64,000 bases of DNA from Heptranchias perlo (Eukaryota). The first letter of the stretch is position 1, and the number at the start of each line of letters is the position of its first letter. Position numbers and translations under genes: made by a program. The stretch lies in contig NW_027139969.1 of NCBI RefSeq assembly GCF_035084215.1, positions 1 through 64,000 on the forward strand. Direction: 5' to 3'. Shown in pieces: positions 1 to 64,000 of this stretch. The notes beneath the pieces were generated by a model. That model saw only the letters and a list, made by a program, of their open reading frames with translations. It was not told the origin of the DNA and ran no database searches.

Positions 1-75
1 TCCCGTGCTGTACCTGCCCTGGAGTGTTTGATGGGACAGTGTAGAGGGAGCTTTACTCTGTATCTAACCCTGTAC
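1..75 (-). repeat. 62-bp minisatellite family unit at the window edge
   Basis: Reverse complement of the unit at 21779-22614. Confidence 0.8.
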
Positions 76-429
76 CATCCTTGTAAATCTTTTTTGCATC
101 TTCTCCAGTGCCTCTATATCCTTTTTTGTGGTGTGGTGGTACATTGAATGTGAAAGACCTTAATGTGGGCCCTGAGACATCAGGTATAAAGGCACATCGG
201 GCTCGGTCATTCCTTGTGGTGCTTTTATTAATAAATCAGCTTTAACACACGCATAAAATCTGGACAACCCTGGTGACAGTGGGCTGCAAAGATCAATATA
301 TAGTGAATAAGGATTCTGGGGGGGGTTTCTGGAGGAGATTATTACTCTGTGAATTAAAGGGGTGAGGGTGGTGGGAGGAGGTGGAAGGAGGAGGTGGGAG
401 GAGGAGGGAGGAGGGGGGTGGGGTGGGGT

Positions 430-576
430 TTAGAGGAAGGCATCGCACCACTCCCTGAGGCAGCGGTAACAGTCCTCTGATTGTCTGTTGCCTGCATAGC
501 ACGCCTGTCTCATCCAACACTTGAAGGCTGCTTTATCCTGCTTGAGTAGTAGGAACTGGCCCAGGACATCTTTGGC
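430..576 (-). CDS. BAF-family paralog (BANF1-like tandem duplicate), last coding exon
   Basis: After tttttag acceptor: [51 protein letters not shown], 147 nt, collinear with human BAF residues 42-89; minus-strand AATAAA near 224-229. Confidence 0.92.
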
Positions 577-756
577 CTAAAAAGGGACCAGTCAAAACAA
601 GACATTATGATATTCCGTACTCACACACACATCTTAATGCTCCCCGCGCACACCCCCTACATACACGTGTTATATATATTTATAAGGCAGCAATGTGTGG
701 TAATGAGCCACACAGTCCCCAGTCAGGGTATCTGAGTGTCCAGCCCCCGGGGGATC

Positions 757-997
757 TCAGGACGCCAGGGAGAACTCCCCCCCCCCCGCTCTTCTTCCAA
801 TAGTGGCCGTGGGATCTTTTACATTCACCTGAGAGGGGCAGACGGGGCCCTCGGTTTAACGTCTCATCTGAAAGACGGCGCCTCCGACAGTGCAGCACTC
901 CTCAGTACTGCGCTGGAAGAGTCAGCCTGGATTTTGTGCTCGAGTGGGGATCGAACCCACGACCTTCTGACTCAAGAGGCAAGTGCTGCCACTGAGC
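757..997 (-). mobile_element. DeuSINE (SacSINE1-like), partial
   Basis: Reverse complement of the Deu domain (GGAGGCGCCGTCTTTCAGATGAGACGTTAAACCGAGG) plus tRNA-like head. Confidence 0.75.
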
Positions 998-1222
998 CTA
1001 ACAGCACGGGGGGGGAGAACCTTCACCACACGGACTGCAGCGGTTCAGGATGGCGGCTCACCACCACCTTCTCAAGGGGCAACCAGGGATGGGCAATAAA
1101 CGCCGGCCTTGTCCCACACCGCAAGACTGAATGAGGTCTGTCAGGTCGGTGGGGCATTAGGAAGGTCAAGGCTCGCCCTGAAGCTTTCCGTGACCCCCCC
1201 ACCCCGGGGGCAGAGCTCTCAC

Positions 1223-1373
1223 CTTGCAGAAGCCCTTCTCCTCCAGCCGGCCCCCCAGGACCAGGCCAATGCCCGCCAGCTCCTTCACGGACTTTTCCTT
1301 CATGGGTTCCACCACGAAATTCTTGTGCTTCTGCGACGTGGTGGAGATGGGCAGACGGGTGCTCGCTGTGGAA
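1223..1373 (-). CDS. BAF-family paralog, exon encoding the N-terminal half of the BAF domain (no ATG at the usual start)
   Basis: [50 protein letters not shown]|gtgag; same phase-0 intron position as BANF1; polypyrimidine tract with candidate acceptors giving exon starts at 1373 or 1365. Confidence 0.9.
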
Positions 1374-1696
1374 CTGTCAGAGAGAGAGAGAGAGAGAGGG
1401 GGGCACCGTTAGTAACAGCCGAGCGGAGGTCAGGGGTCGAGCACTGCCCTTCGATCCCACGCCCAGGATGTGTGTCATAGACTCAGACAGCACAGAAGGA
1501 GGCCATTCGGCCCATCTTGCCTGTGCCGGCTCTTTGACAGAGCCATCCAATTAGTCCCACTCCCCCCTGCCCTTTAGCACAGAAACAGGCCATTCAGCCC
1601 AACTGGTCCATGCCGGTGTTTATGCTCCACATGAGCCTCCTCCCACCCCTCTTCATCTATCCCTATCAACATATCCTTCTATTCCCTTCTCCCTCA

Positions 1697-2230
1697 TGAG
1701 AGACGGACAGAGAGAGGGAGAGAGACAGTGAGTCAGATAGACGTAGACCGTCAGAGAGAGAGAGAGAGAAAAACAGTGAGAAACAGAAAGAGACTGACAG
1801 TGAGAGAAACTGAGAGACAGAGAGAGACAGAGATTGAGAGAGACTGAGTGAGCGAGAGACTGAGAGAGAAAGAGACAGTGATACAGAGACTGAGTGTGAG
1901 AGAGACAGAGACAATGAGAGTCAGATAGAGAGAAAGAGATCGTGAGAGAGACACAGACAGTGAGAGAGACAGAAACTGAGAGACAGTGAGAGAGACTGAG
2001 AGAGAGATAGTGAGAGACAGAGACAGTGAGAGAGACAGCCAGAGAGACTAAGAGAGAGAGACAAACAGTGAGAGACAGAGACAGACAGAGATTGAGACAG
2101 ACAGAGAGAGGACAGAGACTGAGGAGAGACAGACAGAGACTGAGAGACAGTGAGAGAGAGAATGAGAGACTCAGAGACAGACAGACAGAGAGACACAGAC
2201 AGACAGAGACTGAGAGAGACAGTGAGAAAG
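1697..2230. repeat. Degenerate (GA)n/(GACA)n tract
   Basis: Direct inspection. Confidence 0.9.
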
Positions 2231-2327
2231 ATGTGCACTGACTTCCTTCCCTTATTTTGATGAGCATATGATCAATGTAAAAGATTCCTACCTAAAACAG
2301 CTCTCCCCTCCTTGAAGGACCTCTCAC

Positions 2328-2760
2328 CTTTCTCTGCATTGAATTCAGTGACTGCAGGCGATCGCAAATTCATCTCTGATTCCCAGTGACTCGCACTAAC
2401 TGCTGCAGGCCTTTCCACTTTATGATCGAAGTCCACTTTGTACCACTGGCTGGGGTCAGTGAGGTGCAGACCGCAGTCAGTGAGGTCACCCTTTGTGGTG
2501 TCAGGGTTACACAGGACTGACCACAGGTAGTGGGTGACAGGGGCCCATTGTGACCTCTCGGGCCACCTCTCCTGTGTGGTGTGTGGGGGGAGGAGGTTGG
2601 TGCTGCTCAGATGGCAGCTGGTTTTGGTGCAGTGTGTCCTGAGAACACTCAGTCAACCCATTCCATTTGGCCCCACCATGGTCTCAGTGGGGAAAAGGCG
2701 TAGTTTGCTCCTGAGGGAGGTTTTCAGCCCATCGGCCTGTGCTGGATTTATAGCCACGGG
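2328..2760 (-). other. Candidate upstream exon of the BAF paralog (one in-frame TGA or compensating indels)
   Basis: Unique sequence with ccccag acceptor and AAAG|gtgaga phase-1 donor that fits the 1365 acceptor; frame open from 2652 to the donor; TGA at 2653-2655. Speculative. Confidence 0.3.
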
Positions 2761-2788
2761 CTGGGGGTGAAAGGGAGTGTACTCAGAA

Positions 2789-2975
2789 CCCATATACACA
2801 GCGCCCATATACAGGGCCTATATACACACAGCGCCTATATACACGGCATCCATTCACAGTGCCCCATACACACAGCACCCATTTACATACCTATACACAT
2901 TGCACCTATATACACTGCACCCATATACAACACAGTTACACACCACCCACATACATACCTATATACACAGCACCC
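2789..2975. repeat. About 15-bp degenerate tandem repeat (CCCATATACACAGCR)
   Basis: Direct inspection. Confidence 0.75.
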
Positions 2976-4861
2976 AGTCCGATACCAGGACCGCTGGGCC
3001 CGTAGCCATTGCAGATGTCGGGAGTGTAACCGCTGGGTCCGGGAGCTCCTTGCTTTCTGATTTAGCGCACAACTCGCACCTTGTGCAGGTATAACTCCCC
3101 CCTGGATACATCGCAGGCCCACTCCATCTCACCACCAAACTTCCCACCCTTCTCGGCAACAATCAGCAGCCTAGAGATTCGCGCAGACCCATTTTTGAGC
3201 ACGCTGGGGGTGGGGTTTGGGGAGGGGGGCCTGAATGGTGAGGCCCAGGTGCCCCCGATATTGGGTCGCGGGCCTCATTAGCATCGAGCCAGCGAGCAGA
3301 CGATCGCAACCCTCAGGCCAGTGATTAAAAGGGACCGTCCCCGCCTGGTTGAATGTGAGGTGGGGGGTGAGCACTGCATTCGAGAAAGGACTTGCTGAGG
3401 CCGTGTAAGGAGCAATGTAAATGCACGAGGGTTGCAGCAGCAGATGAGCAGTTAACCCAGGATAGGTTTACAGGCAACTTCAGGCTGCTTCTGACAGATG
3501 CTTTCCCTTCTCAACTCTTTCTGCACCTTACTCTGATTCATTCTTAGACTCTCGCCCACCCCACCCGACCCAAACACTCGCAGCCAGAATTCGCAGCAAT
3601 GTAACCTTATGGTCTTAAAGGGACAGGCAGCATAATCCACGACACGTGCTATAAAACAGCAGACTCTCTGAGCACTTCCAAGGCAGACTCTCAGTTACAG
3701 ACCTGCACCTAACACATGCCTGGCCCACAACAATCGACGGCCATGGCCTTTCAAGGCCGGATTTCCTTTGAGCTGGAGCCAGGAATCTACAAGCACTTAC
3801 AATGACCCGGTTGCTACTCCTTGCCCGTGGCTTTTAAAAGGGACAGGCCACATTAGCAGCTGCAGACACACAAGGAATGTTAAAAACGTGCTCCTTTGGT
3901 GCGTAGAGACGTACTGATCCGAGGGCCCAGGTTCCAGCCCCATTCAGCAGATCTCACCTTCGTTAGGGGGGTGGAGGGAGGAGAGGAGTGGCTGAGTCCG
4001 CAAATGGTGTCAGGGCCCTCCCAGGGATGGATAGGGGAAAAAAAACCACACAGCCAGCGCCACCGCCACTGGAAAGAAAGGAAAACACGAGAGAAAAAAA
4101 AAGAGAATTCAATTAACACTTTGATTTATTTATTTTTTATTATATAAAATTTAATAACAGGTTTCCAGAGAGACCCTGAATCTCACCACTGTGAAAAGTA
4201 CAAGTGAAATCAGATCAGACGGAAATCCTGAAGTTAAGATTGAATAAAATGGTTCACGTTTACATAGAAAATTCAGCTTGGATTCACTTTCTCCCACTCA
4301 AAACAGCAAATTACTTCACACAGCAAAAAAAGGAGCAGTGGTCTTCGAGGGGATGCGGTTGGGTATTTAACAGTGTACACTACCATGAGCGGATTGAGGG
4401 GAGCTTCAAAAGGAGGGGGGGGGGGGTGCCAGAGGGGGAGAGAGAGACGCCAACCCAAACGAGCAGTCTAGCATTCGGCAAAGTAAAAACCTCACCGGGT
4501 CAGTAAAGACAGGCTCGATTTAACCGTAGCAGGAGAGAAATGCAGGAGATTAAAAACAACTCATGCCACAAGGGAGGTCGGTATCTTGCACCCTCCCCTC
4601 CCTGCAACGCAGCAGCTGGGTGAAACAGAGACGCTTTCGTCATTGCCATCAGTCCACACTCACTAATCTCAGCAGCCAAGTCGGGCGACTGATACGATTT
4701 CAGCAGAGAGGGAAAACGCTCTCCCCGGGTGTGAACCGTGGAATCTCAAAAGCTGGAGATAATTTCACTTCATTTTAAGATCACTAAAAGTACAACGGGG
4801 AGGAGGGGAGGGGGGCAGGGAACGGGAGGGGAACCGCAGGCAGGCAGGTTGGTTGGTTGGT

Positions 4862-5006
4862 TTACAGGAAGGCGTCACACCACTCCTCAGGCAGGTATGG
4901 CAGTCGCTGCTTTGCTTGGAGTTGGCCTGGCACGTGTCCTTCAGCCACTCTTTGAAGAGGTCCTCGTTTTTCTTCAGGACGAGAAACTGTCCAGCACCAC
5001 GTACGC
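4862..5006 (-). CDS. BANF1: Barrier-to-autointegration factor 1, last coding exon (two 1-nt deletions in this sequence)
   Basis: ttcag|AYVVL(G)[34 protein letters not shown](R)EWCDAFL-TAA; 145 nt rather than 147; one base missing near 4991 and one near 4885. Confidence 0.92.
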
Positions 5007-5051
5007 CTGAAGAGAAATTAATGAGAGATTACTTCTAGTGCCCATTCGCAC

Positions 5052-5475
5052 AGGGCCTTTCACCACCTCAGGACGTCCCAAAGCGCTTTACAGACAATGA
5101 AGTACTTTACTGAAGTGTAGACACTGATGTAGGAAACATGGCCACCAATTTGCACACAGCAGATCCACAAACAGCAGTGTGATCATGACCAGATCATCTG
5201 TTTTTAGGTGTTGGTTGAAGGATAAATATCGGCCCCAGGACCCCGGGGAGAACTCCCCCCCTGCTCTTCTTCCAATAGCGGCCCGGGGGATCTTTAACAT
5301 CCACCCGAGAGGGGCAGACGGGGCCCTCGGTTTAACGTCTCATCCGAAAGACGGCACCTCCGACAGTGCGGCGCTCCCTCAGTACTGGCACTGGGGAGTG
5401 TCGGCCTGAAGTCTCTGGAGTGGGGGCTCGAACCCACGACCTTCTGACTCCGAGGCGAGAGAGTGCTACCCACTC
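5052..5475 (-). mobile_element. DeuSINE (SacSINE1-like) in a BANF1 intron
   Basis: B-box head, Deu domain and L2-type tail. Confidence 0.8.
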
Positions 5476-5699
5476 ATTAGTGGTAGAGTTAGGGCTTAAT
5501 AGACAACCCCCCCAGCTACACAAATGGAGATCCGCTGAGAACACTGGGGTGTTTTCTCCGAATCTACACACCAATAGCTACTGATAAGTCAGCGAGTTAA
5601 ATGTGCAAACTCAGAGCAGAAAGGGCCCACGTTCTGTAGAAACAGATCACAACTGCCTTAGTTTAGTTTAATTAACAGTAATAAATAATAAATTCACTA

Positions 5700-5940
5700 A
5701 TAAACCCAATCAGGAATTCAGGAGAAACTTCTTTACCCAGAGAGTGGTGAGAATGTGGAACTCGCTCCCACAAGGAGTGGTTGAGGCGAATAATAAATAC
5801 ATTTACGGGGAAGCTCGATAAACACACGAGGGAGAAAGGAATAGAAGGATATGCTGATAGGGTGAGATGAAGTAGGGAGGGAGGAGACTCGTGCAGGGCA
5901 TAGACCTGTTGGGCTGAATGGCCTATTTCTGTGCTGTACG
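5700..5940 (+). mobile_element. CR1 LINE 3' end fragment
   Basis: Encodes RRNFFTQRVVRMWNSLPQGVVEA, followed by the CR1 3' UTR. Confidence 0.75.
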
Positions 5941-6069
5941 ATGCGTGTAATTACAAAACGGAGAATCAGAGCCAGAGAGGGCCGGTGTTCTGTACACGGC
6001 TGCTCTCAGCACAGGTCGGGGACAGAACCCAGGGCCTAGCTGTCCACGCTGTGGGCGCCAATCACCTAC

Positions 6070-6192
6070 CCTGTCGAACCCCTGGTCTTCCAGTCGTCTG
6101 CCAAGGGCTTCTCCGATTCCCGCCAAGCACCGGACCGATTTCTCCCCCATGGGCTCTGCCACGAAATCCCGGTGTTTCTGCGATGTCGTCAT
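6070..6192 (-). CDS. BANF1: Barrier-to-autointegration factor 1, first coding exon
   Basis: [41 protein letters not shown]|gtaggt, closely matching human BAF 1-41; head-to-head with EIF1AD as in human. Confidence 0.96.
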
Positions 6193-6354
6193 TGTGCCGC
6201 TGTGTGTACTTAAAAAAAAAACAAACACACGCAGAAAATCAGAACAGCGGGGCTTGGAGGGTTAAATTACGAGCACTGGAGCTTTCAAGACCGAGATCGA
6301 TCAATCACAATCAGGGGTAAGGAGACCAAGACCAATCGCAGCTCACCATTGAAA

Positions 6355-8860
6355 GGTTACAGCGTGGAAGGAGACCATTTGGCCCATCGAGTCCGTGCCA
6401 GCTCTATGCAAGAGCAATCCAGCTAGTCCCACTCCCCCGCCCGATCCCTGTAGCCATGCTATTTTTTTCCTTTCAAGTACTTATCCAGTTCCCTTTTGAA
6501 GGTCATTATTGAATCTGCCTCCACCACCCCCTCGGGCAGTGCATTCCAGATCCTAACCACTCGCTGTGTAAAAAAGTTTTTCCTCATGTCACCTTTGGTT
6601 CTTTTGCCAATCACCTTAAATCTACGCCCTCTGGTCCTTGTCCCTTCCGCCAATGGGAACAGTTTCTCTCTATCTACTCTGTCTCGACCCTTCATGATTT
6701 TGAACACCTCGATCAAATCTCCTCGCAACCGTCTCTATTCCAAGGAGAACAACCCCAGCTTCTCCAGTCTATCCACGTAACTAAAGTCCCTCATCCCTGG
6801 AAATTCTAGCAAATCTTTTCTGCACCCTCTCTAAGGCCTTCACATCTTTCCTAAAGTGCGGTGCCCAGAACTGAACACAATACTCCAGTTGTGGCCGAAC
6901 CAGTGTTTTATAAAGGTTCATCATGACTTCCATAATTTTGTACTCTATGCCTCTATTTATAAAGCCCAGGATCCCGTATGCTTTTTTAACCACTTTCTCA
7001 ATCTGCCCTGCCACCTTCAACGATTTATGCACATATACCCCCAGATCTCTCTGTTCCTGTACCCCTTTTAGAGTTGTGCCCTTTAGTTTATATTGCCTCT
7101 CCTCATTCTTCCTACCAAAATGTATCACTTTGCATCTTTCTGCATTAATTTTCATCTGCCACGTGTCCGCCCATGTCACCAGCCTGTCTATATTTTTTTT
7201 TATTTGTTCACAGGATGTGGGCGTCGCTGGAGAGGCCGGCATTTATTGCCCATCCCTAATTGCCCTCGAGAAGGTGGTGGTGAGCCGCCTTCTTGAACCG
7301 CTGCAGTCCGTGTGGTGACGGTTCTCCCACAGTGCTGTTAGGAAGGGAGTTCCAGGATTTTGACCCAGCGACGATGTCTATCACTATCCTCCTCACTGTT
7401 CACTACCCTTCCAAGTTTTGTGTCATCTGCAAATTTTGAAATTGTGCCCTGTACACCAAAGTCATTAATATATATCAAGAAAAGCAGTGGTCCCAGCACT
7501 GACCTCTGGGGAACATCACTGTTCCCCAGTCCAAAAAACAACCGTTCACCACTACTCTGTTTCCTGTCTCTTAGCCAATTCTGTATCCATGGTGCTACTG
7601 CCCCCTTTATTCCATGGGCCGCAATCTTGATTCCTACCATGTGGCACTTTACCAAACACCTTTTGAAAGTCCACATACACCACATCAACTGCATTGCCCT
7701 GATCTACCCTCTCCATTACCTCATCAAAAAAAAAACTATCAGGTTAGTTAAATACGGTTTGCCTTTAACAAATCCATGCTGGCTTTCCCTAATCAATCCA
7801 CCCTCATCCGAGTGACTGTTAATTCTGTCCCAGATTATCGTTTCTAAAAGTTTCCCCACCACTGAGGTTAAACTGACTGGTCTATAGTTGCTGGGTTTAT
7901 CCTTACACCCTTTTTTGGGGTAACATTTGGAATTCTCCAGTCCTCTGGCACCACCCCTGTATCTACGGATGTTTGGAAGATTATGGCCAGTACCTCCGCA
8001 ATTTCCACCCTTACTTCCCTCAGCAACCTAGGATGCATCCCATCCGGACCGGGTGACTTATCTACTTTAATACAGCTAGCTTTTCAAATACCTCTATCAA
8101 TTTTTAGCCCATCCAATCTCTCAACTCTATCTTTCTTTTCTGAGACCCGGACAGCATCTTCTTCCTTGATAAAAACAGATGCAAAGTACTCATTTAGTAC
8201 CTCAGCCAGGCCCTCTGCCTCCATGTGTAGATCTCCTTTATGGTCCCTAATCGGTCCCACCCCTCCTCTCACTACCCGTTTCCATGCCTGTAGAAGACTT
8301 TTGGATTCTCTTTTATGTTGGCCGCCAGTCTATTCTCATACTCTCCCTTTGCCTCATTTCCTTTTTCACTTCCCCTCTGAACTTTCTATATTCAGCCTGG
8401 TTCTCACTTGTGTTATCGACCTGACATCTGTCATACGCCCCTTTTTTCCATTTCATCTTACTCTCTATCTCTTGTGTCACCCAGGGAGCTCTGGCTTTAG
8501 TTGCCCTGCCTTTCTGCCTCATGGGAATGTACCTAGACTGTACCCAAACCATCTCCTCCTTAAAAGGCCGCCCACTGTTCAATTACAGTTTTGCCTGCCA
8601 ATCTTTGATTCCAATTTACCCGGGCCAGGTCTGTTCTCATCCCACTGAAATTGGCCCTCCTCCAATTGAGTATTTTTACTTTAGAGTGGTCCGTGTCCTT
8701 TTCCATAGCTATTCTAAACCTTATGATACTGTGATCGCTGTTCCCTAAATGCTCCCCCACTGACACTTGCTCCACCTGCTCCACTTGGCCCGCCTCATTC
8801 CCTAGAACCAGATCCAGCAATGCCTCCTCCCTCGTTGGGCTGGAAACATACTGGCCAAGA
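6355..8860 (-). mobile_element. CR1 LINE, 5'-truncated decayed ORF2
   Basis: PTREEALLDLVLGNE, GNSDHSII, VPQRSVLGPLLFLIYIND, SKFADDTKL, LYKTLVRPQLEYCVQFWAP, FFTQRVVRIWNALP; many frameshifts. Confidence 0.92.
7192..7375 (-). mobile_element. 3' tail of a second LINE family nested in the CR1
   Basis: Reverse complement of the GGGATGGGCAATAAATGCCGGCCTC...GACGCCCACATCC-poly(A) tail interrupting the CR1 RT region. Confidence 0.8.
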
Positions 8861-8917
8861 TGCAAGGTAAACTATATGATCCATCTCCAACTCCTTATGC
8901 CCCATTGATCGTACAGA

Positions 8918-9330
8918 AAGAACTTGCATTTATATAGCGCCTTTCACAACCTCAGGACATCCCAAAGTGCTTTACAGCCAATGAAGTACTTTTTGAAGTG
9001 CAGTCACTGTTGTAATGAAGGAAACAAAGCAGCTAATTTGCACATAGCAAGATCCCACAAACAACAATGTAATAATGATCAGATAATCTGTTTTAGTGCT
9101 GTTGGTTGAGGGATAAATATTGACCAGGACACCGGAGAGAACTCCCCCACTCTTCAAAATATTGTCTTGGGATCTTTTACGTTCACCTGAAAGACAGCAC
9201 CTCTGACAGTGCAGCGCTCCCTCAATACTGCTGTGGGAGTGCCAGGCTCGATTATATCTCTGGCGTGGCCCTGGAACCCACAACCTTCTGACTCGAGACA
9301 AGAATGCTACCCACTGAGCCACGGCTGAAA
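8918..9330 (-). mobile_element. DeuSINE, internally deleted
   Basis: Same head and tail as the other copies. Confidence 0.75.
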
Positions 9331-9899
9331 CCTGGAACACGGGTACAGCAGCCCAGAGTTTAAGGGACTGGGCCAGAAAATCTCACCACGTTCAATAAAT
9401 CTGGCAATTCATGGTCCGTCTCTGGAAAAACAGCCACGAAAAGCTGCCAGATTGGCACAAACGCCCAACTGGTTCAGGAATGTGCTTCAGGGAAAGGTAC
9501 CTGCCGCCCTGACTGGGCTGGCAGTGACTGTAGTCACGCAATGTGTTGCTGAATCAACACCCTAGGGCGAGGCATCACCCACATCCAGAGAACGACAGTA
9601 AACAAAACAATCAGGTAACCCACACGAGGGGCGCAAAGCAGGAATAAACCCGGACTGTCACCAGGGACTGCCCCCTCCCCCTGCTCCGCTCCAAACCCTA
9701 ACCCCACCCCCGCTCCAAACCGCCCCCCCCTCCCAGGCTGGTTGGTAAAACTCAGCCTGGCTGACCCAGTACCACCTGGGCTCAGGATGTGGCAAAGATG
9801 CCCCCCACACACCAGGGAGGGGGAATGTTTTTTTTCCCCATGCAGACCCCCTCCCCACCTCGGGCTCATCGCTGAAAGATGTCCAACTCTCCTGACTAT

Positions 9900-10720
9900 C
9901 CGACTGCGGGAGGCTGCACAGCCGGGCCCAGCCCGTGATACCCCGCACTGACCGATAGGGGGCATCGCCGCCGCTCCCGGGGGGAGGCCGGGGGTCTCTG
10001 CGGCTGCGCAGTAGAGAGAGTCAGACCGACCGGCCGGTCGGCTCCCCCCCGGGCCCGGGAACTCCTCGGCCCGGCGCCCGGCTCCCCTCTCACCCGGCCT
10101 CCCTCCACCCCTCTCCCCTCGCCTCCCTCCACCCCTCTCTCCTCTCTCCTCCCCCCGGGCCGGGCCCCGCTCTCCCTCACCCGCCGCTGCTGCTCCTGCC
10201 GCCCGATCCCGCCAACCAACCGCTTCTGGGTCACGACCTCGTCCCGTCCTTTTTAAACCCTCCCCCCCGGTCCCGCGCCCCCGTCGCCGCTGCTCTTTCG
10301 TTCCGAGCGGTAAATATAAATCCAGCCGCTCCTTTTAGTTCCAGAAAGAGAGGGGGAGGGGGCGCTGAATCCCGAGTGAAGAACGCACTTCACTCACCCC
10401 CTCCCCGGGTAAAGCCCCCTCCTCCTCCCCGGTCACCGATTTAATGAGCCGGGGGTGGGGGAAGGAAGAAAGGTCGGACCGGAAGTTCTGTTGGGCGATG
10501 ATGGCGGCTGAGAGCAGGTGAGAGACGCGGCGGGTCCCGGGGAGGAGGGGCGGCGGGTCCCGGGGAGGAGGGGCGGCGGGTCCCGGGGAGGAGGGGCGGC
10601 GGGTCCCGGGGAGGAGGGGCGGCGGGTCCCGGGGAGGAGGGGCGGCGGCGACGGCGGGTCCCGGGGCGGCGGCGGCGGGTCCCGGGGAGGAGATCGGCGG
10701 CCCGGGGGGTCTGGGCCCCG
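9900..10720. promoter_or_regulatory. CpG island / bidirectional BANF1-EIF1AD promoter with 5' exons
   Basis: GC/CpG-rich; minus-strand donor gtgag at about 10176-10180 (BANF1 exon 1); plus-strand donor gtgaga at 10518 (EIF1AD exon 1); ETS/GABP CCGGAAGT 10479-10486; YY1-type ATGGCGGC at 10501; TATA-like TAAATATAAA at 10311. Confidence 0.75.
10528..10700. repeat. 23-bp GC-rich tandem repeat in EIF1AD intron 1
   Basis: GGGTCCCGGGGAGGAGGGGCGGC units. Confidence 0.85.
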
Positions 10721-10739
10721 GGGGGAGCGTTCACCGACT

Positions 10740-11365
10740 TCCATCCCCTCTGCCTCAGCCCATCTGCTGCTCAAACCCTCATCCGTGCCTTTATCACCTC
10801 CAGACTGGACTGTTCCAACCCTCCCCTGGCCGCTCTCCCATCTCCCACCCTCCGTAAACCTTCAGCTCATCCAAAACCCTCCCCCCCCCCCCCCGCCCCG
10901 TATCCTAACTCGCCCCGAGCCCCATTCACCCATCACCCCACTGTGCTCGCTGACCTACATCGGCTCCCGGTCCAGGAACACCTCGATTTTAAAATTCTCG
11001 TCCTCGTATTTAAATCCCTCCGTGGCCCTCGCCCCCCCTCCCTATCTCTGTAACCTCCTCCAGTCCCTCCAACCCTCCGAGATCTCTGCACTCCTCCAAT
11101 TCTGGCCTCTTGCGCATCCCCGATTCCCATCGCTCCGCCATTGGCGGCCGTGCCTTCAGCCCCCCGGGCCCTAAGCTCTGGAATTCCCTCCCTAAACCTC
11201 TCCGCCTCTCTCTCCTCCTTTAAGACGCTTCTTAAAACCTCCCTCTTTGACCGAGCTTTTGGTCACCTGTCCTAATATCTCCTCATGTGGCTCGGTGTCT
11301 GATTTTGTTTGATAATCGCTCCTGGGATGTTTTACTACGTTAAAGGCGCTATATAAACTGCAACT
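10740..11365 (+). mobile_element. L2 LINE 3' fragment
   Basis: L2 ORF2 C-terminal motifs (SRLD, LQLIQN, FKIL, IGGRAFS, GPKLWNSLP); tail AAAGGCGCTATATAAA shared with the DeuSINEs. Confidence 0.85.
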
Positions 11366-11664
11366 TCTTTCTGCTCCACTCGGTGCTTTTGATAAAATGC
11401 GCTGCACAGATATTACAGCTTGCCAGAACACTGATTGATTGCCAAGTGCTGGAGGAAGTTTGAAGTCCTGCGGCGGCCTGTAATTGGATCATTAAGTGAA
11501 ACAGAGGCCTGGATTCCCCTCCGAATTACCCCCTGTTTTGGGGCAGAAAATCAGAGCAAAGTCTGTTCTTAAAGGCTTCTGCCTCAAAAAAACTGGACCT
11601 GAATTCTCCCAAAAATTGCCAGTTCCCTTTAAAGCTAACCACAAGCCCATTCCACCATGTTTCA

Positions 11665-11822
11665 GTGGGGGTGGGTGGGCCTGGCACTGCCCCAGGGAAT
11701 TGGGGGTGGGTGGGCCTGGCACTGCCCCAGGGAATCGGGGGTGGGTGGGCCTGGCGCTGCCCCAGGGAATCGGGGGAGGTGGGCCTGGCGCTGCCCCAGG
11801 GAATCGGGGAGGTGGGCCTGCT
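11665..11822. repeat. About 35-36-bp tandem repeat
   Basis: GTGGGCCTGGCRCTGCCCCAGGGAATCGGGG, about 4 copies. Confidence 0.8.
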
Positions 11823-11900
11823 GCTGCCTCGGGCTCAGTTGTGCTTTTGTCCTGCAGGTTTTACTGGACTCTGAGTTGAACGCACTGCCCAGAGCCCGAG

Positions 11901-11987
11901 ATGTCCCAGGCGACAAAGCGGAAGCACGTGGTGCAGGAGGTGCTGGGCGATTACGCACCACCGTCCGAGAAACAACAGATTGTGCGG
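11901..11987 (+). CDS. EIF1AD: EIF1AD (probable RNA-binding protein) coding exon 1
   Basis: [29 protein letters not shown]|gtaagg; acceptor cctgcag ends 11857. Confidence 0.95.
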
Positions 11988-12097
11988 GTAAGGACGTGTC
12001 AGAACTTGGCCCAGCACCCACTACCTCACAGGGTAACCCCAGACACTGGGTGCAGCTGAGGCTCTTTATCCCCGCCCCCTCCCCCCCCAATGTCCCT

Positions 12098-13475
12098 GAC
12101 CCGCACTGGGGCACGGGTCCCACGGACGCGGACCCGCACTGGGGCACGGGTCCCACGGACGCGGACCCGCACTGGGGCACGGGTCCCACGGACGCGGACC
12201 CGCACTGGGGCACGGGTCCCACGGACGCGGACCCGCACTGGGGCACGGGTCCCACGGACGCTGACTGTAAGACCTTTGCCTCTACCTTATCTGATTGATT
12301 GATTAATAGGTTTGAGAGTCTGTTATGAATAACTTTCATACTTTATTAATGTAAGATTTAGCCTCTGCCTTATCTTATACATATAATTCATCACTCGAAG
12401 TAAGCTGGCAAGTGAAATACGTCTATATACTTACAAGCAGAGTGCCGATTGAGTGGACCTCGCGTGGCCTGAGCTCGTTCTCCGCTGTCTTTAGTCCAAG
12501 CTGCTCACCGGCCACTAGGATGCTCTAACCTTTATCCTCACTCACTCACTCTCAAACAAACTCATCTCACCTGACAGACAGAACTCCAAGTGTGCTCGAT
12601 TTCAGTGCGAAACCACAGCTGTGACTGGGCCCCTTTCTTATCTGTGTTTCACAGGGGTCCTGTTCCTTGCTGCCTGACAGAGCTCTTTGTGTTTCTCCTT
12701 CATCCCTAAACTAGCTTAGTTTTTGTTAGTCATGTTAGTTCTTATTGTATTAAAATCATATGTTATAATCTGATCTGTTGTTCACTATTGATTTAGTCTA
12801 CGTTGTAATCAGCCATAGACAGTCACACCTCCTTCCTTATCCCCTCTCAATCTTATCTTGCCTTTTCTAGCTGGCTAGCTAACAGATATGTCTCTTACCT
12901 GCGCTATCTCTGCTGAGAGATGTGACTATCTGATTATACAGACTCAGGCTAAATTCACTTACCTAAAATACCTCTGTCAGCTATATTCTGCTAATGCCTC
13001 TAAAACCTACACTGACTCTCGCTGGGGTACGGGTCCCGCGGACACCGACTCTCGCTGGGGTACAGGTCCCGCGGACACCGACTCTCGCTGGGGTACAGGT
13101 CCCGCGGACACCGACTCTCACTGGGGTACGGGTCCCACGGACACCGACTCTCACTGGGGTACGGGTCCCGCGGACACCGACTCTCACTGGGGTACGGGTC
13201 CCACGGACACGGACTCTCACTGGGGTACGGGTCCCACGGACACCGACTCTCGCTGGGGTACGGGTCCCGCGGACACCGACTCTCGCTGGGGTACGGGTCC
13301 CGCGGACACCGACTCTCGCTGGGGTACGGGTCCCGCGGACACCGACTCTCGCTGGGGTACGGGTCCCGCGGACACCGACTCTCGCTGGGGTACGGGTCCC
13401 GCGGACACCGACTCTCGCTGGGGTACGGGTCCCGCGGACACGGACTCTCGCTGGGGTACGGGTCCCGCGGACACT
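12098..13475. repeat. 33-bp minisatellite interrupted by the solo LTR
   Basis: Left 12098-12265 GACCCGCACTGGGGCACGGGTCCCACGGACGCG; right 13012-13475 GACTCTCGCTGGGGTACGGGTCCCGCGGACACC. Confidence 0.9.
12266..13011 (-). mobile_element. Solo LTR (746 bp) with 5-bp target-site duplication
   Basis: Starts TGTAAG, ends CCTACA; flanked by CTGAC at 12261-12265 and 13012-13016; AT-rich against GC-rich flanks; minus-strand AATAAA at about 12342-12347. Confidence 0.82.
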
Positions 13476-13755
13476 CATCTGCCCTCAGGTGGATGTACTC
13501 GATCTCACGACCAATATTTCGAAGAAGAGCAGGGGGAGTTCTCCCCGGTGTGCTGGGCCAATATTTATCCCTCAACTAACACCTAAAACAGAAGATCTGG
13601 GTCATTATCACATTGCTGTTTGGGATCTTGCTGTGCACAAACCGGGGCTGCCGCATTTCCTACATCACAACAGTGACCACACTTCAAAAAGTACTTCATT
13701 GGCTGTAAATCGCTTCGGGACGTCCTGAGGTGGTGAGAGGTGCTGTAGAAATGGG
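13476..13755 (+). mobile_element. DeuSINE 3' half
   Basis: Matches the 3' part of the other copies. Confidence 0.75.
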
Positions 13756-13788
13756 AGTCTGACTATTCTCTTGAACTCATTCCTCCAG

Positions 13789-13897
13789 GTGATCGGAACG
13801 CCAGGGAATAATCTGCACCAAGTGGAAACCTCCGAGGGGGAGCGTTTCCTCGCCAGCATGCCCACCAAATTCCGCAAGAACATCTGGATCAAACGAG
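13789..13897 (+). CDS. EIF1AD: EIF1AD coding exon 2 (S1-like/eIF1A domain)
   Basis: ctccag|[37 protein letters not shown]|gtacgg. Confidence 0.96.
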
Positions 13898-14275
13898 GTA
13901 CGGAGACGACCGAGCCCGGGCATCGTTCGCGCCCGCTCGGGGAGCCCCCCCTCACCTCACGCCAGTCAGGAGCGAGACTTGGTGTGAGGCCCCTTTAAAC
14001 GGGGGGGGGGGGGCCGCTCACTTGGGGTGGGGGGTGGGAACGCGCCAGAATGACTGGGCATAATCTGGGCGCTGGGGATTGTGTTTTCGTTCCTAACCTC
14101 CGGGTGCCGGGTGACCTCAGGGACTTGTCGGGCTGCTCTTATCGGAGCCCTGAGCTGCAGGAGAGGGGGTGTGGGGGGGGAGAGAGGGGGAGGACGGCCT
14201 AACTCGGGGCAGGCCGGGAGAGGAGCCTGAGCCTTTCCTGTTTCTACACTGATGGCTGAGTTTTTTTTTGTTCAG

Positions 14276-14384
14276 GTGACTTCCTGATCGTGGATCCGAT
14301 TGAGGAAGGAGAGAAGGTGAAGGCAGAGATCGCCTCCATCCTGTACAAGGAGCACATTAAACAGCTGAGGAAGGAGGGAGTGTG
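14276..14384 (+). CDS. EIF1AD: EIF1AD coding exon 3
   Basis: ttcag|(G)[36 protein letters not shown]|gtaagg. Confidence 0.96.
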
Positions 14385-14644
14385 GTAAGGTCGGCAGCTT
14401 CTCAACCCTGCTGTGTTAATCCCCGGCTGAGAGTCGGTGCTGACCCTGAGGGAGGGGGGTTGTTGCCTCTTCGCTCCCGGAGCTTGAAGATTGGTACTAA
14501 TTGCCCCCTCTCTCTCTCTCTCTCTCTCGAGTCGTGCAGTACCACCGGGAGGGCAGGTTGCCTAATTAAGGTGATACCTCTTCTCTTTTTTTCCCCCTCC
14601 CCCTCCCATTAAGGAGACCCTGTGCTTCCCAGCTTTGGGCTGTC

Positions 14645-15090
14645 AGCTGTGGATCAGTGTCTCTCTCTCTCTCGCCTCTGAGTCAGAAGGTCGTGGGTTC
14701 GAGCCCCCACTCCAGAGACTTGAGCCCCATAATCCAGGCTGACACTCCCAGTGCCAGTACTGAGGGAGTGCTGCACTGTCGGAGGTGCCGTCTTTCGCAT
14801 GAGACGTTAAACCGAGGCCCCGTCTGCCCCTCTCAACTGGATGTAAAAGATCCCACGGCCACTATTGGAAGAAGAGCAGGGGGAGTTCTCCCTGGGGCCA
14901 ATATTTATCCCTCAACCAACATCACTAAAAAAAAATGATCTGGTCGTTTATCACGTTGCTGTTTGTGGGATCTTGCTGTGCACAAATTGGCTGCCAGGTT
15001 TCCCACATTACAACAGTGACTACACTTCAAAAGTACTTCATTGGCTGTGAAGCCCTTTGGGACGTCCTGAGGTGGTGAAAGGCAAGTCTT
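14645..15090 (+). mobile_element. DeuSINE (SacSINE1-like), near full length
   Basis: B box GGTTCGAGCCC, Deu domain, L2 tail. Confidence 0.85.
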
Positions 15091-15270
15091 TTTGGGGTGG
15101 GGGGTGAAGAATTGGGAGCTGGGCTGCTCTCTGCCCATGGGGGGGGGGGGGCTGGCAAATCAAGGGGAGAGGGGGTTGCATTTAACAGAAGGTTCCTTTC
15201 TAAAGATTGACAGTGGACTGCTCCACACTAACCCTGCCTCTGAACGTTGTTCCTTTTTGTCCCCCTCAAG

Positions 15271-15312
15271 GCCTGCCAGTTTCTCCGACCCGGCGGCAGA
15301 AAGTCTCGAGAG
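15271..15312 (+). CDS. EIF1AD: EIF1AD coding exon 4
   Basis: ctcaag|(W)PASFSDPAAESLE|gtgagt; phases fit both neighbours. Confidence 0.88.
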
Positions 15313-15580
15313 GTGAGTGGTCTTGTCTGTAACACTTTCTCCCCCCCCACCAACACTAGGCCCGCTGAGGTTTTTATGCCGTCCGGTGAGGAGCGGCCGC
15401 TCTTAACCACAGGCTTCCCCCATCTCTGAGCGGTCGTGGTACCTAACTGGGATCGGGTAACGCAGCACAGGCCGGGGATCGAGCCTGGGCCTTTCCTGCT
15501 GTGTTGGGGGTGCTCAGACGGCGGGGAGGGGGGAAGCAAAGCAAGAGAATACTAATTTTCAAAGTTCTCTTCCCCCCTAG

Positions 15581-15746
15581 TAACTCGAAGACAGAGAACA
15601 GTAACCAGGGGTCAGAGGAGGAGGAGCTTGAAGGCAAGTCTGAGGATTCAGACGACGACAGCGACTTATTTGTCAACACAAACCGGAGAAATTACGAATA
15701 TTCGGAAAGCGATGAGGAGAGTGAGGAGGAGGAGGAGCGAGTTTAG
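15581..15746 (+). CDS. EIF1AD: EIF1AD last coding exon
   Basis: ccctag|NSKTENSNQGSEEEELEGKSEDSDDDSDLFVNTNRRNYEYSESDEESEEEEERV-TAG with conserved DLFVNTNR; CDS total 513 nt (170 aa); AATAAA at about 16301. Confidence 0.94.
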
Positions 15747-16918
15747 ATGCTTGGGATCATCTGCCAGGCACCGCGAGCATGCGCTCGCCGGAGGGGCTGA
15801 CGTTTGTCGAAGGGAGTGGCCGTTTACTGCTTGATCTGACAGTTGTTACGTGACGATACAAGCTGTGGAAAGGGCACTTTCCGACTGCCCAGCTCTGACG
15901 TCGTTCTGCATCTTCCTCAGGGCGGCTGCCCGCCTTTCCAAACGACCACTCCCCTCCCCTCCCCCCTCAACACTTTGGGCCGAGTACAATGTACCAGTCC
16001 TGGTGCTAGCAGGCACTGAAGGCCTGGGGGGGGGGGTTTACTGCACCCTGTCCAGGCACAGGTAACCGATCTCACGGGAGTGGGTCCAACCCGCCTGACG
16101 TGTTGATCGTTTCATTCTGTGATCCAATTCCAAGACCTGTGCCTCTCCCTCCCTCCAACCAACCAAACCGTCGAACAGAACGAGCATTTATTTTCCTGTG
16201 GGTTTCAGAGCGAGCGCCAGAGGTAACACCCAGTTTGAAGAGGAAACAATCTTACATTCCTGGGTGGGGAGAGGAAGGGAGGAAAATCTTGTTCTGTGTA
16301 AATAAAAAAAAATTGGAGCCGGGTGAGCAGTTTGTGGCAGTTTATTGTTTCAGTAGAAGTTTACACGGGGGAGAGGTGATAATTCCAAGAATCTGGCTCT
16401 AGTAAGAATGGGGCTCGGGGGTACACACAGGCCAATGGGTGGGTATAATCTCTCTCTCTCCCACCACTTGTAGCGTCAGGTTCAGGGGGAGCGGACAAAC
16501 GGAGGGTCTTTTGATTTGACCTGGATGAATTGAAACTTCCCCCTAATTGCATCCCAATCACTGGGGCAACACTAAGTCGTCCCTCGGCTAATGGGAAACG
16601 ACCCTGTTACCCGAGGGAGGGGCAGAGACCCGACTGAACGCTGCGGACCAGAAGGACTGCAGCTCTCCGCCTCATTACTAAACCAGCAGAATCGAAAAAC
16701 TGCCAGGGCGGTGAAGGAACACAATGGGTAGCACCTCCCTGGCCCACAGGATTACATTCCCTCCACACCACTCACAAAGCTTTCACAGGAAGTTGTATTT
16801 TATTAATGTACAGAAGGAAAGCACAGACACAGTGTAAAACAACTCATAAAACAGTCAAATCTATCCAGCAACTAATTCCCCTCCCTCCCCGGTTCAGTCA
16901 GTCCTCGGTCAGTAAGTT

Positions 16919-16937
16919 TCATTTGGTAATCGTGTTT
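16919..16937 (-). CDS. SART1: SART1 exon 20 (last)
   Basis: ttacag|NTITK-TGA matches the conserved SART1 C-terminus; minus-strand AATAAA at 16799-16804. Confidence 0.88.
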
Positions 16938-16967
16938 CTGTAAGAGAAAAGGGAAAAAGAGAGACGT

Positions 16968-17460
16968 GAACACAGGAGCAGCACAAACCCCAGCCCCCAA
17001 AACACAAACTCCCGCCCCCAAAACACAGGCTAACACAAACCCCCGCCCCCAAAACACAGGAGCAACACAAACCTCCACCCCCCCAAAACACAAGCTCACA
17101 CAAACCCCCCCCCACAACACAGGCTCAACACAAACCCCAAAACACAGGAGCAGCACAAACCCCAGCCCCCAAAACACAAACTCCCGCCCCCAAAACACAG
17201 GCTAACACAAACCCCGCCCCCAAAACACAGGAGCAACACAAACCTCCACCCCCCCAAAACACAAGCTCACACAAACCCCCCCCACAACACAGGCTCAACA
17301 CAAACCTCCACCCCCCCCCCAAAACACAAGCTCACACAAACACCCCCCCCACCCCCAAAACACAGGCTCAACACAAACCCCAAAACACAGGCTCAACACA
17401 AACCCCCACCCCCAAAATACAGACTAACACAAACCCCCACCCCAGAAGACAGGCACCCCC
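16968..17460. repeat. AC-rich composite tandem repeat, SART1 intron 19
   Basis: AACACAAACCCC...CCCCAAAACACAGG units. Confidence 0.8.
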
Positions 17461-17484
17461 CCCCCCCAGGCCCGGCTCACGTAC

Positions 17485-17606
17485 ACGTTCATGCTCTTTC
17501 CACTCCCGCTGAGGACGATGTAGGGCGTTTTCTGCGCTTTCTGCTTCTCCTGCAGGAGGGCCACGGTCCCCAGTGGCGTGTCGCTCGAGCTCATCTTCCT
17601 CAGCAG
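17485..17606 (-). CDS. SART1: SART1 exon 19
   Basis: [41 protein letters not shown]. Confidence 0.94.
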
Positions 17607-18044
17607 CTGGACGGAGCAGGGAAAGAAAAAGGCGGCGGCGGTCACAAATCAGACGGACGGGTTACGTTCCACCCTAGTGTCCCAGGGCTCGTCCCTCCCC
17701 AGTTTTCTCCTGAGGGGTCGGTCACTAGGTGTTGGGAAGAGGGAGAATCGGCCATAGTTCCTGCTCGCTGTCCCGTGATCCCTGGCGGAATCTACACGGG
17801 CGTCAGGCGAGGACAGAGTCCGCTGTGATGCCCCCCACAGTTGAATATTCGGCCGATTTATCCGTGCACAGACGTGGGAGAGGTCGAGACCCATGGGACC
17901 GGCCAAGGGGGGGTGGGGGAAAGAGAAGAATGACCACAGCAGAGGTATTTGAGGGAGCCACCCGTGTCCAGCTCCCAAGAAAGACATAGGTGCCTGACGC
18001 GCAGACTGGTGTGGGGAAACTCTCAAATATAAAATACAACTCAC

Positions 18045-18134
18045 ATGTTCCTCTTCCAGCTTCTTCATCCGTTTCTCAGTCTTCATCTTGCCAGATCCTT
18101 TCCCATGGAAGCGGTGAGAGAGCTGTCTGAAGGC
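18045..18134 (-). CDS. SART1: SART1 exon 18
   Basis: AFRQLSHRFHGKGSGKMKTEKRMKKLEEEH|gtgagt (hallmark Snu66/SART1 motif). Confidence 0.96.
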
Positions 18135-18289
18135 CTGTTTGTAGTAAGATGACGCCCGTTAGTTACAGACAAAGAACACGGCGGGTCTGACAGCAGGTCT
18201 CACCCTCTATCTCAAGGGAGGGCTCAACAGGAGAAATGAGGGCAACAGGAATAACTTTGAAATGTCAACTCCATCTTTTCCCACCATCT

Positions 18290-18745
18290 CCCTCAACCCC
18301 ATCAACCAGGATAAATCAGTCTGCCCGATCACTACCCGAAACATTCACTCCCTTCACCACCGGAGCACTGTGGCTGCAGCGTGCACCATCCACAGGATGC
18401 ACTGCAGCAACTCGCCAAGGCTTCTTCGACAGCACCTCCCAAACCAGTGACCTCCACCACCTAGAAGGACAAGGGCAGCAGGCACATGGGAACAACACCA
18501 CCTGCACGTTCCCCTCCAAGTCACACACCATCCCGACTTGGAAATATATCGGCCGTTCCTTCATCATCGCTGGGTCCAAATCCTGGCACTCCCTTCCTAA
18601 CAGCACTGTGGGAGAACCTTCACCACACGGACTGCAGCGGTTCAAGAAGGCAGCTCACCACCACCTTCTCAAGGGGCAGTTAGGGATGGGCAATAAATGC
18701 CGGCCTCGCCAGCGACGCCCACATCCCAAGAATGAATATAACAAA
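18290..18745 (+). mobile_element. LINE 3' fragment (second family)
   Basis: NIHSLHHRSTVAAACTIHRMHCSNSPRLLRQHLPN, SKSWHSLP, then stem-loop tail. Confidence 0.82.
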
Positions 18746-18911
18746 AAGAGGGACAACGTCACACAGCTCCGGGTGCAAGTAGCAGAAGAGACCCAGAGCA
18801 GGGTTACTGCGGCTGAGGGAGAGAGAAATTAATCACTAGTCACTTACACTTGCAAAAAATATACGGGAGCGTAATGAAACCCAGAGTGTTCTTGGTCCAT
18901 TGTAAAAGAAA

Positions 18912-19190
18912 AAAGACTTGCATTTATATAGCGCCTTTCACGTCCTCAGGACATCCCAAAGCGCTTTACAGCCAATGAAGTACTTTTTTTGAAGTGTAGT
19001 CACTGTTGTAATGTAGGAAACGCAGCAGCCAATTTGCGCACAGCAAGATCCCACAAACAGCATTGAGATAATGATCAGATCATTTTTTTTTTGTGATGTT
19101 GGTTGAGGGATAAATATCGGCCCCAGGACACCGGGGAGAACTCCCCCCTGCTCTTCTTCCAATAGTGGCCGTGGGATCTTTTACATCCAC
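18912..19190 (-). mobile_element. DeuSINE 3' half
   Basis: Tail and body match the other copies. Confidence 0.75.
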
Positions 19191-19245
19191 CGTGTTTTTT
19201 TTGTACCTCCGCACGAGCTGCCGATTCAGATTTTCATCTCCTTAC

Positions 19246-19381
19246 CTCCTTCGGAGTCAGTCTCCTCCCCGACTCATCGACATAATCGATCTTGACGTCC
19301 GGCCGGTATCCCTCCTTCTCCTTGAACTCCTGAGTGAAGCCTCGGTACTCCTCTCTCCTACTGTACTTGTCGTCAATCAAC
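19246..19381 (-). CDS. SART1: SART1 exon 17
   Basis: LIDDKYSRREEYRGFTQEFKEKEGYRPDVKIDYVDESGRRLTPKE|gtaag. Confidence 0.96.
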
Positions 19382-19626
19382 CTGCATCGAAACATCACAG
19401 TTAAAGTTACCAGCAGGCTCGGCGAGGGCTCGCCCACAGGGACGGGTCCCTTATGAAGAATTATTTTGTTATTCCTAATTATTTTGGGGGTGGCAATCCG
19501 CCAGAAATAAGACATGGGGCTGAGTCGGGAAGTGGGCCCCCCGTGTTCCCACCTCCAGCTGGACAGCCCTGATCAGGGACATGCACTGAACTTGTACCAG
19601 CTGTTGTCGCCGGGCCGTGATTTAAT

Positions 19627-20266
19627 GGCGCGGAGAGCCCCCCGCCTCCGCCCCCGGGCGCGCGGAGCCCCCCGCCTCCGCCCCCGGGCGCGCGGAGCCC
19701 CCCGCCTCCGCCCCCGGGCGCGCGGAGCCCCCCGCCTCCGCCCCCGGGCGCGCGGAGCCCCCCGCCTCCGCCCCCGGGCGCGCGGAGCCCCCCGCCTCCG
19801 CCCCCGGGCGCGCGGAGCCCCCCGCCCCCGCCCCCGGGCGCGCGGAGCCCCCCGCCCCCGCCCCCGGGCGCGCGGAGCCCCCCGCCCCCGCCCCCGGGCG
19901 CGCGGAGCCCCCCGCCCCCGCCCCCGGGCGCGCGGAGCCCCCCGCCCCCGCCCCCGGGCGCGCGGAGCCCCCCGCCCCCGCCCCCGGGCGCGCGGAGCCC
20001 CCCGCCCCCGCCCCCGGGCGCGCGGAGCCCCCCGCCCCCGCCCCCGGGCGCGCGGAGCCCCCCGCCCCCGCCCCCGGGCGCGCGGAGCCCCCCGCCCCCG
20101 CCCCCGGGCGCGCGGAGCCCCCCGCCCCCGCCCCCGGGCGCGCGGAGCCCCCCGCCCCCGCCCCCGGGCGCGCGGAGCCCCCCGCCCCCGCCCCCGGGCG
20201 CGCGGAGCCCCCCGCCCCCGCCCCCGGGCGCGCGGAGCCCCCCGCCCCGGGCGCGGAGCTCCCCCG
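19627..20266. repeat. 30-bp almost all-GC minisatellite, SART1 intron 16
   Basis: CCCCCGGGCGCGCGGAGCCCCCCGCCYCCG, about 21 copies. Confidence 0.95.
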
Positions 20267-20282
20267 TGAAGCTGTTGCTTAC

Positions 20283-20373
20283 ATTTTGTCTTCAATGGCG
20301 TAAACTGTCGATGGCAGGGTTTTGACCGATGACCGGACTCGGGCCACTTTTTGCATGGTGGTGTCGAGCAGAC
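20283..20373 (-). CDS. SART1: SART1 exon 16
   Basis: (G)LLDTTMQKVARVRSSVKTLPSTVYAIEDKM|gtaagc. Confidence 0.93.
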
Positions 20374-20804
20374 CTGGAACAGAGAGGAACAGGAGTCACT
20401 GGCGCTTCTCGCTGGGCCAAAGCTCCTCGTTAACTTACAGGCTGCGTCGATCAAATCTCACCACGTTCCCCCGCCTCTGCTGCAGGTCCAGCTCGTGCTG
20501 AGGGCAGCCCTTCAGCACCGCACCCAAGTGGTCCCTTCTTCGCGTGTGAGCCCGGACACCGAGCGTCGGCCGGCTATTCGACCACGGGAGCAGCACGCGC
20601 AAGCCCGGTCCTGCCCTCAACCCGGTATTTCGCACACTTTCCAGCAGGCGTCACTGGGTAGCGACTAGGGAGCAGGAAACAGGGCTGATCCGGGGTGGGG
20701 GCTACTCAGGGACGATCGCAGCCTCCACGAGCCGCCCCTGGCTCAGACAGGATAATTCAGCGCAGCTCGGGGCAGAGTCTTGGACTCTCCCGATTTCGTT
20801 GAAC

Positions 20805-21245
20805 CATACAGCACAGAAGGAGGCCATTTGGTCCATCGAGCCTGTGCCGGCTCTTTGAAAGAGCTATCCAATTAATCGCACTGCCCCCCTGCTCTTTCCC
20901 CATTAGCCCTGCAAATTTTTCCTTTTCAAGTATTTATCCAATTCCCTTTTGAAAGTTATTATTGAATCTGCTTCCACCGCCCTTTCAGGCAGCGCATTCC
21001 AGATCAGAACAACTCGCTGTGTAAAAAAAAAATCACCTCATCTCCCCCTCTGGTTCTTTTGCCAATTATCTTAAATCCGTGTCCTCTGGTTACTGACCCT
21101 CCTCCCACTGGAAACAGTTTCTCCTTATTTACTCGATCAAAACCCCTCATGATTTTGAGCCCCTCGATTAAATCTCCCCTTAACCTTCTCTGCTCTAAGG
21201 AGAACAACCCCAGCTTCTCCAGTCTCTCCACCTAACTGAAGTCCC
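20805..21245 (-). mobile_element. CR1 3' fragment
   Basis: ERLEKLGLFSLEQRRLRGDLIE...TRGHGFK. Confidence 0.85.
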
Positions 21246-21381
21246 TGCCGATTGTACTGAGCATCTGTACACAGCTCAGTGCTGCGCTGGCCAGTCCGCT
21301 GACACTCTCCCTGGATCACAAAGCAGGACGTTTCGAGGGGCCAACGTTGAGCGGTGGGATTCCCGCAGCCGGTTAACCTGC

Positions 21382-21469
21382 CTTTGTTTCTGCAGAGGTG
21401 CAGTGCAGCTGCCAGCCCGCAGTTCACGATGGGTTCTTCGTCTAGAATGGTCGTGGAGGTGGCCAAGAA
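21382..21469 (-). CDS. SART1: SART1 exon 15 (GC donor)
   Basis: FLATSTTILDEEPIVNCGLAAALHLCRNKG; frame requires AAG|gcaggt. Confidence 0.9.
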
Positions 21470-21647
21470 CTAAGAGAGGGAGGGAGAGATAGTGGGTTAG
21501 TAACACGGCAGCCAACGTGAGCACAGCAAGATCCCATGAACAGTAATGACCAGATGATCTGGGTTTTTTTTTTGGTGATGTTGGGCTGGACTGGCTTTGA
21601 AGCCAGCCGACCTTTGACCCACCCCCGGTCCTGATACGGGATCTCAC

Positions 21648-21758
21648 CTCTGGCTGCTTCTTCTCCTCGTCCAGATTCACTGTGCTCCAGCCCACAGTCT
21701 CATCCCGGTCCAGCTCCATCTCTCCATCCGATAATTCCTTGTTCTCCACCTCAAAATC
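21648..21758 (-). CDS. SART1: SART1 exon 14
   Basis: DFEVENKELSDGEMELDRDETVGWSTVNLDEEKKQPE|gtgaga. Confidence 0.92.
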
Positions 21759-21778
21759 CTGCAGAGAGGTTGAACAAA

Positions 21779-22614
21779 CAGCACGGGTTAGATACAGAGT
21801 AAAGCTCCCTCCCTCTACACTGTCCCTATCAAACACTCCCAGGGCAGGTACAGCACGGGTTAGATACAGAGTGAAGCTCCCTCTACACTGTCCCATCAAA
21901 CACTCCCAGGGCAGGTACAGGGTTAGATACAGAGTAAAGCTCCCTCCACACTGTCCCATCAAACACTCCCAGGGCAGGTACAGGGTTAGATACAGAGTAA
22001 AGCTCCCTCCACACTGTCCCATCAAACACTCCCAGGGCAGGTACAGGGTTAGATACAGAGTAAAGCTCACTCTACACTGTCCCATCAAACACTCCCAGGG
22101 CAGGTACAGGGTTAGATACAGAGTAAAGCTCCCTCCACACTGTCCCATCAAACACTCCCAGGGCAGGTACAGGGTTAGATACAGAGTAAAGCTCCCTCCA
22201 CACTGTCCCATCAAACACTCCCAGGGCAGGTACAGGGTTAGATACAGAGTAAAGCTCCCTCCACACTGTCCCATCAAACACTCCCAGGGCAGGTACAGTG
22301 TTAGATACAGAGTAAAGCTCCCTCCACACTGTCCCATCAAACACTCCCAGGGCAGGTACAGGGTTAGATACAGAGTAAAGCTCCCTCCACACTGTCCCAT
22401 CAAACACTCCCGGGGCAGGTACAGGGTTAGATACAGAGTAAAGCTCCCTCTACACTGTCCCATCAAACACTCCCAGGGCAGGTACAGCACGGGTTAGATA
22501 CAGAGTAAAGCTCCCTCCACACTGTCCCATCAAACACTCCCGGGGCAGGTACAGGGTTAGATACAGAGTAAAGCTCCCTCTACACTGTCCCATCAAACAC
22601 TCCCGGGGCAGGTA
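21779..22614 (+). repeat. 62-bp (67-bp variant) minisatellite
   Basis: CAGGGCAGGTACAGGGTTAGATACAGAGTAAAGCTCCCTCYACACTGTCCCATCAAACACTCC-type unit, about 13 copies. Confidence 0.95.
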
Positions 22615-22634
22615 GACGCTCATGTCCGGACTGT

Positions 22635-22928
22635 GATGGAATACTCACTCTCCACTTGCCTGGACTGGTGCCACCACAACAACACTCAAGAAGCCCAACA
22701 CCACCTGGAGCAGAGCAGTTCACTCCATAAGAGCAGCAGTGTTGTGGGAACACCATTACCTGTAAGTTCCCCTCCAACTGACACATTACCCCTACTTGGA
22801 AATATATCGGCTGTTCCTTCATCGACACTGGGACAAAATCCTGGAACTCCCCATCAACACTGTGGGAGCACCTTGGCCACACGGACTGCAGCGGTTCAAG
22901 GGGATGGCCCAACATCACCACCTTCGCA
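22635..22928 (+). mobile_element. Degenerate LINE 3' fragment (second family) leading into the 38-bp array
   Basis: GTGATGGAATACTC...CAAAATCCTGGAACTCC...CGGACTGCAGCGGTTCAAG, homologous to 50298-50826. Confidence 0.75.
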
Positions 22929-24475
22929 ATTAATGCCGGCCTCGCCAGCGACCGGCAGGGGGGCAATTAATGCCGGCCTCGCCAGCGACCGGCAGGGGGG
23001 GCAATTAATGCCGGCCTCGCCAGCGACCGGCAGGGGGGGCAATTAATGCCGGCCTCGCCAGCGACCGGCAGGGGGGGCAATTAATGCCGGCCTCGCCAGC
23101 GACCGGCAGGGGGGGCAATTAATGCCGGCCTCGCCAGCGACCGGCAGGGGGGGCAATTAATGCCGGCCTCGCCAGCGACCGGCAGGGGGGGGCAATTAAT
23201 GCCGGCCTCGCCAGCGACCGGCAGGGGGGGCAATTAATGCCGGCCTCGCCAGCGACCGGCAGGGGGGGCAATTAATGCCGGCCTCGCCAGCGACCGGCAG
23301 GGGGGGCAATTAATGCCGGCCTCGCCAGCGACCGGCAGGGGGGGCAATTAATGCCGGCCTCGCCAGCGACCGGCAGGGGGGGCAATTAATGCCGGCCTCG
23401 CCAGCGACCGGCAGGGGGGGCAATTAATGCCGGCCTCGCCAGCGACCGGCAGGGGGGGCAATTAATGCCGGCCTCGCCAGCGACCGGCAGGGGGGGCAAT
23501 TAATGCCGGCCTCGCCAGCGACCGGCAGGGGGGGCAATTAATGCCGGCCTCGCCAGCGACCGGCAGGGGGGGCAATTAATGCCGGCCTCGCCAGCGACCG
23601 GCAGGGGGGGCAATTAATGCCGGCCTCGCCAGCGACCGGCAGGGGGGGCAATTAATGCCGGCCTCGCCAGCGACCGGCAGGGGGGGCAATTAATGCCGGC
23701 CTCGCCAGCGACCGGCAGGGGGGGCAATTAATGCCGGCCTCGCCAGCGACCGGCAGGGGGGGCAATTAATGCCGGCCTCGCCAGCGACCGGCAGGGGGGG
23801 CAATTAATGCCGGCCTCGCCAGCGACCGGCAGGGGGGGCAATTAATGCCGGCCTCGCCAGCGACCGGCAGGGGGGGGCAATTAATGCCGGCCTCGCCAGC
23901 GACCGGCAGGGGGGGCAATTAATGCCGGCCTCGCCAGCGACCGGCAGGGGGGGCAATTAATGCCGGCCTCGCCAGCGACCGGCAGGGGGGGCAATTAATG
24001 CCGGCCTCGCCAGCGACCGGCAGGGGGGGCAATTAATGCCGGCCTCGCCAGCGACCGGCAGGGGGGGGGCAATTAATGCCGGCCTCGCCAGCGACCGGCA
24101 GGGGGGGCAATTAATGCCGGCCTCGCCAGCGACCGGCAGGGGGGGCAATTAATGCCGGCCTCGCCAGCGACCGGCAGGGGGGGCAATTAATGCCGGCCTC
24201 GCCAGCGACCGGCAGGGGGGGCAATTAATGCCGGCCTCGCCAGCGACCGGCAGGGGGGGCAATTAATGCCGGCCTCGCCAGCGACCGGCAGGGGGGGCAA
24301 TTAATGCCGGCCTCGCCAGCGACCGGCAGGGGGGGCAATTAATGCCGGCCTCGCCAGCGACCGGCAGGGGGGCAATTAATGCCGGCCTCGCCAGCGACCG
24401 GCAGGGGGGGCAATTAATGCCGGCCTCGCCAGCGACCGGCAGGGGGGGCAATTAATGCCGGCCTCGCCAGCGACG
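22926..24475 (+). repeat. 38-bp minisatellite derived from the LINE 3' tail
   Basis: GCAATTAATGCCGGCCTCGCCAGCGACCGGCAGGGGGG, about 40 copies. Confidence 0.95.
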
Positions 24476-24740
24476 CCCAGATCTATGGATCCACAGTTGT
24501 ATAAACAGCACATTTCTGGGTCACCTTTAACATCCCAATGCCCTTCACAGGGGGGAGGGAAAGGAACGGAGGGGCCGAGCCAGAGGAGGAAGGTTAAGAG
24601 GAGTTCGAGATGGTCGGGTTATAAAAAGGGAGAGAGAAACGGAGAGGCGGAAGTGACCCGGGCAGGGGGGGGGGGGGGTGGGGGATATAAAGTGTCTCCC
24701 CCACCCCACCGACGACGGTCCTTGTAAGAGTAAAACTCAC

Positions 24741-24911
24741 GAGCAGCTCTTCCTGCTCCTCCCGGTTCCCGGCCAGTCCGTAGGTCGGGATCTCTCCGAG
24801 GGTCCGACAGAACTCTGATGTGGCATTGAAGACGATCACTCCTTTCCTCTCCAGGTCGTCCTCATCCTCGTCCTTACGGTCTGACCTCAGCTTCTTCACG
24901 ATATCAATAAC
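24741..24911 (-). CDS. SART1: SART1 exon 13
   Basis: [57 protein letters not shown]|gtgagt. Confidence 0.96.
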
Positions 24912-25321
24912 CTGGATATTTGGGAGGGAGGGAGGGGAGGGGAGGAGGAAGAACATTTCTTTGTTAATATATGCCACCAATCTCAGGAGCTGCGTTACTG
25001 CAGTGGGAACACAGATCAGAAACTGCCCCAATTTGCCGATGAGAACCTGCCCCTCAGTGTCAGATCACTACTCGAGGAAGTGGGGAGCGGTACACTCGGT
25101 ACGGGGATTAAATCTTTGACCTCAAAGCTCCCTTAGTTGCTCAGTGGGTAAAAGCACCACCCAGTGGGCACTGAAGCAAACCAGGTGCATAGATAGGGCC
25201 AGTTATAACAATATCCCGTAATAGGTCCACTCAAGGACAATAACCTAAATCGAGGCCTCCCTCCCCCCCCCACCCCAGGAGTGGGTGCAGCTCCTTTTTG
25301 AAGGGGTTAACTCCGCCTCAC

Positions 25322-25443
25322 CTTGTCGGACGACTGCCTGTGGGTCTGGCGCAGCCGCCGTTGTTTCTCCAGCTGTTTCTGTAGCTCGATCTCGGCCTCG
25401 TCCTCCTCGATGGCCGCTGGAGAATCAGGAGCTCCCACTTCAT
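25322..25443 (-). CDS. SART1: SART1 exon 12
   Basis: (D)EVGAPDSPAAIEEDEAEIELQKQLEKQRRLRQTHRQSSDK|gtgagg. Confidence 0.92.
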
Positions 25444-25684
25444 CTGAATGGAGACACAGTGCAGGCCGATCACACCCGGCACCTCTCTCCCACACTAAAC
25501 TAAAATACAAGCCGGTCCCTCCTCTGCACCGCAAAGGGCTCCAACGTCCCAGGGATGCACCCCACAAAACACACGAGGGGAGCTGACATTAACCCCCCGC
25601 CCTACGCACATAGAAACACCGACTCCCCCCGCGCCCCCCAACAAAATGTTCCATCTCTCCACCCTTCCTCCTGAAGTCCTGTCG

Positions 25685-25900
25685 TGACTCAGTGGGTCTC
25701 TCTCTCTCTCTCTCGCCTCCGAGTCAGAAGGTCGTGGGTTCGAGCCCCCACTCCAGAGACGTGAGCCCCATAATCCAGGCCGACACTCCCCGGTGCAGTG
25801 CTGAGAGAGTGCAGCACTGTCGGAGGTGCCGTCTTTCGGATGAGACGTTAAACAGAGGGCCCCGCCTGCCCTTTCGGGCGGACGTTAAAGATCCCACATC
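25685..25900 (+). mobile_element. DeuSINE 5' half
   Basis: tRNA-like head plus Deu domain. Confidence 0.75.
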
Positions 25901-26039
25901 CACAGCTTGGGCAGCATCGAATGGGAATGGGATCTGGGACCTTTCAGTCAGGCTCTGGAGCACACACGGGCAGGAAAGGGACAGGATCTAAACTCTGATC
26001 TACTCACCAACAGCCTGTTACTCAAGCACTGCAAATACA

Positions 26040-26635
26040 ACAACCACCTGCATTTATATAGCGCCTTTAACGTAGTAAAACGTCCCGAAGCGCTTCACAG
26101 GAGCGATTATCAAACAAAAATTTGAGACCGAGCCACATAAGGAGATATTAGGACAGGTGACCAAAAGCTTGGTCAAAGAGGGAGGTTTTAAGGAGCGTCT
26201 TAAAGGAGGAGGGAGAGACGGAGAGGTTTAGGGAGGGAATTCCAGAGCTTAGGGCCCAGGCAGCTGAAGGCACGGCCGCCAATGGTGGAGCGATGGAAAT
26301 CGGGGGATGGGCAAGAGGCCAGAATTGGAGGAGCGCAGAGATCTCGGAGGGTTGTAGGGCTGGAGGAGGTTACAGAGATAGGGAGGGGGGCGAGGGCCAG
26401 GGAGGGATTTGAACACGAGGATGAGAATTTTAAAATCGAAACCGGACAGGGAGTCAATGGAGGTCAGCGAGCACGGGGTGACGGGTGAACGGGGCTCGGT
26501 GCGAGTTAGGATACGGGCAGCAGAGTTTTGGATGCGCTGAAGTTTACAGAGGGTGGAAGATGGGAGGCCGGCCAAGAGAGGGTTGGAATAGTCGAGTCTG
26601 GAGGTGACAGAGGCTCGGATGAGGGTTTCAGCAGT
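26040..26635 (-). mobile_element. L2 LINE 3' fragment
   Basis: ETLIRASVTSRLDYSNPLLAGLP, LQRIQNSAARILT, IGGRAFSCLGPKLWNSLP. Confidence 0.88.
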
Positions 26636-26696
26636 GAAATCCAAGGTTATGGAAGTGAGGGGCACCCCCACACATGCCAACCCTAATCACACATAC

Positions 26697-26830
26697 CATC
26701 ACTGATGTCCATGCTTTCCACACGTATGTCATCAGACACGGACTGGACCTCTGGTGCAGGATTCTCTGCTTCTTCCGTGTTGTCCTCTGCTTCTGGTTTG
26801 GAATCAAACCTCCAGCCTCGCCCACGAGAC
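26697..26830 (-). CDS. SART1: SART1 exon 11
   Basis: SRGRGWRFDSKPEAEDNTEEAENPAPEVQSVSDDIRVESMDISD|gtatgt; phases consistent. Confidence 0.9.
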
Positions 26831-26867
26831 CTGTCAAGGTGACATCAGAATAAACACCTCACGCAGC

Positions 26868-28505
26868 GAGGGATACGGGGGGAGGTGGGGGATACGGGGG
26901 GAGGGTGGGGAGGTGGGGGATACGGGGAGAGGGTGGGGAGGTGGGGGATACGGGGAGAGGGTGGGGAGGTGGGGGATACGGGGAGAGGGTGGGGGAGTGA
27001 GGGATACGGGGAGAGGGTGGGGGAGTGAGGGATACGGGGAGAGGGTGGGGGAGTGAGGGATACGGGGAGAGGGTGGGGGAGTGAGGGATACGGGGAGAGG
27101 GTGGGGGAGGTGGAGGATACGGGGAGAGGGTGGGGAGGTGGAGGATACGGGGAGAGGGTGGGGGAGGTGGAGGATACGGGGAGAGGGTGGGGAGGTGGAG
27201 GATACGGGGAGAGGGTGGGGAGGTGGAGGATACGGGGAGAGGGTGGGGAGGTGGAGGATACGGGGAGAGGGTGGGGAGGTGGAGGATACGGGGAGAGGGT
27301 GGGGAGGTGGAGGATACGGGGAGAGGGTGGGGAGGTGGAGGATACGGGGAGAGGGTGGGGAGGTGGAGGATACGGGGAGAGGGTGGGGAGGTGGAGGATA
27401 CGGGGAGAGGGTGGGGAGGTGGAGGATACGGGGAGAGGGTGGGGAGGTGGAGGATACGGGGAGAGGGTGGGGAGGTGGAGGATACGGGGAGAGGGTGGGG
27501 AGGTGGAGGATACGGGGAGAGGGTGGGGAGGTGGAGGATACGGGGAGAGGGTGGGGAGGTGGAGGATACGGGGAGAGGGTGGGGAGGTGGAGGATACGGG
27601 GAGAGGGTGGGGAGGTGGAGGATACGGGGAGAGGGTGGGGAGGTGGAGGATACGGGGAGAGGGTGGGGAGGTGGAGGATACGGGGAGAGGGTGGGGAGGT
27701 GGAGGATACGGGGAGAGGGTGGGGAGGTGGAGGATACGGGGAGAGGGTGGGGAGGTGGAGGATACGGGGAGAGGGTGGGGAGGTGGAGGATACGGGGAGA
27801 GGGTGGGGAGGTGGAGGATACGGGGAGAGGGTGGGGAGGTGGAGGATACGGGGAGAGGGTGGGGAGGTGGAGGATACGGGGAGAGGGTGGGGAGGTGGAG
27901 GATACGGGGAGAGGGTGGGGAGGTGGAGGATACGGGGAGAGGGTGGGGAGGTGGAGGATACGGGGAGAGGGTGGGGAGGTGGAGGATACGGGGAGAGGGT
28001 GGGGAGGTGGAGGATACGGGGAGAGGGTGGGGAGGTGGAGGATACGGGGAGAGGGTGGGGAGGTGGAGGATACGGGGAGAGGGTGGGGAGGTGGAGGATA
28101 CGGGGAGAGGGTGGGGAGGTGGAGGATACGGGGAGAGGGTGGGGAGGTGGAGGATACGGGGAGAGGGTGGGGAGGTGGAGGATACGGGGAGAGGGTGGGG
28201 AGGTGGAGGATACGGGGAGAGGGTGGGGAGGTGGAGGATACGGGGAGAGGGTGGGGAGGTGGAGGATACGGGGAGAGGGTGGGGAGGTGGAGGATACGGG
28301 GAGAGGGTGGGGAGGTGGAGGATACGGGGAGAGGGTGGGGAGGTGGAGGATACGGGGAGAGGGTGGGGAGGTGGAGGATACGGGGAGAGGGTGGGGAGGT
28401 GGAGGATACGGGGAGAGGGTGGGGAGGTGGAGGATACGGGGAGAGGGTGGGGAGGTGGAGGATACGGGGAGAGGGTGGGGAGGTGGGAGTGAGGGTGGGG
28501 AGGTG
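26868..28505. repeat. 28-bp G-rich minisatellite, SART1 intron 10
   Basis: GGATACGGGGAGAGGGTGGGGAGGTGGA, about 58 highly homogeneous copies. Confidence 0.95.
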
Positions 28506-28584
28506 GGAGCAGCATTCACTCTGTAATAAAGATGATAAACCAGGGACAGCTGCTCTGCTCGGACATTAAGCCGGTCGAACCCAC

Positions 28585-28703
28585 CTGGACCCGTAGTCGG
28601 TGACAGTACTCTCATGTCCGTGGGCGAGGAGGTCGTCTGCTTTCATTCCCGTTTCCTTCTTTCGAATTTTCTTCACTCTCCTCTTTGTTTTCTTAAATGT
28701 GAC
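28585..28703 (-). CDS. SART1: SART1 exon 10
   Basis: VTFKKTKRRVKKIRKKETGMKADDLLAHGHESTVTDYGSR|gtgggt. Confidence 0.94.
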
Positions 28704-28812
28704 CTGAGGGGGGAAAGAGAGAAAGATATTACCAGATAGAAACCGCTCCCCCCCTGGGTGTGGGGGGGCCAGAGAGGAGGGCAGAGCAGGACGACCGCAG
28801 CGAGCTCCTCAC

Positions 28813-29019
28813 CATCTCATCCTCCGTGTAGAACTCCGAAGCCACCTTCATCTGCGGTGTGACCAGGGTCTGAGCCTGGCTCCTCAGTGTCTCCCGGATT
28901 TGCTGCAGTTCCCTCTCCCGCGACCCGTCTGCCGTCCCGCCCGCCTCCAGTCGGAAGGACTTCTTCTTCTCTCCGTCAATCTCCTCGTCGTACTTGGACA
29001 GGATGGATTTCGTTTTGAG
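28813..29019 (-). CDS. SART1: SART1 exon 9
   Basis: LKTKSILSKYDEEIDGEKKKSFRLEAGG...VASEFYTEDEM|gtgagg. Confidence 0.96.
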
Positions 29020-29039
29020 CTGGAACAAAAAAGAAATCA

Positions 29040-29335
29040 GAATCTTCACAGCCTTTCGGCCCATCGTGCCTGTGCCGGCTCTTTGAAAGAACTATCCAAT
29101 TAATCCCCACCCCTGCACTCTCCTATTTAAGTATTTATTCCCTTTTGAAAGTTATTATTGAATCTGCTTCCACCGCCCTTTCAGGCAGTGAATTCCAGAT
29201 CAGAACAACTCGCTGCGTAAAAAACATTCTCCTCATCTCCCCCCTCTGGTTCTTTTGCCAATTATCTTAAATCTGTGTCCTCTGGTTACCGACCCTCCTC
29301 CCACTGGAAACAGTTGATATTTACTCTATTAAAAC
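29040..29335 (-). mobile_element. CR1 3' fragment
   Basis: Homologous to 20805-21245. Confidence 0.78.
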
Positions 29336-29588
29336 CCTGGTTGATTTCCCCCCTCTCCCTAACCCAGGGGTCATTGGGCAGTGATCAGGAGCAGGAACCC
29401 TGGCTGATTCCCCACTGCCCTAACAGCAGAGACCGGCTCAGAACGCAGACCCCTTTGTGCCTGTCTGACGAGGACTTCGCCCCCTGGGCGGCGGGCAGCT
29501 TTCGATCCCGTTGTACGAGGAGCAGTCTGGCACAGTCCCGAGCGAGCGGGACCAGGGTCGCAGCTGCAGGGGCACGTTCGGGACTTAC

Positions 29589-29728
29589 AAGAGCCATGTC
29601 GTCAACACTCTCCTCCTCGTAGGGCTTGTAGTCTGGCTTCTTCTTCTTCAGTTCCACATTCTTGTCCGCCCTCTCCTTGTCCAGGATGTTGACGTTGACC
29701 AGGACATCGTCCGCCTCGTCCAGTACCC
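29589..29728 (-). CDS. SART1: SART1 exon 8
   Basis: (G)VLDEADDVLVNVNILDKERADKNVELKKKKPDYKPYEEESVDDMAL|gtaagt. Confidence 0.96.
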
Positions 29729-30343
29729 CTGAGAGAGAAACAGGGCGTGAGGCGCAGGGTTCTGTGGCACACAGCACCATCTCCAGTCCAGCCCCATCGG
29801 GTCTGTGCTCTCCCCTTGTTCCCGTTCCCCTGCCCTTCCCACCCCCCCCCCCCAAGCTTTTAAATTATTTTTCAAAAAATTCTCCGGCCCTCTCCCCTAA
29901 TTCTTCTGGTGATGATTTTAAACATAAACCCTCTAGTTACAAACTCACCGGTGAAATTTAAAAAAAAACGTATCAAAACCCCTCATAATGGCTCAAAAGC
30001 CCAGCAGTCTGATCACAGGCATTTCATAGCAACAGGAGGAGGCCATTCGGCCCCTCGAACTCATTCCGCCATTCAATCAGATCATAGCTGATCTGTATCT
30101 TAACTACTTGGTTCTGTAACCCTTAACACCCTTGCCGAACAAAAATCCATCAATCTCAGTTTTTAAGTTTTCCAATTGACCCCCAGTCTCAACAGCTTTT
30201 GGAGGGGGGGGGGGAAAAAAGAGTTCCAGATTTCCACTCCCCCTTTGTGTGAAGAAGTGCTTCCTGACATCGCCCCTGAACGGCCTGGCTCGAATTTTAA
30301 GCTTTTAATTTTAATTTCCTTGCTGTCCACCTCCGTCCCTTAC

Positions 30344-30443
30344 CTTTGTCTTTCAGCGTCAGTACGACGGCCTCTCCTTCCTTGAAAGCTTCAAATTCAT
30401 GCAGGACCGTCATTCCCTTCAGATCCCGAGACGTGTAGGCAGA
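30344..30443 (-). CDS. SART1: SART1 exon 7
   Basis: SAYTSRDLKGMTVLHEFEAFKEGEAVVLTLKDKG|gtaagg. Confidence 0.95.
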
Positions 30444-30611
30444 CTGAGAGAGAGAGAGAGAGAGAGAGAAGGAACCCATTACTATCACTCACCCCTCTCT
30501 ACCATTAGTGTAAGCCCTTTTATACAGGGGCTGCTTTCCTTCCAAGCCAGGTGTCCATGGACTTGCAAAGAACGTACAGCACAGAAACAGGCCATTCGGC
30601 CCATCTGGTCT

Positions 30612-30975
30612 ATTTTTTTTTATTCGTTCATGGGATGTGGGCATCACTGGCATTTATTACCCATCCCTAATTGCCCTTGAGAAGGTGGTGGTGAGCCGCC
30701 TTCTTGAACCGCTGCAGTCCGTGTGGTGAAGGTTCTCCCACAGTGTTGCGAGGAAGGGAGTTCCAGGATTTTGACCCAGCGACGATGAAGGAACGGCCGA
30801 TATATTTCCAAGTCGGGATGGTGTGTGACTTGGAGGGGAACGTGCAGGTGATGTTCCCATGTGCCTGCTGCCATTGTCCTTCTAGGTGGTAGAGGTCGCG
30901 GGTTTGGGAGGTGCTGTCGAAGAAGCCTTGGCGAGTTGCTGCAGTGCATCCTGTGGATGGTACACACTGCAGCAA
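30612..30975 (-). mobile_element. LINE 3' fragment (second family) inside a CR1 tail (about 30575-31145)
   Basis: VAAVCTIHRMHCSNSPRLLRQHLPNPRPLPPRR plus tail and poly(A). Confidence 0.82.
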
Positions 30976-31184
30976 CCCACCAGTGTTTATGCTCCACAAG
31001 AGCCTCCTTCCTCCCTACTTCATCTCACCCTATCAGCATATCCTTCTATTCCTTTCTCCCTCATGTGTTTATCGAGCTTCCCCTTTAAATCCATCTGCAC
31101 TATTTGCCTCAACTACTCCTTGTGTTAGTGAGTTCCACATTCTCATTCTGCCGGCAGAAATATAGACGATAAAAAACAAGGAGG

Positions 31185-31517
31185 ATACAGTGGTGTAGTG
31201 GTTATGTTACTAGACTTGTAACCCAGAGGCCTGGGCCAGCAAAACAGAGCACGCGAGTTCAAATCCCACCGTGAGTTTCAATTCAGATTTTTAAAAAGCT
31301 GGTACCTGCAAAAGTAACCACGAAGCTGTCGATTGTCATAAAAACCCAACGTCCTTTAGGGAAGGAAACCTGCCGTCCTTACCCGGTCTGGGCTCCAGTC
31401 CCCACAACATGGCTGACCCTTAATTGCCCTCTGAAGTGGCCCCTCAAGACACTCAGTTACATCACCATCTTCTCAGGGCAATTAGGGATGGGCAATAAAT
31501 GCCGGCCTTACCAGCAA
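31185..31517 (+). mobile_element. tRNA-derived SINE sharing the second LINE family's 3' tail
   Basis: A box GGTGTAGTGG, B box GAGTTCAAATCCC, body GGAAGGAAACCTGCCGTCCTTACC, tail GGGCAATTAGGGATGGGCAATAAATGCCGGCC; a degenerate minus copy lies at about 9330-9570. Confidence 0.75.
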
Positions 31518-31782
31518 ATAATAATTTATTTTTTAAAAACTGATGTAGTTTCAGCATCGGAATAAGGGTGGGATTTAGTGTAAGTGCAGGGTGTGGACAC
31601 AGGAATATCTGGAATCCTAACTAAACAAATACTTTAATTAATCCCTTAAAACTCCCAATGAGAGTCTGTATCCACCAGTGTTATACCCTCGTCAACACCT
31701 CCAAATACTCCCTCTACAGAAGAAGGAATTTCAGAGTGTGCCACTGGGAGGCTTCCCAGGCAGGTGGGCAGCCACTGGAACC

Positions 31783-32167
31783 CCTCCGTACACTGCCACA
31801 AACACTCCCAGGGCAAGTACAGGGTTAGATACAGAGTAAAGCTCCCTCTACACTGTCCCATCAAACACTCCCAGGGCAGGTACAGGGTTAGATACAGAGT
31901 AAAGCTCCCTCTACACTGTCCCATCAAACACTCCCAGGGCAGGTACAGGGTTAGATACAGAGTAAAGCTCCCTCTACACTGTCCCGTCAAACACTCCCAG
32001 GGCAGGTACAGGGTTAGATACAGAGTAAAGCTCCCTCTACACTGTCCCATCAAACACTCCCAGGGCAGGTACAGGGTTAGATACAGAGTAAAGCTCCCTC
32101 TACACTGTCCCGTCAAACACTCCCAGGGCAGGTACAGGGTTAGATACAGAGTAAAACTCCCTCCACA
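31783..32167 (+). repeat. 62-bp minisatellite family array
   Basis: Same unit as 21779-22614, about 6 copies. Confidence 0.92.
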
Positions 32168-32273
32168 ACTTCTGCTCCCCCAGAGTTCATGCCCCTGTTT
32201 ATGGTGTTTGTCGAGCGATGCTGATCCAGGCCCACTGCCAACCCTCAGACCGCCCCAGACTCCGAGATCCCAC

Positions 32274-32351
32274 CTGTTTCTTGGTCCGTAATTCCTCTTC
32301 AATCAGATTGCTGACACCAAACTCTTCGTCCATTTCCTCGAGAAGTTTTGC
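32274..32351 (-). CDS. SART1: SART1 exon 6
   Basis: AKLLEEMDEEFGVSNLIEEELRTKKQ|gtggga. Confidence 0.94.
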
Positions 32352-32646
32352 CTGGAAAGAAACATGCAGAGATCACAACCGCTCGGTGCAAAAGAATTTG
32401 AGAAAACTTGTTCCATTCCATTAAAGGCACTGCAAATAATTGCACTATTCAGTGCCTCGGGTGGTACCGAGCCCCCCACACAGAGCAGGAAAGGGCTCAG
32501 GCCCCATCCCCTTGGCCAAGGTGCCTCTGGGCCCCACACCCCAGCTAAATGTCAGCATCTTCACGAAGGGGGGGTGGGGGCAAACTCCCGAGAAATGCGG
32601 GTGGCGTGAAGGAGGTTGAAGCCTGCTGCCCATCGCCAACACTCAC

Positions 32647-32752
32647 CCTCTTCTCTGCCATCTCCTTCTCCTTCTGCAGTTTCCTGCTCTTCTCCACCCA
32701 GGCCACGGCATCATCCAGCCAGGCGTCATCGTCTCCGAGAGATTTCACTTTC
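32647..32752 (-). CDS. SART1: SART1 exon 5
   Basis: KVKSLGDDDAWLDDAVAWVEKSRKLQKEKEMAEKR|gtgagt. Confidence 0.95.
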
Positions 32753-32759
32753 CTGCACG

Positions 32760-32796
<37 letters not shown>

Positions 32797-32990
32797 TCAC
32801 ACATCGTAACTTGGCTGCGAGACAGAACCAGCCCGACAGTTATCCCTAGACCGATGGCCATGCAGAACCCAACGGCCAGTTCAGAGGTCACAGCGCTGTC
32901 ATATTGGGGCTAAAGGAAATAAAACGTCCAACACAACATACTCCACTGTCCTGATCCTTCCAATCCAGTCCCGCTGATTGCTTCAACCCC

Positions 32991-34026
32991 ACAGTGACAG
33001 ACCTGTCCCCACCAGTACTGTACCCCAGCATTATACAGTGACAGACCTGTCCCCACCAGTAATGAACCCCCGTGTTATACAGTGACAGACCTGTCCCCAC
33101 CAGTACTGTACCCCCGTGTTATACAGTGACAGACCTGTCCCCACCAGTACTGTACCCCCGTGTTATACAGTGACAGACCTGTCCCCACCAGTACTGTACC
33201 CCCGTGTTATACAGTGACAGACCTGTCCCCACCAGTACTGTACCCCAGTGTTATACAGGGACAGACCTGTCCCCACCAGTACTGTACCCCAGTGTTATAC
33301 AGGGACAGACCTGTCCCCACCAGTACTGTTCCCCAGCGTTATACAGGGACAGACCTGTCCCCACCAGTACTGTACCCCAGTGTTATACAGTGACAGACCC
33401 GTCCCCACCAGTACTGTACCCCCGTGTTATACAGTGACAGACCTGTCCCCACCAGTACTGTACCCCCGTGTTATACAGTGACAGACCTGTCCCCACCAGT
33501 ACTGTACCCCAGTGTTATACAGGGACAGACCTGTCCCACCAGTACTGTACCCCAGTGTTATACAGGGACAGACCTGTCCCCACCAGTACTGTACCCCAGC
33601 GTTATACAGTGACAGACCTGTCCCCACCAGTACTGTACCCCAGTGTTATACAGGGACAGACCTGTCCCCACCAGTACTGTACCCCAGTGTTATACAGTGA
33701 CAGACCTGTCCCCACCAGTACTGTACCCCCGTGTTATACAGTGACAGACCTGTCCCCACCAGTACTGTACCCCAGTGTTATACAGTGACAGACCTGTCCC
33801 CACCAGTACTGTACCCCAGTGTTATACAGTGACAGACCTGTCCCCACCAGTACTGTACCCCCGTGTTATACAGGGACAGACCTGTCCCCCACCAGTACTG
33901 TACCCCAGTGTTATACAGTGACAGACCTGTCCCCACCAGTACTGTACCCCAGTGTTATACAGCGACAGACCTGTCCCCACCAGTGCTGTACCCCCGTGTT
34001 ATACAGGGACAGACCTGTCCCCACCA
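32991..34026. repeat. 44-bp minisatellite
   Basis: ACAGTGACAGACCTGTCCCCACCAGTACTGTACCCCAGTGTTAT, about 23 copies. Confidence 0.95.
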
Positions 34027-34476
34027 ATCACAAAATATTGAAGGGTGTGGGGTAAAGAGCGGGGAAGCAGGATTACAGCACACAGTGCCCGTGGGGAGCT
34101 CGCACTGGCACAGGCAGCACGAACCCAACAGCCGCCTTCCCCTTTTTGAGCTGAAATTGCTACAATTCTATGAAATATTCTGGTATTGATAAACCTTGGG
34201 TCTCGTCATGACTGCACCAATCTGTATGCTCACTACTACCTGTCACTAGAGGTAGTGTGTACATGTTGCACCAATTTATTACGTTCACTACTACCTGTGT
34301 ACCCGTGATAGAGACATTTATTGTTCTCTCTCCCCTCTCCCTCCCCCCTCTCTCCTCTCCCCCCCCCCCCCCCCCACTCCTCCCCCCTCCCAGTGTTCTA
34401 TCGATGTTCACAGCAGCTTGCCACATCCCACCAGCACCTGGGCCCGACAGGGAATTCAAAGCCAGGTCCAACCTAC

Positions 34477-34606
34477 CCTAGTTTCTGGTTGAGGAGGCGT
34501 TTCTCCTTCAGGGCCGCGAGCTTCACCCGAATGTCCTCCTGGTGCTTTGAGGCGATGGGGTTAACGGCTGGGACCAGCACTGGGTCCTCTTTAGTCCCAG
34601 CCTCGG
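34477..34606 (-). CDS. SART1: SART1 exon 4
   Basis: EAGTKEDPVLVPAVNPIASKHQEDIRVKLAALKEKRLLNQKLG|gtaggt. Confidence 0.93.
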
Positions 34607-34657
34607 CTGTGAAAGGAGACAGAGAGATTGTCGGGTGCGGCAGCAACAGAGAAAAAA

Positions 34658-35126
34658 GGAGACTTGCATTTATGTAGCGCCTTTCACCACCTCAGGACGT
34701 CCCAAAGCGTTTTACAGCCAATGAGGTACTTTTTGAAGTGTAGTCACTGTTGTAATGTGGAGAAACGCAGCAGCCAATTTGTGCCCAGCAAGATCCCACA
34801 AACAGCAATGTGATAATGACCCAGATCTTCTGTTTTTTAGTGATGTCGGTTGAGGGATAAATATTTGTCGAGGACATCGGGGAGAACTCCCCCCTGCTCT
34901 TCCTCGAAATAGCGGCCGTAGGATCTTTTACATCCACCTGAGTGGGGCAGACGGGGCCTCGGTTTAACGTCTCATCCGAAAGACGGCACCTCCGACAGTG
35001 CGGCGCTCCCTCGGTACTGGCAGTGGGGAGTGTCGGCCTGGATTACGGGCTCAAGTCTCTGGAGCGGGGGCTCGAACCCACGACCTTCTGACTCAGAGGC
35101 AAGAGAGAGAGACCCACCGAGCCACA
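34658..35126 (-). mobile_element. DeuSINE, near full length
   Basis: Head, Deu domain and L2 tail all present. Confidence 0.85.
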
Positions 35127-35377
35127 GAAGTGTCAAATTAAACCAAAGAAAAAGACACCAAAAGCTGCCACCCCAGCCGATATTAATTTAGAAATAAAGA
35201 CACTCGTGTCATCTTAAAATAAAGAGCCATTACATCACCTCCAACTTCACCTCATTCTCTCTCAGGTTCTCAGACCCGTCAAACAACAGTCCTCCCTTGG
35301 TGTTCCCCAGAAGGATTTTAAACCCAACCTTGGTGTCTCATCATTACTCCTCCATCTATTTGGCCTTCATTCTCTTT

Positions 35378-35860
35378 AGAATCATACAGCACAGAAGGAG
35401 GCCATTCGGCCCTTCGTGCCTGTGCTGGCTCTTTGAAAGAGCTATCCAATTAATCCCACTCTTCCCCCATTAGCCCTGCACATCTTTGCCTTTTCAAGTA
35501 TTTATCCGATTCCCTTTTGAAAGTTATTATTGAATCTGCTTCCATCGCCCTTTCAGGCAGCGAATTCCAGATCAGAACAACTCGCTGCGTAAAAAAAATT
35601 CTCCTCATCTCCCCCTCTGGTTCTTTTGCCAATTATTTTAAATCTGTGCCCTCTGGTTACTGACTCTTCTGCCACTGGAAAGTTTCTCCTTATTTACTCT
35701 ATCAAAACCCGTCATGATTTTGAGCCCCTCGATTAAATCTCTCCTTAACCGTCTCTGTTCTAAGGAGAACAATCCCAGATTCTCCAGTCTCCGCATAACT
35801 GAAGTCGCTCATCCCTGGGACCGTTCTGATAAATCTCCTCCGCACCCTCTCCCAGACCTT
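35378..35860 (-). mobile_element. CR1 3' fragment
   Basis: RRIFFTQRVVLIWNSLPERAMEADSIITFKRESDKYL. Confidence 0.85.
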
Positions 35861-35963
35861 CCTTTCCACCCGTACCGATGTTCTGAGCTTAGGAATCTTG
35901 GCCCTACAGTTCATAGTCTGGCTTTAAAAAGAAAACACACAGCGATATCAAAGTTTGACTCAC

Positions 35964-36019
35964 TCTTTTTTGCTTCATGTACTTCCAGAGGTTTCAGGCC
36001 GAGCTTGGCCCGCAGTTTG
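35964..36019 (-). CDS. SART1: SART1 exon 3 (HIND motif, second half)
   Basis: KLRAKLGLKPLEVHEAKK|gtgagt. Confidence 0.95.
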
Positions 36020-36196
36020 CTGCAGAGAAACACAAGACAACAGTTAGATCGGAAATCAGTGACTGCTCTGAGCGAGGAAGCACGGGAGGTTCTGCAGATA
36101 GGGTGAGATGAGGGAGGAGGCTCGTGTGGAGCATGGACCAATTGGGCCGATGTAGATTCAGAGCAGGAGGAAAGTCAGGGGCATTTATTCACTCAC

Positions 36197-36251
36197 TTTG
36201 TTTCTTCGATGGTCAGTGAGGCATCGCCAGCGGCGGATTTTGGTCCAGGAG
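36197..36251 (-). CDS. SART1: SART1 exon 2 (HIND motif, first half)
   Basis: PGPKSAAGDASLTIEETN|gtgagt; with exon 3 gives SLTIEETNKLRAKLGLKPL, the Hub1/UBL5-interaction motif. Confidence 0.94.
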
Positions 36252-36310
36252 CTAACGGTAGAGAGAAAAAAAAAGACAAGGTAAAATACTATTCAAGGAA
36301 AGCAAAACAA

Positions 36311-38520
36311 CTACCCCCTCCCAGCGCTCCACGGGTACACACCTACCCCCCCGCCCCCTCCCAGCGCTCCACGGGTACACACCTACCCCCCGCCCCCTCC
36401 CAGCGCTCCACGGGTACACACCTACCCCCCGCCCCCTCCCAGCGCTCCACGGGTACACACCTACCCCCCGCCCCCTCCCAGCGCTCCACAGATACACACC
36501 TACCCCCCCGCCCCCTCCCAGCGCTCCACGGGTACACACCTACCCCCCGCCCCCTCCCAGCGCTCCACGGGTACACACCTACCACCCGCCCCCTCCCAGC
36601 GCTCGAGAGGTACACACCTACCCCCCGCCCCCTCCCAGCGCTCGAGAGGTACACACCTACCCCCCCGCCCCCTCCCAGCGCTCCACGGGTACACACCTAC
36701 CCCCCCCTCCCAGCACTCTATAGGTACACACCTACCCCCCCGCCCCCTCCCAGCACTCTATAGGTACACACCTACCCCCCGCCCCCTCCCAGCGCTCCAC
36801 GGGTACACACCTACCCCCCGCCCCCTCCCAGCGCTCCACGGGTACACACCTACCCCCCGCCCCCTCCCAGCGCTCAACGGGTACACACCTACCACCCGCC
36901 CCCTCCCAGCGCTCGAGAGGTACACACCTACCCCCCGCCCCCTCCCAGCGCTCGAGAGGTACACACCTACCCCCCCCCCTCCCAGCGCTCTATAGGTACA
37001 CACCTACCCCCCCCCACTCCCAGCGCTCTATAGGTACACACCTACCCCCCCCCTCCCAGCGCTCTATAGGTACACACCTACCCCCCCCCTCCCAGCACTC
37101 TATAGGTACACACCTACCCCCCCCCCTCCCAGCACTCTATAGGTACACACCTACCCCCCCCCCCCTCCCAGCACTCTATAGGTACACACCTACCCCCCCC
37201 CTCCCAGCACTCTATAGGTACACACCTACCCCCCCCCCCCCTCCCAGCACTCTATAGGTACACACCGACCCCCCCCCCCCCTCCCAGCGCTCTATAGGTA
37301 CACACCTACCCCCCCCTCCCAGCGCTCTATAGGTACACACCTACCCCCCCCCCCTCCCAGCACTCTATAGGTACACACCTACCCCCCCCCTCCCAGCACT
37401 CTATAGGTACACACCTACCCCCCCCCCCCCCTCCAGCACTCTATAGGTACACACCTACCCCCCCCCCTCCCAGCACTCCATAGGTACACACCTACCCCCC
37501 CCCTCCCAGCACTCCATAGGTACACACCTACCCCCCCCCTCCCAGCGCTCTATAGGTACACACCTACCCCCCCCCCCTCCCAGCACTCTATAGGTACACA
37601 CCTACCCCCCCCCCTCCCAGCACTCTATAGGTACACACCTACCCCCCCCTCCCAGCACTCTATAGGTACACACCTACCCCCCCCTCCCAGCACTCTATAG
37701 GTACACACCTACCCCCCCCTCCCAGCACTCTATAGGTACACACCTACCCCCCCCTCCCAGCACTCTATAGGTACACACCGACCCCCCCCCCCTCCCAGCA
37801 CTCTATAGGGACACACCTACCCCCCCCCCCCCTCCCAGCACTCTATAGGTACACACCTACCCCCCCCCTCCCAGCACTCTATAGGTACACACCTACCCCC
37901 CCCCCCCTCCCAGCACTCTATAGGTACACACCTACCCCCCCCCCTCCCAGCGCTCTATAGGTACACACCTACCCCCCCCCCCTCCCAGCGCTCTATAGGT
38001 ACACACCGACCCCCCCCGCCCCTTCCCAGCGCTCTATAGGTACACACCTACCCCCCCCCCCCCTCCCAGCGCTCTATAGGTACACACCTACCCCCCCCCC
38101 TCCCAGCACTCTATAGGTACACACCTACCCCCCCCCGCCCCTTCCCAGCGCTCTATAGGTACACACCTACCCCCCCCCCTCCCAGCACTCTATAGGTACA
38201 CACCTACCCCCACCCCCCCCCCCTCCCAGCACTCTATAGGTACACACCTACCCCCCCCCCTCCAGCACTCTATAGGTACACACCTACCCCCCCCCTCCCA
38301 GCACTCTATAGGTACACACCTACCCCCCCCTATATTCCCCCCTCTCGCCCCCCTATAATCCCGTCTCCCCCCCCCCCATATTCCCCTCTCCCCCCCCCTA
38401 TATTCCCCCCTCTCCCCTCCCTATAATCCCCCCCCCCTATATTCCCCCCTCTCCCCCCCCCCTATATTCCCCCCCTCTCCCCCCCCCCTATATTCCCTCC
38501 CTATAATCCCCCTCTCCCCC
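36311..38520. repeat. About 35-40-bp C-rich minisatellite plus TATATTC-poly(C) tract, SART1 intron 1
   Basis: TAC-poly(C)-TCCCAGCRCTCTATAGGTACACACC units with variable poly(C). Confidence 0.92.
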
Positions 38521-38529
38521 GTTTCTCAC

Positions 38530-38737
38530 CAGACTCCTCGGCCTTCTCTCTCTTGACCCGGCGCTCGGGCTCGGTCTGAGCCTGAGCCTGAGCCCGGCGG
38601 TCGCGGTCCCTCTGCCGGCGGCTCTCCCTCTCCCGACTCCCCGCCCGCTGTTTCCGCTCCTTGTGTTTGTGTTTCTTGTGGCGCGCGGCCTCGTCCGGGC
38701 CCCGCTCGCGCTCGCGGTGCTTCTTGGAGGAGCCCAT
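38530..38737 (-). CDS. SART1: SART1 (U4/U6.U5 tri-snRNP-associated protein 1, Snu66) exon 1
   Basis: gccgccATGG-type Kozak (cccgccATGG); MGSSKKHRERERGPDEAARHKKHKHKE...RVKREKAEES|gtgaga. The 20 exons sum to 2283 nt = 760 aa plus stop, with no frameshift. Confidence 0.94.
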
Positions 38738-38856
38738 GGCGGGGGCGCGCACGGTGATTGGGGACGCGCTCAGTGATAGGGGGCGCGCACTGTTGGAGGC
38801 GCGCTCGGCACCGGGGGCGCGCACAGTAACAGGGAAGCGCGCTCTGGTCTCACTAT

Positions 38857-39500
38857 CGGGGCCGCGCTCTCCCCCCTCTCTCGGGGCCGCGCTCTCGCTC
38901 TCCCCCCTCTCTCGGGGCCGCGCTCTCTCTCTCTCCCCCTCTCTCGGGGCCGCGCTGTCGCTCTCCCCCCTCTCTCGGGGCCGCGCTCTCTCCCCCCCCT
39001 CTCTCGCGGGGCCGCGCTCTCTCCCCCCCTCTCTCGCGGGGCCGCGCTCTTCGCTCTCCCCCCCTCTCTCGGGGCCGCGCTCTCGCTCTCCCCCCCTCTC
39101 TCGCGGGGCCGCGCTCTCGCTCTCCCCCCCTCTCTCGGGGCCGCGCTCTCGCTCTCCCCCCCCTCTCGCGGGGCCGCGCTCTCTCTCTCTCCCCCCTCTC
39201 TCGGGGCCGCGCTCTCTCTCTCCCCCCTCTCTCGGGGCCGCGCTCGCTCTCTCTCTCCCCCCTCTCTCGGGGCCGCGCTCTCTCTCCCCCCTCTCTCGGG
39301 GCCGCGCTCTCTCTCTCCCCCCTCTCTCGGGGCCGCGCTCTCTCTCTCCCCCCTCTCTCGGGGCCGCGCTCTCTCTCTCCCCCCTCTCTCGGGGCCGCGC
39401 TCTCTCTCTCCCCCCTCTCTCGGGGCCGCGCTCTCTCTCTCCCCCCTCTCTCGGGGCCGCGCTCTCTCTCTCCCCCCTCTCTCGGGGCCGCGCTCTCTCG
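38857..39500. repeat. About 30-bp GC-rich repeat between the SART1 promoter motifs and ATG
   Basis: CGGGGCCGCGCTCTC...CCCCCCTCTCT units. Confidence 0.9.
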
Positions 39501-39640
39501 GTGACCGGGATCGAGCTTTTTTTTCCGCTCCGACAACGACGTCGGCTCAAACAAAGATGGCGGCACACACTTCCACTCGACCCTTCACCCCCCTCGTCAC
39601 TTCCGCTCACTCTCCCAATTAAAGGGGCGCGGTGTTCGCT
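39500..39640 (-). promoter_or_regulatory. Probable SART1 core promoter
   Basis: YY1 motif AAGATGGCGGC at about 39554-39564, ETS motif CACTTCCG at about 39598-39605, CCAAT at about 39615; CpG-rich and upstream of the SART1 ATG. Confidence 0.6.
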
Positions 39641-40067
39641 AATTTTTTTTTAAATGTGTAAAATTGAATATTTTCTGCTTTTAATGGTCCAGAGGCGGCT
39701 TCTGGCTGAAATTCCTTTGTCTTTGCAGAATTCTGGGTTTGTCTGGAATTAAAGTTGCACAACGCAAAATGGCTTCGCTCCTTCAAAGACTGTCACAAAT
39801 TTGTCACGGCCCATCAAGTGTGCACAGCAAGATCCCACACTCGACAGGGAGGTCAACGCCCAGATAAGCTGCAATAATGCTGTTGGATGAAGGAGGAATG
39901 TTGGCCAAGACACCAGGAGATCGGCGAAGCGTTATGCGAACTAGCCGACGGGGTTAGAAGATGGGTGGGAGTGGGCTCGTGTGGAGCATAAATGCCGGCA
40001 TAGACTAGATGGGCCGAATGGCCTGTTTCAGTGCTGTAAATTCTATGTAACTCTATTTAATTTACTC

Positions 40068-40657
40068 TAAACCGTGCTGTACCTGCCCTGGGAGTGTTTG
40101 ATGGGACAGTGTAGAGGGAGCTTTACTCTGTATCTAACAGTGTAGAGGGAGCTTTACTCTGTATCTAATCCTGTACCTGCCCTGGGAGTGTTTGACGGGA
40201 CAGTGTAGAGGGAGCTTTACTCTGTATCTAACCCTGTACCTGCCCTGGGAGTGTTTGATGGGAAAGTGTAGAGGGAGCTTCACTCTGTATCTAACCCGTG
40301 CTGTACCTGCCCTGGGAGTGTTTGACGGGACAGTGTAGAGGGAGCTTTACTCTGTATCTAACCCGTCGCTGTACTTGCCCTGGGAGTGTTTGACGGGACA
40401 GTGTAGAGGGAGCTTTACTCTGTATCTAACCCGTGCTGTACCTGCCCCGGGAGTGTTTGATGGGACAGTGTAGAGGGAGCTTTACTCCGTATCTAACCCT
40501 GTACCTGCCCTGGGAGTGTTTGACGGGACAGTGTAGAGGGAGCTTTACTCTGTATCTAACCCTGTACCTGCCTGGGAGTGTTTGACGGGACAGTGTAGAG
40601 GGAGCTTTACTCTGTATCTAACCCTGTACCTGCCCTGGGAGTGTTTGCTGGGACAGT
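40068..40657 (-). repeat. 62-bp minisatellite family array, reverse orientation
   Basis: Reverse complement of the 21779-22614 unit, about 9 copies. Confidence 0.92.
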
Positions 40658-41579
40658 GGGTGAGGTGACCACAATCAGCACACAGCAGATCCAGTGACAA
40701 GGCGACCCTTTGGACCCCTGACCATCAGAGCTTTCTCTTCCACGTAGCCAGAAGTGACACCAAACCGTGCTCCCTTAATGTCTGACTGACGACATGCACA
40801 CCTGGTGTGTTACTATGCCACACGGACAAAGTCCCTGATCTCTGCAGCTACAATGGGCCTCAGTGGCGATGGGTTAGGGAGGGGTCGGAGGGGGTTGAGA
40901 AATCAGCTGAGGCCCTTCAGCGCTGATTGCTAGCTGTTGAGCCCCGTTGGAAAGCAGATGCTGGCGTGAACAGGAGCGGGCCTGGTTGTGATGCCTCACG
41001 TGGTCGAATACCACCCCCCCCCACACACACACACCCCGAAGAGGTGAGCAAGGCTCTGGAGGGCAGCCGCGGAACTGTACCCCAGCCGGAGGTTGAGGAA
41101 AAGGGGTGGTGGTCGGGGGGGGTTTGGGTTCTGAGTTTCGATTAAAAAAAACTCGTCCAAATTTGCGATTTACTCATGAAATCTTTATTTCTGTGAATCT
41201 TTCTAAACAGAAGAGGGTAACACGGATATCAAACCATCAACAATACCTCTTGCGCGTGGGAGCCCAGAGCTCGAGGCAACAGGAAGAGAGGCTCGAGCCC
41301 ACACAGTATTGACCGAGGTCAGGCGGGGTGGGGTCTGGGCGGGCGATGGTGGGGGCAGTAAAGAGATCAGGCAATGGAAGGGACAGCCCAATGGGGAGCA
41401 CAAAACTGGTGAGTGCATGGGGTGAAGGTCAGACCTACTCTCTTGTCAGGGAGAGAACACATTTGTGGGGAGGATACCCAGGAAACAGGAGTATGGTCGT
41501 CTATGGCCAGTATGGGACTGATTCACAGGGATTAAGGCCCTCGGCTCCATCTCCAGTCTGTGCTGAGCTGATCACACCC

Positions 41580-41870
41580 ATTTTTTTAGTGATGTTGGTT
41601 GAGGGATAAATATTGGCCCCAGGACACCGGGGAGAACTCCCCCCTGCTCTTCTCCAATAGTGGCCGTGGGATCTTTTACATCCACCCTGAGAGGGGCAGA
41701 CGGGGCCCTCGGTTAACGTCTCATCCGAAGACGGCGCCTCCGACAGTGCAGCACTCCCTCAGTACCGGCACTGGGGAGTGTCGGCCTGGATTATGGGGTT
41801 CGAGTCTCTGGAGTGAAGCCACGACCTTCTGACTCAGAAGCGAGAGAGAGGCCCACTGAGCACAGCTGAC
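41580..41870 (-). mobile_element. DeuSINE, partial, in the B3GNT-like 3' UTR region
   Basis: Head and Deu domain. Confidence 0.75.
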
Positions 41871-41883
41871 ACCTACAGTACAC

Positions 41884-42390
41884 AGTGTGTAGTACACAGG
41901 GTGTAGTATTCAGGCGTACTATACCCTGTGTATCGTGCCCTGTGTATCGTGCCCTGTGTATTGTGGCTTGTGTATTGCACCCTGGTATTGTGCCATGTGT
42001 ACCAAGCCCTGTGTACCACGTCCTGTGCACTCTGCCCTGTGTACCATGTCCTGTGCACTCTGCCCTGTGTACCACATCCTGTGCACTGTGTACCATATCG
42101 TGTATACTCTACCCTGTGTACCATGCCCTGTGTACTACGCCCTGTGTACCAAGTCGTGTATACTCTGCCCTGTGTACCATACCATGTGTACTACACCCTG
42201 TGTACCACGTCGTGTACACTCTGCCCTGTGTACCATACCATGTGTACTACGCCCTGTGTACCACGTCATGTATACTCTGCCCTATGTACCATACCGTGTG
42301 TACTACGCCCTGTGTACCACATCACGTATACTCTTCCTGTGTACCATGCCTGTGTACCACGTCGTGTGCACTCTGCCCCGTGTACCAGGC
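41884..42390. repeat. Degenerate CCCTGTGTACCA tandem repeat
   Basis: Direct inspection. Confidence 0.8.
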
Positions 42391-42414
42391 CCTGTGCCCC
42401 CGGCCCCAAGCCCC

Positions 42415-43573
42415 TCACTCGCAGGTGATGTTGGGCTGGTGCAGGATCTGCAGATTCGGATGATCTCCTGCGGGCTCCTCCTGTGTACCACAAATAGCCG
42501 TCGGTAGGCGCACACGTCCCAGCGGTCGGTCTCGTTGATGCCGAAGCTGCGGAAGCCCCAGTGTCCCAGCGGCGCCACGCCCAGCCTCCGCAGGCACATG
42601 CCGGTGTAGACGTCGTCGATGGGGAAGAGGGGCACGGCCTGGGAGACCAGGGCCAGGCGGCGGGCCAGGTTTCCCCGAGTAGAGGACTCCTGCCCCCCCA
42701 GCGTAGGGCGGGTACAGGCCGCTGTAGAAGGCGCCGGGCACGTAGTACTTGAGGCCGGGGTCGCGGGAGGGCGCGGCCTCCAGATGGCGTCGCCCAGGAA
42801 GAGGTCGCGGCTGCGGCCGGGGTCCAGCGCCGCCACGTAGTCGAGCAGCCGCTCGGTGTTGACGAAGACGTCGTCGTCGCCCTTGAAGACGTAGCGCACG
42901 CCCGGGCAACGCCTGGCCAGCCAGGGCAGAAGAGGACCTCCTTCAGGGTCAGGTTGAAGAAAGTGTCGCGGAAGGCCCACTGGAGGAGGTCGCCAAAGTG
43001 CTGGCTCTCAAACTGCAGCAGCTGGCTCAGGTCGGCCTGGTAGTCCGCCGCCTCCTGCTGCCCCAACAGGAAGACCAGCCTGACCCCCAGGGGCCCCGGC
43101 GCTTGCCGCGGCCCACGCCCCCCCACGACTGCCGGATGGCCTGCCTCCGGGCGAAGCTGAAGGCCTCGCTCTTGACGGCCAGCAGCAGCAGGACTGGCCG
43201 GCCCCCCCTCCTCCCGGCACAGGCCCCCGGCGTCGAGCAGCAACGGGTAGGCCCGGCAGCCCCGGTAAACCAGGAAGTCCTTCATCTGCTGGGGCAGCAG
43301 GCCGAAGTCACAAAGCGGCCGGCCACCTCCGTGTCAGGCCGGCAGGAGCCCGGGTCCGAGGGGGGCGGGTCGGGCAGCTCGGCCGCCTGCTGCTCCAGCC
43401 GCTGCTGCTCCAGGTTCCAGAGTGACTGGAGGGGGCAGCCCGGCCTCCAGAAGCTCCCCGGGACCGCCAGCATCGTCCCGCTCTCCTCCCCATCCGCAGG
43501 GCCCAGTAGATCAGCAGGTTGGCAGGAGAGTGCAGGTCGCCCAAAGGAGGCACTTCTTCTGCGTCAGGTTCAT
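42415..43573 (-). CDS. GT31 beta-1,3-N-acetylglucosaminyltransferase (B3GNT2/4/8-like), single coding exon, multiply frameshifted here
   Basis: Across frames: MNLTQKKCLLW... membrane anchor, LPQQMKDFLVYRGCR, LLLAVKS...RRQAIRQSWG, LVFLLG, DLLQWAFRDTFFNLTLKE, YVFKGDDDVFVN, KYYVP, YPPYAGG, LFPIDDVYTGMCL, VHRRSPQE; acceptor ccccag just upstream (exon start 43584); AATAAA at 41184-41189; about 8 small indels. Confidence 0.88.
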
Positions 43574-43634
43574 AGCGTCAGCCCCTGGGGACAGAAAGAA
43601 AACAGCTTTAGAGGGGAACGGAGTTAGAATTCCA

Positions 43635-46600
43635 CTCCCTCCCCTCAATCCCTCCACTCTCCCCCTCCCTCTACNNNNNNNNNNNNNNNNNNNNNNNNNN
43701 NNNNNNNNNNNNNNNNNNNNNNNNNNNNNNNNNNNNNNNNNNNNNNNNNNNNNNNNNNNNNNNNNNNNNNNNNNNNNNNNNNNNNNNNNNNNNNNNNNNN
43801 NNNNNNNNNNNNNNNTCTCTCCTCCCTTCTCCCCCCTCCCTCTCTCCTCCCTTACCTTCTCTTCTCCCCTCCCTCTCTCCTCCCTTCTCCCCCCTCCCTC
43901 TCTCCTCCCTTCTCCCCCCTCCTCCCTTCTCCCTTCTCCCCCTCCCTTCTCCCCCCTCCCTCTCTCCTCCCTTCTCCCCCTCCCTTCTCCCCCCTCCCTC
44001 TCTCCTCCCTTCTCCCCCCTCCCTCTCTCCTCCCTTCTCCCCCTCCCTCTCTCCTCCCTTCTCTCTCTCCTCCCTTCTCCCTCTCTCCTCCCTTCTCCCC
44101 TCCCTCTCTCCTCCCTCCCTCTCTCCCCCCTCCCTCTCCTCCCTTCTCCCCCTCCCTCTCTCCTCCCTTCTCCCCCCTCCCTCTCTCCTCCCTTCTCCCT
44201 CTCTCCTCCCTTCTCCCCTCCCTCTCTCCTCCCTCCCTCTCTCCTCCCTTCCTCTCTCCTCCCTTCTCCCCCCTCCCTCTCTCCTCCCTTCTCCCCCCTC
44301 CCTCTCTCCTCCCTTCTCCCCCCTCCCTCTCTCCTCCCTTCTCCCCCCTCCCTCTCTCCTCCCTTCTCCCCCCTCCCTCTCTCCTCCCTTCTCCCCCCTC
44401 CCTCTCTCCTCCTTCTCCCCCTCCCTCTCTCCTCCCTTCCTCTCCTCCTTCTCCCCCTCCCCCTCTCCTCCCTCTCCCCCTCCCTCTCTCCTCCTTCTCC
44501 CCCCCTCCTCTCGTCCTCCTTCTCCCCCTCCCTCTCTCCTCCCTTCTCCCCCCTACCCTCTCTCCTCCCTTCTCTCTCCTCCTTCTCCCATCTCCCTCTC
44601 TCCTCCCTTCTCCCCCACCCTCGACTCCTCCCTTCTCCCCCCTCCCTCTCTCCTCCCTTCTCCCCCCTCCTCTCTCCTCCCTTCTCCCCCTCCCTCTCTC
44701 CTCCCTTCTCTCTCTCCTCCCTTCTCCCCTCCCTCCCTCTCTCCTCCCTCCCTCTCTCCTCCCTTCCTCTCTCCTCCCTTCTCCTCCCTTCCTCTCTCCT
44801 CCCTTCTCCCCCCTCCCTCTCTCCTCCCTTCTCCCCCCTCCCTCTCTCCTCCCTTCTCCCCCCTCCCTCTCTCCTCCCTTCTCCCCCCTCCCTCTCTCCT
44901 CCCTTCTCCCCCCTCCTCCCTTCTCCCCCCTCCCTCTCTCCTCCCTTCTCCCCCTCCCTCTCTCCTCCCTTCTCCCCCTCCTTCTCCCCCCTCCCTCTCT
45001 CCTCCCTTCTCCCCCCTCCCTCCCTCCTCCCTTCTCCCCCTCCCTCTCTCCTCCTTCTCTCTCTCCTCCCTTCTCCTCTCTCCTCCCTTCTCCCCTCCCT
45101 TCTCTCCTCCCTCCCTCTCTCCCCCCTCCCTCTCTCCTCCCTTCTCCCCCTCCCTCTCTCCTCCCTTCTCCCCCCTCCCTCTCTCCTCCCTTCTCCCTCT
45201 CTCCTCCCTTCTCCCCTCCCTCTCTCCTCCCTCCCTCTCTCCTCCCTTCCTCTCTCCTCCTTCTCCCCCCTCCCTCTCTCCTCCCTTCTCCCCCCTCCCT
45301 CTCTCCTCCCTTCTCCCCCTCCCTCTCTCCTCCCTTCTCCCCCCTCCCTCTCTCCTCCCTTCTCCCCCCTCCCTCTCTCCTCCCTTCTCCCCCTCCCTCT
45401 CTCCTCCCTTCTCCCCCCTCCTCTCTCCTCCCTTCTCCCCCTCCTCTCTCCTCCCTCCTCTCTCCTCCTTCTCCTCCCCTCCCCCTCCTCCCTCTCCTCC
45501 CTTCTCCCCCTCCCTCTCTCCTCCCTTCTCCCCCTCCCTCTCTCCTCCCTTCTCCCCCTCCCTCTCTCCTCCCTTCTCCCCCCTCCCTCTCTCCTCCCTT
45601 CTCCCCCCTCCCTCTCTCCTCCCTTCCTCTCTCCTCCCTTCTCCCTCTCTCCTCCCTTCTCCCTCTCTCCTCCCTTCTCCCCCACCCTCTCTCCTCCCTT
45701 CTCCCCCTCCCGCTCTCCTCCCTCCCGCTCTCCTCCTTCCTCTCTCCTCCCTTCTCTTCCCTTCTCCCTCTCTCCTCCCTTCTCCCCCCTCCCTTCTCCC
45801 CCTCCCTCTCNNNNNNNNNNNNNNNNNNNNNNNNNNNNNNNNNNNNNNNNNNNNNNNNNNNNNNNNNNNNNNNNNNNNNNNNNNNNNNNNNNNNNNNNNN
45901 NNNNNNNNNNNNNNNNNNNNNNNNNNNNNNNNNNNNNNNNNNNNNNNNNNNNNNNNNNNNNNNNNNNNNNNNNNNNNNNNNNNNNNNNNNNNNNNNNNNN
46001 NNNNNNNNNNNNNNNNNNNNNNNNNNNNNNNNNNNNNNNNNNNNNNNNNNNNNNNNNNNNNNNNNNNNNNNNNNNNNNNNNNNNNNNNNNNNNNNNNNNN
46101 NNNNNNNNNNNNNNNNNNNNNNNNNNNNNNNNNNNNNNNNNNNNNNNNNNNNNNNNNNNNNNNNNNNNNNNNNNNNNTCCCATCCCCCTCCCTCCCTCCT
46201 CCCCGCTCCCTCTCCCCTCCCTTCTCTCCCTCTCTGCCCTCCCACCCTCCCTTCTCCCCCTCCCTCCTCCCCTTCCCTCCTCCCCTTCCCTCTCTCCCCC
46301 TCCATCCCTTCTCCCCTCTCTCTCTCCTTTTCCATCTCTCCCTTCTCTTCCCTCTCCCCTCCCTTCTCCTCCCTCTCTGCTTCCCTTTTCCCATCTCTCC
46401 CTTCTCCTCCCTCTCTCCCCCTCCCTTCCTTCTCCCACTCCCCTCCCTCCCTCCACCCCTTTCCCCCTACCTTCCTCCCTTCTCCTCCTCTCTCCCCTCC
46501 CTCCCTTCTCCCCCTCCCCATCTCTCCCCCCTTCTCCCTCCCTCTCTCCCCCTCCCTTCCTTCTCCCACTCCCCCTCCCTCTTCCCCTTTCCCCCTACCT

Positions 46601-47095
46601 TCCTCCCTCTCTCCCCTCCCTCCCTTCTCCCCCCTCCGTCCCCCTTCTCCCCCCTCCTCCCCTTTCCCACTCCCTCCCTCTCCTCCTCCCTTTCCCCCCT
46701 CCCTCCCTCCCTCCCTTCTCTTCCCTCTCCCGCTCCCTTCTCCTCCCTCTCCTCCCTTCTCTCCCTCTCTCCTCCTTCTCCCTCTCTCCTCCTCGCTCCT
46801 CCATTCTCCCCCTCCCTCTCCCCCTCTCTCCTCCCTTCTCCCCCTTCCTCTCCCCTTCTCCTCTCCCCTTCCCTTCTCCCCCTTCCCTTCTCCCCTCCCT
46901 CCCTTCTCCCCTTCCTCTTCACCCTCCCTCCCCTCTCCCCTCCCTCTTCCCCCTCCCCTCTCCCATCTCTCCTCCCTCTCCCCCTCTCTCCTCCCTTTCT
47001 CCCCTCCCTCACTTCTCCCCTTCGTCCCCCTTCTCCCACTCCCCTCTCACCCATCTCCTCCCTCCCCCTCTCCTCCCTTGTCCCCCTCCCTCCCC
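43635..47095. repeat. Polypyrimidine/polypurine low-complexity tract containing two assembly gaps
   Basis: Almost only C/T on the + strand; N runs at 43675-43815 and 45811-46177. Confidence 0.95.
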
Positions 47096-47249
47096 TTACG
47101 GTGCTGGTCCAGAACCCCACCCGAGTCGCTTATTCTGGACTCTAAGCATTGGCATGATATTCGACTATGGGGGCATCACAGCCACGCCCAATCCTAGCCA
47201 CACAGGAACTGACATTCACACACATGCACAAACTTTACATTAGGAGGGC

Positions 47250-49063
47250 ACTGAACAGTGATCAGGAGCAGGAACCCTGGCTGATTCCTCTCCCTAACCC
47301 AGGGGTCAGTGGGCAGTGATCGGGAGCAGGAACCCTGGCTGATTTCCCCCCCTCTCTCCCTAACCCAGGGGTCAGTGGGCAGTGATCGGGAGAAGGAACC
47401 CTGGCTGATTCCCCCCTCTCTCCCTAACCCAGGGGGTCAGTGGGCAGTGATCGGAAGCAGGAACCCTGGCTGATTCCCCCTCTCTCCCTAACCCAGGGGG
47501 TCAGTGGGCAGTGATCGGGAGCAGGAACCCTGGCTGATTCCCCTCTCTCCCTAACCCAGGGGGTCAGTGGGCAGTGATCGGGAGCAGGAACCCTGGCTGA
47601 TTCCCCTCTCTCCCTAACCCAGGGGGTCAGTGGACAGTGATCAGGAGCAGGAACCCTGGCTGATTCCCCTCTCTCCCTAACCCAGGGGGTCAGTGGACAG
47701 TGATCGGGAGCAGGAACCCTGGCTGATTCCCCTCTCTCCCTAACCCAGGGGTCAGTGGGCAGTGATCGGGAGCAGGAACCCTGGCTGATTTCCCCCCTTC
47801 TCTCCCTAACCCAGGGGGTCAGTGGGCAGTGATCGGGAGCAGGAACCCTGGCTGATTCCCCCCTTTCTCCCTAACCCAGGGGTCAGTGGGCAGTGATCGG
47901 GAGCAGGAACCCTGGCTGATTTCCCCCCTTCTCTCCCTAACCCAGGGGGTCAGTGGGCAGTGATCGGGAGCAGGAACCCTGGCTGATTCCCCCCTCTCTC
48001 CCTAACCCAGGGGGTCAGTGGGCAGTGATCGGGAGCAGGAACCCTGGCTGATTCCCCCCTCTCTCCCTAACCCAGGGGTCAGTGGGCAGCGATCGGGAGC
48101 AGGAACCCTGGCTGATTTCCCCCGTCTCTCCCTAACCCAGGGATCAGTGGACAGTGATCGGGAGCAGGAACCCTGGCTGATTTCCCCCCTCTCTCCCTAA
48201 CCCAGGGGTCAGTGGGCAGTGATCGGGAGCAGGAACCCTGGCTGATTTCCCCCCCTCTCCCTAACCCAGGGGTCAGTGGACAGTGATCGGGAGCAGGAAC
48301 CCTGGCTGATTTCCCCCTCTCTCCCTAACCCAGGGGGTCAGTGGGCAGTGATCGGGAGCAGGAACCCTGGCTGATTTCCCCCCCTCTCTCCCTAACCCAG
48401 GGGGTCAGTGGGCAGTGATCGGGAGCAGGAACCCTGGCTGATTTCCCCCCCTCTCTCCCTAACCCAGGGGGTCAGTGGGCAGCGATCGGGAGCAGGAACC
48501 CTGGCTGATTTCCCCCCCTCTCTCCCTAACCCAGGGGGTCAGTGGGCAGCGATCGGGAGCAGGAACCCTGGCTGATTTCCCCCCCTCTCTCCCTAACCCA
48601 GGGGGTCAGTGGGCAGCGATCGGGAGCAGGAACCCTGGCTGATTTCCCCCCCTCTCTCCCTAACCCAGGGGGTCAGTGGACAGTGATCAGGAGCAGGAAC
48701 CCTGGCTGATTTCCCCCCCTCTCTCCCTAACCCAGGGGGTCAGTGGGCAGCGATCGGGAGCAGGAACCCTGGCTGATTTCCCCCCCTCTCTCCCTAACCC
48801 AGGGGGTCAGTGGGCAGCGATCGGGAGCAGGAACCCTGGCTGATTCCCCCCTCTCTCTAACCCAGGGGGTCAGTGGGCAGTGATCGGGAGCAGGAACCCT
48901 GGCTGATTTCCCCCCCTCTCTCCCTAACCCAGGGGGTCAGTGGGCAGCGATCGGGAGCAGGAACCCTGGCTGATTTCCCCCCTCTCTCCCTAACCCAGGG
49001 GGTCAGTGGGCAGCGATCGGGAGCAGGAACCCTGGCTGATTTCCCCCCCTCTCTCCCTAAACC
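47250..49063. repeat. About 65-bp minisatellite
   Basis: CCTAACCCAGGGGGTCAGTGGGCAGTGATCGGGAGCAGGAACCCTGGCTGATTTCCCCCCTCTCTC-type unit, roughly 27-28 copies. Confidence 0.95.
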
Positions 49064-49133
49064 AGGCTCCATCTTGACGTCGATGGGCAGAGAGGTTGGC
49101 AGTGCCATGCTGCAAACAGGCACGGATACTCAC

Positions 49134-49200
49134 AGCCTGAGCCGGCGAGTTCAGGCTCCGCAGGAGGATCAGAAGCCGGGGAGTTATAAGCAAGCGTTTA
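49134..49200 (-). other. Candidate non-coding first exon of the B3GNT-like gene
   Basis: Unique CpG-containing island between repeats, strong minus-strand donor gtgagtat (49126-49133), TTATAA/TTTAAA just upstream. Confidence 0.35.
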
Positions 49201-49356
49201 AATGAAGATTAGGAGAGTTAAGGGGGTCTTTGGGGGGCAACGAAAAGGCCTGAGCAACCTCCACCACCTGCCGCAGGCCGCCCGAGAGGCTGCCCATTGC
49301 GCCCCCTGGCGCACGGGAGGAGGAACTGCACGCGGAGGAGGACCTGCTGCTGCTCC

Positions 49357-49823
49357 CCGTGGCTCAGTGGGTCTCTCTCTCCCTCTCTCTCTCTCTCGCC
49401 TCTGAGTCGGAAGGTCGTGGGTTCGAGCCCCCACTCCAGAGACTCGAGCCCCGTAATCCAGGCCGACACTCCCCAGTGCCGGTGCTGAGGGAGTGCCGCG
49501 CTGTCGGAGGTGCCGTCTTTCGGGTGAGGCCCCTCGGGTGGACGTAAAAGGACCGCCTGCCGCTATTGGAAGAAGAGCAGGGGGGAGTTCTCCCCGGCGT
49601 CCTGGAGCCCAATATTTATCCCTCAACCAACATCACTAAAAAAAAAACCGGACGATCTGGTTATCATCACATTGCTGTTTGTGGGATCTTGCTGTGCGCA
49701 AATCGGCTGCTGCGTTTCCTACATCACAACAGTGACTACACTTCAAAAAGAAAAGTACTTCATTGGCTGTAAAGCTCTTTGGGACATCCTGAGGTGGTGA
49801 AAGGTGCTATATAAATGCAAGTT
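49357..49823 (+). mobile_element. DeuSINE, near full length
   Basis: TGGCTCAGTGG A box, GGTTCGAGCCC B box, Deu domain, L2 tail. Confidence 0.85.
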
Positions 49824-50297
49824 GCTCCTTTGGGATGTTAACACAATCTGTCCCCACAAGCTGTTTCTCTCCCCGATCACACATTTTAAAATGTTGATTT
49901 TTCTACAGTCTCAGCTATTTTTATTCCTCCTCTCTGGTTGTAAAAATCGAAGGAATGAGCAGCAAACTCACTGTAATGTAGAACAAAAAAAATAAATACG
50001 ATTTGCTCCCCTTTGTGGGCGAACCCCTTTGTGTTTCAATCGGCTCTGTTGTCTGGGCACACGTCAATCAATCTCTCCCCGAACACCTTCCCCCCCCCTC
50101 TGCTGATTGGGCACTTTGTAAGAATTCACACAATCTGCCCTCTCTCCACTACCCCCCCCTCCGCCATTACCCCACATTTTTAATGTTTGGTTCGTTTTAA
50201 TTTTATGTTGTACTAAAAACTGTACCCGGTCACTGAACTTTTGCCTATTTATTAGAACTCTTGTGTTTATTCCCCCCGCCGGCAATTAGACACAAAC

Positions 50298-50826
50298 ACA
50301 AAAGTGTGATGGAATACTCTCCACTTGCCTGGATGAGTGCAGCTCCAACAACACTCAAGAAGCTCGACACCATCCAGGACAAAGCAGCCCGCTCCATCGG
50401 CACCCCATCCACCACCCTAAACATTCACTCCCTTCACCACCGGCGCACTGTGGCTGCAGTGTGTACCATCCACAGGATGCACTGCAGCAACTCGCCAAGG
50501 CTTCTTCGACAGCACCTCCCAAACCCATGACCTCTACCACCTAGAAGGACAAGGGCAGCAGGCACATGGGAACAACACCACCTGCACGTTACCCTCCAAG
50601 TCACACACCATCCCGACTTGGAAATAAATCGCCGTTCCTTCATCGTCGCTGGGTCAAAATCCTGGAACTCCCTTCCTAACAGCACTGTGGGAGAACCTTC
50701 ACCACACGGACTGCAGCGGTTCAAGAAGGCGGCTCACCACCACCTTCTCATGGGGCAATTAGGGATGGGCAATAAATGCCGGCCTCGCCAGCGACGCCCA
50801 CATCCCATGAACGAATAAAAAAAAAA
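50298..50826 (+). mobile_element. LINE 3' fragment (second family, CR1/Jockey group)
   Basis: SVMEYSPLAWMSAAPTTLKKLDTIQDKAARSIG..., SKSWNSLPNS, stem-loop tail, poly(A). Confidence 0.88.
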
Positions 50827-51005
50827 CTGACCAGAGCAGGAATAAAGCTGAATTAAAAATCAAAGCATATTTCACTTTCAAACTGCAATTACTTTAGAGT
50901 CGGATTAAATCCTCCAGCTGAACCTTTAAAATTTATTCATCAGACACCCACAACAAAGGAATCCGGACTAAAATCGCCCTGGGAATAGAGATTTGTAAAT
51001 TCACA

Positions 51006-54000
51006 CCCCACTAATGACCCATGTACCCCTCTAATGGCCCATGTACCCCTCTAATGGCCCATGTAACCTACTAATGACCCATGTACCTCTCTAATGACCC
51101 ATGTACCCATCTAATGGCCCATGTACCTCTCCAATGACCCATATACCCCTCTAATGACCCATATACCCCTCTAATGACCCATGTACCCCTCTGATGAGCC
51201 ATGTACCCCTCTAATGACCCATGTACCCCTCTAATGGCCCATGTACCCCACTAATGACCCATGTGCCCCTCTAATGGCCCATGTACCCCTCTAATGGCCC
51301 ATGTACCCCTCTAACGGCCCATGTACCCCATTAATGACCCATGTACCCCTCTAATGACCCATGTACCCCTCTAATGACCCATGAACCCCACTAATGGCCC
51401 ATGTACCCCTCTAATGGCCCATGTACCCCACTAATGACCCATGTACCCCTCTAATGACCCATGTACCCCTCTAATGACCCGTGTACCACTCTAATGGCCC
51501 ATGTGGCCCTCTAATGGCCCATGTACCCCTCTAATGACCCATGAACCCAACTAATGACCCATGTACCCCTCTAATGACCCATGTACCCCTCTAATGGCCC
51601 ATGTACCCCTCTAATGGCACATGTACCCCACTAAAGACCCATGTACCCCTCTAATGACCCATGTACCTCTCTAATGGCCCATGTACCCCTCTAATGACCC
51701 ATGTACCCCTCTAATGACCCATGTACCCCACTAATGACCCATGCACCCCTCTAATGGCCCATGTACCTCTCCGATGACACATATACCCCTCTAATGACCC
51801 TTGTACCCCTCTGATGAGCCATGTACCCCTCTAATGGCCCATGTACCCCTCTAATGGCCCATGTACCCCTCTAATGGCCCATGTACCCCTCTAATGGCCC
51901 ATGTACCCCACTAATGGCCCATGTACCTCTCTAATGACCCATGTACCCCACTAATGACCCATGTACCCCTCTAATGGCCCATGTACCCCACTAATGACCC
52001 ATGTGCCCCACCAATGACCCATGTACCCCTCTAATGGCCCACGTACCCCACTAATGACCCATCTACCCCACTAATGACCCATCTACCCCACTAATGGCCC
52101 ATGTTCCCCACTAATGACCCATGTACCCCACTAATGACCCATGTACCCCTCTAATGACCCATGTACCCCTCTAATGACCCATGAACCCCACTAATGGCCC
52201 ATGTACCCCTCTAATGGCCCATGTACCCCACTAATGACCCATGTACCCCTCTAATGACCCATGTACCCCTCTAATGACCCGTGTACCACTCTAATGGCCA
52301 ATGTGGCCCTCTAATGGCCCATGTACCCCTCTAATGACCCATGAACCCCACTAATGACCCATGTACCCCTCTAATGACCCATGTACCCCTCCAATGGCCC
52401 ATGTACCCCTCTAATGGCCCATGTACCCCACTAAAGACCCATGTACCCCTCTAATGACCCATGTACCCCTCTAATGACCCATGAACCCCAATAATGACCC
52501 ATGTACCCCTCTAATGGCCCATGTACCCCACTAATGACCCATGTACCCCTCTAATGACCCATGTACCCCTCTAATGACCCATGTACCCCTCTAATGACCC
52601 GTGTACCACTCTAATGGCCCATGTGGCCCTCTAATGGCCCATGTACCCCACTAATGACCCATGAACCCCACTAATGACCCATGTACCCCTCTAATGACCC
52701 ATGTACCCTCTAATGGCCCATGTACGCCTCTAATGGCCCATGTACCCCTCTAATGGCCCATGTACCCCACTAAAGACCCATGTACCCCTCTAATGGCCCA
52801 TGTACCCCACTAATGACCCATGTACCCCTCTAATGACCTATGTACCCCACTAATGACCCATGTACCCCACTAATGACCCATGTACCTCTCTAATGACCCA
52901 TGTACCCCTCTAATGACCCATGAACGCCACTAATGACCCATGTACCCCACTAATGGCCCGTGTACCCCACTAATGACCCGTGTACCCCTCTAATGACCCG
53001 TGTACCACTCTAATGGCCCATGTGGCCCTCTAATGGCCCAAGTACCCCTCTAATGACCCATGAACCCCACTAATGACCCATGTACCCCTCTAATGACCCA
53101 TGTACCCCTCTAATGACCCATGTGGCCCTCTAATGACCCATGTACCCCTCTAATGACCCATGAACCCCACTAATGACCCATGTACCCCTCTAATGGCCCA
53201 TGATCCCCTCTAATGACCCATGTACCCCTCTAATGACCCATGTACCCCTCTAATGGCCCATGTACCCCACTAATGACCCATGTACCCCTCTAATGACCCA
53301 TGTGGCCCTCTAATGACCCATGTACCCCTCTAATGACCCATGAACCCCACTAATGACCCATGTACCTCTCTAATGACCCATGTACCCCACTAATGACCCG
53401 TGTACCCCACTAATGACCCATGTACCCCTCTAATGACACATGTACCCCTCTAATGACCCATGTACCCCTCTAATGACCCATGTATCCCTCTAATGGCCCA
53501 TGTACCCCTCTAATGGCCCATGTACCCCTCTAATGACCCATGTGGCCCTCTAATGGCCCATGTACCCCACTAATGACCCATGTACCTCTCTAATGACCCA
53601 TGTACCCCTCTAATGACCCATGTACCCCACTAATGACCCATGTACCCTTCTAATGACCCATGTATCCCACTAATGACCCATGTACCCCTCTAATGACCCA
53701 TGTACCCTCTAATGGCCCATGTACGCCTCTAATGGCCCATGTACCCCTCTAATGGCCCATGTACCCCACTAAAGACCCATGTACCCCTCTAATGGCCCAT
53801 GTACCCCACTAATGACCCATGTACCCCTCTAATGACCTATGTACCCCACTAATGACCCATGTACCCCACTAATGACCCATGTACCTCTCTAATGACCCAT
53901 GTACCCCTCTAATGTCCCATGAACGCCACTAATGATCCATGTACCCCACTAATGGCCCGTGTACCCCACTAATGACCCGTGTACCCCTCTAATGACCCGT

Positions 54001-57000
54001 GTACCACTCTAATGGCCCATGTGGCCCTCTAATGGCCCAAGTACCCCTCTAATGACCCATGAACCCCACTAATGACCCATGTACCCCTCTAATGACCCAT
54101 GTACCCCTCTAATGACCCATGTGGCCCTCTAATGACCCATGTACCCCTCTAATGACCCATGAACCCCACTAATGACCCATGTACCCCTCTAATGGCCCAT
54201 GATCCCCTCTAATGACCCATGTACCCCTCTAATGACCCATGTACCCCTCTAATGGCCCATGTACCCCACTAATGACCCATGTACCCCACTAATGACCCGT
54301 GTACCCCACTAATGACCCATGTACCCCTCTAATGACACATGTACCCCTCTAATGACCCATGTACCCCTCTAATGACCCATGTATCCCTCTAATGGCCCAT
54401 GTACCCCTCTAATGGCCCATGTACCCCTCTAATGGCCCATGTACCTCTCTAATGACCCATGTACCCCACTAATGACCCGTGTACCCCACTAATGACCCAT
54501 GTACCCCTCTAATGACACATGTACCCCTCTAATGACCCATGTACCCCTCTAATGACCCATGTATCCCTCTAATGGCCCATGTACCCCTCTAATGGCCCAT
54601 GTACCCCTCTAATGACCCATGTGGCCCTCTAATGGCCCATGTACCCCACTAATGACCCATGTACCTCTCTAATGACCCATGTACCCCTCTAATGACCCAT
54701 GTACACCTCTAATGACCCATGTACCCCTCTAATGACCCATGTACCCCACTAATGACCCATGTACCCTTCTAATGACCCATGTATCCCTCTAATGACCCAT
54801 GTGGCCCACTAATGACCCATGTACCCCTCTAATGGCCCATGTACCCCTCTAATGGCCCATGTACCCCTCTATTGGCCCATGTACCCCTCTAATGGGGACC
54901 ATGTACCCCTCTAATGACCCATGTACCCCTCCAATGGCCCACGTATCCCTCTAATGGCCCATGTACCCCTCTAATGGCCCATGTACCCCACTAATGACCC
55001 ATCTACCCCAGTAATGGCCCATCCACCCCACTAATGGCCCATGTACCCCTCTAATGGCCCATGTACCACACTAATGACCCATGTACCCCACTAATGACCC
55101 ATCTTCCCCAGTAATGGCCCATCCACCCCACTAATGGCCTATGTACCCCTCGAATGGCCCATGTACCCCACTAATGACCCATGTACCCCACTAATGGCCC
55201 ATGTACCCCACTAATGACCCATGTACCCCTCTAATGGCCCATGTACCCCACTAATGACCCATGTGCCCCTCTAATGGCCCATGTACCCCTCTAATGGCCC
55301 ATGTACCCCTCTAATGGCCAATGTACCCCTCTAATGAGCCATGTACCCCTCTAATGGCCCATGTACCCCTCTAATGGCCCATGTACCCCACTAATGACCC
55401 ATGTACCCCTCTAATGACCCATGTACCCCTCTAATGACCCATGAACCCCACTAATGGCCCATGTACCCCTCTAATGGCCCATGTACCCCACTAATGACCC
55501 ATGTACCCCTCTAATGACCCATGTACCCCTCTAATGACCCGTGTACCAATCTAATGGCCCATGTACCCCTCTAATGGCCCATGTACCCCACTAATGACCC
55601 ATCTACCCCAGTAATGGCCCATCCACCCCACTAATGGCCCATGTACCCCTCTAATGGCCCATGTACCCCACTAATGACCCATGTACCCCACTAATGACCC
55701 ATCTACCCCAGTAATGGCCCATCCACCCCACTAATGGCCCATGTACCCCTCGAATGGCCCATGTACCCCACTAATGACCCATGTACCCCACTAATGGCCC
55801 ATGTACCCCACTAATAGCCCATGTACCCCACTAATGACCCATGTACACCTCTAATGACCCATGTACCCCACTAATGGCCCATGTACCCCACTAATGGCCC
55901 ATGTACCCCACTAATGACCCATGTACCCCACTAATGGCCCATGTATCCCACTAATGGCCCATCTACCCTACTAATGACCCATCTACCCCACCAATGACCC
56001 ATGTACCCCTCTAATGGCCCATGTACCCCACTAATGACCCATCTACCCCACTAATGACCCATCTACCCCACTAATGGCCCATGTTCCCCACTAATGACCC
56101 ATGTACCCCTCTAATGACCCATGTACCCCTCTAATGACCCATGAACACCACTAATGGCCCATGTACCACTCTAATGGCCTATGTACCCCACTAATGACCC
56201 ATGTACCCCTCTAATGAACCATGTACCCCTCTAATGACCCGTGTACCCCTCTAATGGCCCATGTACCCCTCTAATGGCCCATGTACCCCTCTAATGGCCC
56301 ATGTACCCCACTAAAGACCCATGTACCCCTCTAATGACCCATGTACCCCTCTAATGACCCATGTACCCCACTAATGACCCATGTACCCCTCTAATGGCCC
56401 ATGTACCCAACTAATGACCCATGTACCCCTCTAATGACCCATGTACCCCACTAATGACCCATGTACCCCACTAATGACCCATGTACCTCTCTAATGACCC
56501 ATGTACCCCTCTAATGACCCATGAACGCCACTAATGACCCATGTAACCCTCTAATGGCCCATGCACCCCACTAATGACCCGTGTACCCCTCTAATGACCC
56601 GTGTACCACTCTAATGGCCCATGTGGCCCTCTAATGGCCCATGTACCCCTCTAATGACCCATGAACCCCACTAATGACCCATGTACCCCTCTAATGACCC
56701 ATGTACCCCTCCAATGGCCCATGTACCCCTCCAATGGCCCATGTACCCCTCTAATGGCCCATGTACCCCACTAAAGAACCATGTACCCCTCTAATGACCC
56801 ATGTACCCCTCTAATGACCCATGAACCCCACTAATGACCCATGTACCCCTCTAATGGCCCATGTACCCCACTAATGACCCGTGTACCCCTCTAATGACCC
56901 GTGTACCACTCTAATGGCCCATGTGGCCCTCTAATGGCCCAAGTACCCCTCTAATGACCCATGAACCCCACTAATGACCCATGTACCCCTCTAATGACCC

Positions 57001-60000
57001 ATGTACCCCTCTAATGACCCATGTGGCCCTCTAATGACCCATGTACCCCTCTAATGACCCATGAACCCCACTAATGACCCATGTACCCCTCTAATGGCCC
57101 ATGATCCCCTCTAATGACCCATGTACCCCTCTAATGACCCATGTACCCCTCTAATGACCCATGTGGCCCACTAATGACCCATGTACCCCTCTAATGGCCC
57201 ATGTACCCCTCTAATGGCCCATGTACCCCTCTATTGGCCCATGTACCCCTCTAATGGGGACCATGTACCCCTCTAATGACCCATGTACCCCTCCAATGGC
57301 CCACGTATCCCTCTAATGACCCATGTACCCCTCTAATGGCCCATGTACCCCACTAATGACCCATCTACCCCAGTAATGGCCCATCCACCCCACTAATGGC
57401 CCATGTACCCCTCTAATGGCCCATGTACCCCACTAATGACCCATGTACCCCACTAATGACCCATCTACCCCAGTAATGGCCCATCCACCCCACTAATGGC
57501 CCATGTACCCCTCGAATGGCCCATGTACCCCACTAATGACCCATGTACCCCACTAATGGCCCATGTACCCCACTAATGACCCATGTACCCCTCTAATGGC
57601 CCATGTACCCCACTAATGACCCATGTGCCCCTCTAATGGCCCATGTACCCCTCTAATGGCCCATGTACCCCTCTAATGGCCAATGTACCCCTCTAATGAG
57701 CCATGTACCCCTCTAATGGCCCATGTACCCCTCTAATGGCCCATGTACCCCACTAATGACCCATGTACCCCTCTAATGACCCATGTACCCCTCTAATGAC
57801 CCATGAACCCCACTAATGGCCCATGTACCCCTCTAATGGCCCATGTACCCCACTAATGACCCATGTACCCCTCTAATGACCCATGTACCCCTCTAATGAC
57901 CCGTGTACCACTCTAATGGCCCATGTACCCCTCTAATGGCCCATGTACCCCACTAATGACCCATCCACCCCAGTAATGGCCCATCCACCCCACTAATGGC
58001 CCATGTACCCCTCTAATGGCCCATGTACCCCACTAATGACCCATGTACCCCACTAATGACCCATCTACCCCAGTAATGGCCCATCCACCCCACTAATGGC
58101 CCATGTACCCCTCTAATGACCCATGTACCCCACTAATGACCCATGTACCCCACTAATGACCCATGTACCTCTCTAATGACCCATGTACCCCTCTAATGAC
58201 CCATGAACGCCACTAATGACCCATGTAACCCTCTAATGGCCCATGTACCCCACTAATGACCCGTGTACCCCTCTAATGACCCGTGTACCACTCTAATGGC
58301 CCATGTGGCCCTCTAATGGCCCATGTACCCCTCTAATGACCCATGAACCCCACTAATGACCCATGTACCCCTCTAATGACCCATGTACCCCTCCAATGGC
58401 CCATGTACCCCTCCAATGGCCCATGTACCCCTCTAATGGCCCATGTACCCCACTAAAGAACCATGTACCCCTCTAATGACCCATGTACCCCTCTAATGAC
58501 CCATGAACCCCACTAATGACCCATGTACCCCTCTAATGGCCCATGTACCCCACTAATGACCCGTGTACCCCTCTAATGACCCGTGTACCACTCTAATGGC
58601 CCATGTGGCCCTCTAATGGCCCAAGTACCCCTCTAATGACCCATGAACCCCACTAATGACCCATGTACCCCTCTAATGACCCATGTACCCCTCTAATGAC
58701 CCATGTGGCCCTCTAATGACCCATGTACCCCTCTAATGACCCATGAACCCCACTAATGACCCATGTACCCCTCTAATGGCCCATGATCCCCTCTAATGAC
58801 CCATGTACCCCTCTAATGACCCATGTACCCCTCTAATGACCCATGTGGCCCTCTAATGGCCCAAGTACCCCTCTAATGACCCATGAACCCCACTAATGAC
58901 CCATGTACCCCTCTAATGACCCATGTACCCCTCTAATGACCCATGTGGCCCTCTAATGACCCATGTACCCCTCTAATGACCCATGAACCCCACTAATGAC
59001 CCATGTACCCCTCTAATGGCCCATGATCCCCTCTAATGACCCATGTACCCCTCTAATGACCCATGTACCCCTCTAATGACCCATGTGGCCCTCTAATGGC
59101 CCATGTACCCCACTAATGACACATGTACCCCTCTAATGACCCATGTGGCCCTCTAATGACCCATGTACCCCTCTAATGACCCATGAACCCCACTAATGAC
59201 CCATGTACCTCTCTAATGACCCATGTACCCCACTAATGACCTGTGTACCCCACTAATGACCCATGTACCCCTCTAATGACACATGTACCCCTCTAATGAC
59301 CCATGAACCCCTCTAATGGCCCATGTACCCCTCTAATGGCCCATGTACCCCTCTAATGGCCCATGTACCCCTCTAATGACCCATGTGGCCCTCTAATGGC
59401 CCATGTACCCCACTAATGACCCATGTACCTCTCTAATGACCCATGTACCCCTCTAATGACCCATGTACCCCTCTAATGACCCATGTACCCCTCTAATGAC
59501 CCATGTACCCCACTAATGACCCATGTACCCTTCTAATGACCCATGTACCCCTCTAATGACGCATGTGGCCCACTAATGACCCATGTACCCCTCTAATGGC
59601 CCATGTACCCCTCTAATGGCCCATGTACCCCTCTATTGGCCCATGTACCCCTCTAATGGGGACCATGTACCCCTCTAATGACCCATGTACCCCTCCAATG
59701 GCCCACGTATCCCTCTAATGGCCCATGTACCCCTCTAATGGCCCATGTACCCCACTAATGACCCATCTACCCCAGTAATGGCCCATCCACCCCACTAATG
59801 GCCCATGTACCCCTCTAATGGCCCATGTACCCCACTAATGACCCATGTACCCCACTAATGACCCATCTACCCCAGTAATGGCCCATCCACCCCACTAATG
59901 GCCCATGTACCCCTCGAATGGCCCATGTACCCCACTAATGACCCATGTACCCCACTAATGGCCCATGTACCCCACTAATGACCCATGTACCCCTCTAATG

Positions 60001-61815
60001 GCCCATGTACCCCACTAATGACCCATGTGCCCCTCTAATGGCCCATGTACCCCTCTAATGGCCCATGTACCCCTCTAATGGCCAATGTACCCCTCTAATG
60101 AGCCATGTACCCCTCTAATGGCCCATGTACCCCTCTAATGGCCCATGTACCCCACTAATGACCCACGTACCCCTCTAATGACCCATGTACCCCTCTAATG
60201 ACCCATGAACCCCACTAATGGCCCATGTACCCCTCTAATGGCCCATGTACCCCACTAATGACCCATGTACCCCTCTAATGACCCATGTACCCCTCTAATG
60301 ACCCGTGTACCACTCTAATGGCCCATGTACCCCTCTAATGGCCCATGTACCCCACTAATGACCCATCTACCCCAGTAATGGCCCATCCACCCCACTAATG
60401 GCCCATGTACCCCTCTAATGGCCCATGTACCCCACTAATGACCCATGTACCCCACTAATGACCCATCTACCCCAGTAATGGCCCATCCACCCCACTAATG
60501 GCCCATGTACCCCTCGAATGGCCCATGTACCCCACTAATGACCCATGTACCCCACTAATGGCCCATGTACCCCACTAATAGCCCATGTACCCCACTAATG
60601 ACCCATGTACACCTCTAATGACCCATGTACCCCACTAATGGCCCATGTACCCCACTAATGACCCATGTACCCCACTAATGGCCCATGTATCCCACTAATG
60701 GCCCATGTATCCCACTAATGCCCCATCTACCCTACTAATGACCCATCTACCCCACCAATGACCCATGTACCCCTCTAATGGCCCATGTACCCCACTAATG
60801 ACCCATCTACCCCACTAATGACCCATCTACCCCACTAATGGCCCATGTTCCCCACTAATGACCCATGTACCCCTCTAATGACCCATGTACCCCTCTAATG
60901 ACCCATGAACACCACTAATGGCCCATGTACCACTCTAATGGCCCATGTGGCCCTCTAATGGCCCATGTACCCCTCTAATGACCCATGTACCCCTCTAATG
61001 GCCCATGTACCCCTCTAATGGCCCATGTACCCCACTAAAGACCCATGTACCCCTCTAATGACCCATGTACCCCTCTAATGACCCATGTACCCCTCTAATG
61101 GCCCATGTACCCCACTAATGACCCATGTACCCCTCTAATGACCCATGTACCCCTCTAATGACCCGTGTACCACTCTAATGGCCCATGTGGCCCTCTAATG
61201 GCCCATGTACCCCTCTAATGACCCATGAACCCCACTAATGACCCATGTACCCCTCTAATGACCCATGTACCCCTCTAATGACCCATGTACCCCTCTAATG
61301 GCCCATGTACCCCTCTAATGACACATGTACCCCTCTAATGACCCATGAACCCCTCTAATGGCCCATGTACCCCTCTAATGGCCCATGTACCCCTCTAATG
61401 ACCCATGTACCCCTCTAATGACCCATGGGCCCTCTAATGACCCATGTACCCCTCTAATGACCCATGTACCCCACTAATGACCCATGTACCCCTCTAATGG
61501 CCCATGATCCCCTCTAATGGCCCATGATCCTCTCTAATGACCCATGTACCCCTCTAATGACCCATGTACCCCTCTAATGACCCATGTACCCCTCTAATGA
61601 CCCATGTGGCCCTCTAATGACCCATGTGGCCCTCTAATGGCCCATGTACCCCACTAATGACCCATGTACCCCTCTAATGACCCATGTGGCCCTCTAATGA
61701 CCCATGTACCCCTCTAATGACCCATGTACCCCACTAATGACCCATGTACCCCACTAATGACCCATCTACCCCTCTAATGGCCCATGTTCCCCACTAAAGG
61801 AGACCATGTACCCAA
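51006..61815 (+). repeat. 20-bp satellite array (about 10.8 kb, about 540 units)
   Basis: CTAATGRCCCATGTACCCCW with recurring variant strings. Confidence 0.98.
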
Positions 61816-61894
61816 AGCTCAGCCCCGGGGGGCCCTTTAAGAGGGTGAGGCGGTCCCTTTAACAAGAGCCCACGATGTAACAAATGGAGCGGCG

Positions 61895-61950
61895 CCGTTG
61901 ATTGGTTGCGAGCGAGTAGCGGTTGCCCCGGTAACCGCGGCCCTGGCAAC
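61895..61950 (+). promoter_or_regulatory. Promoter with RFX X-box and inverted CCAAT box
   Basis: GTTGCCCCGGTAAC (61922-61935) fits the X-box consensus GTNRCC(N0-3)RGYAAC; second half-site CTGGCAAC ends 61950; ATTGG at 61901; CpG-rich. Confidence 0.7.
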
Positions 61951-61983
61951 GCCGGGTCGGTGAGTTGCAGTTTCCCGCGCAGC

Positions 61984-62202
61984 ATGTGGCCGCCACACAG
62001 ACAGGCGGTGTTCAGGAACCACTGCGTGAAGCCCGGCCCCAGGACCAGCCCCTGCCCCAGCCCCAGCCCCAGCCCCTGTCCCGGCCCCGGACCCGGACCC
62101 CACCCCCGGGGCAGGGCACGGCTCCGCGGGACCGCCTCCGAGGCATCCCTGCAGGCAGAGCTGATGCGGTATCTCGCCTCCATGTTCGACCTTCAATGCC
62201 AG
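61984..62202 (+). CDS. First coding exon of a probable ciliary/testis gene, possibly TSGA10IP/FAM161 family
   Basis: agcATG MWPPHRQAVFRNHCVKPGP...SLQAELMRYLASMFDLQCQ|gtgagt (219 nt, phase 0) behind the X-box promoter. The family call rests only on recalled resemblance to FAM161 N-termini and on TSGA10IP neighbouring SART1 in human. Confidence 0.55.
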
Positions 62203-62384
62203 GTGAGTTACACTGAAGCCCCACGGCTGGATTTGATCACAAAGAAACCAACCTCCCCCAACCCCCCACCCCCCACCACACACACCCCCCAAACCACCCC
62301 CACACACACACCCCCATCCAGCCAGGGAGCAGGCACCAGCAAGGCAGGAAACAGAGGAGAGGACACTGGGTGGCTGGGCTTTGG

Positions 62385-62860
62385 GTACATGGTCCCCATT
62401 AGAGAGGTACATGGGCCATTAGAGAGGTACATGGGCCATTAGTGGGGTACATGGGCCATTAGTGGGGTACATGGGTCATTAGTGGGGTACATGGGTCATT
62501 AGAGGGGTACATGGGTCATTAGTGGGGTACATGGGTCATTAGAGGGGTAGATGGGTCATTAGAGGGGTACATGGGTTATTAGAGGGGTTCATGGGTCATT
62601 AGTGGGGTACATGGGCCATTAGCGGGGTACATGGGCCATTAGCGGGGTACTTGGGTCATTAGAGGGGTACATGGGCCATTAGAGGGGTTCATGGGTCATT
62701 AGAGGGGTACATGGGTCATTAGAGGGGTACATGGGTCATTAGAGGGGTACATGGGTCATTAGCGGGGTACATGGGCCATTAGAGGGGTACATGGGTCATT
62801 GGAGGGGTACATGGCCCCCATTAGCGGGTTACTTGGGCCATTCATGGGGTACATGGTCCC
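62385..62860 (-). repeat. Same 20-bp satellite, inverted
   Basis: AGWGGGGTACATGGGYCATT, about 23 copies. Confidence 0.95.
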
Positions 62861-62861
62861 T

Positions 62862-64000
62862 GTCAGTGGGATATTACCTCGTTAGTGGGATATTACCGTC
62901 AGTGGGATATTACCGTCAGTGGAATATTACCCCGTTAGGGGGATATTACTGTCAGTGGGATATTACCTCGTTAGTGGGATATTACTGTTCGTGGGATATT
63001 ACCCCGTTAGTGGGATATTACCTCGTTAGTGGGATATTACCGTCAGTGGGATATTACCCCGTTAGTGGGATATTACTGTTCGTGGGATATTACCCCGTTA
63101 GTGGGATATTACTGTTCGTGGGATATTACCCCGTTAGTGGGATATTACTGTTCGTGGGATATTACCGCTAGTGGGATATTGCCCCGTTAATGGGATCTTA
63201 TTGTTAGTGGGATATTACTGTTAGTGGGATATTACCCCCTAAGTGGGATATTACCGTTGGTGGGATATTACCCCATTAGTGGGATATTGCCCCGTTAATC
63301 GGATCTTACTGTTAGTGGGATATTACCGTTAGTGGGATATTGCCCCATTAGTGGGATATTACCGTGAGTGGGATATTACCGTTAGTGGGATATTGCCCCA
63401 TTAGTGGGATATTACTGTTAGTGGGATATTGCCCCATTAGTGGGATATTACCCCATTAGTGGGATATTACTGTTAGTGGGATATTGCCCCATTAGTGGGA
63501 TATTGCCCCGTTAGTGGGATATTACTGTTAGTGGGATATTATTTTAGTGGGATATTATTTTAGTGAGATATTACCGTCAGTGGGATATTGCCCCGTTAGT
63601 GGGATATTATTTTAGTGGGATATTACCCCATTAGTGGGATATTATTTTAGTGGGATATTACCCCGTTAGTGGGATATTATTTTAGTGGGATATTACCCCA
63701 TTAGTGGGATATTATTTTAGTGGGATATTACCGTCAGTGGGATATTACCCCGTTAGTGGGATATTATTTTAGTGGGATATTACCCCATTAGTGGGATATT
63801 ATTTTAGTGGGATATTACCCCGTTAGTGGGATATTATTTTAGTGGGATATTACCCCATTAGTGGGATATTATTTTAGTGGGATATTACCCCGTTAGTGGG
63901 ATATTATTTTAGTGGGATATTACCCCGTTAGTGGGATATTATTTTAGTGGGATATTACCGTCAGTGGGATATTACCCCGTTAGTGGGATATTACCCCGTT
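62862..64000. repeat. 16-20-bp satellite (TTAGTGGGATATTACCCCG), running off the window
   Basis: Direct inspection; late units alternate ...ATTATTTTAG and ...ATTACCCCRTTAG. Confidence 0.93.

Follow-up and report, generated by a model that had tools for sequence, protein, structure and literature searches.

An intact, spliced BANF1 paralogue in Heptranchias perlo, shared with other cartilaginous fishes

Two genes for barrier-to-autointegration factor (BAF) lie in tandem on the minus strand of a 64,000-nucleotide stretch of Heptranchias perlo DNA (RefSeq GCF_035084215.1, contig NW_027139969.1, positions 1 to 64,000), referred to here as the window. BANF1 itself has coding exons at 6192..6070 and 5006..4862 (-) and a non-coding first exon that ends near 10181, with RNA joints at 4992/6069 and 6208/10181. 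The last BANF1 exon measures 145 nt in the assembly instead of 147, with 1-base losses near 4885 and 4992; the missing bases are present in RNA contigs, and the short exon is an assembly error, not a broken gene. Head to head with BANF1 are the first exons (and these only) of EIF1AD (10181..13899, +; Pfam eIF-1a match, E 8.6e-12), joined GT..AG at 10513/11854 and 11986/13788. SART1 exons occupy 17652-29864 (-), where five Pfam SART-1 matches were found among the 148 of 184 candidate frames that were scanned; long GC-rich minisatellites set these exons apart. Since EIF1AD is head to head with it and SART1 is nearby, the gene at 4862-10181 is the true BANF1; the human gene order is SART1-EIF1AD-BANF1. 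It is this gene, and not its paralogue, that stands head to head with EIF1AD, near SART1 and with the canonical residues. At 10181-10513 a single RNA contig joins BANF1 exons to EIF1AD exons; contigs cannot prove one transcript, and the two genes seem to meet or overlap at their 5' ends. Contig depth was ~5-7 over the paralogue and ~700-2100 over BANF1, values that are unfit for ranking the genes.

Elsewhere in the window, Galactosyltransferase (PF01762) matches fall in two overlapping frames at 42269-43333 (-) and are probably one gene with another assembly indel. Positions 51005-61797 form a 10.8-kb array of a 20-base unit (~540 copies), which is followed by a short inverted-looking block (62397-62856) and then by a different, 17-19-base array that runs to the window end.

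The paralogue lies ~3.5 kb from BANF1 on the same strand (the BANF1 stop is at 4862-4864), and the original prediction was right in describing two exons there that encode a full BAF domain. The second coding exon (1223..1373, -; AG acceptor 1375-1374, GT donor 1222-1221) holds the remaining part of an N-terminal extension and BAF residues 1-41, and the third (430..576, -) holds BAF residues 42-89 and the stop. Both match PF02961 above its curated cut-off and jointly make up the full BAF core; the orthologue P0002 matches the profile over positions 1-88 of 88 (E 4e-38). The intron between the two exons is GT-AG and falls after codon 41, the place it also takes in BANF1 (6070|5006), as had been predicted, and in a further BAF gene on contig C8. 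Its splice, 576/1223, is present in X5 and X6 RNA contigs, and the 3' untranslated region covers at least 100..429 (-), one X5 contig spanning 100-575.

This gene had been said to lack the usual start codon. We found an ATG exon at 2328..2373 (-) that matches orthologue N-termini; it begins with the ATG at 2373, holds 15 codons and 1 base (phase 1) and ends at a GT donor (2327-2326). Its translation, MNLRSPAVTEFNAEK, is identical to the N-termini of orthologues at 8/15 positions (P0002) and 9/15 (P0003) and ranks top among the 5364 ungapped 15-aa frames in 1374-4100, with a score of 42 against 19 for the next; the donor is one of the two top scorers within 1380-4900. Homology and phase suggest the 2328-to-1373 junction. 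No RNA was found over the ATG exon in X5-X7, whose contigs are shallow and skip 1369-1409 as repeat, so that this result is neutral. An alternative acceptor at 1365 (CAG|CGA) was rejected: it does not keep frame with the phase-1 donor, and the match of the RNA contig extends to 1368. At 3816-3953, between BANF1 and the paralogue, there is low RNA cover (X5, X7), adjoined by minus-strand donor-like sites at 3958 and 3801; this is possibly a non-coding first exon of the paralogue.

The coding pieces ahead of the core sum to 46+25+1 = 72 nt, or 24 codons, which with a 90-aa core gives 114 aa; the predicted product would start at the ATG at 2373 and carry a 24-aa N-terminal extension. In the AlphaFold2 model of P0002 there are five helices, 81 residues have pLDDT >=90 and residues 1-24 are mostly <50, which points to a disordered extension and not to another domain. 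The proposal of a longer protein with BAF at its C-terminus is supported, but the added part is only 24 residues and is predicted to be disordered. Instead of the stand-alone 89-90 residues of the BAF family, the paralogue is expected to have 114, and most full orthologue models have 112-113; G25, G27 and G47 are present in 19/19 paralogue rows, and the five-helix fold is predicted for P0002.

For the base check, three runs taken as RNA by guess and one DNA run were aligned over 90-4200; the four runs come from one sample, maybe the assembly's own, and are apt for base correction but not independent. An extra G behind 1348 (G run 1349-1351) was carried by DNA contig X2 (depth 23/23) and RNA contig X5 (6.5/6.5), the sole DNA and the sole RNA contig covering this site. 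With the extra G, the frame before the ATC reads Val-Cys-Pro-Ile and matches shark orthologues. Because DNA and RNA contigs carry one base more than the assembly here, the CTG/"LPI" frame is an artefact. In the reading CTG CCC ATC that had been described, the ATC is real and the CTG falls out of frame; the frame thought to be open back to a splice acceptor arises from the 1-base assembly loss, the true upstream frame being Val-Cys-Pro, and the suggested near-cognate CTG start rests on the same error. At 1346-1348 itself the ATC stands, with no alternative letter (and so no ATG) among the covering contigs. It aligns with Met1 of 90-aa BAFs, a position where most species have A, V, T or I, while an internal Met is present there in chimaera and carpet sharks. 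The contig of the window has many 1-base errors, two of them inside BANF1, so that odd starts and frameshifts on it need read support before they are believed.

A PF02961 search of the genome returned three BAF genes (6 matches from 9 candidates): BANF1, the paralogue and the gene on C8 (L003, G000:C8:73443077-73443547), which both the tree and its contig assign to the BANF2 type. The paralogue falls, in a 54-row tree, within a 13-row chondrichthyan clade (support 100/100, stem 0.7), and the C8 gene clusters with proteins of sharks, rays and chimaera. In a 44-row tree, from which ten long or redundant rows were removed, the C8 gene also groups with bony-fish and lizard proteins, several of which are named 'BAF-like protein' (12 rows, SH-aLRT 94). 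The paralogue falls outside this 12-row BANF2-type group in the free tree; AU tests are compatible with its joining shark or lizard BANF2. In parent tests over 89 columns, the shark BANF1 grouping had the best likelihood (+2.15), with p 0.40 for shark BANF2 and 0.47 for lizard BANF2. The tree alone does not fix the parent; BANF1 is favoured because of adjacency, and the paralogue likely arose by its tandem duplication. This agrees with the original prediction of a duplicate in tandem with BANF1; the paralogue is separate from the BANF2-type gene on C8.

PMC3380836 places BANF2 in the RRBP1-SNX5-OVOL2-POLR3F region. On C8 an RRBP1-type match lies at 70.90 Mb and a POLR3F match at 70.55 Mb, 2.5-2.9 Mb from the BAF gene at 73.44 Mb; the window is on contig C1802, and the paralogue is thus not at the BANF2 locus. 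No diverged BANF2 was found beside RRBP1 in C8 70.70-70.90 Mb, 73.34-73.54 Mb holds only the known gene, and PF09325 gave no SNX5-type match on C8. The C8 gene is likely, but not proven, to be BANF2. It keeps the canonical LEM, DNA, dimer and helix-hairpin-helix residues, unlike lizard BANF2, and shark BANF2 may still be an ordinary BAF.

Protein searches returned 22 records of the paralogue, from sharks, rays and Callorhinchus, which databases name only 'barrier-to-autointegration factor A-like', 'B-like' or '-like'. The upstream exon is present in 11 of these (112-113 aa; one with 45 residues more), 4 have other N-termini that resemble intron read-through, and 7 are short models of 75-91 aa. 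Outside the cartilaginous fishes, the 11-site signature of the paralogue was found in none of the best 120 of 320 matches, and in a second search the best 150 of 772 matches included 148 new rows, which had at most 5 of the 11 signature sites, compared with 11 in the paralogue. Among the matches listed, this intact, spliced BANF1 paralogue is found only in cartilaginous fishes. It is lineage-specific, as had been proposed, in the sense of all cartilaginous fishes but not of one species, with orthologues in sharks, rays and chimaera. The holocephalan-elasmobranch split dates to roughly 400 million years ago, and since the chimaera has the paralogue, its origin lies before that split. The window paralogue is 94-97% identical to its orthologues. 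When constraint was gauged by protein identity between shark and ray, the core was 91% identical for the paralogue (20 pairs) and 89% for BANF1 (8 pairs), which indicates that the paralogue is under strong constraint.

In six species (Leucoraja, Pristis, two Chiloscyllium, Rhincodon and Cetorhinus) the paralogue and BANF1 carry consecutive accessions, in Hypanus the two numbers are four apart, and in four more species the two proteins share the size of the longest contig. These accessions and contig sizes give indirect support for a tandem conserved across 11 named species, the chimaera being outside these. Callorhinchus P0004, P0022 and P0024 are three differing versions of the paralogue, one of them far more diverged (branch 0.24), and possibly reflect further duplication in chimaera. 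P0140, P0141 and P0145 are unnamed 209-245-aa proteins with two or three BAF-like stretches each, and are either tandem-domain BAFs or fused gene models.

After removal of three isoform duplicates, 19 rows of the paralogue, two of them without residues 1-14, were set against 117 other BAFs. Position 16 is K/R in 19/19 paralogue rows and G in 113/117 of the others; position 40 is acidic in 0/19 and 117/117, respectively; position 43 is K/R in 19/19 and Y in 111/117; position 44 is D in 19/19 and 0/117; and position 54 is Q in 19/19 and K in 117/117. At position 58 all 19 rows have A/S/V/T where 111/117 others have L/M, and at position 61 all 19 have S/C/N/T where 110/117 have D/E. Further changes are E56K/R, D65Q, N70G (18 rows) and R75E/D (19 rows), position 75 varying widely among ordinary BAFs. 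Of the 17 rows that include position 12, 14 have V/L there; the chimaera has G or S. Judging by their place in or around helix 3 near G47, positions 40, 43, 44 and 54 would lie at the dimer interface. The core charge of the paralogue is +4/+5, compared with a mean of -1.0 in other BAFs. Residues T3, S4, K6, H7, G25, G27, F39, G47, Q48, L52 and W62 and the C-terminal helix are kept. Identity is 61-64% to BANF1 proteins and 64% between the core and human BAF, and at 23 of the 88 core positions the paralogue matches none of the 16 BANF1 rows; 4/8 LEM-contact positions (F39, Q48, L52, W62) and 5/6 lamin-contact positions are as in human BAF.

From these residues we propose, giving the idea about an even chance, that the paralogue forms a DNA-bridging BAF dimer whose binding to LEM proteins and lamin A/C is weakened. 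After the duplication of BANF1, the upstream ATG would have taken over from the old Met1. The protein would still fold, dimerize and bind DNA, since it retains T3, S4, K6, H7, G25, G27 and G47, its core has become more basic, and G16K/R resembles a human variant with tighter DNA binding. It would bind LEM proteins and lamin A/C less well than BANF1, given the altered residues L58 and E61 on the LEM face and A12 on the lamin face. The dimer may be retuned by paired substitutions at 16, 40, 43, 44 and 54, and the outcome could be a chromatin-compacting BAF without BANF1-like anchoring, probably in a restricted tissue or stage. Earlier reports place L58, E61 and V51 at the contact with the emerin LEM domain and show A12 buried where BAF meets lamin A/C (PMC6212729). 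With G16R, a salt bridge forms between the monomers, DNA affinity rises sevenfold and lamin binding falls threefold (PMC10099716); L58R abolishes LEM binding with DNA cross-bridging kept (PMC5638020). In human BAF, DNA binding is weakened by N70T and reportedly abolished by R75E (PMC8606531). N70G and R75E/D in the paralogue point the other way and would argue against kept DNA binding, and L58A is milder than L58R, a point against the loss of LEM binding.

The main alternative, possible but less likely, is that the same gene acts like the testis-enriched BAF-L (BANF2), with poor DNA and LEM binding, and pairs with and damps BANF1, probably in gonads; the role would have evolved in a BANF1 duplicate, and the shark BANF2-type gene would have stayed BAF-like. 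According to 10.1101/2024.05.16.594580, which cites Tifft 2006, BAF-L does not bind DNA, forms a heterodimer with BAF and binds LEM proteins weakly. At 12 positions the paralogue and lizard BANF2 both differ from the 16 BANF1 rows, and at 6 of them (51, 57, 58, 61, 72, 75) the paralogue rows include a residue found in lizard, but this overlap of sites is not beyond chance (p 0.15; two lizard rows compared), and L51 and R72 occur in teleost BANF2 too. The weaker DNA binding that N70G and R75E suggest (PMC8606531) would fit such a role, as would the canonical LEM, dimer and helix-hairpin-helix residues of the shark BANF2-type gene; H7 and G27, however, are kept in the paralogue and lost in lizard BANF2 (H7F, G27N), the paralogue is more basic, and V44D, Y43K and K54Q might hinder pairing with BANF1.

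We consider it unlikely that the paralogue is a near-redundant second BAF, in which the changes compensate, BANF1-like work is done and the extension only tunes location, stability or phosphorylation. Such redundancy would agree with the 61-64% identity to BANF1, with the retention of contact residues, most of those for lamin and half of those for LEM, and with the kept T3/S4 kinase sites. However, the 23/88 core positions that changed relative to all BANF1 rows and were then fixed class-wide form a changed-function pattern, and the charge has shifted by six units.

It is highly improbable that translation from a near-cognate CTG or ATC, or from an internal Met15, yields a 75-91-aa protein. 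The CTG is out of frame once the extra G is counted, the ATG exon is conserved (M1, L/F3 and R4 in 12/12 rows having the exon), and most species carry A, V, T or I in place of Met1; these points outweigh a real ATC that aligns with Met1, the Met found there in chimaera and carpet sharks, the 7/22 database models of 75, 90 or 91 aa, and the lack of an RNA contig across the first junction. That the frameshift shown by the assembly is real, and that this individual carries a duplicated pseudogene, is scarcely credible: the contigs carry the base, 1-base errors are frequent along this assembly contig (BANF1 has two), the RNA is spliced and orthologue identity is 94-97%.

Taken together, the start-codon oddity is an assembly artefact, and what stays is a real, old, class-wide BAF variant with unusual fixed residues. 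BAF, which dimerizes, bridges dsDNA and binds LEM domains and lamin A/C, is among the most conserved animal nuclear proteins, and vertebrates have been described with two genes, BANF1 and BANF2. The protein is already known in databases, under generic BAF-like names only. Our literature search, with subscription journals mostly outside its scope, found no paper on this gene, and a 2026 review names only BAF-L as a second gene (PMC13443024; see also PMC8268354, PMC11811190 and PMC8877947). A third BAF gene, constrained across sharks, rays and chimaeras and fixed for changes at sites that are near-invariant in other BAFs, would be a natural separation-of-function variant, and it allows testing which BAF surfaces can be uncoupled.

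The extension starts M-x-[LF]-R in 12/12 rows, with x acidic in 11/12, S next in 2/12 and a final G in 0/12. Motifs of the LANA/IL-33 kind bind the H2A-H2B acidic patch through an arginine anchor. M-x-L-R spacing is seen in LANA (M6-L8-R9) and foamy-virus Gag (Y537-L539-R540; PMC9040877), and the chromatin-binding hexapeptide of LANA/IL-33 is MXLRSG (PMC4958301). The extension thus shares the spacing of the LANA/IL-33/Gag acidic-patch motif over four residues only; unlike MXLRSG it is without S-G, its second residue is acidic and it is not basic, so that the hexapeptide is not present. A complex prediction of H2A and H2B (L068) with P0002 residues 1-30 scored 0.00, but the controls were unfolded and the alignment unused, and this speaks neither for nor against binding. 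As a putative acidic-patch binder the extension is a lead only. The bolder idea, to which we give little credence, is that this third BAF has exchanged its attachment to the nuclear envelope for one to histones: as a dimer that ignores LEM proteins but binds DNA avidly (G16K/R, A12V/L), it would place its M-x-L-R arm on the nucleosome acidic patch like LANA/IL-33, and BANF2 would have stayed an ordinary BAF.

With BAF/BANF1 (PF02961; PDB 1CI4, 2BZF, 6GHD, 9J8M) the paralogue has in common the fold, the intron after codon 41, T3/S4, K6/H7, G25/G27, G47 and W62; unlike BANF1, it has a 24-aa extension from an extra coding exon and a core charge of +5 versus -1, and it is changed at 12, 16, 40, 43, 44, 54, 56-58, 61, 65, 70 and 75. 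Like BAF-L/BANF2, it is an additional vertebrate BAF whose LEM face is altered, and it shares L51, A57, A58, R72 and E75 with a lizard BANF2. The existence of this third gene also suggests that LEM-face loss arose more than once among BAF duplicates. In contrast to BAF-L/BANF2, it adjoins BANF1, lies off the RRBP1/POLR3F contig, keeps the helix-hairpin-helix residues and has the extension. Finally, the two positions altered in human G16R (motor neuronopathy) and A12T (Nestor-Guillermo progeria) are both changed in the paralogue. Unlike the disease variants, its changes at 16 and 12 are the fixed wild type among some 20 others, and 12 is V/L and not T; the paralogue makes it possible to test how a protein tolerates K/R at 16, where such a change causes dominant disease in humans.

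Follow-up and report, generated by a model that had tools for sequence, protein, structure and literature searches.

The DNA under study, referred to here as the window, comprises the first 64,000 nucleotides of contig NW_027139969.1 of the shark Heptranchias perlo. Pfam analysis of exons from this window, in which four of the four queried pieces were matched, indicates the presence of two BAF genes, a gene with an eIF-1A domain, and SART-1. The first coding exons of the BAF (barrier-to-autointegration factor) genes are placed in tandem on the minus strand (1223-1348 and 6070-6192), suggestive of a local duplication, and the pair stands head to head with the eIF-1A-domain gene, the promoter region of which is near 10200-10500. 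Further to the right, protein matches identify a B3GNT2-like coding exon on the minus strand (42418-43585; acceptor 12 nt before the ATG at 43573), whose best matches are found in Heterodontus (77%) and Hypanus (76%). Compared with its shark orthologs, this exon runs through three frames, which may reflect either assembly errors by an N gap or a decaying gene. A moderately CpG-rich stretch on the same strand (49135-49360) that carries a GTGAGT donor is a candidate non-coding first exon of the B3GNT2-like gene.

Of the window, 46% consists of tandem repeats (34% within positions 1-51000), and the window as a whole contains 21 arrays of at least 150 bp. Small shark chromosomes are described as gene-dense, with a high GC content and an abundance of simple tandem repeats (PMC10620051); since the repeat density found here is like that of small elasmobranch chromosomes, arrays located beside promoters are ordinary in this region. 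Four arrays belong to a 63-bp repeat family, two on the plus strand (21785-22614 and 31799-32167) and two on the minus strand (40137-40658 and 1-62), so that long-range inverted satellite pairs are also present around SART1. The unit of a 99% homogeneous 38-bp array (22926-24474) is similar to the 3' end of a dispersed repeat (18690-18720 and 50770-50800), and this array may have been seeded from a retroposon-like fragment. A 67-bp array is found at 47288-49066, and a single dispersed copy of its unit lies in a SART1 intron (29335-29410). Rfam yielded no match in the region 49000-64000.

The special feature of this locus is that one repeat family occurs in both orientations and with a common end. 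The left arm, a 20-bp minisatellite or satellite array on the plus strand, extends over 10.8 kb (51005-61824; about 540 units) and ends in the shared terminus; its consensus is CCCATGTACCCC(T/A)CTAATG(A/G), and TRF places it at 51005-61797 with 539.5 copies and 89% matches. The right arm, delimited by TRF, unit splitting, and alignment, is an inverted 20-bp array on the minus strand (62372 to about 62860) of about 24 units and 0.49 kb (TRF: 62397-62856, 22.9 copies). It would be intronic, its outer end is degenerate, and the asymmetry of the arms is strong (about 540 versus about 24 units). Contiguous and co-oriented with the right arm follows a minus-strand array of 16-19-bp units (62865-64000; TRF reports a 19-bp array at 62865-63996) that continues past the end of the window and is probably a relative of the 20-bp family. 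Of five 19-bp variants tested, two have a 10-nt core in common with the 20-mer (0 and 2 of 2000 shuffles were as good) and two others an 8-nt core (13 and 20 of 2000 shuffles), while the core of the fifth is at chance level (253 of 2000).

The inner ends of the two arms correspond to each other closely. Between 61794-61824 and the reverse complement of 62372-62402, 28 of 31 letters agree, and local alignment outward from the inner ends gives 39 matches in 45. Inward of 61824 and 62372 the identity drops to chance (6/15), and within the spacer neither direct comparison nor alignment revealed any continuation of the inverted match. A 20-nt terminus pattern, allowing up to three mismatches, has two occurrences in the 64 kb, exactly at both arm ends, where 0.01 would be expected. 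The arms end in an 11-bp non-satellite tail, AAAGCTCAGCC on the left (61814-61824, plus strand) and AAAGCCCAGCC on the right (62372-62382, minus strand), which sequence comparison found to be identical at 10 of the 11 positions (p about 5e-5, or 5e-4 when 11 offsets are allowed). The initial annotation had described inverted satellite arms with a defined common inner terminus, and these data bear it out. Short palindromes (CCCCGGGG, GGGCCC, and CCCTTTAAGAGGG) are present at the left junction (61821-61848). Microhomology at the junctions was not found beyond a C run; a C run also borders the outer end of the left arm near 51005, possibly as microhomology and possibly by chance. In both arms the G-rich strand faces outward (G4Hunter-type plus-strand means of -1.04 and +0.96), so that divergent transcripts would both contain one and the same repeat strand and would not anneal to one another. 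A role in the formation of circular RNA was set aside, because such a role presupposes that the left arm is transcribed from the plus strand, and no gene that would do this was seen.

The arms enclose a unique spacer of 547 bp (61825-62371) that, judged by its motifs, likely constitutes a promoter: a CpG-island-like segment followed on the plus strand by one or more putative first exons and the start of an intron. It has a GC content of 66% with 34 CpG dinucleotides, and the CpG observed/expected ratio is 0.74 over its first 386 bp (61825-62210). Apart from low-complexity C runs, the rest of the window contains nothing similar to it. Motif matching places a CCAAT box on the minus strand (61899-61907), using a pattern that has nine matches in the whole window, and an RFX X-box, GTTGCCCCGGTAAC, at 61922-61935. 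The latter conforms to RTNRCC N1-3 RGYAAC, the strict pattern of the literature (PMC2375033), which appeared in 59 of 5000 shuffled spacers and has its only other match in the window within the right arm (62841). Functional X-boxes are reported to lie mostly within 500 bp of the start site (PMC5838959), and regulation of the spacer by RFX is thus far a putative one, suggested by the motif. The gene served by this promoter would extend to the right. Going by the human gene order, TSGA10IP is a candidate for it.

A plus-strand open frame of 73 codons starts with the ATG at 61984 and runs to the donor CAG/GTGAGT at 62202/62203 (61984-62202). An alternative donor, GTGAGT at 61960-61965 on the plus strand, would close a short non-coding first exon, and in combination with an acceptor-like site read off the sequence near 62153 it makes an alternative exon layout possible in which the Pro/Ser-rich part is intronic. 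Among 183 candidates (proteins of 129-2000 aa), no relative of the 73-aa frame was found at E<=10; Pfam gave one weak low-complexity match, the Atlas no usable match, the cluster representatives three matches that we judged spurious (two Pro/Ser repeats and one repetitive protein), and the PDB low-complexity matches only. When 54 aa of the neighbouring B3GNT2-like exon were used as a control against a collection that includes shark proteins, 314 relatives were retrieved with elasmobranchs on top, although this piece belongs to a conserved catalytic region and is hence a lenient control. Since no credible relative was found in databases containing shark proteins, the coding status of the frame is unsupported. 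Of the spacer contents listed by the initial annotation, the CCAAT box, the X-box, the ATG frame, and the donor motifs are all present, but the ATG exon found no relative that would back its coding status.

Splitting the left array into units and aligning its blocks revealed a higher-order structure over 54876-61802 (plus strand), with blocks of about 2.1-2.4 kb that each contain a 22-bp unit variant. This variant occurs at 54876, 57238, and 59640 as well as at both inner ends, and the terminal 22-mer at 61781 is located close to the next expected block boundary. Successive blocks are identical at 94% and 96% of the aligned bases, and rare unit variants reappear in step across the left-arm blocks. 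The higher-order repeat proposed previously is therefore real, and so is the presence of a 22-bp-like terminal unit at both inner ends; compared with the 22-bp marker, the terminal 22-mer differs by one letter on the right and by four on the left. Two 19-bp unit variants at 52698 and 53697, 999 bp apart, suggest a second higher-order period of about 1 kb in the outer left array.

We compared the units of the two arms on the basis of 533 of the 540 left units and the 20 regular units among the about 24 on the right. The arm consensus is identical at 20 of 20 positions, and the major polymorphisms occur at similar frequencies (T at unit position 13 in 338/533 left and 12/20 right units; A at position 20 in 325/533 and 12/20). 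The mean unit distance is 2.20 within the left arm, 1.77 within the right arm, and 1.98 between them; net divergence per unit averages 0.02 between the right arm and 26 left blocks and 0.05 among the left blocks. Fifteen of the 20 right units are present verbatim on the left, and five of the eight minor alleles of the right arm are among the nine commonest of the left (p about 0.001, with a threshold set post hoc). G at position 13 is private to the right arm (3/20 units versus 0/533), and GG at positions 8-9 is a variant specific to the left arm. The order of the right units is not collinear with any left segment: the best fit has 29 mismatches in 400 positions, and 485 of 500 shuffles were equal or better. 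Fitted in register, the arms are about 91% identical over 400 bp (35 mismatches) with a longest perfect match of 73 bp, a fit that is not significant (55/500 shuffles), and runs of two to four units common to both arms were not found to be enriched. A single undifferentiated unit pool lacking collinear order suggests that the array was already varied when a piece of it was duplicated and that the unit order has been scrambled since. Turnover or unit-scale exchange from arm to arm may have caused this scrambling, two processes that would look alike here.

To assess the assembly, we compared four of 23 candidate sequencing runs. The spacer occurs in four sequencing runs of one sample, from which the assembly may derive. 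Run X1, read whole, yielded 18 matching contigs, with 8 of 21 matching pieces listed; it is of low depth, probably represents the very sample behind the assembly, and was searched with a record filter applied and through contigs that drop rare variants. One X1 contig of 696 nt bridges both junctions with more than 31 letters on each side and a single differing letter; its pieces (61760-62031, 62111-62256, and 62327-62440) are exactly collinear in their coordinates, with two low-complexity stretches skipped in between. Among the matches listed, there were neither joints nor loose ends at either junction, and no other X1 contig led from the satellite and tail into a different flank. Three loose ends (61797, 62396, and 62397) represent ordinary satellite, the longest of which fits the left array within two letters. 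The bins over the tails (61806-61828 and 62358-62380) show solely the depth of the 696-nt contig, 4.74, and those over the satellite reach 127 and 803. The summed satellite depth, equivalent to about 170 single copies, can be explained by the about 560 local units and is also compatible with further arrays. No matching contig was present in the 57-79% that were read of runs X17, X19, and X20, which derive from other organisms, a result that is no proof of absence; metagenome scans with the terminus and with a satellite dimer gave 0 matches.

These data demonstrate that both junctions are real in the X1 sample, and they speak against the mis-assembly considered in the initial annotation. The structure could in principle have arisen from a fold-back chimeric read or a mis-join, and the N gaps of the window together with the frame changes of the B3GNT2-like exon do show that the assembly is locally imperfect. 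But the contig that bridges both junctions was built independently, and the about 9% divergence of the arms and the variant private to the right arm are unlike a chimeric read, so that we regard an artefact as extremely unlikely. The length of the left array is taken as assembled. The orientation of the spacer is that of the assembly in one contig from one sample, and crossovers more than about 65-70 bp into the arms would be invisible in it.

The inverted duplication of a minisatellite around a likely promoter is thus real, and it probably is a one-off. We consider it likely that the structure represents an inverted duplication at a single locus followed by array expansion, and not a mobile element. 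The tail match far beyond chance, the identical consensus, and the matching variant frequencies all point in this direction; an inverted duplication had been one of the possibilities raised beforehand, and the tail and unit pool common to both arms support it. According to this explanation, one end of a pre-existing 20-bp minisatellite and 11 bp of its unique flank would have been copied in reverse across the promoter to a site about 550 bp away, probably via template switching during replication or break repair, while the promoter itself stayed put. Template switching is known to yield templated inverted insertions in yeast (PMC11724301). The upstream copy would then have grown to 10.8 kb, like many of the local arrays, presumably by slippage and by duplication of blocks such as those seen in it. 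That the unit pool is still common to both arms may be owed to a fairly recent origin or to exchange between them, occasional and without crossover. The data do not show a recent block copy, since the right unit order is not collinear, and that order together with equal frequencies in an arm of 24 units calls for ongoing exchange or chance. The duplicated end slightly more probably came from the right side, because the 19-bp units have their core, orientation, and contact in common with the 20-bp arm. We infer this order of events from a single sequence. The resulting structure is most likely a neutral by-product.

The initial annotation had also raised a foldback-like structure. In a foldback or MITE-like DNA transposon, the arms would be terminal inverted repeats carrying tandem repeats within them, and the spacer would be the middle domain of the element or captured DNA; alternatively, a small element could be present in two copies placed head to head. 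The layout does resemble that of Tetris from Drosophila virilis, a foldback element whose long inverted arms contain tandem repeats and have seeded satellite arrays (PMC4079207). As in the Tetris, FB, and Galileo foldbacks described there, long tandem-repeat inverted arms with a non-repetitive inner edge surround an unrelated middle and are associated with satellite expansion (PMC4079207), although the inner domain common to the arms is 11 bp here, identical at 10 positions. Unlike those elements, the locus has, as far as the window and the X1 contigs show, no outer flanking domain in common, 8-10-bp target site duplication, or other copy, and its middle resembles a host promoter, apparently a resident one with an intron leaving it. 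The outer termini are unmatched within the window: the left outer end is unique DNA, the right one is another array, and the left side has no counterpart of the 19-bp array. In agreement with the earlier failure to see an outer target site duplication, none of 5-11 bp was found when the left outer end (50998-51011) was compared with the left inner end (61820-61831) or the right outer end (62855-62884), a search confined to the window, with the far end of the 19-bp array lying beyond 64000. Dispersed copies of the terminus would be expected of such an element, but both matches in the window are these two arms, and the X1 contig matches listed contain no further terminus and no extra tail depth in this one low-depth, filtered run. 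A transposon origin is accordingly quite improbable.

Inverted repeats that flank a putative promoter, recognized as such by its motifs, also have the layout of an invertible segment. If the arms recombined often, inversion of the spacer would be recurrent or polymorphic, and in the inverted state the promoter and exon would no longer point toward the right-hand gene. The in-register identity and the 73-bp perfect match would allow this, the undifferentiated unit pool and its scrambled order suggest exchange between the arms, and a single-strand fold contains 375 arm-to-arm pairs, a number obtained without a shuffle control. On the other hand, the X1 contig is unbranched, in the assembled orientation, and free of joints or hybrid termini, which rules out no more than frequent crossovers, in this one sample, at up to about 65-70 bp from the spacer, and flipping would probably disable the right-hand gene. 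Spacer length and divergence would, moreover, be expected to lower recombination in double-stranded DNA sharply. Lengthening the spacer of an inverted Alu pair in yeast from 12 to 20 bp is reported to reduce recombination about 40-fold, and divergence to reduce it further, while spaced, diverged repeats still fold back in single-stranded DNA (PMC10164571). By these data, the extrusion of a cruciform suggested by the initial annotation is unlikely with a 547-bp spacer and arms of about 91% identity. Frequent inversion thus appears unlikely overall, and rare inversion of the spacer is possible; as a substrate for inversion or for hairpins in single-stranded DNA the structure has a possible but weak claim.

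Two further proposals involve the B3GNT2-like gene, the one that a flipped promoter would face. The arms might turn the X-box promoter and first exon into an invertible switch that serves the right-hand gene in the assembled orientation and the B3GNT2-like gene in the other. The B3GNT2-like coding exon lies 18 kb leftward and needs an upstream non-coding exon; after a flip, the donors would face its acceptor, and unit-scale gene conversion would keep the arms recombinable and account for the shared, scrambled unit pool. The candidate first exon near 49135 is closer to the B3GNT2-like gene, which argues against the need for a switch, and we rate the switch as very improbable. Among seven orthologous B3GNT2-like proteins, no N-terminal piece matching the spacer was found. 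Inversions with staggered breaks leave inverted duplications at their breakpoints, and one past inversion of the spacer could have done so at both its ends. The left B3GNT2-like exon does require a minus-strand upstream non-coding exon, but the nearer candidate, with its donor near 49135, lies in CpG-richer DNA, and on the right the 19-bp and 20-bp arrays, which adjoin, have one orientation, and are probably related, are simplest to understand if that side was never broken. A past inversion is consequently a long shot as well.

Inverted duplication at a single locus, the explanation that we prefer, has partial parallels in known systems. Like the satellite macro-dyads of Tribolium (PMC13081366), the locus consists of one family in two opposed and unequal sub-arrays (10.8 kb and 0.49 kb, with the short arm at the low end), in which the units are diverged where the orientation changes, and is adjoined by a minor array of a related kind. 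The Tribolium macro-dyads are described from thousands of conserved (peri)centromeric sites with no gene (PMC13081366), whereas the present structure occupies one gene-dense site with a 547-bp promoter-like spacer and is not at a conserved, many-times-repeated (peri)centromeric inversion site. In templated inverted insertions, local DNA is likewise copied in reverse near its source with no transposase; those described in yeast are fresh repair products (PMC11724301), whereas the event seen here is old and microhomology is not demonstrable. With inverted Alu pairs (PMC10164571), the locus has in common arms of a few hundred bp, about 90% identity, and the potential to form single-strand hairpins, but its arms, as tandem arrays, are free to pair at any register. 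Narrow phrase searches of the open-access literature found no published case of a minisatellite in inverted orientation around a promoter.

Should long reads reveal the spacer in both orientations, the locus would represent a vertebrate promoter switch driven by repeats, a finding that specialists would not expect. On the likeliest reading, the locus is a clean case of a minisatellite that seeded a second, inverted array across a promoter. With its identical consensus, equal variant frequencies, and scrambled unit order, this locus offers a small natural experiment on whether tandem arrays of opposite orientation become homogenised by one another.
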